A DNA stretch of 64,000 nucleotides from Diadema antillarum (lineage: Eukaryota), in NCBI RefSeq assembly GCF_040938485.1, contig NW_027271066.1, forward strand, positions 868,001-932,000. The letters run 5' to 3'. Position numbers and translations under genes: made by a program. Position 1 is the first letter of the stretch. Every line of letters starts with the position of its first letter. Of this stretch, positions 1 through 64,000 are shown piece after piece. The notes beneath the pieces were generated by a model. That model saw nothing but the letters and a program-made list of their open reading frames with translations. It was not told the DNA's origin and ran no database searches.

Positions 1-76
1 AGTATTCCCTCTAAATTACCGAAATTTAGCACAATCGAATAAGGTTTATCGTGTAACTACATATAACTAGGCCTAC

Positions 77-199
77 CTTTGCTGACTCGTTGTTAGATGT
101 AGAGTATCCTTCAGTAATAAATTTGACGATTTTGACCGCAAAATTGTCACCGCCGCTTGTACGATTGTGCACACACGTTACACATAGTGACATACACAT
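77..199 (-). other. Candidate first exon of a divergent gene (41 open codons MCMSLCVTCVHNRTSGG...NNESAK, then a GT donor)
   Basis: ATG at 199, open to AAG|gtaggc at phase 0, inside the CpG-rich region. No recognisable homology. Confidence 0.2.
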
Positions 200-1149
200 G
201 ACATAAACATTTTGTCGCCCGCTACGACCGTACGAGTTGATGCAGAAACGAGAAATGAATGTGAAAAAAACAAACCGACTTATCTAATTTATTTCAATTA
301 CGATGAAAAGTTTCCTAATGAAAATCGAGTCAAATTCATCAAACAGTCCTTCAAAAGTAATATCGAAGGATTCAAAATATATTCAAATATTATTGGGGAA
401 AAAATGACGGCTAGAAAAAAACAGCGGCCTGTCGAAAAAACGCATTTAAGTGCCCTTTATACGTATTGTCAGGGTGGTCGGCTGAAATGAGCAGGGCAAC
501 TGAGTGCGGAAAAAATGACACCCCACGCGTTCGAAGCCGCCATCTAAGAGCGCGTACCTCAGATCGCATTTTCAGTGCGCGCTTGTGAATCCGGAGTATT
601 TTCTCCACACGTGAGTAAAATTTCAGGCAAATTGTGAGATTTTTCACGTTTCTATTGATAGAAAAACGTTAGGTGTCCGGTATTATGAACACCCAACCAT
701 ACTACACATTTGTACTCCTACATCTGGAGTAAAATACTCATGTTTGCGGCAGGTTAAGCCAGGGTTTTTCCACACTGTAAACAAATCAGGCAAATTATCT
801 TCAACCATTTCATATAGACAAGATCATTTACGCTATTGTTTTCATAAAAAATTTGATTAATGACAAACGCAGTTTTCATGATTTACCAGGGCAAAACCCG
901 GCACAATTTTCGCCGATATGCGCCGTAGTAGCTCTGCTTTGCGGCACGATGTACAATCCCTATGCAATAGGCGCGTGCTCCGCGATCTTCAGCTGAACGC
1001 CTTCACATATCTCGCGAACATTGCGTAAGCGCCAATTCCCATTGCAAAAGCACGTGAAAATAGCGGGCACACATGCACTGGCTGCAAACAGGATCGCAAT
1101 TCTGGCGGTGTTGTTGATGTCTTTCTCGTGTTTTTCTCATTTTTTTCTC

Positions 1150-1227
1150 ATTTTTTTTCGATGGTAACATCCACTTTCCGAAAAAAAAAATGGCTGCCCA
1201 CATCGGCTCGCGAAAGTTCTATTTTAC
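1150..1227 (+). other. NAA60: Putative 5' leader exon of NAA60 (start approximate)
   Basis: Strong donor TTTAC|GTGAGT at 1227/1228 in the CpG-rich region, upstream of the acceptor at 3794/3795. Confidence 0.45.
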
Positions 1228-1469
1228 GTGAGTATATGTTTTCAAAATTCATGAACATCGAGAAAACGACAAAAAATCCAGTTTCTTGGACCATTGTTTC
1301 TTAACTGTTATGTTAAGAAGTACTGAAAATTAAATTTTGGATGCGATGTGTTGTCATTTAGGTGAAAAAATTTCACTTTTGTCGGAGATTGTGTCTATTA
1401 ACAGGACTATTTTATCGGTTGGTTTTCATTGATTGGTAGTGTGTTTGTAGTGTGCATGTAATAGTGCAA

Positions 1470-1665
1470 TACTGTAAAAGTGGATATTTTCGCGCGACTA
1501 ATTTTTCACGCTTCGCCGGATAATAAGAGTTTCGTGTGTTTTTAATTCCGCGGAATCAAGACATCACGCACAGGAGCATATGGCAAGTAAAAATATTCGT
1601 GTGCTTTTATTTTCGCGCGAGTTTCTGGTTGCGTGAAATGCGCGAAAATTTCCACTTGTACAGTA
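1470..1665. mobile_element. MITE family A (TACTGTA...TACAGTA, TTTTCGCG-rich), copy 1
   Basis: TACTGTAAAAGTGGATATTTTCGCG is inverted with CGCGAAAATTTCCACTTGTACAGTA. Confidence 0.8.
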
Positions 1666-2741
1666 CTGTGTTTAGCGGTGTATTACCGAGTATGTTGTAC
1701 ATGTACCTGCCGCGAACGGGCGCACGGCCGCATACTGCAGCAGTTACTCTAGACTCTAATGTTAATACTATTAAGTAATTTACTACGACCGCTTTATTAA
1801 CGTTACCGCCCAATTACACTCGTACCACAGTCGTACAGCAGGCACAGCTTTTTTTGCCATTATTTTTTTTCAACTAATGCATACAAAACTGTATCTCAGT
1901 ATTCTAACAGATGTTACAACAATGTATGTCATACTCATTAGGAAGTCCTTCTGAGAATAAAATGTTGATAAACAAAGGAATAAAGGGAATGAAGGAAGGA
2001 CGAAAGATGCTATGCTGTGGAAATCGGCCCCGCCACTCTGTCAATCACGCGTAAACACTGTTTGGTGAGGCCGCATTCACGAGTATTGTGGGAGAAAGCC
2101 CCACCGCTGTGTCAAAGGCCACACAGTGGGGCTGAATTCATGAGTATTTTATAATAGGAAAGCCGTCGTAGTATTAGTAGAAGTTCTACAGCGCACACAG
2201 TGGTGGGGCCTATTTCACAAGTATGCCAAACTTCTTTTATCTCAATTTTGATTTTACTATCTTATACATCACAGAATTTCAGAAAATCCAAAAATATAAC
2301 ACTATCATAATCAACCAGAACTGGCCATGCGTGTTCAAGGCTGCTGAAAAATGTATTGAGGATGTTCTGGTGCCCGTTGGTGACCGAATTCTGGCAAGTC
2401 AGCACTTGCATTCAACCCTTGTATATTTAGTGACTGCATTGGCATGTTCAGAGATTTTTTTTTTTCTTTTGGGTTTTTGCAGATACCATCACACTCCGAG
2501 CTTGCAATAAGTAAAAAATCTCACAACAGAATAGCATATTTCTTAATTTTGAGCGTTTTTTCGGGGACCTGACTCTTAATACTGGACTTCTAATTCCCAT
2601 ACACTTTGGAAATATTGTGCCAATTTTGGATTTTTTACAGCAAAAAATTTGGATTTTGGGAGGTGACTTTCCTGTTGTGAATGACAGTGCCTGTGTGTGA
2701 AATGATGTGATATGCATGTGTTGTGACAATAAAATTTGCTG

Positions 2742-2940
2742 GGCCCCATCTTATAAAGACTTTTGATTGATTCAAATCAATCACAACTTTATAACTGAAT
2801 GCAAATCCATCTTATAAAAAAGTTATGATTGAAATTAAGATGGAGAACTGCAATCAATCAATCACAGGTTGCGATTGATTGCAGCTTTCAAGAGATTTGT
2901 GATTGATTGATTTCTATCACAAGTTTTATAAGACAGGGCC
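2742..2940. mobile_element. Harbinger-like MITE (GGCCC termini)
   Basis: GGCCCCATCTTATAAA / TTTTATAAGACAGGGCC inverted ends; flanks CTG/CTT. Confidence 0.7.
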
Positions 2941-3866
2941 CTTGTTTGTGATTAGTAACAAGTGCCGAATTCTGGCAGGTGGCCAAATACTGGTCAGTAT
3001 ACTCTAAACCCCTACACTGAGCAAAGATTTCAATTTCTATAAACCGCAAAGCAGACCCTTGCCGCAATTAAAAATGACAATTTATTTTGCAAATTAAGAT
3101 CTCAGCTTTGAATGATTAGGTTATTAGGTTACTTTCATTGTGATGATGATGTACAGTGTATGATGTGCATCACACTGCATGATGATGTGGCTGTGTCTAG
3201 CCTGCTACTCCGGGCTTTGAATACATCACAGCCACACATGTGTGTGACTGTATCAAGCAACTCGGGCCACGGATACAGCTACGCGCATGTGGCTGGATGG
3301 TAAAGACACAAGTGTGTGGTTGTTATACACTTCCTGGCTAGAAACTGTGCGTGTGAATGCAATCTGAAAAATCAAATGTTTGTTTCCCAAATTGTACACA
3401 AATTTGCTTTTTAACAAGTCTGTTGCTTAAAAGACTTGGAATAGATTTTATACACATATATCAAAGACTACATTGTGTTTGATTCTGCTCAAATGAAAAA
3501 AGTGTACATGCCTTACCATACGCACCTGTAATGAAGTTCTCACTCTCTCCTTAATGCATCATATTTACTTGAAAGAAAACACATACACTGTACCAAGCAA
3601 ATGGTTATGTCTCACTTACATACATATGCTGTGCTAAAAGGGATTTTTTTTTTTTGAGTGATAAATGTGCGAGAATGCATACATTCGTACCGCACAATGA
3701 GAATATTACCAGAAATATTTTAATTTATCTTTAGAGTAGTACATTCTTCTTTCATGGCTGTTCACAGGATTTGATTGTTCTCTTATATTTACAGAGTTGC
3801 TGAAACTGAGTTGCTGCAACCATGACCAGTCTGATGCAGCCTGCTTGTGTCAGGCATGAACTGTAG

Positions 3867-4240
3867 ATGATGAGCGGGCCAGAGCAGGGACCTTGTGCCG
3901 CGCCCGTGCCATCAGTGGTGAAAACGGACGTAGCTCCAAAGGAGAGTAGTAACAGTGGGAATGTGTGTGGCAGCAGGCATGGTGTTTCCACTGGTACCCA
4001 GAGCAGTGGCAGCAAGGGTAGTGGCAGCAATGGAAATGGCAGTGGTAACGGCAATGGCAGCGGCAGTGGTGGCAATAGTCGCAGGAGCTCCCTGACTGCC
4101 AGGAAAAGCAGCAGTGGTGGTTGCAGCAGCGGGCGGCATCGGGGAGAGGCGTACATTGAGGGTGACATCAAACTTAGATTTCTCTGTCCAGATGACGTTG
4201 AAGCTGTGAAGGGACTGTGCCGAGAGTGGTTTCCTGTCGA
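3867..4240 (+). CDS. NAA60: NAA60 coding exon 1 (exon begins at acceptor 3795)
   Basis: Acceptor tatttacag|3795. G/S/N-rich N-terminus, then IKLRFLCPDDV...WFPVE. Donor GA|gtaagt, phase 2. Confidence 0.9.
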
Positions 4241-6479
4241 GTAAGTATCAATATCTGACTTTGGTGTCATGGCAAAAAAGCTGCACATTCTTATGGTGTG
4301 AACTGAAGGTAAAAGAGATACACTGTATCGTCTTTGCCTTGTGAGCTCCTTGAGTCAGTGTCATATACTGTATAAGCTGTTATTTTCGTGAGAGTTTAAT
4401 TTTCGCGAATTTCGCAAATCACAGTTGGACCGTGAAATCAACAACACAGACAATGTCACCATGTGCTAATGTATAGTGTGCTTATGAAGGCCTCTGTGTC
4501 AATTCGCGAAAACAACATCTCATGAAAATGTTCGTGACCTCATTCGCGAAAATATCTGTACGTAAAAATAACAGCGTATACAGTAGTGACATGTTGCATT
4601 TCATCAAGTTTTGAGGTAGAGTGGGATCTTGTTATGAAGAGGACTGATAATCTTTTTTCTAACAAGGTTCTTACTGTTATTATTTCTTTGCATCTGATAT
4701 ATTGAGAAACCTGGGCCCTGTTGCATGAAACCCTTACCACTGGACTTACCGCTCCTTTCTAGCGGTAAGTCTGCAAATTAGCGGTTAATTTTATAATCCT
4801 TGATGCTGATTGGCTGTGATGCCTAATTTTGATGGTAGTTACCATTGAAATTCAATGGTAAGTTTTAAGCAACGGGCCCCTGATGTAAACAAGGTATTTG
4901 TCATTGTCTTTCAAAATCCTTGGTTTTTACAAATTTCCCCTGTATTTACACCCAAAATACTTCTGTTATGTCTATCTTTTAGGCTTAAACAAAGACAAAC
5001 AATTTTTTGAATAGTCTATGTATAATACAGTTAAGCATCATGTGTTACAACATACAGCCTGAATTTGACTGATCTGTTACAGTGCTAGTGATTCAAAAAA
5101 CAAAGATGAAATTCAAAGAAAAATTGAGAGATGGATATAAAGACAAGGCTACTCACTGTGTGTTTTGAACCGATGCAGTGAACATTTACTAGGAATTAAA
5201 TACCAGTACTTTACAGCAAGTCAATTACCAGTATTTTTTCCTTTTTTTTTTCAATCTCCTTCCAATACTGTGCATAATCTCTGAGAAGTATACTTGCACA
5301 ATATGTGAAGCGCTCTCAAGTCCCAATGGCATGAGACTCATGGCATCTTAAAAGGTGATGGGAGAGTAGTGTGTGTATTAAGTGCTTCACTGGATTAAAT
5401 GACTGTTAAAGCAGCTTTCAAAATATGAAGGCTGCAGTGTGTTTCCTGGTCACACAGGTTAAAGGTCAGAATAGGATTTTCTGATGATTGTTTATACATG
5501 TAAGGGAACTGATCCTTAACATTTTTGTAACCAACTTCAATTTAATAATCTCTAGATGACTTTGTGCACCACAGGTTCTGATCAGGCAGGTCATTACTCC
5601 CCCCCCCCCCCCCCCCCCCCCTGTAAATTGATATCATGACGCTTACAGCTGGTACACATGTAAGTTTTACCTGCATACATGAACAATCAAGAACATAAAA
5701 AGTCTGATGATGCAACTTGTTTTGAACTGATCTTTTACTCTTTAGAAGTGCAATTATGTTTTATTGCATGTGTTGTTAGGGAAAACCCCTCTCAACTTTT
5801 CTGTGTAATCTGCTTGTTTCGAACTTTTTAGATGATAAGGGATTTTATGGGGATAGTTCCTTAATAGATCTACTTGTATGCAGGGCGGATCCAGGATTTC
5901 CACAAAGGGGGGAGGGGGGGGGGGAATGGTGCCTTTACAAAGTTTAAGGGGAGGGGGTGCACACACACCCCATTTGTTTCTTTTTATTTCTTTTGTTTTA
6001 ACAGTTGAAAATAAAGGGGGGGGGGGGCGCACCTGGTACGCCCCTGCCTGGATCTGCCACTGTGTATGTCAATAATTTGTAATATTTCAACCTTCGTCAC
6101 TTTAGTAATGACTTTTATACTGTATGTGATAAGTCTCCATTTCATGATAAGCATACATACAAATCACTTTGGAAATTTTGCTTTGCAAACAATGGATATA
6201 AGTATACAGAGAGTCAAAGTAAGTCAGAAAAATAAAAGAGTTGCCAAACAAAGAGAGAAATTTATGCAGTAGGTTAAGAGTAAGACAGGAAGAATGCCAT
6301 TCAAGATTCAGTAGGACAATGATCTGTCCTTGCTAGAAGGATAATACATTGTCAAGGAGGAACAGACTAAAGAAAGAGAAAATCATTGTGAAATCTGGTG
6401 AAATCAAGCATTCAAGTCCTTTGTGTGCTTTTTATATTTGCTTTTCCAGCAACAGGTCTTTTGAGTGTCAATAAAACAT

Positions 6480-6514
<35 letters not shown>

Positions 6515-9500
6515 TGTATGTGTGTTTGTGTTGTGTGTACAATGTACACTTGTATGTGTGTTCGTATGGGATGACTGGATTATCACTTGATGTGAATATT
6601 CTTTCACTCCTGTTAGCAGTGAGTAAAATTTGTCGTACATGTAGACTGGAAGTGGTACAATCAGACAGTACAGAGATTTCTACCTTAACTTTTATACACT
6701 TTAAAAATTAAGCATTTAAATGACTAGATGTTATGGGTTGGATTTGTCAAGCGCTACTGAGACCATGGAGAAAAACATGAATATGTACAATCATGTGCTT
6801 GTGAGTGGTTTACATAAATTGTAAAACTGCATCCCTCAAATACCCTTTATATCTCCATGACCTTTGATTATAATCAGTCCTCATACGTGTAACAGCAATA
6901 GACCTACAAGCTGTACATGTGTACGTGTATACATACTGTAGTCTACCAAATATGAATTAGCCTCAAGGCAAGTCATAGAAGAAAATTTCTTCTATCATTA
7001 TTATTGGAAGATAATAAAATGGCAAAGGTACCGAATGATTGTTAAACATAAATGATGATACCAATGATGAAACAATCAATACATGTATTGACAATAATAA
7101 AATGATAACAGTGCGTTATTCTAGAGATGCCATGTACTGAAAAACATGAGTAACAAAGTAGACCCTACAAGCACTGAAGATTTGCAATACATGTACATGT
7201 AGGTCTATACAGATGGTTAAAACCAAGGGAACTTGAAAGTGAACAGGAGAATTTGATAGAGATAAAAAACAAACAAACATTTGTTCCATTCAGAAGCTGT
7301 TGTTGCATTGATGCACACACATTTTCTTTACAATCAATTTAAAGGTAAAACTGCAATATGCTCTAAAAGCTTTCATTTTAGCAAATATTTCATCCCAGTA
7401 GACAATACAACTCAAAATACAGCTCAAAGTATAGTGATGTTTCATTGTAAAGTGATTCACATACATGCAAACTGATTCTAAATGTAATCTTCAGCTGTAA
7501 ACAAATGTGTTACATGGCAGGATGAAGTTGATATATATGTACTGACTATAACAAAATGTGAACAGGCCAGTTTTGTATTGAGAAACCTTCATAATTTAAA
7601 TCTGCTCCTGAGGGCCACATGTTAGAAGTTCATCATATACAATAGATAACTATAAAGCATGTTACCCAAACTGTGTGTTGCTGATGGCATTTATCTTGAG
7701 ATGGACACAGTACATGTACGTACATTTATAACTGTACGCACTGTGGAGTACTTCCTTGAATATTCACTTACGAGACACATTCTATGACTGAAATGAAACA
7801 GATTTACTACTCAATTACATGTAGGTACATGTGAAGGTGATGAATGTATAGTTCTTAGACCAGGACAGAAGATGCTACAGGGGTTGCCAGCTTTGACCAT
7901 TTATCATACAGTTGTACCAGGACATTGACGTTTGTGACTTGTGCATGAATTACTAGTAGTGGAGTGTACTATGAGAAGCGAGTGTATGTACAGCATACTG
8001 CCCTGTGAGTCATGATCTTGCAGAACAATAAAGTGCACAGCACCACCTCAAGATAATAGGTCACCTGATTCATGGCATCATCATGTGACTCATTGTATAC
8101 ACTCATTCCCCGACTGTGTGAAATTTAGACTGAGTTCCCATGTTGCAGTCTGAGGAAGTTAGACTGGGAGTTTATAAAAAAAGTATTACCATCCAGTTGC
8201 AATATACACACACATGCATTGTACATACTGTACACCTGTACACTGTACGATAGTTGTTTTCTATTTGTATACAATGTATGCCACACTACAATGTAGCTCT
8301 GTGTAATCAATGCTTGAGATGCCCCTAGCAGCACTTGAGGCAAATGGACTCAGAAATGCATACAGAAAAGACATAGAATGTCTATTCCACTTATTTAGGA
8401 AAATTTCATACAATGTACAATATGTGTTATGAACAACATGATACATGTAATGAACATGTACAGTAGCTTTGTTCTGCACTCCAGTCTATGAGTCCCCCTG
8501 TGACTAGATTACATTTTTCTACCACAATTTCTTAACTATTTTACAGCACCTGAAACGATCAAAAGTGCCTGTTTTAATTATAATTTTTGGTCAAAATTGA
8601 GTAGGAAACATACACGTTTGTATGTAAGTGTACCTTTTACTTGCCAACAAGAAGGCTTTGAGAGAGTCACACACCTAAATGTATCTTGACAAACATACTG
8701 TAACCAATTTTGAACGTACAAATGTATGTTATGTCCAAATTAACTACACTAGTGTTGTGATAATGCATACATGTGCTTGTCCCATTTGATAGATAGATGT
8801 GATATCAGACCGAAATAGCAAAAATTGGTTTACAAATCATATGTATTTTCTATGAATATAAGAGCTGATATCAAAAGGAGTATTGTTTTGTGTCTGCTAT
8901 GAAATGTGAATTGTTTTATATTGTATTCATATTTGTCCACAGATACCCAGACTTCTGGTACAAAGACATCACCAACGACAAACGATTCTTTTCGTTGGCT
9001 GCTGCTGTCAACACAACCATTGTGGGTTTACTGGTGGCTGAGGTTAAGACTAGGGCAAGATGTCATAGAGAGGTAAGACTCCACACTCATTGATTTGAAA
9101 CAGGGAAGTGGTAAGAGACTTCGTGTTTGTATACCATGCATACTGTATACCTAAATACTGGTATGCATTAAAAAAAAAAAAAACTTTGTGGTAAGTCTTT
9201 TTGTTGCTCATACTTTAATTTTTTCCCCTTTGATTATTATTAGTACTTTCATTTTGTAAGATTTATTTTCCCATTACTAGTAATACATATTAATGATGAG
9301 TTTGCTTCTAATACATCCTTTGTATGTCAGTATCATGTTGATGTTGCACTGTATATATGTACTGTAGCTCATGCAGTGCAGCTACAGCTACCGGTAGTCA
9401 ATGTCATTACTCATCCTGGAAGCTTGATGAGATTGCCCACTATACTGTGAGTGACCATCAATGATTGACCATCAGTGATTGACCATTTGGACCCAGAGTG

Positions 9501-12500
9501 GTGACTGATAACTGTGGATATATCAAGACAGATAAACTGTTTTGTTGCTGTGATGTCCTGTGCATGAGTTGTCATTGTGATAAATTCCTCATTATTTGTT
9601 TCCCAGTTTGGATAGTTCAAGGACTTCTTGGCTATCTGCAATGTAGTTCCTTCCTCTGCTGTTATGTTGCACTCTTTAGTTCTGCATGTCTGCATAATCT
9701 CTATAGCTATGAATTGATAGAAATTTGATAATTGTTTTGCCAAATTCATGCGCTTAATTTATACCAAGTGCTGCACCAGTAGGCATCAGAATTAATACAG
9801 TGACTACAGTCATTGTTAGATTACCATTACAGTACATGTGCAAGTCAAAAAGATGAAATGCAGGCCATCTAAAGACCCTGCCTGCATCCACATTCCCTCA
9901 TCATATCAAAGCTCATCTGGTCAGGTAGTTTAAAGGGATGGTACAGTATCGGTGGAGATGAGACTTGGGCTTTTAACTTTTTGCGAGATACCAAGAAAAC
10001 ACTTATGAAAATGTACAAATCATACCATTCTAAGAGGAATTCAAAGTTTATTTGAAGAAAATTTGGTTTGGAATAACTGAAACATCCAAAAACAAAGTAA
10101 AACAAAGCTATCGTAATAAAATATGGGTCCCACACTTTATTAGAATCGCTCTGTTTTGGCTATCTCAGCCATTTCAAAACCAATTTTCATAAAATAAATG
10201 TTGAATTCCTCATGGAATCACATGCTCTTTCATATTTCATAAGAGGTTTCTCATTATCTCACCAAAAAATGTTAGAAACCTGAAATTAGGTCTCAACCAA
10301 AACTACACGATAGTAAAGTCATTCGGTAAGAAGAGTCCTAAATCTTTCTAAAAATCTGAACTGTAATATGACTAGAATCTGCTGATTATTTTTTTTCATC
10401 AGGCAGGTAAAAATGTTTTTGTGTTATGTAATACAGTTATATGCCATATATCTAGTGAATCTAATTTTCCATGAATTGTTACAGTTTCCCAATAATATCC
10501 TGACAATTGAGATGCCTGCCTGGCTTCCGGCAAGATCAACTTGGATGTCCCAGTTGCCCCATGAGCCAAGCTGTGTTGTATGATAAGTTGTGACTGATTG
10601 CTTGTAAAGAAAACAGACAAAATGTATTCAAAATGGCTTTCAGCCAATGAAAAAACATGGCCGTTAATTTCGTATATTTCCCACAACTAGCCAAGTTTTT
10701 GTATTTAATCAAGTTTTTCATGGTGCTGAATATCATTGGGTAATTGATTGTCAAATAGATGTGTTGGCTTGTTATCACTATACAATGTGTTGCATTCTAC
10801 CGTGTGAAAGCTATGGAAGTACATCTGAGTTGGCAATTTGTGAAGTATTTCCCTCTTGAATCATTGAGCTAAATACAAATATTTGATGGAACTGCTTAGA
10901 ATCTCAGACATTTTCTTTATAAACTTCATTAACCAGAAGGTAAAAGTTTGAAAGTCCCTTTTGATAGCTGGTTAAATACCTCTAGTGTTTTTTTTTTCTT
11001 TTTAAATCTATAACATGTACAGTACCATACATGCTATATTAAAGGCAGCAGTACAAAGTGCTTCTTTTATAATTCTATTTTAAATACAGGTACATTACAA
11101 TGCATGCTACAAATGTACATTATATAAGGCAAGAGTAAAAAGTGCTAAAAGTACATTTTGTTTCAGTTGTGAACTTAAATATCTTTTGCTCGCCTGATGT
11201 ATGCTCTGATTCATAGTTATTCACATTCAGTGCAGAGCTCATAGGCTTTTGCATCAGTGTCCTGTTTACTTGAATAAAAGTAGAGTAGACTTGCCATTGC
11301 TTGATGGTTTTCACATATTGAGTGAAAAACCCTCACTATTTACAAATCCAGCTGCTGTGAAATGTGTATAAAATTTAACCTGTGAACAAGCAGTTGCTGG
11401 CAGCCATTAGGCACCACTTTCTGAGAAAATACCACTAAAGCATCACAAAAAGATAAGATGTACGCTATAGGTGAAAAAAAGTCTTTGCCCCTAAACCTTG
11501 GATGCTATGCATTTGATTCTTTAGATAAAAAATAACAACTTAGTACAAGTATCAAAATCAATAGAAAAACTGAACAAACATTAATCATCCTGTAAAATGA
11601 CTAACCAAGATTCCAAGGGCCATACATGTACATTGTAACATTCCAAATTGTAATCCAGCTCCATTCGATTTTTCATCTGTTTGTTTTGCTATAAATACAT
11701 ATGCACTCAATCCAAATACTCATCAGTAGATCATGCTGTTCTTCAAGCTTGAGAAGACATGCTTGCTGTTGCAGTATTGTTTGTCATAAAATGCCAAGGG
11801 CATGGTGGACAAAGGGATGTAGGATCCGTCGTCACATTCGTGCTGCTTGGTGCTATTTTAGGAATGAATCATAAAAGTTTGTCATGCAGAGTTAAAGGTT
11901 TGATCTGACTGTGCACTTATCTTTACCTTGGTCTACCAAATACATGTAGGATGTACCAGCAAATGGTAAATGCATCATGCACAACATTTTTCTAAATGTG
12001 ATTTAAACAAAGCATACTGCAGGTACGTACCCACTTCCCCAGCCCTGCTTACATTGTTCTTGAATGAAAGCACAGCTATTTTTCCTTTCATTTCATTGCC
12101 TTCCATTTCACCCTCGAGCACTTCTCACTCTCAGCAATGTGAGTAGGTTCGATTTGAGAGCCTCCGTGAAATTGTTGGGTGTGGACTTCAAATTGGTCGG
12201 CATTCATTGCCAACCCCATGGTGGCAGTGTTTCTCATCCGAGGTTTTGGGTGCTGGTGCAGAGCGCTGAGCATAGTTTCACTTTCATCTCTGCCAGTGGC
12301 TTTAACCTTGTTGGGGGCGAAATGGATCTTTTGGTCATTACACTGATTACCTGCGGGCCAGTGAACCAGTCCTACTCAATGGAAGAATGCTGCCGAAGGA
12401 ACCATGACTGTTGTGTGGGTCTGTTGTTTGTGAATGTCGGCACTGGATGTCTAAATTCAAGGAGAGATCCTTGTGAGACAATGTGGGTTCTTTCAGTGGA

Positions 12501-15500
12501 ACGATGGTCTCCTCCACAGACATGAATAGAAGGAAGTGAAAGCCTTGTAATGAATGAGCTAATGAGATGGATATACTATGCAAATTGGTGCTTTCATGCT
12601 CTGCAGTCAGCAAGCAGCCGTAGATTGTATAATGTAAGAAAGAGTTGATTACCCAGCCCAATGAGTGGGAACTCAATATCTTCCAGCCCCTTAGCACGCC
12701 TGGTTGTGCAGCTATCAAATTAAAGTTGTTTGTTTGCCAAATGGTCCATGGATGTTTCACTGCCTCCTCTTGATACATTGTAGAAGAGAGCTTTTGAATT
12801 TCCATGACTAAAATAATCTGCATTGCAAAACCGACTTCCCATCTGTATACGCTTTGTCTGGAAATGTATGTTAGTGTCCCGCGGAGACAGTGGATACACA
12901 TGTCAATATTGATGTGACATGCGCCGCGTTACAGAAATACTGCGTTGTCATGATATACAATGTACATGTATCTACTGCTATGACTGGCCAGAGCCTGATA
13001 ACATCAATATAAAACAACAACAAAATTCCAAGTATGGGTGATGTGCCACTGATGTTAAAGTTATGTACGTGTACATGTGCATGTACTATTCAAGATTCTA
13101 AAGATGACTCGCTGAACATCAAACTGTCATATTTCTTCTTTTTTTTTTGGGGGGGGGGGAGGTATTGTCAATATTTTGTTACCTTGCCCTATCACAAGTT
13201 TTTAGTAGTTGCTTTGTGGCTTCTTTTCTCCCAGTTGAGCTCAACTTCATTTTTGCTGATTTTTTTTTCCCCCTCAAAATTACTAACAGTGCATAGACCT
13301 GTAGATACAAGTACAAATTGTACCGTCATTTGTTTCAATTTTAATAGTCCCAGAACACTTTATAGTGAAGAGAGCTGGGATCCTTTAACCAGCATTTTGC
13401 ACAGTACATGTAGGTACAGTAGGTACTGTCAGGCATGTGGCAATGTAAGAACGCACAAACTTCTCCAACTTATCGTCAGTAAATCTGGAGCGTGAGTTTT
13501 GAAAAAGTTTTTTAAAGGATATACATTTATGAGTGAAAAAGAAGTATCACTTTCAGGCCCGGTCACACTGCCCAAAAGTTGTGTAAACGCATGAATCACG
13601 TAAGAAATTCGAGCCTTATGCGATATATGCGTGATTTGTGCATTTCATGAGTTTGTCTGATGTGGAACCTTCGTACAACTTTGTAGTTGTCCGCTGGTGT
13701 GCACATGCTGGATCGGCGCTTTACGCGATTCCAGGTTTTGAGCAGCTCAAACTCGGCTTCGCGTAAAAGTTCATGCAGTATTGCTCTGTTTTACGTAATT
13801 TTTGCGTAGTTTGCAGTTCTTACGTGAACAATGCGTGAAATATGCGTGGAATATCAGTGATCGTTCGCGAAAATGTTGTCGCTATCGCGTTCATGCGCGA
13901 ATCATGTGTGATTCATACTCACTTCATTAGTGATAATGTGCAGATTATGCATGGTTTTCCTTGGACCTCAGTCGTTGCGCACAACCACGTATTCGCCCTG
14001 TTTGGGGCCTTTGCGTGCCTATGCGCTGAAAGTGCGTGGTTTGTAAGTGATTTTTGCGTGATCTTTCCGTAGTTCTTGCGCAATTCATCGGTGATTTTAA
14101 TCACGTAAATCAGCAAAAATTCTCAACGGACAAGCACGCACAACCAAATTTCTTGTGTGATTTTATACGTTTACACGACTTTTGGGCAGTGTGACCGGGC
14201 CTTTAGAATGAATGAGCCTCTGTGTACTGCAATGATTGATACACCCCAAACTTGCTGATGACTATGAGTTATGTCCGGGTAGTGATACAGATTGTAGTAG
14301 TGATGGAGGGAGATCTGTATCCAGCATCATCTGTCATCATCCTCTCATTCTGTGTGGAGAGAAAGATAGAGAAAGAGAGAGTGAGAGAAGAAGAGGACGA
14401 AGAGGGAGAGAGAGAGGGTAGAGAAAGAGATGCTACAAAGCTCTGGGCTTTCTAGGATGGGCTTTATACATGCATTCAGTGCACAAAACTACGACACTGG
14501 ACCCGCAGGACATAATACCGTTGTAAATGCGCAATCTGTACCCTGCCTTCCTACATGCCATTTTCAAATATTGACATTACCAGGACCTCTGATGCCAGTT
14601 GAATCCAGTGAATGTTGACACATCTAGATATTCTCTGGCAGTGCTCAGATGCAAGGAGGGGGGCGTCACACAGGCACTCATTTTTTGTCCATTGAGGATG
14701 TTTCGTAAGCATAGACTAGTCTTGCAAATGTACAGAACAGAAGTTCTTCTTTTTGTTGACAATTCCTGGGGTGGAAATTTAGTGACGCTTAATAATCAAA
14801 ATCCAAAATATGAAGCCTGAGCCAGAGTATGATGTGAACGATGTGAACGGATTTAGGGTAATTCCATGGGGTTGGGACTGAAATTGTGACATACAAGTTG
14901 AAAATTCAAGTTGGGCAAATTGAAATTTCCTTTTTTCCCCTGATTTGTTACTCCCATTCTTCAACTTATTCCACTAGAAATCTGTTTATTACTTCGCACA
15001 CTTTCAGTCAGCATGGGTAAACAGGTATGGCAAAATACCTATGTTACATGGACTTCATTTGTTGACATCCTTCATAATTTTGTGTTCTGAAATGATAACA
15101 ATGAACACATCCACATTTTTTTCGTCCATAGCACATCAACATGTTATTTAAGAGGCGCATGAGATCATTATTAGTAAGATTGTATGTTCTTCAGTACTTT
15201 CAGGAAAAGCAGAAAAATAAGCTGTTTCTCCATGTATAGCTGTACAGCATGGGTTAAAAGGTCACAATGTCACAAAAATAAGCTAGCATTACACTCCTAC
15301 CAGGATGGGACTTCAGACCTTATAACTTTCTCCAGCTGAAAGAACCACTGTTTTTTATTGCATGCAAGCAATGCCAGGAAAAAATCCATTAATTTGATAC
15401 CAAACACATAGGGGTAGACTTAAAATATGGACCTCAAATCTTGATTTTACGTAAGTTGTAAAACGCTTTTTTTGACGCATTACGTGGGTTTTGGGGGACT

Positions 15501-17683
15501 TTTTGGTAATTAACCTTTAATAATTAACAGTAAATGAGAAGAAATTAGCTATTGTCTTACCACATGTGATTACTGATGTCTTAGCATGCTGCATGTGAAT
15601 TTTTAAGTCAGTTGGTGCATTCTTTTAGAAGTAACAATTTTTTAAAGTGAGAAAGTCATGATTGCATACCCTGATTGTGCTTATCACCTATTACAAAATC
15701 AAACCCAAGCTCAAGACCATTATCTCATAATACTACTGGTGTAGGTTTCATCAAAATTAAAGTAAAAAAAAAACACCCCAAACAAACAAACAAACAAACA
15801 AACAAACAAACTAAAATAATGGAAAGGCGATAAGTTTTACGTGTACATTTTCTGTATGAAACTGATGTATAGTAGCAAACACATATGTCATGTTGAAGAC
15901 ATGTGTGAGTGTGTGTGTGTGTGATTGGGTTTTTATAAGTATCATACGTAGTAGCATAAATCATTTGTATTTGATATTCAGGTTGTTCGTAGTGTAGATT
16001 GCTTTGTGTTTACATTTGCAGCTTGTGTTATTTAGCTTTGCAAGATACAAGAAAGACAGAAAAAAGAAGAAGTTGAAGATGATGTAATCACCTCATTACC
16101 ACATTGATTACCCAGATGTCCGACCATGAAAATAGACGGAAAGTTGTACCGTGCTAAAGTATTAACCAAAAACACATTTTCATCACATTTTTGTGATCTC
16201 AAGCTTTAGCAACATGCCTGTATTGGTCCCCAAATATGTGAATGGCTTGTAATCAGAAATGCACTACATGTATTTGAAAAATTCAAAGATTCTCTCTGAC
16301 ATTGGTCATATACAGTGTACACCCTGTAGATAGAATACCGAATTATCACTTTGATGTTTACAGATATCAGATTCTACAATCATTTGAGAGAAAGGAAAAA
16401 CATGAGCGTTTATCTGTGTGTTCCTGTGTGACAAATGTCAGGGGTGTGCTGAGGAAAAGATACGGTACTACTGTACTTGCTGTGTGCATGGTATGAGTGA
16501 CTTGTGTGCATCTGGACATCATAGTATGTTCTGCAGACAAATTGGATACACCACTTACTCAACTAGGAAATGCCCTACCCAAACACGATCCAATTACGCG
16601 GAGTGTGCCATACTGCATTTCTCAAATTGCGGAAGGTGTCTTCCAGTGGCCCAAGGTCAAATTGGTTAACTTTGCATGGCTGTTGTGTGATGACAATTAA
16701 ATGTTAGTGTACATGGCACAAGTGTGTGTTTAACATGTCAGTCAAAACGTCAAGCCAGAATGACTCTCTTTCTATTTATGATTAGTAATAATGATAATAT
16801 CAATAAGGTCTTCTTCATCCAGGGTTGCCACTGCTCTACAACTGTGTACCAGAAGGGCTTGTCATTGTTATTACTGGTACTCTGGCGTTGCCAGGTACCT
16901 GTTTACCTGGGTTGTGAGGGACATTAACATGGTACAGCTGTCAGGTAAAAACATCTTGTCCAAGGATGTAAGCACTGGATGGGAATCAAACCCGGGTCCT
17001 CCGAGTGGGAGTCAGGAGTCTTATCCACTACGCCAAGTGCAGTGCTCCCGATCTACAAACCGCCACCCCTCCCCCCCCCCCCCCCCCCCCTTTGCACACA
17101 TTGTACCTGTACACACACACTCACATTGAGGTTGCAGTACAGATCAAAGTTGCTTTTCAGATGGCCTTGTGGAAGATGTAAAATATATTTTCCATGTTCA
17201 GGTAGAGTTTTAACAAAATGATATGCTGGGCCAATATCTCCTTTGAGCAAGTCCTAAAGTAGTTTTATGTATAGCTGAAACAAGTCAAAATGTAATGGAA
17301 TTCATCTTCATAACAATACATGGTCACCACATTCTACTTGTCTGTGTTGATACATTGAAGCTTTTGAAGAGCATCATTCTCATTTTAAGTTTTGTCGACT
17401 TTTTTTCTGATGCTGGTCCATGCTTTTTCATACTGGAAGAGATTTTCTGTATTTCAAGACATCAAGATCAGAACTGCCTGCTCAGATATGTTCTCTAAAA
17501 AAGGCCTTGATATTGAAAGTAGAATTTATGTCAATACACTGTATGTAGTTATTGTTTTATGCCAGAGTCTGCGCTTTTTTCTCAGAGTACATTTGAAAAA
17601 TAAGGTTTTGGCAATTGAATTTAACATCGACTGTATTGTGTTCAGATTGAATGCATGACCATGCAGAGCAAGTGGAAGACAAG

Positions 17684-17725
<42 letters not shown>

Positions 17726-20700
17726 TATGTGTGTTTCATTGTTTGAAACCTTTATTCAGATTGATCATGATAGCAGCCTACAAGTGCACCATTGAAACCC
17801 ATTGAGAATGATTTGATTTTGCTACAACACACATTTCCCATAGACACCTTCCTGAGTATACAAATGTACTCAGGACTAGACTTTTATAAACGGATAAAGA
17901 TCCTGTTTACCTCTGGGAGCAGTGATTAAAAAAATGTTCAAGATATCACATTTGATGCATACAGTATGTGTAGGTCTGTTGTGTCACAAAACATCCTACC
18001 ATGTAAAACTTTTTCAGTAAAGCCTAAAATATTTAACGAGATATCAGTATTTTTCTCATCAAACCGTAACTGTAGACAGTTTAGTCTGGAAACATTTTTA
18101 TTATAACTATTGTTCACATTTTGTGTATTTAACAATATTTAATAACATCAATCGTACTGGTTCAAATTTTTACATTGGTTATTTCTATCCCTAACTCACA
18201 TTTTAGAACTATTTTGAAGCACTAATGCTGGGTTTTTGTTTCTTCGGCATATGGTAAATTATGCCTTTAAAGGCCCAGTAGCGTAGAGACACCATGCAAT
18301 AGGAAGGCCGACCCGACTCGGGATATATTCGGGAATCCCCGTAATGAATCGTGTACACTGTCAAATGTAGAGCTTTACACGCAGCTGAAGAATGTAGACT
18401 GGGGTTTAACGTTGCTGATTTTTAGTGCAAATATTTTGCTGGCGGGCAATTCTCATACACTATGTTGTAGTTGTAGTTTTCAAATGTTCGTGTACCTTGC
18501 CAACGATCAATATTCAATCAGGCCAACCTTCCCATAACACAGCATCCTCATACGACCTGGGGGGGGGGGGGGGGGTTGTTTCATAAAGCTGTTCTTAAAG
18601 TTACGAATGACTTAAGAACAACTGTTGATCAGTTCTTGTGCTGAATTATTGAAATTCTGATAAGTATAGCACATCAGAATGTGTTCCAGACGTTCTTAAG
18701 TCATTCGTAACTTTAAGAACAGCTTTATGAAACACCCCCCTGGTCTTTTATGTAAAGAGCATTGGCGTAGCTCTATTACAGGTTCAACCTCATGAGGAGT
18801 TGAACAAATACTTCTCCATGGATGTTTGATGACATCACCTTCTTCCTCAGTACATCATGCACCATAGCCCTTACACTGTTTGCATGTTTGAGGAGACAAC
18901 AATAGAGCCAAGGGGAAAGGGGGAAAAAACATAAAGATGATATGCCAAGGTCATGTTATAAGATGATAAGAGAGCGACTTTCCATTATCATGATGAATCA
19001 GGTGCAGAGCTGCAGGTGTCATGCTACACAGGAGCTGTGCCATAAAACTCTTGGGTCTCGGGTCTCCTCCGTCCTCAGCCTCTGTGGTACGCGAATTGGA
19101 GCGGACGGCCTTTTTTTGCGACATGAAATTTTCGTGAACTGCCCCTGGCATTCAATGCATATAGTGTAGACAAGAACTTTCACGTGCATTTTAATTTAGA
19201 AATTAAAATGCACGCGAACATTCATCGTTTTACAGTAGCTATTGTAATGGTGAGCATATCTTAACCCGTTGAGGACGGGCTGATTTTGCTACAGCAGGCA
19301 TTTCCCATAGACACTTGCCCGAGTATACTGGAGACTCGTCCTCCACGGGATAATAGGCGTGTCTTCATCAGAGCAAAGTTCAAGCTAACAGGCTATGTGG
19401 AGCTGCCAAGTCTCCCTGATTCTGCAGGAGTCTCCCTGAAAATGTCAAAATCTGTTCATGTCTGAATACAAGAATATTCAAATCTCCCTGATTTGGGAAT
19501 TATTTTCGCCAACTGAAATGCATGTAACACACAGATATCTCCCTGATTGCTGTGTGGAGTCTCCCTGATTTGGTTGTGGGAATGATGGCAGACCTGGGCT
19601 ATGCCGCAGTTTGGGAAAATAGCCCAATATTACGAATGTGCGTCTTCATCAGCTCCAAAACAGCCTACCTTGGAAATTAGCCCAAAGTTGATGCGTATTT
19701 TGCATCATCACTCGGCTCACTCAGCCACAGAACTTTACGTAGAGTTCTGTGGTCTCAGTGGATGGTGCGAATGATCAGATAGAGAAAATTTCGGGTTGAC
19801 GGAGATGCAACCCAAATAGCACGCTATTTGCATCTTTGTTGTACAAATAACAGGTTAATTTGTCATATGGGTAATTTCCTGACCGCCAAATAGCGCCAAA
19901 TTTTAAAACTTTGGTCTGATGAAGACACTCCTAATGTGTGTCTCCTGAGTGTGAGATTTACACGGCTCTGATGAATTACAGAACTTGTGCACATGTAGTA
20001 CAGTGGTGCTTTAAATACACTTTTCCCCAGATGCGACCATGATCTCCAATACAGGGGATGATTATGCCCAGTGGCACACGAGATTACGCAAGATTTCTTT
20101 CCTGACACAATTGAAGGCGCCCATGTATTTCAACACAGTCAATTGTAAAAGGTGATAAGAAGCTTTGAATGTCTATAAGTCTATCTCCTGTATATTGATG
20201 GCCTAATATGAAAAATAAAGGAAAGCCACTTTTAAGTATTGCTGTATGTACCATACCTTTTATGGGGGTTTTAATTTGCAAATTAATGAGTTGGGTGCTA
20301 CTTGCAAATTTAAAAACATGCAAAAATATCAAATTCTGATTGTGATGTGAATGCAACATGCACATATGCATTTCTCCCCCCTTTGCTACTATGTATAAGC
20401 CACGATCATGAATTTAACCATTTGCGAAATTGTTGGGAAGTCCCGATATACAGTGTACGAAAAATTAGACTCCCTTAAAATATGGCATAGCGTAGATACA
20501 GTAGTTGATCATGCTAACCATCCTCATATAAATGTCATTGATTCAATAGTCAGGTGCTGATAAACTACACTCAACAAACTTGTGTTAAATTGAATGAACT
20601 TGCACATTAATCAGTGTTACTTGTATGTTATAAAAGTCTTTTCCTGTATTGAAGTGACGGTGGAACGCCCTCTCACTTGGGTTCATGGGATAGATCACAT

Positions 20701-23700
20701 GACACATTTATGCACTACGCTCCTTGGTACAATCATTATCAATCTTTGTTTTCATCTTTTTTTTTTTTCTGAACAGCTTCAACCAATCAGACAAGATTAT
20801 TTCATGAGACATGTGATACTATTGGATGATTGATTTGCTGAAGGTCATAGTTTAAATCCTGCAAATTTGTTTCTGAGTTGCCATAGCTAAATTGTGCAGG
20901 TCTACAATTACACAATAAAATTTTGATATGACAGTGTGTAGGTTGGGACATAAAATCTTGTTTCCTTGGGTAGTGTGGACTTGGAAGGTTACAATGTGTC
21001 GAGTGCACAAATACTGCACACAAGTGAAAGTGCATTACATCTTTATGGTATATTATTGATTCTGGGGAAAACAAGATACTACTGATGTTAAGTGGTGGAA
21101 GAGAGGAAAGATGGCATCTACAGTGGCAGAGCGTGAGACCTTGAGATGCTGAAGTATGGGGGGGGGGGGGGTCTTGTTCAAGAAACTGTCACTATTCGGT
21201 CAGTATTCTGACTTGACATTCATGGACACACTTGGTCATTTGAAGAATTTATGTATAGATCTGTAGTTAAATTACTGATTTAGTTTCCAAAGTCTATGTG
21301 CTGTATTGTTTAATTTTTTCCCCAAAGTATGTACAGTATTTTCGTTCAGATGGATAAACAAAGTTCATTTGTTCCTTTGTTCTTGTTTCTTTGCCAAGGG
21401 CATGAATTTGTGTGGTAATAAAACAGTATTGTCTACAAAAGATGAGAATGCAAATACAGGTACTTAATGATTCACATTGCCAGTTTTCAAGTTTAAAGCC
21501 CTTTTTAAAATCTAGGTTGACCAACAGGGACTGCTACAAATGGCCGCTTTGTACAGTTGAACCTCTCTTATCCGGCCTCCCTTTATCCGGATCTCTCTAT
21601 TATACGGACGCAATCTCGCCGTGATTTTTTAAAAATAATTACGGGAGGAAAGGGGGATTCCCAACTCCTTGAGAACTCCTACACAAACACACATGAATTA
21701 CATATACTTGATACATTTCTAAATAATTATTTAGGTAAATCATCCCAAGAATTTATAAAAGAAAATGATTTCATTCTTGCAAACACGAACCTCTATTTTG
21801 GGGTCTGTTACTGAGTGTAACAATGAAAAGGTTGCAGTATACACATTACTACATGTGGTACTACAATGGGCTACATCAGTACATGTGTATGTAAAGCATT
21901 GAGTCTCCCGTATCCGGCCAAATCCCTTATCCGGATGAGCCCCGGTCCCGACTTGTCCGGATACGAGAGGTTCAACTGTAGTTCACAGAACAGCTACAGT
22001 GTAGTCACCTTATTGCTATGGACAGGTATATATTATGTCATCACTCCAGACTGTATGAAACATGTCAAGAGTGCAGTCTCTAGTGCTAGAGTCTGGTACT
22101 CGGGAATGACAGCAATAAGATAAATAATTCCACTAAAAAAGTCATCATTTGTTTTTGGCCCCCTTTAATGTAGAGTAGGCATGTATCACAATCGAAAGAC
22201 AGATCTCTGTGCATGCAATGGGAATATGAGACAACAAAAGAAAAATATTGCATTGTTAAGCCGTCAAAGTCACTCTACAGCTTTCATTGTACTGTGCATG
22301 GATGGTAGCAGCTTGGTGTGAAGACATGATTGCTCTCATGGTACATTGTATTTACTGTGCAGGGTTTTCGCCAGGAATTTCTTCACGCTTGTCGGCATTT
22401 ATGCACGCTGTTCCTGGGGGTGGGTACGGGTGCGCGAAGCGCGGAAGCCTTCGCTAATGCTCAATACAACACAGATAAATCGCCGCTAAAATGCCACTAA
22501 ATGCGACATTTTCACGGAGATGTAATGAACGTTGCGAGGGGCATATTCTCACAGAAACAATGCAGAAACTCCATACCTTTTGTTAGCGGCAGTTCCTAAA
22601 TAATAAATGAAAGAGAAGTAGGTGCCGATGGTGAAGGTTCCGATTTCTTTTAGGCCTTTCCTGTTTCACTGTTGCAATAATTAGCCGTCTCTACATGGCA
22701 ACAACGCGCGCCGTGTTGCTTTCTCGCCGTCTGCTCGACCACGTGGTAGGCCTACTGCATGCAGATGCGCGAGAAGCGATCGAGAACTTTGGGGACATCG
22801 TTGCACTTTCCTTTCTGGGTATACTGCGGTAGTTTGGTCGTGACATCAAAGAGATATCATACAAAAATGTAATGATGGTCATTATTCCGAAGGTTTGTTT
22901 AACCATAAAATGAAACGATTCATTACTGAGTACTTCGAAGGTTTGTAATCGAAAAGAACAACAACACCAAAGGTCGGTACTACAGATGAATGTTCAAAAT
23001 AAAACTGATTTCGTTCGAAGATTAACAAGCATTTTTTCTTTATTATTTCCCGATCAACGAACCTTCAAAAAGGAATCTATCATCTATCATCGTTATTGTT
23101 TCGGAATAACAAACCTTCAGAATAAGAAACCACCGTTTTGGGGCCGTTGTTGTATTCCGAAATTATACTGGCAGAACATTCGAAATAATAAAACTGATTT
23201 CGTTTGGACATTTAAACGAATATTTTCTCCTTTATCATTTTTCGATTAACGATCATTCAGAATTAAAAATGTAGAGTATTATTTTGCCATTATTCTTTCG
23301 GAGTAACGAACATTCAGGGTAAGAAAGTTTTCATTTCTTCTTTATCGTTTTCCGATTAACGATCGTTCAGAATTAAGAATCTAAAAAAGTATTTTATCGT
23401 TATTCTTTCGCAGTAACGAACCTTCAGAGTAAAAGAAAACTGTAACCGTTTTGGGGCCGTCGTTTTATTCTGAAATTTCACTGACAGAAACGTTCGAAAT
23501 AACAAAACTGATTTCGTTGTGAAATGAACGGACATTTTTTTAAAAATCATTTTTGGATTAACGAACCTTCAGAATAAGGAATCTAGCATTATTTTATCAT
23601 TAATCTGTCGGAGTAACGAACCCTCAGAGTAAGAAAACTGCAACTGTTTTTTGGGCAGTTGTTTTATTCCAAATTTCACTGGCAAAACGTTCGAAATGAC

Positions 23701-26700
23701 GCACTGATTTCGTTTTGAAATTTACGGACATTTTTCTTTATTAAATTTTCGGTTAACGAACCTTCAGAATAAAGAATCTACAATTTGTTATTTCATCATT
23801 ACTACTTCTGTCGGAATAACAGACCCTTAGAGTATACGAAAACACGCTGTTTTGTGCCGTCGTTTCTCCGAAATTTCACTGACAGAAACGTTCAAAATAG
23901 CAAAACTAATTTCGTTGCGAAATGAACGGACATTCTTTCTTAATCATTTTTGGATTAACGAACCTTCAGAATAAAGAATCTAGCATCATTTTATCATTAA
24001 TCTGTCGGAGTAACGAAAAAAAAAATGAACCTTGGTGGTGATAACTGATGCTGGTGTAGAGAAAAACAAAGACAGCTCGCTCAAAAGATGATTCCTTCTT
24101 TCAGTTTATTTTCTCCCCAGTCATTCCTATCGTTCTCTTTCCATTTATGATCCCCTGCTATGCACGGACGATGAACAAAACAAAATGTTACCGATGCTGC
24201 AATGAAAAAAAAAAGAAGAAAGAAACACCTCCTCGAAGCAAATTATCTACACTTTTCAAGTTGAACAAATTGATGTTCGTAATGAAGAATAAAAAAAACC
24301 AAAAACACGACCACCAGCAGTGGGGAAACTTGATATCATGGCTTGTGGAAATTTCCACGAAATTTCCACGAAAGTCATGTGTCAGATAAAGGAATGCCGC
24401 GCGTACTGCCACCTTGCTTCAGTGGTCGTAAACAGCGTGTACATAGCATGTAAACCAACTGGGAACATTGATGAATGATCATCCATTTATTTTCTGCCCA
24501 TGAAGCCCCCCTAGCCCACCTTTTAACAAACCAAGCCAGAAGCACGTGGAGCATTACGTACGTTGAACTTGAAAGACCATCATGACAGAATTACTATAAA
24601 TTTCGGCCCGGAGAAGGAAAATGGAATATTCACGAATAACGTTTACAAATCCATGGAAATTGAAAAGGCTAAAATGGAACGCATGGCTTTTTAGATTAAA
24701 AAAAATAATAATAACCCACTGAAACTAACCCTAAATAACAATTTGCATTTGCTTACTCCATCGCACATTCTTTTTTCTTTTCTTTTCTTTTCTTTTTAAC
24801 GAAAGATGGAGCTAATATTCTCTCTGCGGCAATGCTTTGAACGCATCTAATTTTGCGTCATTGCCAATGGTCAGCTTCCTAAAGAATTGATACAAATCCT
24901 TTCAAATATACGAAATAAAGTCTAAAAATCCTGGATCCGCCTGGCGGTGAATTCCGGTGGTATTCTGCTCACTATCAAAATTTAATCATTTGTTCCTTGC
25001 GCCATTTTACCAACCAACTGTTCCTGAAAATTTCATCCTAATCTGTTCCCAAATTTTGACTAATTTTGCGAATACTAGAGAGACAGACAGGCAGACAAAC
25101 TAACAAACAAACCAAAGCAGCCAAAAAAATAAAAATACAACCTTTGGCGGAGGGGGGCATGCATTTCATATCGTTTGTTTTTGCGTAACCCGACAACAAG
25201 CGGGACAACAAGCGAGCACGAGCACGTGTCAGCCTTCCTCAGCCTCCTTCGGCCTCCGACCCTCTCTTTCCGTCCTCTCTCTCCGTCTCACAATACACTG
25301 TACCGTTGTACACGCAGGCGGCTGAAGTGGCCGGCTGGGTGCTTGTGCTTGTGTGTCTGGATCCCAAATCAGAGCGCATGTGAGTGAGCAAGTGTGTGAT
25401 GTGGTGTGTATCAGCTAGTACGTCGCCGCGTGGTTGTGATCGGTGCGGTGACTGCGTGGGTAACTTTTTGCGCTTGTAAACTGCTGCTGCTTTCAACATC
25501 TAGCTTCTTTTCTAGCCAGATAATAAAGACTGAAAAAGGCGAGAAATTGGTCCGAACTTAGCTCGTCAAGCAAGTTACCCTTGTCGGCAAGTTCACGCGT
25601 GGTGTTACCCTTGTCGGCAAGTTTTACCCTTGTCGGCAATTGTTTCTTCAAACCGCACGCTTGTCGGCGCCGACAAGGGTGATATACGCTGGCGAGATCC
25701 CTGCTGTGGTATAAAGGAGAATTAAATACTCCAAGAAATTATTTGTTCATTTTTTCTTTGGATATATTCAATAAAAAAGAAATGTAGTCAGTCTATCTGT
25801 GAGGCAGCAAATGTAAATTACTGAAATCATTTTACCCTTCACAAGTTGTGTTGAATGACTCATAATCCTCTCTCTCCTAGAAAAGTGTTTTTAATAATGT
25901 TTTTAATAATTTAAAAGTGTTTCAGAGAATCAGCTGAAATAATCACCATAGGCTGTGATGGAGTGACTACAGTTTACTAATTAGTTCAGATATTTTCTTT
26001 CAGTTTCTATCGTTTCATCTCTTCTCGCAGTAATTATGCATCCATCCAATGTGGCCTCAAAGAGTGCATTGTGTGAGCAGTGTACAAATTTGTGTCCAAT
26101 AAAGCTGAAAATAAAATATATATGTAACGAGATATTGAAGCATTGTAGACAAAGTTTATTCTGTGTGGCTGTGGTGTTGAACCTCTGGTGGTTTGATATA
26201 ATTGTAGATGTGCACCGTTTAAAAAGTGTTGGGCAAATACCATTTGTCTGGTCATAAACAGTGGTTATCAAATGATTTTGTACCCACTTTATAAAATCAA
26301 TTTAATCTTGTTCTAACACTGAGACATATTGTATGCAGACCCAAGAACTTACACTTTTTCATCCTATGTATGATGATAATCCTATAGATGTACATGTATG
26401 ATGATCATCCTCTGTTAGATAAAGTGTGCCTGCAGATGGATTATTGCACCTTTTGGTGTCCAACCAGAAATAACTTTTTATGTGTATTTTATGGATGCAA
26501 ACATGTTTGAATGGATACGTTTGTTACACTTTTTAGTGTTCTGATATTAATATTATACTGTGGGGCCAGTGTTCTTATTTTGTTCAATGATTTGACAGAT
26601 TATGTAGTGGTTGTGTAACTCCTGTGGGTGCTGACTATGGAAGATGAGAGCTCAGATGGTTAAAACTGTGAGATGTGCTTTGTGTTTTGGCATATTGGTG

Positions 26701-29700
26701 GCAGTTCACTGTACATTATGTCCCTTTTGATTGAAGCTGATCATCCTCTTTCTTTCCTCTGTATATTTGCTTTCCTGTGACGATGAATTATTTTTACAAT
26801 GTATGTGATCAGCTTTCAAGCTGCATCATGCGATGAACCCTACAATGTAGTACAGCAAATTGTGCTACGCATTCTACATAACTCCACTGCACACTGTCTC
26901 TGTGTTGAGTGCCTAATGTAGCTCACGGCTCTGTTTTTAAATGCAGGACTCCAACATCTTGTCGGCAACCTTTCCAGGGTCCACACAAGTAGCCTATATC
27001 CTGAGCCTTGGAGTGGTGGAGGAATACCGGAGGAGAGGCATAGGTAGGTAATAGCCCAGGCATTCCGCCTAGCTCACAATGAAGGATGTGTACATCGAAG
27101 GAAGGCAGACAGATCCCGTAGATCGCGACCTCTGTGTAACCCCCATGATACAAAACAATGTGTGCATATTATTGTGGACGGAGGAGTAGGGTCGTGTGGC
27201 ATCTTACTGTACATCTTGGTTTAGACTTAAAGGTTGTATCCCTCTTGCAAACATCACAAAATTTTTACAGATTTAAGAATAATGTCTCCTAACATCATGT
27301 ATAAAATCTTTAATACGATGTTAATACACCTCATTTTTTTTATTTGTTTATTTGTTATTATTTTTTTTTGAGAAATTGAAATTGAATCCTATATGTCACT
27401 TGAAATTACAGGGTCCTGGTTTGTGCAGTGAATAACAGTTGGGATATCTTGAAGGTTGGAATAAATTCACTGGAAATTTAAAGTATTTACTCCCCCTCCA
27501 TCATAAAGAAGTTTCAAGTTCATGCTATTATTCTGAGGAAAGGTCTGAATTACATACACTCTACCTTTACAAGATACCATACTATGAAAGAAATCTAATT
27601 TCCAGGGTTGAAAATGGGACACTCAAACTTTGAATGATACAATGGTTTACCTGAAAAAGAAAAAAAGAAGACTTGTGTTCCTCCCAGCAAATGTGATCAA
27701 TTTATTAAAGGGATGGTACGGTATTGGTGGAGATGAGAGTTGGGCTTTTAACTTTTTGCGAGATACTAAGAAAATACTTATGACATAGTACAGAGCATAC
27801 CATCTTAAGAGGAATTCAAAGTTTATTTGATGAAAATCGGGTTTGGAATGAATGAAACATCCAAAAACAAAGTAAAACAAAGCAATCGTAATAAAGTGTG
27901 GGTCCCACACTTTATTAGAATCGCTCTTTTTTGGATATCTCAACCATTTCAAAACCAATTTTCATCAAATAAACGTTGAATTCCTCATGGAATTACATGC
28001 TCTTTCATATTTCATAAGAGGTTTCTCATTATCTCACCAAAAAATGTTAGAAACCTGAAATTAGGTCTCAACCAAAACTGTACGATCCCTTTAACATTTT
28101 CGCAGTAAAAGAAACTTCCATTTTCCTTTTTTTTTTTTTTAAATGATTCTGGGATTTTCTGTGTTGTTGCTCCTTTGTATTATACAGACCTTACAACAAT
28201 AGGCAGCATCTAAAGGGTTTGAGAAGGAAGAAGTATGTCATATTTTCTCTCAGTTTTGGTTGACGAAGGTAGTGTTCGTGTTTGGAGGAAATTACATATA
28301 ATTTCCCACTTGGGAGTGATTTGTTCATTGAACATTTCTCACAGGATGGGATTGCAATGCATATAAAGTCATTAGTGGAGTCAAGTTACCAGTATTAAAT
28401 ATCCCTGGCATGAAATGGAAGTATCATGCATTGATATTAGAGCTGTCTGTTTTTGTTATGAACAAGGTGTAGCATCGAGAATGCATTTTTAAGACTTAAA
28501 TGTAATTTCTGTATTTATGTACAACATTATGTGTGTGCAGAGCATGGCTCTCCTTCATATTCAATGCCAAGATTCAATACTGCTAAAAACTAGTTGCAAT
28601 TATAATATCAGTAAGTGAAAGTGGATTGTATGTGTGTATGCACCTGACCTTGGAGACGTACAAGAGTATCATAATATCTCTAACGAGATGGCAGAGACCA
28701 AGTCTTGTTTTGCATGAGGTTGTCAAACAGTATAACCATCTCATTTTCGTAATGGATAGAATGGGCTTGCTGAATCAAAAGTGGCATCAACAATTTATTT
28801 CATATTAATTTAGGATGACAGTAATGGTAATATTTATCTGTTTCTGCATTTGGCTTCCCTTTTCCCGTCTTACTTTCCTCTTAATTCTGCTGGACAGATT
28901 TTGACCTTTGATTTCAGAGCGTTGCTCAAATAATGCATTTATAAGCAGACTCTCCCTGTGCTGTTGGTAGTGATGGTATAATGGGTCTCCCTCTCTCTCC
29001 CTCTCTCTCTCTCTTCGCCCTTCTCATTCAGTTAAGGTACAACATCTCTGTGGCATATGAAATATACTTCAAACTATTTTTAACCTTTTTGGTTGTGTTT
29101 GGAAAACTGCTCTATGCATACTATGTAGGATTGATTGCTGAATGAATATTTTTAGTTTTGATGATAACCCATTTGTAATTGATGCATATATACTATGTAT
29201 TAGAGAACAAAATATGTTTGTAATTTAATATGACCACTTTTGTTGCTTTTTGTCAACAGAAAATTGCATGATTTTTATCTTATCATATTTTTCTAAGTCT
29301 AAAATTATATCAAACCTATGCTAACTAGTGATGGTCATTAGGTAATTGGATACATTGTACACCTCAAGTGTTACTGTACAGGAGATACACATGAGGTGCA
29401 TGTTGTACGTTGAAGCTAATATCAAACTGCCTATGGAATCGTTAACACAAACAGGGGTTTCACACTGTTAAAAGATTTCGTTTGTGAACTTACATAGACA
29501 CACGTTTCACACTTTAATCAAGTTACTTTTATTTTAAAGCCTGAAAGTAAACTCAAATCATATTCTCTGTATATGTCCATGTAGTCGATATGATGATTTT
29601 TCTGAGGTACTTTGTGCAAAAATGCATATTTGACGTCATTTGTAGCTGTGAAATTTCATTTTTAAGCTGAAACTCATAATTAGTCTGCATTACTTTGATA

Positions 29701-32700
29701 AAAATATGTTTTGGGCAGCTACAGCGTAGTGAAATGTGATTTTTCTCCAATATGTACTTGCCAGTATCATCAAAAAGGTACAAAATGTACCTTTGCACTA
29801 CTTAAGTGGCCCTCAACAGTTCATGGGTTAAACAATGCTGCACACTGGCACTGGTCCAACGGTCCAGGACTACTTCAAATCACTTTCAGACCAGTAGCTT
29901 TTTCAGGAATGGACCAGTAAAAAAAAAATATGAAAACTGAGTACCTGCTGGTCCAACAGACAGGTTGGATCAGTAGAAAAAATGGGTTAGTGTGCAGCCC
30001 TGTGTTATACCATAGAGCCATAAGAGATACAGTATGCACACAGCGCTCGTGATAAATACAGATACAGTATTGTGCAGAATTCATGCGTATACTTTATTTA
30101 CATTCTGGAGGTTGACACAGAAGGTGTAGGTGATTAGGAATCACAGAGAGGTCATGCTCAATTTCGAGTTTGTTGGTTTGTTGGTCTTGACATGAAAGTA
30201 CTATTTGAGTACAAGGTGTAGACCTTCATGTATTCCTCAAAAGATGACCACCTTTATGGCCTGGATAGAGCATAAACCAGAGGAAAGAAATCTTGTAGTT
30301 TGAATCTTCAAGACAGTTAACTTCGAAGTCCGTCTACATATGGGGCTTAACTACAAGCTAATCTTAGTGGAAGTTAAAATTTTTGAATTAATCTGTATTA
30401 TGAAATGGGCTGTAGAATCTCTGCAATCTGATTGGTCAATTGTCATGCACTGATTTTTATCTGATCCACACTGAGCCACGCATCCTGTAAAATCCGAACG
30501 CATGGCTCAAGTCTTGTGTAGTGTTGTACAACGTGTAGGTGTACCGGATGCATGATGGGGAAAATGGTTGTATTTATTGAATTTACGGGCCCGTTTTATA
30601 ATACAAGTGATGCACAGGCCTATCACACATGTGGATCGGTGAGAATTGGATGCTCTCGTTTAACTTCAGAACAGTCTAAAACACACGCGCTGTGCTTGTG
30701 GGTTTAAACACCAAAGTTAAACTCGTGCATCCAATTCTCACCAATCCACTCTGTCCTGTGCATCATTTGTATAATATTAGCAACATCATGTGAATCTTAA
30801 AGGACAAGTTCACCTTCATAAACATAAGGATTGAGAGAATGTAGCAATATTAGTAGAACACATCATTGAAAGTTTGAGGAAAATCAGACAATCCGTTCAA
30901 AAGTTATGAATTTTTGAAGTTTTTGTGCAGTACCCGCTGGATGAGAAGACTACTGCAGTGTATGAATAACTTAGATGTCACATGCGTACAACAATATAAG
31001 GAAAATATAAAGAGAATTTCACAAAATTCCATCTTTTGAAAAAAGTACACATTCCCCTGACTCGTTACCGATAAATGTTATGGGTAATATTATTCCCCCT
31101 GCCTTTAGAAAGAGGCAAGTCAATTGCTCTTTTATTATGCGAAAAAAGTGAAAATATGTTGAATTTTCTTTTGTATTTTCTTTATACTGTTGTACGCATA
31201 TGACTCACAAGCTGTAGTAGTCTCCTTATCCAGCGGTTCCAACACAAAAATTTAAAAAATTCATAACTTTTGAACGGATTGTCTGATTTTCCTCAAACTT
31301 TCACTGATGTGTTCTACTAATATTGTTGCATTTTCTCAATCCTTATGTTTATGAAGGTGAACTTGTCCTTTAAGTTTTAAGACGGAGGTTAGGTGTTTAT
31401 TTACATTGCCTGAAAAGCTCCCTTACATAACATGTCTTATTGACTTGGCAGTGCCAAAGGTTAAAGATACTGTTTGACATTGTGGCAGCTTAATTACAGA
31501 AATTGTCAAATTTTGCTGAATTACAAATTTGTAGCTCTATAATGATGTTCAAATGCTGAAAAAATGATCCATTCAAATACAAAAGTTTCAAGAATTACGC
31601 TGTCACTGTTTTTCTTTTGCACAGTTAAGTCTAACAAATCACAGATGTGTGATGTTAGAAGTACATGTAAGCTACCACTATGCTTAGGCTCTGAACCAGT
31701 AACTTTGAGACATGATACAAAATGATGTCTGTGTCATTGTAGAGGATATGGGGTCTACCTGTGTCTTGGCCTGGTGCAGAGACTAGTCACCTGCTGGCTT
31801 ATACCCCTTTCATACCAAACTTCTCCAGATGTCACCTGAGCGCACTCTAGACAGACATCTGGGGTGTGATTCGTTAAGTAAACACGAGGTGTGGGCAGAG
31901 CACCGTTTCATACTGGAGGCTTGTCTGGAGTGCGCTCGAGCGCGCTCGGATGAGCTTGGGCACAGGTTACCATGGCAGCTATTTCTTTTAAAATTGTTTT
32001 TTCTTTCCTTCTGCAGATAATTATTCCCATAAAAGTCAATACATTAGAGCGTTTAAGATTATAGAGCCAAAATCACACTTCTCAGTAATTTCTTATCTAT
32101 CAGATTATGAATAATGTCATCACTGAATTTATCGTTATTACTTGCATACACATTACATGCATGTATGCTGCACAGTGAATTGTGTACACTTTTTTTTTTC
32201 AACGTACGTATATAGGCCCAAGTGATACAAAGCGCGCGCTTATATGACCACGTTCGAGGATTTCCGGTTCCGATCGACGTCCAGTGTTTGTGCGGAGCCC
32301 TTTCATACCCGAACGACATCCAGTGTTCATCCACTCTTCGTCCACTGTTCATCCACTGTTCGTGCTAGACGGTCTAGCATGCATCGCATCTACTGTTCGC
32401 CCACTGTTCATCACTGTTCACCCGGGTGTCTTTTTCAGGCTACCTTTCGTACCAACAGTGGTCTAGGGTGAACAGTGGACGACCTCCTGATGTCATCCAC
32501 TGTTCATCATCTGGTATGAAAGGGGTATCAGTGTGGATGAATATCTCTTTGGAATGTCCATTAGTAGACAGGGACAGTGTATTGTCAGGCACCTGTGCAC
32601 ATGATTTATGTTTTATGAAAGGTCAAGTACACAATGTCCAAGCTCTTGGAGCAGGTCAGTGGCCCAATGGTGAAAGATATCAAGAATTTGTTTGGATAAA

Positions 32701-35700
32701 ATATGATTTATGTCTGTATAAGATAGCTACAAATAATGTAGCTTTAAATACTTTACCCTCATCAGAGGTTTATTTATTGCCTCTCATCTTTGTTTTCACA
32801 TTCACGAGGAAGAATAATAATAAATCATATGTGGTTTACTGTTGTATTCCCAATCAGTCCCCTCTACCAAAACAAGTATCAAAACAAACAAATTAAAGCA
32901 AAAAGGAATACAGTGTAAAGGAGTAGCATGAGAAGGTCTATAACCATGGGAATGTTAAATATTTTGCAGCATGAAGGACAGACTTGTGAGATGAAGCTGT
33001 ATGTGTGCTCTCCCGAGTCTTTCAGAATGACTTTGCCACACACAGTATGTTATTCATGTGAGGGTGGCCCTGCTATCAACATCATGTTTGTACAGCCCCC
33101 ATTTAGACTGCTCCGTACACTGTGCGATCATTTCCAGAATGTCTCGCAGGCATACCAGGCTGTGAGTGAAGTATTGCAATAGGTGAACCATCAGTCAACT
33201 ACAGTTTCATGTGGTTTGGCAGATGTATACATCCAAGCATATTCGTCTACAGTAGTCTCTCTCAATATTTTAAGGATGTACAGTATGTTTGTGTGTGTGT
33301 GTGTGTGTGCCTTTATGCATGTTTGTCTGTGTGACTGTAGTATTTACTTTTGATTCATCATATCAATGTGTTACTGTAGGTTGATGCCTTCACACAAACC
33401 CTATTGCAGTATTCACGCTTATGGCACTTTTAATACATATAGTTTAAATAGAAATGGTACAGTTTTGGTTGAGGTGGGGCTTCAGGTTTCCAACTTTTTT
33501 TAATGATAATTGTTTAAGATGATGAGAAACCTCATGTGAAATATTACTGGACATATGATTCAAAGAGAATTGAAGTTTACTGAATGAAAATTGGTTTTTG
33601 AAATGGCTGAGAAATCTAAAACAAAAAAATGGGACCCACCTTTTGCTAGGATCCCTTTGTTTTACTTTTTTGTTGTTGATATCCTAGCCTTTTTAAAATC
33701 GATTTTCATCAGATAAACATTAAATTCCGCTTAAAAGTGTGTGCTCTTTAACGTTTCATGAAGTGGTTTTTAAGTATCTTGCAAAAAGTTGAAAGCTGAA
33801 TCCTCACCTCAACCGATACCATACCATTTCTTTGAAAGTGATTTTACTTTCAAGGCACTTGATGCATACTCATTACAGTAGCCAGTATGTGTGCCTGCCT
33901 GTTACAAAATGACTTCTGGGGTATGCCCAAACTACCTAGAACTTCTGTAGTGTTAAATTGGTATGTACTGGCGTGTGATGTTAAGTCCTTGGTTGGTACA
34001 GTTGCCAACCTTAATAAAAGTTAAGAGATGCTGTTATGGAGCGTAGCAACCAAGGGAGGGGGGGGGGGATAGGGGTGGAGGGAGAGATCAACATGACCAA
34101 AAGGTATGGGATGTTGTGTGAAAGGGGGTGTCATCCTTTTACTGTAAGGAGCTTTGACAATTTTACATTTTCAATGTTGCAATCTGGTGCATACTTTCGT
34201 CATGATTTCAACACATGAGAGTCGGTGCACCTGCAAGAAAGTTTGAAACCTTGCGATAATGTTTGGAATATCAGGGATTTGGGACTTTTTTTGTTGGTAC
34301 ATGTAGGCCTATTCATTGTGAGAATTTATTAATCAGAATTAGACAGAATGTGGTGAATTGCTTGAATCTCACGCTGATTGTGTGAGAGTTGGCAGTCCTT
34401 TGTTGTTTTCTGTTTTCATTCAGAAATTTTGTTACTTACATTATTCATAGACTGTAAATCGTAAAAACTTGGATTATTCAAGAGATTGCCTGATCCTATA
34501 CTGCAGATACATTAGGTCTTTATGGACCTAACAGACATGTGTAAGCAAAAGATAAATTGACTTTTTTTTTCTTTCTAGAGTTAGGGGTACATTTTTTTCT
34601 ATGATGTCACTTTGCATGATTCAATAATACCACACTTTGTCACTCTCAAATCTGTACCCATCACAGCTTCAGCCCTCCTGGAGAATTTCCTCGCCTCGCT
34701 GACCTCCCAGACCAGTGGGTCCAGGCCCACAGCCAAGGCTGTCTACCTCCACGTCCTAGCCTCCAACACAGGGGCCATCAGGTTCTATGAGAAGCACAAG
34801 TTCCAGCGGCACGAGTTCCTTCCTTACTACTACTCCATCCATGGCCAGGCTAAAGACGGGCTCTCCTACGTTCTCTACATCAATGGAGGCCAACCACCAT
34901 GGACTCTCATATATCCTTTTGGTTCAGACTTCAAGGATCTGTGCCCAACTGACTCAACTGGTCATACGTGTAGATCACATCAAGTTGTATGCTCTATACA
35001 CTGCATTGTTTTTGCTTTTGGACGTTTAGAATCAGGGATGGCTCAAATCAAATCTAATCAGTGCATGGTTATGTGTAGTAATTCTAAAAACACCAGACCT
35101 TCCATTAAAGAAATAATAATATAATCAGTATAGTAAATAAAAAAAAAAGAAAAATAAGAATTCATGACACTGGCATTTTGTAGTAGTCTTGTATCCACCT
35201 TCACCATAAGAAATAGATACTTCACTATTGATCCTTGAGGCTTTGTACACATTTATTTATGTACATGGCTATCTATTCATCATAATGTCAAGGTCAAATT
35301 GTATATTTTGCTGTTTATTCAATTATTCTCAAATGAAGTTATTTCATTATAATTGTTGCACACGGATGTTGTTTGAATATTTGAACAGACAATTCTTTGA
35401 TTAGCTTTTTGAAAATAAAATGGTGAAGATTAGGCGCCAAGATTGTGATCATTTTGTAAGATTCAAAGTTTCATATAATAATCTGAGATACTTGAGAGGG
35501 TTGAATCACATGTATAATATAAATTGATATGTCATACTACATTTACAGATAGATTGTGACTCTAGGGTTTAAACATCATACAAAATTTTGTTTGTGCAAT
35601 ATTGGTGACAAATTTTCAAGATGCTCCAAGCTTTCTTGAATGGTAAGTTTTAAAAATGGTATTGCTAATCTCAGATTGGAATAAATATCCTTGACTGATC

Positions 35701-36287
35701 AGCTTACAGATTATATGAAGCACTTTGGATCCTACATCTCACGCATACAACCGTGCAATCTGCCTCATGCCATGGCTCGACACACACGCAACTTTTTCGC
35801 CGCCCGCCGCAGTTGGGTGCACCTCCCTCACCTGCCAAACATGCCCAGTATGCCCAACATGCCAAACATTAATATGCCCAACATCACCATGCCCAACATT
35901 CTCTCCCGCATCAGGGGTCAAGGGTCATCCTCTTCATCCTCCGCAGCTGGCCCCTCGGGGTCGTCATCCAATTCGGGGGCGGGAGACTCGTCTGATTCTT
36001 CTTCCTCATCGTCGGCAGAAGCGGTCACGGTGGTGGACGACACACCCAGCGTTGCCTCGTCGCCATCATCGCAGGCTCCGTCTCCAGTGCCGGTGGTCGT
36101 CACGGTTCCCATGACCCCCCACGAGGCTGGGGAGTCGTCGGGATCGAGTCGGCGAAGCTGGCTGCCGAGCATCAATGTGAGCGGCATGAGTCTGTTGACA
36201 CGTTTTGGCGGACAGTGTTACGACAGCGGAGAACAAAACGAACCAGAAGAGCCAGAGGAATATACAAATGCTGACCACTCACTATAA
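3867..36287 (+). CDS. NAA60: N-alpha-acetyltransferase 60 (NatF), join(3867..4240,8943..9072,26947..27043,34667..34910,35708..36287), 1425 nt = 474 aa + stop
   Basis: Spliced translation gives LRFLCPDDVEAVKGLCREWFPVEYPDFWYKDIT...TQVAYILSLGVVEEYRRRGIASALL...KAVYLHVLASN...FLPYYYSIHG...YVLYINGGQPPWTLIDY. This is collinear with the remembered human NAA60 GNAT domain, including the catalytic Tyr (VAYIL) and His (YLHV) equivalents. All splice phases are compatible and the total length is divisible by 3. Confidence 0.95.
4366..4585. mobile_element. MITE family A copy
   Basis: TACTGTATAAGCTGTTATTTT...AAAATAACAGCGTATACAGTA; similar to 39012-39227 and 58888-59086. Confidence 0.85.
4714..4879. mobile_element. 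Harbinger-like MITE with CTG TSD
   Basis: CTG-GGCCCTGTTGC...GCAACGGGCCC-CTG. A related right end lies at ~56985-57006. Confidence 0.7.
5881..6062. mobile_element. G-rich CAG(T)GGCGGATCCAGG MITE with 6-bp TSD
   Basis: CAGGGCGGATCCAGG / CCTGGATCTGCCACTG; TGTATG on both flanks. Confidence 0.8.
6481..6530. repeat. (GT)n microsatellite
   Basis: Direct reading. Others at ~17684-17735, ~33290-33310 and ~54806-54850. Confidence 0.95.
8943..9072 (+). CDS. NAA60: NAA60 coding exon 2
   Basis: gtccacag|A TAC CCA GAC...; YPDFWYKDITNDKRFFSLAAAVNTTIVGLLVAEVKTRARCHRE; |gtaaga, phase 0. Confidence 0.95.
9934..10311 (+). mobile_element. Kolobok-like MITE family B copy (right end clipped)
   Basis: TTAA-AGGGATGGTACAG start; body near-identical to 27709-28090. 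Confidence 0.85.
12050..14960 (-). pseudogene. Tentative decayed adhesion/secretin-family GPCR (7TM_2) relic nested antisense in NAA60 intron 2
   Basis: Fragments in the expected order: TM1-like (TSYSGSGFIFWILI ~14850-14780), TM3-like (SACV...LHL...STFTGFNW ~14680-14600), TM4-like (GYRSPSITTTIC ~14320-14270, after a pyrimidine-rich acceptor) and TM7-like (LAHSLQGFHFLLF ~12562-12525). Stops and frameshifts lie between them. Pattern recognition only. Confidence 0.35.
13555..14202. mobile_element. Harbinger-like CpG-rich MITE (~650 bp)
   Basis: TIR of ~35 bp, AGGCCCGGTCACACTGCCCAAAAGT(T/C)GTGTAAACG, at both ends; flanks TTC/TTA. Confidence 0.85.
15780..15812. repeat. (CAAA)n microsatellite
   Basis: Direct reading. 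Confidence 0.9.
16781..17048 (-). mobile_element. tRNA-derived SINE
   Basis: A-box TGGCGTAGTGG (17035-17025) and B-box GGTTTGATTCC (16992-16982), then a TCCTTGGACAAG...CCCAGGTAAACAGGTACC core and an (ATT)-like tail. Confidence 0.75.
18572..18740. mobile_element. Harbinger-like MITE family D (uninterrupted copy)
   Basis: GGGGTTGTTTCATAAAGCTGTTC / GAACAGCTTTATGAAACACCCC inverted ends. Confidence 0.85.
19265..19349. mobile_element. piggyBac-like mini-MITE (~85 bp)
   Basis: TTAA|CCCGTTGAGGACG...CGTCCTCCACGGG|ATAA. Related copies at 63512-63594 and ~17790-17910. Confidence 0.75.
19396..19595. mobile_element. hAT-like MITE with TCTCCCTGA subterminal repeats
   Basis: About five TCTCCCTGA copies between GAGCTGCCAAG and TGGCAGACCTG. 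A related end lies at ~57160-57259. Confidence 0.55.
21554..21978. mobile_element. Tc1/pogo-like MITE with TA TSD
   Basis: TA|CAGTTGAACCTCTCTTATCCGG...CCGGATACGAGAGGTTCAACTG|TA. Confidence 0.88.
22986..24016 (+). repeat. Tandem satellite of ~190-200 bp units (about 5) built from ~45-50 bp sub-repeats, inside the 3.3 kb element
   Basis: Recurrent AAAACTGATTTCGTT at ~23002, 23191, 23504, 23701 and 23902, plus a recurrent TAACGAACCTTCAGA(A/G)TAA. Confidence 0.85.
24924..25153 (+). mobile_element. Helentron/HINE-like non-autonomous fragment
   Basis: AAAATTTCATC...(ACAA/GACA)n...ACAACCTTTGGCGGAGG. The microsatellite plus GGCGGAGG end resembles DINE/HINE-type elements, from memory. Confidence 0.45.
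26947..27043 (+). CDS. NAA60: NAA60 coding exon 3 (absent from the ORF track)
   Basis: aaatgcag|GAC TCC AAC...; DSNILSATFPGSTQVAYILSLGVVEEYRRRGI; G|gtaggt, phase 1. Contains the GNAT acetyl-CoA motif RRRGIA. Confidence 0.95.
27709..28090 (+). mobile_element. Kolobok-like MITE family B, full copy with TTAA TSD
   Basis: TTAA|AGGGATGGTAC...GTACGATCCCT|TTAA. RR...YY termini and a TTAA TSD are Kolobok hallmarks. Confidence 0.9.
29833..30002. mobile_element. CAGGG-ended MITE with GGACCAGT repeats (copy 1)
   Basis: Ends AGTGTGCAGCCCTG; homologous to 40205-40368. Confidence 0.7.
30396..30776. mobile_element. Bipartite foldback element (two abutting inverted-repeat modules)
   Basis: TATTATGAAATGGGC...GCCCGTTTTATAATA joined to TATAATACAAGTGATGCACAGG...CCTGTGCATCATTTGTATAATA. 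Confidence 0.55.
30801..31369. mobile_element. Kolobok-like foldback MITE family C (long TIRs, TTAA TSD)
   Basis: TTAA|AGGACAAGTTCACCTTCAT...ATGAAGGTGAACTTGTCCT|TTAA; inverted arms of roughly 170 bp. Confidence 0.9.
31802..32527. mobile_element. Harbinger-like MITE (~725 bp)
   Basis: 16-bp TIR TACCCCTTTCATACCA / TGGTATGAAAGGGGTA; flanks TTA/TCA; internal CCACTGTTCA repeats. Confidence 0.8.
33449..33831 (-). mobile_element. Kolobok-like family B, diverged inverted copy
   Basis: Reverse-complement similarity to 27709-28090. Confidence 0.75.
34667..34910 (+). CDS. NAA60: NAA60 coding exon 4
   Basis: catcacag|CT TCA GCC...; ASALLENFL...YLHVLASN...PPWTL(I). Ends at the U12 donor AT|ATATCCTTTT. 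Confidence 0.95.
34911..35707 (+). other. NAA60: U12-type (minor spliceosome) AT-AC intron of NAA60, 797 nt
   Basis: 5' end ATATCCTTTT. Branch site TCCTTGAC at 35688-35695, with the branch A at 35694, 13 nt before the terminal AC at 35706-35707. Splicing restores WTLIDYMKHFGS, matching NAA60 WTILDYIQHLGS. Confidence 0.92.
35708..36287 (+). CDS. NAA60: NAA60 coding exon 5 (membrane-anchor region plus long C-terminal extension)
   Basis: DYMKHFGSYISRIQPCNLPH resembles the human C-terminal amphipathic helices. It is followed by PNM repeats and a Ser-rich tail to TAA at 36285-36287. Confidence 0.9.
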
Positions 36288-39011
36288 TGACCATGTGAGT
36301 GAGGGTCCTCGGAGCAAACAAGGGCTACATCGGCGCAACCATCATGGTATCATGTAGGATCATCAATGTGGTGTAAAGGCTTGTCAGCTTGCCTCATTCT
36401 GAGGTTTTGATGCATGGCAAGTCAATTATCCTTTGGTGGAAAAATGTCAGGTCGCTGTGATGTTAAGGAACCGTGATTTTTTCACATCAGAGTTGGATGA
36501 AGTGCTTCATAGCAGCAGTATGACTTTTGGAGCATTTAAGAGAGATGTGTGTGTGATGATCAGATGCAACATTGGATCCTCTCACACCGGATGACACCAG
36601 GGTTTGGAGAAGACTTGTTCGTCATTGGGAAGAAGCTCTTTGGTCTGAAAACAGACTGAGCAAACATTCTCAACTGCTTGAAGATCGCAAAGTTCACACG
36701 CCCTATCTGTATATTGTATGTCATACCTCATACGCTTTTGATGATGTCTGAATACAGTTTTAGCTCGGAGACATTTTTATAATGATTTTGATGTAACCTG
36801 CACTGTGCAGGCATTTACATTTTCAACATAATATCTTACAGCCATGTGATATCATACATGAATTGATGACAAAAAGGCAAAATATCACATGGTGACAGTG
36901 AGAGTATCAGAAACTGACTGGTGATTTGCTATCCACGCTGTACAGTGTTTGTTCATCATCACGGCAAATTTAATGTTTTTGTGCAATAGAGAAGCAGAGA
37001 TGAGTGATGAAGAAAACATCTCCAATCCCCAACATCACTCGGTAGAACCATACAGTTGGAGCACTGAAAACCTATATTTCTTATCACATAGGCCTAGTTT
37101 GATAATCCAGTAAGCATAGACGTAAGGTGTCTCTAGAGGGATATGTTTGGCACTTAGACCAATGAGGCAGACATACCTGCAGAATGAAATCTAGTGATGA
37201 CTCTTGTATGCCAAAAAATGTACAAATTGAAATATTTTAATGAGTGTGATTTTAGTGATGATGAGATAGAATACAAATTCTGCGTTTTGCAATTTATTTG
37301 TTTGTTTGTCTGTTGGTGTAAGAATAAAAGTGTCAGAGAGGAAACGCCTTTTGGTCCTGGTACAGTGTGGGGTTTGATAATACTCTGCTGTACCTATCCA
37401 TTTGAGCGACTTGTTAAGATTCATTCTCCATACGTATGATACACCATGTGGTGTTATAGAATTTATATGTGTGCTACAGCTCATGTGAGGCACGGTCAGA
37501 AAGGATCGGCAGCCTCAATATCAAATCTGTCAAAGTGAAAAAAAAAACAACAAAAACTTTGCAGTTTATCAAGGGTTCAGTTCAATTTTTGATGTCATTA
37601 TTGCTTTTGTCATGCTAATAATAATGATGATAATGAATAATTGCTTGCTAAGTGCTCAGTTGATTACGGACAAATGGCAGTTAAAAAAACAGAAAGATGC
37701 AAACAGCCTTGGAGCTAGATGGCAATCTGTATCACAAACCAAACACAATTTGTTCCTCTCCCTTTTCTTCTATTACCAGTAACAACCCGTTTCTTTTATG
37801 ATGTCCCTGGCAGGCAATCAAACTGACAATAGTACCAGACGAAAGAAATCCCCTGGGTAGACTCAATGACAATCAAATTTAGAAATATTCTGCCTGTGTC
37901 TGTGTTAAATGGTGTTTATCAGACATTCAGGCATCGTAATGATAGATTCAAACGGAAAGAAATCAGCTCCTGAATGTTTTTTGAAATTGTGACATGTACG
38001 AACTGATCACTCCAGGAGGTACATTGTATCTAGCTATATCTCATTGGCCCATTTGTGCTGTACAAACAAGTGAAGCCGCAGCGCCGCCATGTTACTAGGC
38101 ACACTCTACGGGACTTTGCTGGCATTTTCCAGCAGAGACTGTCGCCAAGATCATGTGATGTCATGAGCTACTGTACAATGTACGCACACAAGTGTATGGG
38201 CGATGTGCTTGGTAAGATGGCGGCACGGTGGCTTCAAAAGGATTGGTCTATGAGATATCTAGGTACTTCCTGTGGATAGACAGTGCGTGTAGGTAGCATT
38301 AAAGGTCAATGCAATGGCCTTGCTTCCTGCCTGGACGAATGACCTCATGGTATCCAAAGCATGTTGGGATGCTGGCAATTTAGAAGGAAATAGAATTGTA
38401 GTCTAATTTTTAGTATATACATTTCTTTGTCAGTAACTCACATGTCAGCAGAAACACAAATATATTGAATACTTAATTCTTTTTTTCTTACTTTCGAAAC
38501 TGCCACTTTTGTAGAATTTGAAGTCGGCTGAACAATGTAATCAAAAGAAAACAAAATGACACAGCAGACAGTATTATCATTATTTTTTTTCCCCATCATA
38601 TGAAGTTGTATTATTTAATGTTATGAAATACTAACTTTTTGTTATCATTAGCAAATCAAGAGCAACAACAAGTAGTTGCATTCCTTTCGTAGCATTTCAG
38701 GATACAAGATTCAAAATGACCAATGTGTGGTACATTCTTGATGCTACATGTACTTGTGTATGTTCTTGCAAGTTGGAAGCTACTTCATGTGTTGTAACTG
38801 GGAATGTGAGGGTAAAGAGTTGCTGAATTAGAGCTCTGTATGGTCTATCAGCCCTTTGTGGCATGGAAGAGATAAAATACTTAATAGTATGTGAAGGTGC
38901 AATGGTAAACTCTAGATTGATTTAGGGCTTCCTGTGTATACATACGTACATTCAGCCATTGACTGAACAAAAAGTGTATACTATGTGAAGCAATACACAT
39001 TCATTGTCATA

Positions 39012-39227
39012 TACTGCATAAGCTGTTATTTTCGCGAGGGTTTAATTTTCGCGAATCACAGTTGGATCGCGAATTTAACAACACGCGAAAATGTCTCCAT
39101 GCGCTAGGGTAATAGTGCATTTACGTTAGCATCGGCATCAGTGCGCGGAAACAACATCTTGCGAAAATGTCTATGACATCCTCATTTGCGAAAATATCTG
39201 CATGCAAAAATAACAGCATATACAGTA
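39012..39227. mobile_element. MITE family A copy
   Basis: Same termini and internal CACAGTTGGA(T/C)CG motif as 4366-4585. Confidence 0.85.
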
Positions 39228-40204
39228 TGATGAAAGGGTTTGAAGTCATGTAGACAAACACAAAACCAAACTAAGTAATGTGTTCTTCATTTGTTAGTGA
39301 GTAAAGTGTTTTGTGTGTATTTTTTCTTTTGAGCAAAAGGTTCTCAATTGATTTCAAAGAAGATCATTGTTTCACTTTACTCTATTGAATTTCAAGGTAG
39401 CGTGAGCAGTCTGTAGGCTTTCTCATATGTTCAAAAGTGTTCAGGAAAAATTCAAATCGGTTGAGGTAAAAACCTTTCAGTCGAATTCACCAATTTAGTT
39501 TTGTTGATTTATAAGGAAAAAAAAAATCAGTGGCTTAAATTAAGCCCATGGATCAAAGCAAGCACTAAATAGGTGTAATTTTGGCATTTTTGCATTAATG
39601 CCCAGTTATTATCGGATATACGATTCTGTTGGTGCACATGATCTGTCACACACATTATTTTACACAGACGAAATTTGCATATTCCATTAGCAATAGTTTA
39701 ACTATCTTGGTGAAATTTGGCCATTGTGCTTGATTTTGAAAGGGAGTAAAACTAGAAAGATACTGGTTATCTGCGTACTTACATCAAATGGGTGCAATCA
39801 ACTCTTCAGTTTACCTTACATGAGGCTGTATATATCAGGCTTGGCTTTTCTTTTTGTTTTTGTAATTAATGCATTATGTAGGTGCATTCACATTGAAATT
39901 ACCTTGCTATTAAATACACAGTAATTTGTTTTCACCATTCTAGTAAATAGATACTGCAGCATATCACTTGGTACCGTTTTAACACAAAGTACCGTGGCAC
40001 TTCTAGCCCGAAAGTACACCTGTACCTACAGTGAGAAGATGGGGAAGCGGGTCACATCATGTGGAGAAAGAAGGAAGGATCTGATCCACACTCAAATATT
40101 GCATGCATATGTAATTCGGATAATTCGTGCAAAGTTTGAATTACCAGCCAAAGTACCATGGTCTTTTGCGAGGTATTTCATGAGGTATTTGCGTTCACAT
40201 AATG

Positions 40205-40368
40205 CAAGGTTGCACACTGGCGCTGGTCCGACGGCCCTTGACCAGTAAAAATCACTGTCAGACCAGTAACTTTTTCAGGAATTTACTAGTGAAAAATGGA
40301 AAGAACTTCGTACTTAGACCGACCGACAGGTTGGACCAGTAGAAGAAATGGGTTAGTGTGCAGCCCTG
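40205..40368. mobile_element. CAGGG-ended MITE (copy 2)
   Basis: CAAGGTTGCACACT / AGTGTGCAGCCCTG TIR; flanks CATAATG/CATAATA. Confidence 0.75.
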
Positions 40369-41369
40369 CATAATAAAATAATGCATGAAAATACTGTGGT
40401 ATTTTAGATATCGCTGTATGTCACCATTAGAGTGAATGGGCCTATTGCTTATCCTATAGATATCTGTACACTGCCAGTGGATATAGACAATGAAGAGCTT
40501 AGTCTTAAAACAATATGGCCCAATATCACGTGGGACAGTTGTTATGTATTTGATGTGTAGCTTTAAACATGATGACTATAGGAAATGCCTTCTTGCTGAG
40601 CTTAAGTTTAAACAGATGTTACTGATATTACAAAAATACAAAGAAACCAAAGACTCATGTAACAATGACCTGTCACGCATGGCATCAATTGGAACATAGA
40701 TTTTAAAAATTAGAATGAAGATATCAATTTTTTTATAAATAGATTATTGATAATATAACTTTCTTTTTGTAGGTTAATGTGCTGGGAGGGGCCTTTATTG
40801 TATAAAATATTTTGAAGTTGAAAAAATTGAATGTAGAAGGGAGTTTTTACACTGAAGGCATGGAAATGAGAAAATACAACAGTTGGTGGTATATTTTTCA
40901 TAGAGTTGGATTATTTATCAGAGACTGATGGCTGTAACCTGGAAACTCGGTGATCTCGTGGTTCTATTTCATTTGTTTATTGTTTATCTCTTCTATTGTG
41001 TGTTATGTTTTTGACTTGCTCTAAACTTTTTCTTTAACTGTTACCATCCCACTGTACATACTTCATTATTTTTCCACATTTTTCATGGAAGGTGATTTAA
41101 ATCAAACAAATCTGAGCACTGATGTGAAGATAGGGTATCCTTCTCTCATTGTGATTCACATTAAAAAAAAAAGACCCTACAAGCAGATTATTTTACCCTT
41201 TAAGACGCAGCGTCCCCCATGTTACATCATTGTACATACAATATACTATGAAACTTGTACCTTCTTGTGCTAGATTGAATGTGTGCTGTCTATGGTACAT
41301 TTCTGTGCATGGATATTGATGTTGAAGGAGAATTCCAACATGGAGAGGGAGGATGGGGGAGAGCAGACT

Positions 41370-41411
41370 CACATACAAACATACAAACATACAAACATAC
41401 AAACATACAAA
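41370..41411. repeat. (ACATACAA)n microsatellite
   Basis: Direct reading. Confidence 0.9.
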
Positions 41412-42238
41412 CACCACACATTCGTAAAGATGCTCAGTTTGTCCAGATTCATGCAGAGGGACCCCTTTATTCATGCAAATTCTATGACAGCATGCTCAAT
41501 GGGGCATATCTTAAATTCCATCTATGCACACTATTCATTGATTAGATGTCTCACTCAAGGTTGATTGGCAATTTGTGATTTTCATGTACCTCCTTTTATC
41601 TGGTACACTGTACATTCTGACATTGTTCTAACTTCATGATATGTTACACTTGATGAAGACTTTTAGGTGATTATTAGTATTATACAAATCATTTATACAA
41701 GCTCCCTGTTGAAACTATTATGTACTTTGGGATATTTCTACATGTGATATTTCTATTGCTGGTCTATTACAAGGTATCTTTGTGTATTTTTTAATGATTA
41801 TAACTTTGTAATGAATGTTTATTGTCCGTTAATACCACATTATGTGTATCTCCTCAATGTAGATGTCGTGTATAAGCATCTTTAATGCTTCATTTAGTCA
41901 TGTAGGTAGACTTTGTATTACATTGGACAGAATGATCCTGTCTTTTTCTTGAATAACATCAGCAATAAGACTTAAATCCAGGAAGTATTTTACCTTCTTT
42001 AGAATTCTATTTGTAACCACCCAGCTCAAAACCCACACAAAGTCACAGATTAGGCTTCCCTGTAATGGATCAAAATATGTCATTTTATTTTGATCTACTC
42101 ACTTTTTCTTTTTAAGTTTGTCTAACCTGGGAGAGTACTCTTTTCTCTACCTACTGTCAAAAGTTGGCATAAAACAAAACTGAAATCGAGATATTAGCAG
42201 TTGTTCTGGACCATGAGCTGCTTTCATTGGAAATTTAA

Positions 42239-42800
42239 AGGACAAGTTCACCTTCATAGATATGTGGGTTGAGTGTATGCAGCAATATTAGTAGAACACA
42301 TCAGTGAGAGTTTGAGCAAAATCGGACAATTCGTTCAAAAGTTATGAATTTTTGAAGTTCCTGCTCACTCAAGGCTGGATGAGAAGACTAATATAGCTTG
42401 TGATGTCACATGAGTACAACGAGATAAAGAAAGAATAAAGAAAATTCAACATATTTTCACTATTCTTCCATAACAAAAGAACACTTGACTTCTCTCTTTC
42501 AGAAGGCATGGGGAATAATATTACCCTTAACATATTATGTCAGTAACAAGTCGAAGAAATGTGCACTTTATTCAAAAAGTAAAGTTTTGTGAAATTCTCT
42601 TTTTATTTTCTTTATATGGTTGTACGCATATGACATCATACACTGTAGTAGTCTTCTAATCCAGCAGTGACTACGCAGATACTTTAAAAATTCATAACTT
42701 TTGAACGGATCGTCCGATTTTCCCCAAACTTTCACTGATGTGTTCTGCTAATATTGCTGCATTCACTCAATCCACATGTATATGAAGGTGGACTTGTCCT
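42239..42800. mobile_element. Kolobok-like family C copy
   Basis: Same termini and TTAA flanks as 30801-31369. Confidence 0.9.
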
Positions 42801-45800
42801 TTAATGATGCTCCTGCACAGTATGCCAGAGTGACCTGATCTTTATATTGTCTTTTCTCCCTTTTCTGTGAGACTGCACCTCCCAACTCTCCCATATTGAA
42901 ATCATTTTTTTGAAAGGTTGGGATCGTCCAATTTTAACAAGTTATATATCCCTTGAAAAGCATAGAGCTTTAATACCCTTTCGAACTTTGTAGAAATGTG
43001 GAAATTCATTTAGGGCCACGTTTTGTGGGTTTTGAGCTTGGTGGTCACATTTTGTGAGTTGAGTATTGTTTGAAGCAACGGGTGGCACATGCTTTAGCAA
43101 TATGTGTGTTAGGTTAGTTGCTTCTTTATGTCTGTGTGCTAACATTATGCATCATTGAGATGATGTCAATTTATACTTTGTTGTTGTTGAAATGGATATC
43201 AATCAATCACAGGTGGTTTGCCCATTCTGTAGTTTAACAGTGTAAGTAATATACATTGTATTGATAAATGGCATTTGCAAGATTTCAGACTTAGATGTTG
43301 ATATCAGCTGTAACTCATTTTTCTCGTAATACATGTATGCTGTTCTTCGTAGAATCTTATTTATTCATGTTTTTTAGTTGCACATTTTTTTTTTTTCTTG
43401 TGGGTCGCATTTGGCTGACTGAATTGTCAAGAGGTTTATTACACAGAGTTATCTTTATTTTGCTTACATTTGAAAAGTGTAAGTTGCATGTCCTGGGTAC
43501 GTTTTCTTTTTTTCCCCCCTTCTTCTTCCTAGGTAGTGTCAATACACTAATTCAGGCAGGAGCCAATTTGATATTCAAGTAAAACTAAACAGGGCAGCAG
43601 TTTCAGGAGCGTGTGTGACTAGAGCTTGTCAATTTAATCAGTGATTGTCGTGGCTACCAATGCCAGCAGCTGGGAAGCGACCAAACCCTGCTAAGTGCTT
43701 ACAATAGCTGTAACTGTTGCGACTTACTGTAATTGCGAACATCTCCATTGTTTACATTTATTGCTCACTGCAATTATTACAGCTACCTGTGGTGGGGCAG
43801 CAACCAAGAAACAACAAATCTCATTTAAGTGTTTATGTTGCTGTTAAAGTCAAGTGTAACCATAGCAACTGAACTATCACTGCCCGCTTCCTTATGAGAC
43901 AGATCCCTAGACTATCTTGCTCTGCTTTCTTCTTTCATCTCAGGATGCATGGAATTCTTATTGAATGACTTGAATTAATTTGACCTTGTGACAGGAAAAC
44001 ATTGTACATTTGTAGTACCTATTCTTTCAGATTGTCGCAAAGGTGTAACAGCAGGTATCGATGGGTGTATCACGGTCTCATTGAAATTTGCATAATGCAG
44101 TTTACATGTATTGCTTTTTGAAAAGCGTCATGTGTGATATTGAAGAGCATCATATACATGTAACCTCTTCCCATTCTTACTATGTACACTGATTTCTTCA
44201 GTAATTCATATACCTTTTAATACACTGGTGGTGTAGCTCATTATTGCACATCCAAAATATGTAGCTTGTATTTTGATAACATATTTTTGGACAAAACACT
44301 TACAACGAACTCATATCAAAGTAATGCTGTTGCAACACCCTTTTAATCTCACAGATTTCACAAATTTTTATATTTTCTTATGCTAATGATGATCTTGGAT
44401 AAGTCTGTACATTCCATCATTCTACACGAGGCAGACTCTTCTGCACCCTTTCTGTAGCTAATCATCCTGTCAGCACGATCAGGAATTCACACTAACTCAC
44501 AAATTAAACAATCAGCAAAAATAGCCATTTTCATTGCTATGATAAATAATCACTGACGATTGACACAAAATATTTGGGCCAAACATACTCATTTGCTTCT
44601 AACTAATTGTGTTGGACAGACTTGACATATAAACAGGAATATACTTTTGAGAGGAAGGCATTAGGTTGGGTTTATCAATTTTGGCAAATCAGTTCCTTTT
44701 GCAAATGTCACAAAATTTGCATGGTTAAAGAACAACGTCTCCAAGCAATGTGTATGAAATCTTATGATAATACACCTCAGAGTTGAAAAAAAAAAGAGGA
44801 ATGAAAAACTAACTTTTTGTCACTTGAGAATACCCTCCTCTCTTGTTCTGAGAATAGCTATTGAAATTTTATTTTCTTTTTATTCACATGAATTTACTTG
44901 TGGTCTATAGTATTGTCTCCTCCTCCAGCATAAATGCTGTTTGTTTCAAGTTCTGTTTTTCTGAGGGAGGATCTGAATTACCTACCTCTGTATTATACCA
45001 GCTTCTAATAAAAGGAATCTATTCTTCAGGTTTGCAAAAGGGACACAAATTTTGAATGTCTCTTGCACTCAGTAATGTTTCCACCCAAGCATTTTAAATC
45101 CGGGTGAGGACGGTTCTATATTTACCTCTCCTCATAAGGTTACAGTTATGCATTGCTTGATGTTGCAGCAGATTTGTACATGACTGACTTGATGAAAAAA
45201 ACAAAACAAAACCAAAAGAGAAGCTGTTTACTTTTTAGGAAACTGTGTCACTGTGTTAGTGTTATGCTTATCTGTTTATCAAGGGTGATGTCATGTTACT
45301 AATGGAAACTTCTGTCCCCATCACATGTTCTATTTCTGTGATAGAAAGCTAATATTGTTCTAAATGACTTTGTGTGGAGTCTTTTACCAGTTCCTTATGT
45401 AAGTCTTTAGGGGGTATGCTGACAATCAAAGCACTGCCCAGTCCCTCTGATTCAGCAAAATGTTCCTTCAAAACTAAAAAAATACATTTGTATCTTACAT
45501 GTCAAAAGCTTTGAATTCCTAATTTGATTAGCACTTTTTTTTCCAGTTGAGATGCATGTAAACACAGAAATATCTACCACATACAGGCTGTATCTCCTCA
45601 AAATTGTCCTGAATTTAATGTGTAAATGTAACCATCCCAGCAACTATACCATACCTGATGGTTATGTGCTAACATGAGGTCAAATGACCCTCATTTTAGC
45701 CTAGGTATCATAGTACTAGTGTTGAGATGCACATCAAAACTACTTCTTTTTTCCTTTTTGTCAGTTTGAGAAACTGGAACCAGTGTTGTGAGGCTGATAG

Positions 45801-46507
45801 TGTTTGTTCTCAATGCCAACCATGATGAATTTTGGATCTACTGACTTTCCCTCATCCGTGCTGGGATGCTAATCTATGTGTAGGACAAAACCACGTAGTG
45901 GCATCCTGAATGCAGATGGCTGGGCCTTAAAACACTCTTGGTAATTGAAAAACAGCAGGAACCTCCATGTTGGATGGGCGATGCTGGTAATTGAACCATA
46001 ACATCATTGCCAGGGGGTGTGTGGTAAAATTATGAGACTGCAGGTTTATTGCACGTATTCCTTCGACATAAACACTCCCCCCCCCCCCCCAACCTAAATT
46101 TCATTTTCAAAGTAAAACACCAAGTGCATGTCACTACTGATGTAAAAAAAAATATGAAGTCATGAGAATAAGTAGGTAAGAAAGGTAGTGCTTGGCCCCA
46201 GAATTGGACCTAGAAATAAACTATTATTCATTTGTTGTTTTCAAGGTGCCATTCATGAGAATGTTTCAAATTACTGATTCGAATGAGGTTTACGAGTATG
46301 AGAGAGGCATTGTGCATAAAAAATGGTAATTTTTACCATTATTATTTACCAGTTATAGTAGAAAAAAAATTATTACAGTAACAACACGGTAAACTAGATT
46401 TAAAAAGCATCTTATGGCTGTTTTCATTTGCAGTGCTTTCTCGTTGTTGTTGTATTTTCCCCCAAGAGAGAGAACAGTACCAGCATGCATTCATTAAGCT
46501 TGCCCTT

Positions 46508-46993
46508 GGGGTTGTTTCCTAAAGCTGTTCTTAAATATACGCACGACTTAAGAACGACTGGTAATCAGTCCTTGTGCTGAATGATAAGTATAGCACATCA
46601 GAACGTGTTCCAGTTGTTCTTAAAGGGATTGTACAGCTATGGTTGAGACCTAATTTCAGGTTTCTAACATTTTGTGGTGAGATAATGAGAAACCTCTTAT
46701 AAAATGTGAAAGAGCATGTAATTCTATGAGGAATTCAACATTTATTTGATGAAAATTGGTTTTGAAATGGCTGAGATATCAAAAAATCTTGTTTTTTGAT
46801 GTTTCAGTCATTCCAAACCCGATCTTCGTCAACTGAACTTTGAATTCCTCTTAAAATGGTATGTTCTGTACTATATCATAAGTGTTTTCTTGGTATCTCG
46901 CAAAAAGTTAAAAACCCAATTCCCATCTCCACCAAAACTGTACTATCCCTTTAAGTCGTTTGTAACTTAAAGAACAGCTTTATGAAACACCCC
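46508..46993. mobile_element. MITE family D copy interrupted by the Kolobok-like insertion
   Basis: Halves match 18572-18740 and are split at TTAA. Confidence 0.85.
46624..46950 (-). mobile_element. Kolobok-like family B copy nested in another MITE
   Basis: TTAA|AGGGATTGTAC...GTACTATCCCT|TTAA. Confidence 0.9.
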
Positions 46994-47491
46994 AGGCTAC
47001 TGTGAATCATGAAACATCACAGTATTGGGCATGTCGCATTCAGTCTACAGTATATTAAACAGTATTTGGGGAGGAGTGCAACCAATTAAAGACCTCCCTA
47101 CATATGAAGTGGTGGATGGGAGACTAATATCACAGAAATACGGATTCATAGAGAGCTGTTTATTTATAGAGATAGGATGTTTACCCATTAAGATCTTTGA
47201 TTGTATTGATTTTTGCTTGTAATTAGTGTTGGTACCATGTATTGTAGCAGCTCTGCATGGATATAGGACCATTCCCCCACTCTGTTTAATTCTTCCTATT
47301 TCTGTTGAGATTTATGTAGGCCTACATGTATATATGACCCGCCATAATGTCAGTTTGTTTCTCCTGTGCACAGTGAAAGGTCACAGAGAATCCTTATTTT
47401 GGGTCAGAAAAGGCATGAAAAGGTGTGAATTTCCCCCTTTGTCACTACTAGTATGCAATTGCAGTTTCAGTGGGGCTGGTTTTGGTTTGAA

Positions 47492-48038
47492 TACTATATA
47501 CGCTATAATTTTCGCGTACATAAATTTTCGCGAATTGCCGCTGTCACACATTTTCGCGAGTGGTTAAATTCGCGATTGGGGGACCAGATGAAATATGAAG
47601 TGGCAAAGAAAGTGTGAATTTTCAACTTACTAGCAAATAAGAATGATACTAGTTATACTCTGCATTAAAAAAACTTACCAAACTCTGCGAACTAGTAAGT
47701 TAGAATTCAACATTTTTGAAGTGGTTAAGTCCATTGCGCTAGACTTCTGACGAGTGTCCCCTTGCGATAATGGATTGGCTCTCCAGTACAGTATTCGTAA
47801 GTAGACGTGGACGTGTGCGTGCTATATATTATGTACGTAAACAAGCATAGCCAGCACACTGTATGGTCTGTTCGGTAAGCCATGACTTGGTATACTAGTA
47901 CTGAAATGTTCGTATCATCAAGGCAAGGGATTCATTTTAGAAGGTAATATTTTCGCGTGTTGTTAATTTCGCGAATAGCTCCCGACTCGCGAAATTCGCG
48001 AAAATAAAACCCCCGCGAAATATATAGCGTATACAGTA
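47492..48038. mobile_element. MITE family A, longer member (~550 bp)
   Basis: TACTATATACGCTATAATTTTCGCG...CGCGAAATATATAGCGTATACAGTA inverted termini. Confidence 0.8.
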
Positions 48039-48699
48039 TATGTAAGTTGGTACAGAATTGCTAAAATGAGTTATTTGCATGTTATGAACTCGTGATGGTT
48101 TTCAATTAAAGATTCTGCATATTTTCTATAATATTCATTGGTTGTTAGACAATCATCTATCCCTTTTGGCTAGTCTTCTCAACATGGATTCAACACATGA
48201 CCAAAAAAAAAAAAAAGGAAAAAATTTAATGTGTTTATTAAATTTGCATTTCTATCATTCTTGCCTCACAGAAGGGAATGTAAGAATAGTACCCATATCA
48301 CACCTGTGAGCTGGGGTATAGTTGGAATGTTTCCCATTAGGTCAAACATTGTGTAAACTTACAGTGAAAGAAGAGAGCTTTATAAATAAGTAGAAGAAAT
48401 TTTACTCCAGGGTATACTGTTTGTTGTGTTTGTGTAAGCCCTAGGCAGAATGTTGATGTTGGAACTACATACATCAAGTCATGATACTCTCATGTGGTGA
48501 ATCATAGTGTGTAACATGTCTGTCTTCTGCTAGAATTCACTGTTTAAAAGTCTGTTGCAGTGTCTGTTCGAAATCCTTTAAATAATCATTCAGTTTGTTG
48601 AGAAGGAGGAAGATGTAAACTGTGAAGACTGGACAGACTCAATGTTCTTTGGTTCTATCTTCTCAGTCAAATTTGACATATGTTTAAACATCGTCTCTT

Positions 48700-49080
48700 T
48701 GTCATTTATACTTGGTTTGTTTATCAATCTTTTTTTTTTGTTTGTTAATTGGTTTGTTTCCATTTGTCCAGAATTTGTTTTATATGTGTGTGGCATTGGT
48801 CCAGGTATTTTCCTAACTTTGTTTCATCTAGCTCTGTTTGTTTGTCTCAGTGCCAGCATTGTGTGTTTCTTGCATTATCTTTATCTGTCTGGTATTGTCT
48901 GTGTTTGTGTGGTATTGTCTCTGTCTGTCCGCCAATGTCTCAATCTGTCCAGCATTGTCTCCTTGTACTTAGCATTATCTGGATTTGTCCACAGCTTTCC
49001 TTTGTTTGGTGCTGTCTCCAGCTGTCTAGTATTGTCTCCGCCTGTCTCTTTCTCTTTTGTCATGTCTTGTCTCATCCTTA
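48700..49080. repeat. Degenerate TGTC/TTGT low-complexity tract
   Basis: Dense TTGTCT/TGTCT words; explains the spurious hydrophobic ORFs. Confidence 0.8.
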
Positions 49081-50119
49081 GCTAAAACTCCTATCAGCCC
49101 TGTGAGACTTGTGTCACGTATTCACCACAGCGTACATTTTGTATTTAAATGTCTCACAAAACTTCACCAACACTATCCCATAGAGCCTCCATATACCAGT
49201 AGGTGTGACTGCGAGAAGAAGCACAAGTCGTGTAGCTGACGTGCTGAATTTACAACTCATGTGCCCCATATTTCCATGTTCTTATGTCTGTGTTCAACTT
49301 TGCAACAGGCACACAGAATAAATATTTTATTATTGGATGTTGTTACTGTGTAGTAACTGCACATACTTTCTACATCTCTGTGTAATTCCAGTAGAGGATT
49401 ACAAAGTCTAATCTGCACAAATTGCTTGGTTATGGTATCAGTGCGTAAACAGATTTTCACACCAAGTATTAGATACGTTATTGTGTACATTGTAAGTGTG
49501 TAAATGATAGATTGAATTTCTACAACAGTAATCAGTGGAATGTGGGCTCAGTGCTGTGCAAACTTTTTAGCAGTACCACAAGGGTTGTTACAAAGGAAAG
49601 TATAAACTTACAATGTATCAACTATATTAATTTAATGTACATACATATATTCAAATAAAATCAGATGATATAACTCAATGCAAAGTGCTTTTTGGCATCT
49701 TTATTAGTGTTCCAGTCGCCTTTGGATACAGGAATATGTTGGTGTTTCTAAAGGCAATTATCTCAGCATGCAATTTGTCATACTTTTTCTTTTCTATTTT
49801 TTTTTAAAGAGATGTGGAGTAAAATCAAATAATAAATCCTCAGGAAAATACAGTGTATGTGAATTCATTCAATACAGAATATTTTTTAATTTCATTTAAT
49901 TTATCATTTTTGAAATTCGACAATTCTGATGATTCGCATACTATTAAGTCTTTCCTCCACTCATGAGTTGGATACACCACCCTCCTTTGATTCCGAATAT
50001 CTAGATATTCACAAATTTTCACTTTTCTTTGATATGAGTAGAGATTCTGAATCATCCAACTCGGCATGTAGGATTTTATGTGCTTACATTGAGGTTTTCA
50101 ACAAGTGGAGGAAATTTTA

Positions 50120-50257
50120 NNNNNNNNNNNNNNNNNNNNNNNNNNNNNNNNNNNNNNNNNNNNNNNNNNNNNNNNNNNNNNNNNNNNNNNNNNNNNNNNN
50201 NNNNNNNNNNNNNNNNNNNNNNNNNNNNNNNNNNNNNNNNNNNNNNNNNNNNNNNNN
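50120..50257. other. Assembly gap (138 N)
   Basis: Run of N. Confidence 1.
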
Positions 50258-50379
50258 CAAATGCTAATTTGTTTGTCTGGTGGCCCTCTTGGGCCACTAA
50301 AATCTTTGGTGGCCCAACACCAATATTTAGTGATCCCGGGCCACCGTTAATGTCTAGCCCTCATCATGGACACCTTTGA

Positions 50380-50764
50380 AGGGATGGTACAGTATTGGTG
50401 GAGATGAGAATTGGACTTTTAACTTTTTGCAAGATACCAAGAAAACACTTATGAAATAGTACAGAGCATACCATTTTAAGAGGAATTCAAAGTTTATTTG
50501 ATGAAAATCGGGTTTGGAATGACTGAAACATCCCAAAATAAAGTAAACCAAAGCAATCGTAATAAAAGGTGGGTCCCATACTTTATCAGAATCGCTTTGT
50601 TTTGGATATCTCAGCCATAACAAAACCAATTTTCATCAAATAAACGTCGAATTCCTCATGGAATTAGATGCTCTTTCATATTTTATAGTAAGAGGTTTCT
50701 CATTATCTCACCAAAGAATGTTAGAAACCTGAAATTAAGTCTCAATCAAAACTATATGATCCCG
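50380..50764 (+). mobile_element. Kolobok-like family B copy
   Basis: Homologous to 27709-28090; ends GATCCCG|TTAA. Confidence 0.85.
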
Positions 50765-51579
50765 TTAAAGGAGAAGAGAGAATCCATGACCATAGCTTGT
50801 GAGGCTAACATCAGAATTTCATTGAATTCAACAAAACTTCTACAAATCAGCTCTTGAAAGGATTACCTAATTGCATTAAAATTGTTCAGCTAGATTTCAG
50901 CATGTGTTCTGCAGTCGATTAGTCCACAATTTTCTGAGGAATGCCCTTGCAAGCATACTCTACATGAAGTCATACACGGTATCATTTTGCATTTGTGTGT
51001 GTGTGTGTGTGCAAAAATGGTGATATTTACCACAAACAAATGTAGAAGTGTGCCACTTGCATAAAGCAGGCTCTGCTTTAGATATCTCACAAAATGGGCC
51101 AGCAATGCTCTGCACAATGCTGTCGAAATCATGCAATAATGGGAAAATGAATTGATTCCATTTCCCAACAATTTGTTATTATTAGATTGTCAAATTCAAT
51201 AAACTGAATAAACAAGGAAAAAAATCCCCCACACACATACATAGCATACTATGAGTTGTTGATTTCCATGTAATTTGCCAGAATAGTGATATAAATCAGT
51301 CAATTATGCAAATTTGATAAGAGGGTGATTTCATGGCCTCTCGTGTCTCCAATGTGTTGATATGTAATTTTAGCTGACTCCGCCTCTCTTTGTGTGAATT
51401 CTAGAACAGGAAATTACATCCTTCACATAAGATTGCTATCGAGTTGCAATGATTAGGCAATGATGGCTCTGTGAAGATGTGGTGGTCCTGCTAAGTGCTT
51501 GCTCAAGTGCTGACAAGGATATTATAATATTTGTATGTATAAGGAATGTTTGCTTGTGTGTTATTTTCTTTCCAGCTGT

Positions 51580-51757
51580 NNNNNNNNNNNNNNNNNNNNN
51601 NNNNNNNNNNNNNNNNNNNNNNNNNNNNNNNNNNNNNNNNNNNNNNNNNNNNNNNNNNNNNNNNNNNNNNNNNNNNNNNNNNNNNNNNNNNNNNNNNNNN
51701 NNNNNNNNNNNNNNNNNNNNNNNNNNNNNNNNNNNNNNNNNNNNNNNNNNNNNNNNN
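51580..51757. other. Assembly gap (178 N)
   Basis: Run of N. Confidence 1.
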
Positions 51758-51805
51758 GAAGCACCGTGAGTAAAGAAAGGTGCACTTATCACCATGCTAA
51801 TAGCA

Positions 51806-51945
51806 TTCATTATTATTATGATCATTATCTTTATTATTATCATTATTATTATCATTATAATCATCAACACCATCATTATCATTACTACAATGTATTTCTA
51901 ACTACTAATACTATTACTATAACATTATAACTATCATTATTATCT
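51806..51945. repeat. (ATT/ATC/ACT)n trinucleotide tract
   Basis: Direct reading. Confidence 0.9.
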
Positions 51946-52622
51946 TTACAAACCGCAAAAAGATTTGTGAGATGATGGCATTATCCCAATGTCCAAGTTC
52001 ATTTATTACATCACTGTTTTATGAGAAAATATTGAAATTCAGTTTTAGGACTTGTTACTTTTTATCTACATTGTATTTATTTTCTTTCTTTTTTTTTTGG
52101 AGGGGGGGTGGCATGATCTCAATGTTTCTGAGTTTACTATCAATCTTTATGCTTATCATTCTATTTGTGTGGCTTTAATTGTATTTCAAGAGTTCAGGTG
52201 AAGTTGGAGTGTGGCTCCCTTTAAATAACATCACTTGTTTCTTTGCTATGAATATCTTATAACACTCTAATGGAAAATAGCTCCCTCATTTCCATGGCTA
52301 CAACAGCTTTGTGGCTACAGGCACTGAGAGAGTCTACACAAGGACAGCGGTCTGCTCATTCCATTATCTCTTAATTAAAAAGAGTTAACAAGCCGACACA
52401 TGTAATTCTCCCAACTACTGTAGCACACACACATGCACACACCATCTCACACACCATCACACATAAAGAGTGTACATGATGTACAGTATGTGATTATCCA
52501 AACAGGGCATCTGACAAAGGGATGTACCTTGTCTGGGTCTTAATTGACTTGATGCTCAGATACATGTTAACAGGTCCATGATGACGTAATGCAGAACAGT
52601 GAAACTGATTGGCAACCTGTAA

Positions 52623-52808
52623 TACAGTGCACTCCTATTATAGCAAACATGTTTATAACAAAATTCCGGTTTATACAACGAAGTAAAAATTCAGGCCGCA
52701 ACGTGATCCACACTATGTATTTTTATTGTTTATTTGTTCGGTTATAATGAAATATCGATATGACAGTAAACTGCAGGTCCAGAGGACTTCGTTATAACGA
52801 GTCTACTG
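52623..52808. mobile_element. Degraded pogo-like MITE
   Basis: TA|CAGTGCACTCCTATTATAGC...GTTATAACGAGTCTACTG imperfect inverted ends. Confidence 0.55.
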
Positions 52809-53101
52809 CACTCTTTCACTTATGTCAAGGTTTCTTGCGATTTCTATGTATATGAAAAAAGAAAAGAAGAGAAAAGCTTATGAAACCTGCATGAAAATGT
52901 CATAAAAGATAAACGAAGGAGAAAAAAAGACCTCCACAAGTATAATTGAAAGAGGAGCTGTTGTAACTCAGTATATAAAGAAGATTGTCAAGCCTGAGGT
53001 TGTTGGTTTGGTTCACCTGGCTGCAATAGTTGTGCCTCTAGGCAAGACACTTTATTTTCATGAGGTGCATTCACTCTGGAATTACCATGTACATGTATTA
53101 A

Positions 53102-53688
53102 AGGAAACCCAAACCCAAAGAGCAATGTGGATTGAGTGAAAGCAGCAACATTAGTAGAACATGTCAGTGAAAGTTTGAGGAAAATCGAACAATCTATGCA
53201 AAAGTTGAGAATTTTCAAAGTTTTGGTGTTGGGACCGCTGGATGAGGAGACTACTAGAGGTTATGATGTCATGTGTGGACAACAATATAAAGAAATATAT
53301 AAAGGGAACTTAAAAAAAAAAAAAAAAAAATCACTTTTCAAGCAAAATGAAAGAGCACTTGACTAAACCGCTTTAAGAAAGAAGGGGGAATAATTGCTAC
53401 CCTTAACATACATGTATGTCAGTATCAAATTGATGGAATGTGTAATTTTCATGAAAAATGAATTTTTGTGGAATTACATTGTACCTTTATATTTTCTTTA
53501 CATTATTGTCCACACATGATATCATAACCTTTAGTACGGTCTCCTCATCCAGCAGTTCCAACACCAAAACTTTAAAAATTCATAACTTTTGCATCGATTG
53601 TCCGATTTCCCTCAAACTTTCACTGATGTGTTCAATGTATGTTTCTGCTTTCACTCAATCCACATCTTTGTTTGGGTTTTGGTTTCCT
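53102..53688. mobile_element. Kolobok-like family C relative with AGGAAACC termini
   Basis: Internal arms similar to family C; TTAA|AGGAAACCC...GGTTTCCT. Confidence 0.75.
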
Positions 53689-54192
53689 TTCAATATCACA
53701 GTAATTTGTTGTCACTGCCCTTATTGGTGAAATACCATGGTATTTTCTGCTCAAACTTACACCTCTCTTAAAGGTACAAGTGCACCACTGAGCATTATCT
53801 CATACGGGAAGACGACAGGGAATATGTCAGGTAACAAGAGAAATACAGAGTGGTATTTTGTGATGCGATTCACACTCAAATGTTGCATATTATGTCATTC
53901 ATATGAAGTTTGACTTACAAGTGTACCACCCTAAGGACAGCAGTATTTTGCAAGGTATTTTGTGAGGTATTTCATGAGGTATTTGGGCTCACGTTACAAA
54001 TACTGTGTAAAATTGCAAAAAAATGCAGTACGTACTTCACTGTAAACTTGAATGACCCTACTGTGAAATAGATTAGTTATCATACATGTCAAGTAGGGCC
54101 TACACAACACACACACACATGCACACGGACAGACACACACACATACATCCAATCATAGAGACGGGTACACACAAATGAAGACAAACATTCAG

Positions 54193-54607
54193 CAGTGCAC
54201 TCATCCGTACAAGATGAATTCTGCGGCTGTTTATCAGCCTTGCCTTGCACAATATGTAGCGTTGAATTTACAGTACAATTCAGATGGTACTGGTTGGGCA
54301 TCGTTCTCATCATTATATCATCCCGATACTGACAAATCTTTTCTCATGAATACCATGTCCGAACAAACCATGACAGATTCATTCACCTATCTCCTTACCG
54401 AGTTTCTTCACCGCTTTGTTTCACAACAATGCCACGAACGTCAAAACTTTAAGAGGGATATAATAACTGCACATTTCGCACGACAAGAAACTTGCATGAA
54501 AATAAAAGCATGCCTTTCATTGCTTGTTATATCGGCTACACTTATTTCATGTTATGATTTCGCAGAATAAAAGACACGCAGAATTCATCTTATCCGGCTG
54601 AGCACTG
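54193..54607. mobile_element. MITE with ~40 bp TIR (CAGTG termini)
   Basis: CAGTGCACTCATCCGTACAAGATGAATTCTGCG is inverted with CGCAGAATTCATCTTATCCGGCTGAGCACTG. No clear TSD. Confidence 0.65.
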
Positions 54608-54804
54608 AAAATTACTTGCATTAAAATTTCTGCTTTGACAGTAAACTATACGAGTCTAATCGAGGGTGAACAATCTCTATCAAAGCAGGACACTGCTTGC
54701 TTTAACATCCCATTTATCAAGATCGCAAATTTGTGCAAACACAATCATGGAAATACCTTGCACCTGCAGGAAAAAGCATTCACACCAACACTTCATAACT
54801 TCAC

Positions 54805-54852
<48 letters not shown>

Positions 54853-56448
54853 CAGCCTGTGTGTTTGAGTGTTTATTTCTGTGTCTGTTTGTCAATGGTG
54901 AATGTATGCCTCTGTGATATGACATACATACTGTATTATCTCTTTATGTGCCATGTTCGCACATCCGACTCAGTCGACGGTGTGCCAACTTCGCATATTC
55001 TGCTCCAATCGCCAAATGCCGCAGTACAATGAAAGCTTTTCTCACTTTTCCGTTCATCTCACAAATATAGCTAGCATTTTACGTGGTGATTGCTATCAAG
55101 TGGTGTTCCCTAATAGATTTGCGTGTAAATTCTAAGTTTCTGTCACTGTTTTGTGTGCAAACGTTATGCCTTTACAGTAATGTAGCTACTGAGGGTCATT
55201 TCACAGAAAAACAATCATCAATTTGTCACACAATTTTCATCAAAGCAAGGCTTGGCATTTTCTCTACAACTATGCTCACTACATGTCCAGCTTAACAGAA
55301 ATTTATAGAAGTTAACACAGATTGGAAAAACAGAATGTTTTCTCAAAGTATGACTACGTTTGTGTCTCAAAATAATGTGGCACACAGGGGGTTTCCACCA
55401 TGGTACATACAGAGTTAACAGTCAATGATCTATTAGACTCTTGTTTACATCACAGATACAAGAAATAAAAGTAGGCTATTGGGAAAAGGCATTTAAAAAA
55501 AAAAAAAGGTCTTTAATACACATGTTAAAACTAGACTGGTAGTGTGCAGTACACTGTGCCACCTCCAATAACACTTCCAGTAATCAAATATTGAAGTGTA
55601 AAACAATATCTTGTTTGGATGGGAAAGCGTCATTTGAATGTACAAATTTGTAACATATTTCATCTCTGAAGTGAAGGATCTTTCATTTCTTATTTCACAG
55701 TGCAACAGTTGAGGAATACTCTAAACTTTCTTGAAATGTGATCATATGTATTGGTGATCAGAGTAGTGGCAATAGTACTACAATGTACTGATCAATGAAC
55801 AAATCACTTTGCATTTGTGATTGGAGTCATGCCAAGGGTTTGGTTTGATACCCTTCAAACCATAATCCATTTCTGGTAACAATAATGTAATTTCAAGGAA
55901 AATTTACTTTCATCATGTTTATCAAAAGAATAATAGATTCTTGATTAATAGGGCTGGCAACTGTAAAACTAATTCATGGAAGATTGCTGAAGAACATGTA
56001 CGTAAAAAGTACTGGCTTGGATATATCAAAGTTTGCTGGGAAAAGTCAAATAATTGAAAAAAAAAAGGAATTTAATCAATAAGTTTTTCCCTTGTTTTCT
56101 GGATGGTCTTTCAGATAAGGCCTTGGAAAATGACTGCTTAAAATGGTTTTGATAAATTTCTTCTAACTATGAATGAAAAGCATTCTCCCTAACCCTTTGC
56201 CAGGTAGCAAAAACAACTATCGTGCTTTAAGTCTGGACGTTGGTGAACTTCAAATACCCTTGTACAATGCATACACCTCTGCCCACATTACTGACATCAA
56301 AACGATTTTACCATTGTTAAGGCTGTCTCCAAACTTTGTCAAATGGTGACCACTGCTGTAACTTTATTCGGTGGCTACATTGACCCTTGACCCACATGCT
56401 AAACAAAGTTAGATATAGAACAGGTCACATGACGAGGCCAAGTTGGTG

Positions 56449-56649
56449 TTATCTGCTCTTTGACAAGACTATCTTGTCTAACTTCAGTCCCACCACGCAG
56501 CGTCCATTCCTAGTCCTGTAGTCACCTCGCGTGGACCCCGCCTTGTCTCGCCTCTCCACGTAGCCCGGCATGACAACAACGTGCAGAGTGTTTGGAGGCA
56601 GGGACTCGACGATAGCACCGACACGGTCGTCCATGAGTGACAGGGTGGA
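56449..56649 (-). CDS. REXO5: REXO5-like terminal exon (STLSLMDDRVGAIVESLPPNTLHVVVMPG...SKSR*)
   Basis: Polypyrimidine ccttactcccacag| acceptor; LPPNTL-VVV-PG motif; TAA at 56449-56451. Confidence 0.85.
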   Translation of the reverse strand, partial: STLSLMDDRVGAIVESLPPNTLHVVVMPGYVERRDKAGSTRGDYRTRNGRCVVGLKLDKIVLSKSR

Positions 56650-59600
56650 CTGTGGGAGTAAGGAGGGGAAACTTACTGAGGATTTGCTCACATTTCCTGT
56701 AATACAATGTGCACATTTCAGGGCTGCTAACAGTCACCCATTGAAATCATAGAGTTCTCAAAGAACACGGGGAAATACTTCCAACCAGTCTCATGACTCT
56801 GGAGGCAAGTCGGGTCACAAGACCAGTCGCAAGACTCAACATCGCACACAATGCGAATAGACCACATACCTAAGTTTACAACTGTACTGTAACTTTGCCA
56901 TCCAGTGGTAACTTCCATGGAATTCTTGATTTTGAGTTTTGTTGCCATGGTAGTTACCAATGGATGGCAAAGTTACCATAATAGTAACTTTTATGCAACG
57001 GGCCCCAGGTGTGCACGTTAGTGCATATTCATACTGTAGCATGATTGACTGAAAGTCCACAAATGGTCGTACAAATTTGACATGTCAAATGAACCATGGC
57101 AGAGTCGCGTAGTGTGCAGTGAGCTGAATGTGCACGTCAAAGGGCAGAAATGATGCCTCAATCAGGGAGATAAATATTCTCTTTGATACACAAACAAGAA
57201 GAGATATTGATCTTTCCAGGAAGTCTCCTGAAGAATCAGGGAGACTTGGCAGCTCTGAGTCATTTGCATATTAAAGCATTCACTCACACTGATTTGTAAT
57301 ACATTTGAAGCCTAAAATTTATTTTCCTGCACATTCCATCAATTGAAATCTGAAGCTGCAAGACCTGAACAAACAAAAGTTCCATTTGTCTGCTCTATAA
57401 AAAACAGTTTGTAGTAAGAATTCAGGTATACATACTACCAGTCTTTTACATATTCATATTGTAAATGATGTCTTAACTTTCTGTAAAGTTGAGACTCTAC
57501 TGAATGTGAGATGTCTTCTTGCTCTGAAGTACATTTATTCTCAACCCTCTTATTGTAACTGACAGCACAATATCATGACTTATATGGAGACAAAACATGA
57601 GCAGGCGGCAATGAACATAAAATCACAACTCACCTCTATATCTTCATCTCTCACTGTGCTCCCCTGTATGAGATTGTTGTAACCATGAAGCTGCAGGTGA
57701 ACAAAGTCGGACTTCGCAATTGCAGAATGAGCCTTCCTTACCATCTAGTGGAATAAAGTCACAGAAGAATGGAAAATTAATTTACAATTAATAGCATGAC
57801 ATCAAACGAAATCAAACAGCACTCAATAGAAGAAGAAGAAGAAAAAAGAGGACACTACCAGTGTTTCAGCAAATAAAGGCTCAGCTATGAAAAGACATTC
57901 TGAAATCAATAACATATAATGTGTTTAATTTTAGTCTTTCTGCAGCCACAGATCATGTCAAAATGCAGGGATAGAATCACAATTAAAGAGGAAAAGAATA
58001 GAGAAATGGATATTGGAGTTTATTGTCTGAGCTCTATGGGATGGATAGTGTTATCACAAATTTCTCAAACATACATTTGAATAATGACAAACATTGCCAT
58101 CATGGAAGTGATGATATCTTCATAATTTACTCTGTTACATACAAATTTAAAATCAATCTGGACATGGATAGCAGAATATATGGCTCAGAGGAGAGTCAGA
58201 TTTTCCTAAATACGAAGAAAATACTTCATGAATTTAGTGTGCAGAATAGACCTGTTTAGTTTCGGTGAGTTTTTTATCATAATTATTTTTTATTAATGTC
58301 TATTTCAACCATAACTGGGCTGGTGTAAGTTACAGTGTTATAGAAATGAATAGGTCTACAGAGTAAGGCATAGACTCACCTCTTTGTCATTTGAGCACAC
58401 AATGCAATTTACTGGCTCCTTTTTGAACTTCTTGAGGGTGAAACTGTTGTCCAGGGCACTGGTCTTCTTTTGCTGCTCCTTTGCTGTCTCAAAGATGCTG
58501 AGAATAGAATGGCACAAAGTTAACATCACTTACATCATCAGGGATACACTTCTCATCTTCACACAATACTTTGTGTAACTACACACTCAGGAAACATTTT
58601 ATAATGGGAATATTGCACATTCTCTTGCTAAATGCAAACATATACACATGTATGTAAAAGCTGTACATTCCAAGGATAGGTTTTCCATGGATGGGAGAGA
58701 ATGGAACGGCATCTATGGATAGATTAACTGATATTGAAAATCAGCTGCTGTTTTAAAAGGATAAAGATAATCCATCAGATGGTAGCACAGAAATAAATGA
58801 GCATGAGGAATTTCATTCATTGTTCAAACCAAAATCATCGATCATTCAACTACCACAAGCCACATGGATAAAAATTCTCCAAACAAGTACTGTATAAGCT
58901 GTTATTTTCACGAATTTCACGAATCACAGTTGGATCGCGAATTCAACAACATGCGAAAAGGTTTCCATGCCCTAGGGTAATAGTGCATTTACGTTAGCAT
59001 CGCCATCAATTTGCGAAAACAAGATCTTGCGAAAATGCCTGTGACCTCCTCATTCGCGAAAATATCTGTACACGAAAACAACAGCGTTGTCAAAAATCAC
59101 CATGGCAGATGTTACCAAGGCAACCAATCTCTCATGCCCTCACCTCTCTCTCTGCTGGAAGACCGGTCCTGTGCTGACCTCTCGGTAGAAGTTCCTCAGC
59201 TTGTCTCCCATGGACAGCTTGAGCTTAAAGAGATCAATGGCTGCCAGAGCATCTTCCACTGAGTCATGACCCGACGTACTGCACTGGATGTCACGACTAA
59301 AATACAAAGCAGATTCCAAGAGATGGTGGCGAATGGTTACAGTCTATACAGTCAAAAATTACACACGCATTGATCGAGAGGTTCTGATATTTCCTCCTAT
59401 GTCATTGCACACACACTCTTTGTGCAAATCAAATGTAAAAGTCGCCAAATCAATTATCTTTGACATGACTCAGTGGTCCCATCTGAGAAAATCCCACATT
59501 CATTACCTGGTGTAAGTCCACAGATATTTTCTCTTTCATTAAAACAAAACACACGGCCACAAAAATGCTCATCAACACGGTTCAAGTGTCTCATCTAAGT

Positions 59601-62600
59601 CAGCCATGCTGCCTTACATCTGTGAAGCAACATGTTGCATAGACTTTGATGGAAGTACAGTACATGCAAATTTGTGTAAACATGTCAAATTAACTGTTTA
59701 TTGTAATACTCCCTGACACTGCATTGTGTTTTCAGCTAAAAAATGTTTGAGAGCCTCAAGTCAACGAGTGCGGGGAAAATCCCGGCAATACTCTTATTTT
59801 CGTGTTGCTCAGTCCTGTACAAGCAACATCGATAGTAAACAGGACACACGTTTCTTTTTTAGTTTTATTTTCTTTTTATCTTAATGCACCTGTCCTGAAA
59901 AAGACAACTACAAAAACAAAAAACAAAACAAAACAAAACTAGGGTCACTTGAGTTATCTCAAGTTGACCAATACATACCCTAAATACTCCTTGACCAGAT
60001 ACTTGAGCTTGACCTTCCTGTTGGAAGCAGTGAACATATCACTAGTGTCCACACAGTGTGGATGGTAGATCTAGAAAAGAAAGGAAGCAAAGCATTCCCT
60101 GGTAAAAGGGCAAATTTGTGCCATTATGGTCATATAAACTTAGAGACAACATGCCTGAACCTCGTACCTATCAATTGATTAAAGCACAACCATAATATTC
60201 TCATCAGTGCTGACTGGCAAAATGAAGAGAAAACTGCAAAATTTGCTTACTGCTATGCAGCATAACAAGAGGAATATGGGTTTGGGGATTATTACTTTTT
60301 AAAATATATTTACTTTATTTTCATTTTACTTGATTACTTAGTCAATTTACTTTTAAAAATCACATTAAACAGCATATCATTTTTTAAACTAAAATTTGTA
60401 CAATTGATATCATTCATATTAAATAGTGAAAGAAATACACAATTACATAATATTTTTCTTTCTAAAAATATGGAATCTAGTTCTAGTGAAGAGTTCACTA
60501 TGGATTGATAATCCTCATCACACATAAGAAGGTATCAAATACATTGTTTGAATTCTTGTAAAGATGTTGTTTGACTTCTTGTAAAGTTGTTGTTTGAATT
60601 TGAATGAAGACAGTGAAACAAAAGCAGAAATTTGATACAAAGTTTCAAAAACTCTAATACACACTATTCAAGAGAAAAGAGTAATGAAGCAAAACTTGCT
60701 ATGGGCAATTTAGAACAGGCACATAAAGTCATGCCATGTTCTGACACATGAAAATACTACTGTGCTAGATTCATTTCTATCAATGTTCAGGATAAAAACT
60801 GTTCCTGAAGCATGGCCACAGCACTAAGATGACTGCTCTTAATATCCAACAAACAGAACTGATCTCAATTCCTGACATAAATTATGTGGTCACTTGGGGG
60901 TCATCCGAGAGAGTCCGTGGGGACAGACTGGCTATCTTCGTGAAGTCATTGCTCACCTTCAGAGCCATAAGGTCATTCTCCAGCCCCTGACCGACCAGGA
61001 TGGCGTCTGGTGGTAGCAGCTGAAGGAGATTTTGCTGTACATCCTTGAGACGGGTCTCCACTGGGTCTAGGATGGTTTTGGTGATGCCACTATATCTGCA
61101 CATTGCAACACAAAAATAATGCACACACATCTCATTTTAATAATCATAATATTAATAATAATTGCATTTATAAGGTGCTTTATACTGGTGTTTCTAAGTG
61201 CACAAAAAGACTAAAAACAAAATAACATTAGGACAATGCAAAACCAAAATTACAATCACAAAGGAAGGAAAAAAAAAGAAAAAAAATTGTCTGATTATGG
61301 TTGGCACATTGCATTTTGTACTCTAGTTTGGCATCATATCTGCCTTTCAATCGAATGACTTGGGTTCAGGTGCGGGTTCAAGTCCAAGCGAGTCTTATCG
61401 AGCAATGTTTTGTGTTATCATGTCCCCCCCCCCCCCCCCCCCCCCCCCCCACCACCACCACCACAGGAAAAACACTCTGTCACCCGGATAGGACATGAAT
61501 GGAGGTCCCATGTGTGAGCAAGTCACAACCCAAGCACATAAAAGATTCTGTTTCATTTATTTATCACAAAAAGCAGGAGATGTTACAACCCAGTGAAGTG
61601 GTCCACCCCAAGCACTCACAACTGGACCCCATGGAAGACCAGCTAGTGCAGCTGAATATGGGCTATCCAGCCATTTTTGTCAGATGAAAAATGAAAGCAA
61701 ATGATGGTATATTGGTATCTAGCACGACTTACCTTGTGACATAGTCCCTGACTGGATTGTGAGGCTTGGAATATGAGTTGTACTTCACACTTCCCTCTTC
61801 GTCCACTAATGTCACTCTGGCTAGTTCTGATCCAGCTGATGTGATCACCTATGTGGGATTTCAAAATAGTGGCATTCTGTTTTTTTTACTGGTACTATTC
61901 AATGTGATACTTGAAAATATTATGTGCTCTTAACTTTAAGCTGCAAAGTACATGCAATGCTCTCTTCTTAGAACAGTATTTCCCACATAATGGAATTATA
62001 CTATCAGCTCCCATGTCCTGTGATAAAATCTGAGAGACAATGATAGTGAGAGATGGTATACATATATTTTGTATTATATCAAGGAGGTTTTATACACACT
62101 GGAGTTGCAACTGGCTGTAATTATTCAAACAGTTGTCAGATTTCTACTGATGTACAAAAGAATTCCACAGCTGCACTTGTGCCTTTGAAAATCAATGTTC
62201 CAAGCCGCCGTCTTGCTGAGCAATCGGAAGATTCATTTTGAATGTTATCATAATGTTGGCCTTATTTTGCTTATTCATTTATTAAATAAAACGAAATTTC
62301 AATTAATGATAAAGCATGTAAAACAAAAGTCATTTCCATCCAGAAATTTGCGCAAAAGAGTAAATCAGAGCTGTATCATGTGAAAATGTTTGAAACTGTA
62401 CCATCCTAGAAAGCTGGTTTTATCATTTTTCCGCTTAATTTCCACAAGTGAAAATAATATGGAATAATCCTCAAGTATAATTCTTTATTGATAGATATAT
62501 CAGATTAGTGCCCGGGTATGCCCAGTCGAGTAATTTTCATCTTTATTTCAGCATTTTTTGCTCGATTTCTATTCGCCCATCCTCGTGTCTGTACCACCTA

Positions 62601-63926
62601 CATTTTATGAGAAGGGATAGCGAAAAGTAATTACCATCACAAAGACATATCTTCCTTTGAAAGTGGCTGGTGATTATGCAATGAGACACGAGTCAATTGT
62701 CTTCGTATCTGCACGGCAGACCCTGTTTAGCACACGCTTCATATATTTTTGAGCAGCGGCTTCAAACATCTAGCAAAGGGAATAAGACGGTTGTGACTCC
62801 ATTCTCTAGAACCTCCTTGATTATATCATATCTCGATTTGTTGAATTTTTCATGAAACTAAAATGCTGGAAAACTTGAAAATGGTAAATCCTGTTCATAA
62901 GTGGCAAGTGAACAGTATCTCTGCATCGCCCTACAATACTACCTTTACTACACCTACCATTACTTACAAGATTCTGGGGGGGGGGTGGGGGTCGACAGAA
63001 GGTTTCACTTGATTATGTGACTATTTCACAAGCCGCAGAGCAAACTACAGACATGGTTTTGCAAGCAGTTCTATGTAGCATCCAACAGCATATAAATTTC
63101 ATACTTTGAATGTAAGATGAGAGAACATAAATTGAGTTCATGACATGTTAAACTTTACCATTTCACAATCTATGCCAAAGATGGGGCTATTGTCAGTCAC
63201 ATGATCAACATGGTTGGTGTGGACGAAACTTTCAGAGTCTGGTTTGGGGAATCCTCTCTTCTCCATCTCGTCTGACCCCAGCAGGTATTGGGTTCTACCA
63301 GGAGGAGGGTCTCCGCCCTCACTCTCCCCGTTGGCTCCTCCTCCTTCCAGCTCTCCATTCACAGGCAGACTCACGGCAGCTTTCCGTTTCTTCTTTTCAG
63401 CTAGTCAATGGTAGGACACAGAATCCAAAACTGAGCTGTAAATATGCCATGGCTCATCTAAGTTACTGTGGCTAGTGTGATGATAATGACATAACAGTGT
63501 GGGATTGTTAGCCCGTTGAGGACGAGTCCCAAGTATACTCGGGCAGGGGTCTATGGGTAATGCGTGTTGTAGCAAAATCAGCTGCCTCAATGGGTTAAGG
63601 ACAGCACACAACAAATATAAAATTTTTAACTTCTATGTATGAACTATTCTTTTAAAAAAATCAAGATTTATATGAAACATTTGACAGAAAGTATGAAAAG
63701 CTTGCAATGATGGGTGCATTTCCTAAAATAGCTACTTATTTGTTGGTTTGCCATGCCAACTAGGTAGCCTATTCGACCAGCCCATGGGATATCAAGATAT
63801 TTTGAGGCCTCACTCACCCATCACACGTCTGATGTCCTGCAGCTTCATCTTGCTGATGCTTTTGTGGCAGGAGAGAATGTCCTGAAGCATTGCAAAGTAA
63901 CTATAGGCTGGGATGAGCTTGACAGA
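56449..63926 (-). CDS. REXO5: REXO5/NEF-sp-like DEDDh 3'-5' RNA exonuclease, 5'-partial; complement join(63926..63818,63400..63159,61848..61733,61095..60957,60070..59979,59296..59144,58497..58380,57744..57634,56649..56449), 1281 nt
   Basis: Spliced translation contains DNSPIFGIDCEM, ELARVTLVD, YSGITKTILDPVETRLKDVQQNLLQLLPPDAILVGQGLENDLMALK, HPHCVDTS and GHDSVEDALAAIDL, i.e. the complete DEDDh motifs. All nine exons have AG/GT boundaries with compatible phases, ending at TAA 56449. REXO5 rather than REXO1 is assigned from remembered similarity. Confidence 0.88.
57634..57744 (-). CDS. REXO5: REXO5-like exon (MVRKAHSAIAKSDFVHLQLH...DIE)
   Basis: ccactag| acceptor, GAG|gtgagt donor; 37 codons. 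Confidence 0.82.
58380..58497 (-). CDS. REXO5: REXO5-like exon (SIFETAK...CIVCSNDKE)
   Basis: attctcag| acceptor, GAG|gtgagt donor. Confidence 0.85.
58888..59086. mobile_element. MITE family A copy, right end truncated (REXO5 intron)
   Basis: Similar to 39012-39227. Confidence 0.8.
59144..59296 (-). CDS. REXO5: REXO5-like exon (RDIQCSTSGHDSVEDA, ExoIII)
   Basis: tattttag| acceptor, AG|gtgagg donor. Confidence 0.9.
59979..60070 (-). CDS. REXO5: REXO5-like exon (IYHPHCVDTSDMF...KEYLG)
   Basis: ttttctag| acceptor, GG|gtatgt donor. Confidence 0.9.
60957..61095 (-). CDS. REXO5: REXO5-like exon (YSGIT...ENDLMALK, ExoII)
   Basis: gtgcag| acceptor, AAG|gtgagc donor. Confidence 0.92.
61733..61848 (-). 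CDS. REXO5: REXO5-like exon (VITSAGSELARVTLVDEEG...RDYVT)
   Basis: cacatag| acceptor, AG|gtaagt donor. Confidence 0.9.
63159..63400 (-). CDS. REXO5: REXO5-like exon ending in ExoI motif IDCEM
   Basis: gactag| acceptor, ATG|gtaaag donor. Confidence 0.9.
63512..63594. mobile_element. piggyBac-like mini-MITE copy (REXO5 intron)
   Basis: CCCGTTGAGGACG...CCTCAATGGG|TTAA. Confidence 0.75.
63818..63926 (-). CDS. REXO5: REXO5-like exon (SVKLIPAYSYFAMLQDILSCHKSISKMKLQDIRRVM)
   Basis: ttgttgcag| acceptor, G|gtgagt donor; phase matches the next exon. Confidence 0.75.
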
Positions 63927-64000
63927 CTGCAACAACAAGAAGAGAAGAAAGGCATTAATCTGTTGCATCAGTGTTTGTGCAGGAAAAAAAACAAACGACA

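What the first reader, a model, noticed from the sequence alone, without database searches (positions are those of the whole stretch)
34911..35707. Minor-spliceosome AT-AC intron splits the NAA60 catalytic domain from its Golgi membrane anchor
Seen: AT|ATATCCTTTT donor, TCCTTGAC branch site 13 nt from the AC end, and exact restoration of the conserved PPWTL(I)DY junction. Established: U12 AT-AC introns are rare (well under 1% of introns), slowly spliced and often deeply conserved, and the NAA60 C-terminal helices anchor the enzyme to Golgi membranes. GT-AG-only predictors will mis-annotate this gene, because a decoy CAG lies at 35707-35709. I recall NAA60 being a minor-intron gene in vertebrates but cannot verify that here.
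Basis: partly seen in the sequence, partly recalled or inferred. Interest (0 to 1): 0.7.

Follow-up and report, generated by a model that had tools for sequence, protein, structure and literature searches.

The report
Conserved AT-AC minor intron in NAA60
The last intron of this invertebrate's NAA60 acetyltransferase gene is a genuine minor-spliceosome (U12-type, AT-AC) intron, but it is the same ancient intron found at that codon from corals to fish, in a gene already listed as a minor-intron gene in human and fly, so it is real but ordinary.

Summary
Intron 34911-35707 (+) starts with ATATCCTTT. It has TCCTTGAC at 35688-35695, with the branch A 13 nt from the end, and it ends in AC. Splicing 34910^35708 makes the codon at|a (Ile) and gives PPWTL-I-DYMKHFGS. 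That is collinear with human NAA60 chain 5hgz_A, where exon 4 ends at chain position 191 and exon 5 starts at 193.

The genome encodes full-length U12, U11, U6atac and U4atac snRNAs with the canonical recognition sequences. In eight other animals (Capitella, Aplysia, Argopecten, Priapulus, a tick, amphioxus, a teleost, a coral) the same codon position and phase carries ATATCCTTT and a terminal AC. A TCCTTRAC branch site lies 9-15 nt upstream (CCTTGAC at 19 nt in the tick).

57 of 120 public NAA60 protein models read into this intron (…YPF/YPL).

Papers already name NAA60 as a minor-intron gene in human and Drosophila. No RNA evidence from this species was available. The window is not human.

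The parts
3867..4240 (+). NAA60 coding exon 1 (candidate ATG at 3867; ends in phase 2 before GTAAGT)
   Evidence: tblastn of orthologues hits 4155-4241. Boundary and upstream open frame read. The start codon is inferred only.
8943..9072 (+). NAA60 coding exon 2 (CAG|A ... GAG|GTAAGA)
   Evidence: tblastn 8932-9072; boundaries read.
26947..27043 (+). NAA60 coding exon 3 (GNAT Ac-CoA motif RRRGI-; ends G|GTAGGT, phase 1)
   Evidence: tblastn 26944-27027; Pfam Acetyltransf_1 E=0.0017; boundaries read.
34667..34910 (+). NAA60 coding exon 4, the end of the GNAT domain, ending ...PPWTL + 'at' (phase 2)
   Evidence: phmmer to human NAA60 5hh1_A/5hgz_A, E=4e-24, chain 128-191; translation.
34911..35707 (+). 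U12-type AT-AC intron, 797 nt, the last coding intron
34911..34919 (+). U12 5' splice site ATATCCTTT
   Evidence: Invariant in 8/8 aligned species. TCCTTT complements AAAGGA of the host U6atac and AAAGGG (with G.U) of the U11 5' end.
35688..35695 (+). U12 branch-point sequence TCCTTGAC, branch A at 35694, 13 nt from the 3' end
   Evidence: TCCTT-A-C is invariant in 8/8 species. It pairs with GAGTAAGGA of the host U12 with the A bulged.
35706..35707 (+). Terminal AC of the intron
   Evidence: invariant.
35708..36287 (+). NAA60 last coding exon: 'a' completing Ile, then DYMKHFGS... (amphipathic anchor region), a long Ser/Pro-rich tail, and the stop at 36285-36287
   Evidence: Translation. phmmer to 5hgz_A chain 193-228, E=0.007. 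tblastn 35703-35801. High helical hydrophobic moment over residues 1-15.
34922..34923 (+). Weak in-frame decoy GT donor (TTG|GTTCAG). With AG 35708-35709 it would insert Tyr-Pro-Phe.
   Evidence: Read. Not conserved in the orthologues.
35708..35709 (+). Decoy AG (the CAG at 35707-35709) directly after the true AC end

Best explanation
Window 34911-35707 (+) is the last coding intron of an invertebrate NAA60 (NatF, N-alpha-acetyltransferase 60) gene. It is a U12-type AT-AC intron removed by the minor spliceosome. U11 and then U6atac pair with ATATCCTTT. U12 pairs with TCCTTGAC and bulges A35694. Exon 4 is then joined to exon 5 at 34910^35708, making an Ile codon (at|a) and the junction PPWTL-I-DYMKHFGS. 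That junction lies at the first turn of the amphipathic helix which anchors human NAA60 to Golgi membranes. The intron is orthologous to the NAA60 minor intron of other animals, with the same codon, phase and subtype from cnidarians to vertebrates. Shown here: the sequence signals, collinearity, host snRNA genes and cross-species conservation. Inferred: actual splicing in this species and membrane anchoring of its protein.
For: The signals are at the exact coordinates. Exon 4 matches human NAA60 up to chain residue 191 (E=4e-24) and exon 5 matches from residue 193 (E=0.007), so exactly one residue is left for the split codon. Introns 1-3 of the same gene are ordinary GT-AG introns with pyrimidine-rich acceptors, and the five exons sum to 1425 nt in frame. 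The genome G000 has full-length U12 (120.8 bits), U11 (106.2), U6atac (135.4) and U4atac (94.8), all above Rfam cut-offs. Their recognition sequences complement this intron's donor and branch site. Orthologous loci of Capitella, Aplysia, Argopecten, Priapulus, Branchiostoma, Channa and Desmophyllum each have ATATCCTTT right after PPW-x-x plus 2 nt. Each also has a single TCCTTRAC 9-15 nt before an AC that restores the frame. The tick Amblyomma has the same donor and AC, with CCTTGAC at 19 nt. An intron-less 1320-nt contig assembled from a sequencing run (Logan), 76% identical to exon 4 at the protein level over 74% of it, encodes PPWTLIDY uninterrupted. 45 of 120 database homologues have the collinear junction PPW-x-x-x-D. 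Papers name NAA60 as a minor-intron gene in human (PMC11347168, PMC12332006) and Drosophila (PMC12084885).
Against: There are no RNA-seq or cDNA data from this species, so use of the junction is inferred. A weak in-frame GT-AG alternative exists (34922/35709). The motif pair alone is not above chance at window scale. The match of exon 5 to the human anchor region is weak (E=0.007). The papers I read do not state which NAA60 intron is the minor one, so orthology to the human and fly minor intron rests on the fish locus and on mole read-through models (…LLYPS/YPL) rather than on a cited position.
Confidence: 0.93

Rival explanations
1. The intron is removed by the major spliceosome through the in-frame GT-AG pair, with donor GT at 34922 and acceptor AG at 35708-35709. 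This would give PPWTL-I-Y-P-F-D-Y, a three-residue insertion.
For: The pair is in frame (read). Several public gene models of other species use such solutions (for example carp and snakehead models containing YPF...DY).
Against: The donor TTG|GTTCAG is a poor U2 site and is absent from all orthologues. There is no pyrimidine tract before the AG, because only 12 nt separate it from the branch motif. All 45 collinear homologues, including the intron-less assembled contig, have exactly three residues between PPW and D. Human NAA60 shows no insertion there.
Confidence: 0.03
2. The intron is usually retained. The main product would be an anchor-less protein that reads from exon 4 into the intron and stops at 35122-35124.
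For: The open frame continues 71 codons into the intron (ORF 34612-35124). It is the last coding intron, so a retained transcript would probably escape EJC-dependent decay (inference). Minor introns are known to be spliced slowly (established knowledge).
Against: The downstream anchor-region exon is conserved in sequence and frame across phyla. The perfectly conserved splice signals argue for selection on splicing.
Confidence: 0.02
3. This copy is a silent duplicate or pseudogene, and the functional NAA60 lies elsewhere in the genome.
For: A second copy, 99% identical over exon 4, exists on contig C1025.
Against: Both copies keep open exons and intact splice signals. They differ at only 4 positions across exon 4, the AT-AC intron and the exon 5 coding part (34667-36287), which is the pattern of two haplotypes of one locus. 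The full five-exon model in the window is in frame.
Confidence: 0.02

Closest known systems
Minor (U12-type) intron of human NAA60, listed in the Minor Intron Database; the only minor intron mis-spliced in all human minor-spliceosome-deficiency datasets (PMC11347168); alternative splicing on RNPC3 knockdown (PMC12332006)
   Same: Same gene family, established by PDB matches E=4e-24. Vertebrate homologues carry the U12 donor at this very codon: the Channa locus and mole models reading …LLYPS/YPL.
   Different: The species differs, and the protein here is about twice as long because of low-complexity N- and C-terminal extensions. The cited papers do not give the position of the human intron, and I did not fetch human DNA, so exact positional identity with human is inferred from other vertebrates.
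Drosophila Naa60, a minor-intron-containing gene (PMC12084885)
   Same: The same gene keeps a U12 intron even in a lineage that has few minor introns (the low number is from my own knowledge).
   Different: The position and subtype of the fly intron were not checked here.
Classical AT-AC U12 introns (for example those of NOP2/P120 and voltage-gated sodium channel genes; from my own knowledge)
   Same: ATATCCTTT donor, TCCTTRAC branch site 10-15 nt from the 3' end, no pyrimidine tract, terminal AC.
   Different: None in architecture; only the host gene differs.
U2-type AT-AC introns (rare, spliced by the major spliceosome; from my own knowledge)
   Same: AT and AC termini.
   Different: They lack the extended ATATCCTT donor and the TCCTTRAC branch site, both of which are perfect here.

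Membership tests
U12-type (minor) intron, AT-AC subtype | Extended 5' splice site /ATATCCTT(T) | tested here: met
   ATATCCTTT at 34911-34919; invariant in 8 species.
U12-type (minor) intron, AT-AC subtype | Branch-point sequence TCCTTRAC close to the 3' end (about 10-15 nt) | tested here: met
   TCCTTGAC at 35688-35695, with the branch A 13 nt from the end. Orthologues lie at 9-15 nt and the tick at 19 nt.
U12-type (minor) intron, AT-AC subtype | 3' terminal AC and no pyrimidine tract | tested here: met
   ...GCTTAC| at 35702-35707. Only TGATCAGCTT lies between the branch motif and the terminal AC.
U12-type (minor) intron, AT-AC subtype | Host genome encodes U11, U12, U4atac and U6atac with complementary recognition sequences | tested here: met
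   All four are above Rfam gathering scores in G000. GAGTAAGGA (U12), AAAAAGGGC (U11 5' end) and AAAGGAGAG (U6atac) were read.
U12-type (minor) intron, AT-AC subtype | Splicing restores the reading frame and conserved protein sequence | tested here: met
   Exon 4 ends at chain residue 191 and exon 5 starts at residue 193 of 5hgz_A. 45 homologues share the PPW-x-x-x-D spacing.
U12-type (minor) intron, AT-AC subtype | Removal depends on the minor spliceosome in vivo | not testable with these tools
   No transcript data for this species. The human and fly dependence comes from papers only (PMC11347168, PMC12084885).
NAA60 / NatF N-terminal acetyltransferase | GNAT fold with Ac-CoA motif R/Q-x-x-G-x-G/A, and closest similarity to NAA60 rather than other NATs | tested here: met
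   The best PDB hits are all NAA60 (E=4e-24 against 1e-7 for the next family). RRRGI + A is read across intron 3. The named homologues listed are nearly all annotated NAA60. Pfam Acetyltransf_1 gives weak hits on single exons.
NAA60 / NatF N-terminal acetyltransferase | C-terminal amphipathic helices that anchor the enzyme to Golgi membranes | tested here: inconclusive
   Exon 5 aligns to human chain 193-228 at E=0.007. Hydrophobic residues are kept at the positions of human I190, L191, I194, L197 and L201 (PMC4993997). The helical hydrophobic moment reaches 0.70. Localisation was not tested.

The most novel reading that the evidence does not exclude
The invariant placement of a slowly spliced minor intron as the last coding intron, exactly at the first turn of the membrane-anchoring helix, is itself functional. 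On this reading, minor-spliceosome activity sets the ratio of Golgi-anchored NAA60 to an anchor-less, soluble catalytic domain. The soluble form would come from intron-retained transcripts that stop at 35122-35124 and, having no downstream exon junction, escape nonsense-mediated decay. That would be a switch conserved from cnidarians to vertebrates.
Probability: 0.1. Interest if true: 0.5.

Novelty: already known. Interest (0 to 1): 0.22.

Why it matters
For this genome, it fixes the correct NAA60 gene model (junction 34910^35708) where GT-AG-only predictors would truncate or pad the protein. It also shows that the species has a working set of minor-spliceosome snRNA genes. More generally, the check shows that nearly half (57 of 120) of the public NAA60 protein models examined are wrong at this one intron. 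That is a practical annotation warning rather than new biology. The conservation from coral to fish of position, phase and AT-AC subtype fits what is already known about minor introns and about NAA60 as a minor-intron gene.

Tried and rejected
1. A free scan of the window for any U12 donor plus branch site plus matching terminus within 20 kb found 3 pairs against 4.5 expected in shuffles. Motif co-occurrence alone is therefore not evidence. The two other pairs (41135-60007 on +; about 51522 down to 36451 on -) are taken as chance.

2. I looked in the own genome for a processed, intron-less retrocopy that would record the junction. It found only a second intron-bearing, near-identical copy, which gives no junction evidence and no selection signal.

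3. Pfam on single exons gave only sub-threshold GNAT hits. Identity therefore rests on PDB matches and homologues.

4. AT donor with the AG at 35709: rejected, because it shifts the frame and loses the DYMKHFGS homology.

5. The Owenia locus was withheld by the tool and a beetle protein was not on record. I did not pursue either by other means.

6. The paper PMC10937998 matched 'U12' only through 'U1245', which is irrelevant.

Exons were searched separately by reference and the junction codon was read by eye. No human DNA was fetched, and neither the window nor any fetched locus looks human. The N run near 51.5-51.8 kb was left untouched.

Full report
**Observation.**
- Exon 4 ends ...cca cca tgg act ctc at at 34910.
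- The intron opens with ATATCCTTTT at 34911-34920.
- TCCTTGAC lies at 35688-35695, with the branch adenosine at 35694, 13 nt before the last intron base.
- The intron ends ...CTTAC at 35707. It is directly followed by AG, so a CAG sits at 35707-35709.
- Exon 4 translates to ...YVLYINGGQPPWTL and exon 5 to DYMKHFGSYISRIQPCNLPH....
- The split codon at|a is Ile.

**Is it more than chance?** The donor 9-mer occurs twice in 64 kb against 0.78 expected. The branch motif occurs six times against 3.96 expected. A free scan for any donor, branch site and matching terminus within 20 kb found three pairs, while shuffles gave 4.5 on average. So the motifs alone prove nothing at this scale.

The weight lies in position. 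phmmer against the PDB aligns exon 4 to human NAA60 up to chain residue 191 of 5hgz_A (E=4e-24). Exon 5 aligns from residue 193 (E=0.007). Exactly one residue is left for the split codon, with no insertion or deletion. From base composition I estimate about 1e-9 for a donor 8-mer, a branch motif within a 9-nt window and an AC all falling at these forced positions. That figure is my own arithmetic, not a tool result.

**Gene model.** tblastn with eight homologues returned by the word search maps five coding exons. I read their boundaries.
- Exon 1: 3867-4240, ending GA|GTAAGT.
- Exon 2: 8943-9072, CAG|A ... GAG|GTAAGA.
- Exon 3: 26947-27043, CAG|G ... G|GTAGGT.
- Exon 4: 34667-34910, CACAG|CT.
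- Exon 5: 35708-36287, including the stop.

The exons sum to 1425 nt in frame. Introns 1-3 are ordinary GT-AG introns with pyrimidine-rich acceptors. Only intron 4 is AT-AC. The Ac-CoA motif R-R-R-G-I-A is assembled across intron 3. Exons were searched one by one, by reference.

**Can the host splice it?** The window's genome (G000, 1.75 Gb) carries full-length matches above Rfam's gathering scores to all four minor-specific snRNAs.

| snRNA | Best score (bits) | Copies |
|---|---|---|
| U12 | 120.8 | 3 |
| U11 | 106.2 | 1 |
| U6atac | 135.4 | 4 (two full-length at 134-135 bits, two shorter at about 100) |
| U4atac | 94.8 | 3 |

Their sequences contain the canonical recognition elements.
- U12 has GAGTAAGGA. 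It pairs with TCCTTG(A)CT, leaving A35694 bulged and using one G.U pair.
- U11 starts AAAAAGGGC, which pairs with TCCTTTT of the donor.
- U6atac has AAAGGAGAG, and AAAGGA is the exact complement of TCCTTT.

**Conservation.** I fetched gene loci for named homologues. In Capitella teleta, Aplysia californica, Argopecten irradians, Priapulus caudatus, Branchiostoma belcheri, Channa striata and the coral Desmophyllum pertusum, the only [AG]TATCCTT (U12-donor-like) match in the locus lies directly after PPW-x-x plus two bases, which is the same codon and the same phase 2. The only TCCTTRAC in the following 3.5 kb lies 9-15 nt before an AC that restores the frame into D-Y/C/A....

The alignments show ATATCCTTT, TCCTT-A-C and the terminal AC invariant in all eight sequences. 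The flanking intron sequence and the intron length (86 to 1045 nt) are free to vary. The tick Amblyomma americanum has the same donor and AC, with a slightly degenerate CCTTGAC 19 nt from the end.

A 1320-nt intron-less contig from a sequencing-run assembly (Logan) is 76% identical to exon 4 at the protein level, over 74% of it. It encodes PPWTLIDY without interruption, which is transcript-like evidence for this junction in a relative.

**Annotation consequence.** Of the 120 best homologues:
- 45 have the collinear PPW-x-x-x-D junction.
- 57 continue PPW-x-x-Y-P-F/L. This is the in-frame translation of (n)nATATCCTT, so the gene models read into the intron and then stop or use GT-AG decoys.

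The Capitella, Desmophyllum and Channa models are examples. In this window there is also a specific in-frame decoy: GT at 34922 with AG at 35708-35709 would insert Tyr-Pro-Phe. Its donor (TTG|GTTCAG) is weak, it has no pyrimidine tract, and it is not conserved.

**Protein context.** Human NAA60 residues 190-202 form the amphipathic helix alpha5, with Ile190, Leu191, Ile194, Leu197 and Leu201 on its hydrophobic face. Residues 182-216 are needed for Golgi localisation (PMC4993997). Two C-terminal amphipathic helices mediate peripheral membrane binding (PMC11835485).

The 243-residue PDB chain is offset by one from native numbering. The split codon here therefore corresponds to Leu191, the second residue of alpha5. 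The window's protein keeps hydrophobic residues at all five positions (L, I, M, F, I) and shows a high helical hydrophobic moment just after the junction. So 'catalytic domain | membrane anchor' is a fair description, with the boundary a few residues inside the targeting region. Anchoring in this species is inferred.

**What is known.**
- NAA60 is named as a minor-intron gene in human. Its minor intron was the only one mis-spliced in all human minor-spliceosome-deficiency datasets analysed in PMC11347168.
- It shows alternative splicing on RNPC3 knockdown (PMC12332006).
- Naa60 is among the Drosophila minor-intron genes whose protein drops in a minor-splicing mutant (PMC12084885).

The papers I read do not give the intron's position. 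Positional identity with vertebrates rests on the fish locus and on mole read-through models. Earlier first-stage notes of this scan list other AT-AC introns in the same genome, in a sodium-channel gene and in SLC35B4. That fits a working minor spliceosome, but I did not test those notes.

**Verdict.** This is a real U12-type AT-AC intron (confidence 0.93), orthologous to a deeply conserved and already catalogued minor intron. It is correctly read but not novel, so interest is low.

**Organism.** The organism is an invertebrate animal. The best named matches are spiralians, with Capitella at 65% and gastropods at about 70% over exon 4. It is not human.

Noticed in passing
public NAA60 protein models (P0001-P0120): 57 of 120 models read into the AT-AC intron (signature PPWxxYPF/YPL) and are truncated or padded. 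Named examples are the Capitella teleta, Desmophyllum pertusum, Channa striata, Lymnaea stagnalis, Daphnia and Dermacentor models. This is a systematic annotation error at one conserved minor intron.
   Followed up: partly
window 3867-4150 and 35830-36284 (+): The NAA60 open frames carry long low-complexity extensions. One is a Ser/Gly-rich N-terminus of about 95 aa. The other is a C-terminal tail of about 150 aa with MPN repeats and Ser/Pro-rich sequence. The modelled protein is 474 aa against about 240 aa in the homologues. Whether these parts are really coding, or whether further splicing occurs, is untested.
   Followed up: no
G000:C1025:863399-866638 (L017) versus window 33169-36408: A second copy of the NAA60 3' region exists. 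It has only 4 differences across exon 4, the AT-AC intron and the exon 5 coding part, but about 4% differences in the upstream intron 3 stretch. It is most likely the other haplotype assembled as a separate contig.
   Followed up: partly
window about 51540-51840: A run of N (assembly gap or masked stretch) flanked by very AT-rich simple sequence.
   Followed up: no
window 13514-13522 (-); 41135 (+); about 51522 (-): Other isolated U12-donor-like motifs (ATATCCTTT, GTATCCTTC, ATATCCTTG). Two can be paired with distant branch-like motifs, but shuffles give as many such pairs, so they are probably chance.
   Followed up: partly
L001-L008 (G000 contigs C113, C587, C1276, C1723, C340, C2130, C837, C655): Minor-spliceosome snRNA genes are multi-copy in this genome: three U12, four U6atac (two full-length, two shorter), three U4atac and one U11.
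   Followed up: partly
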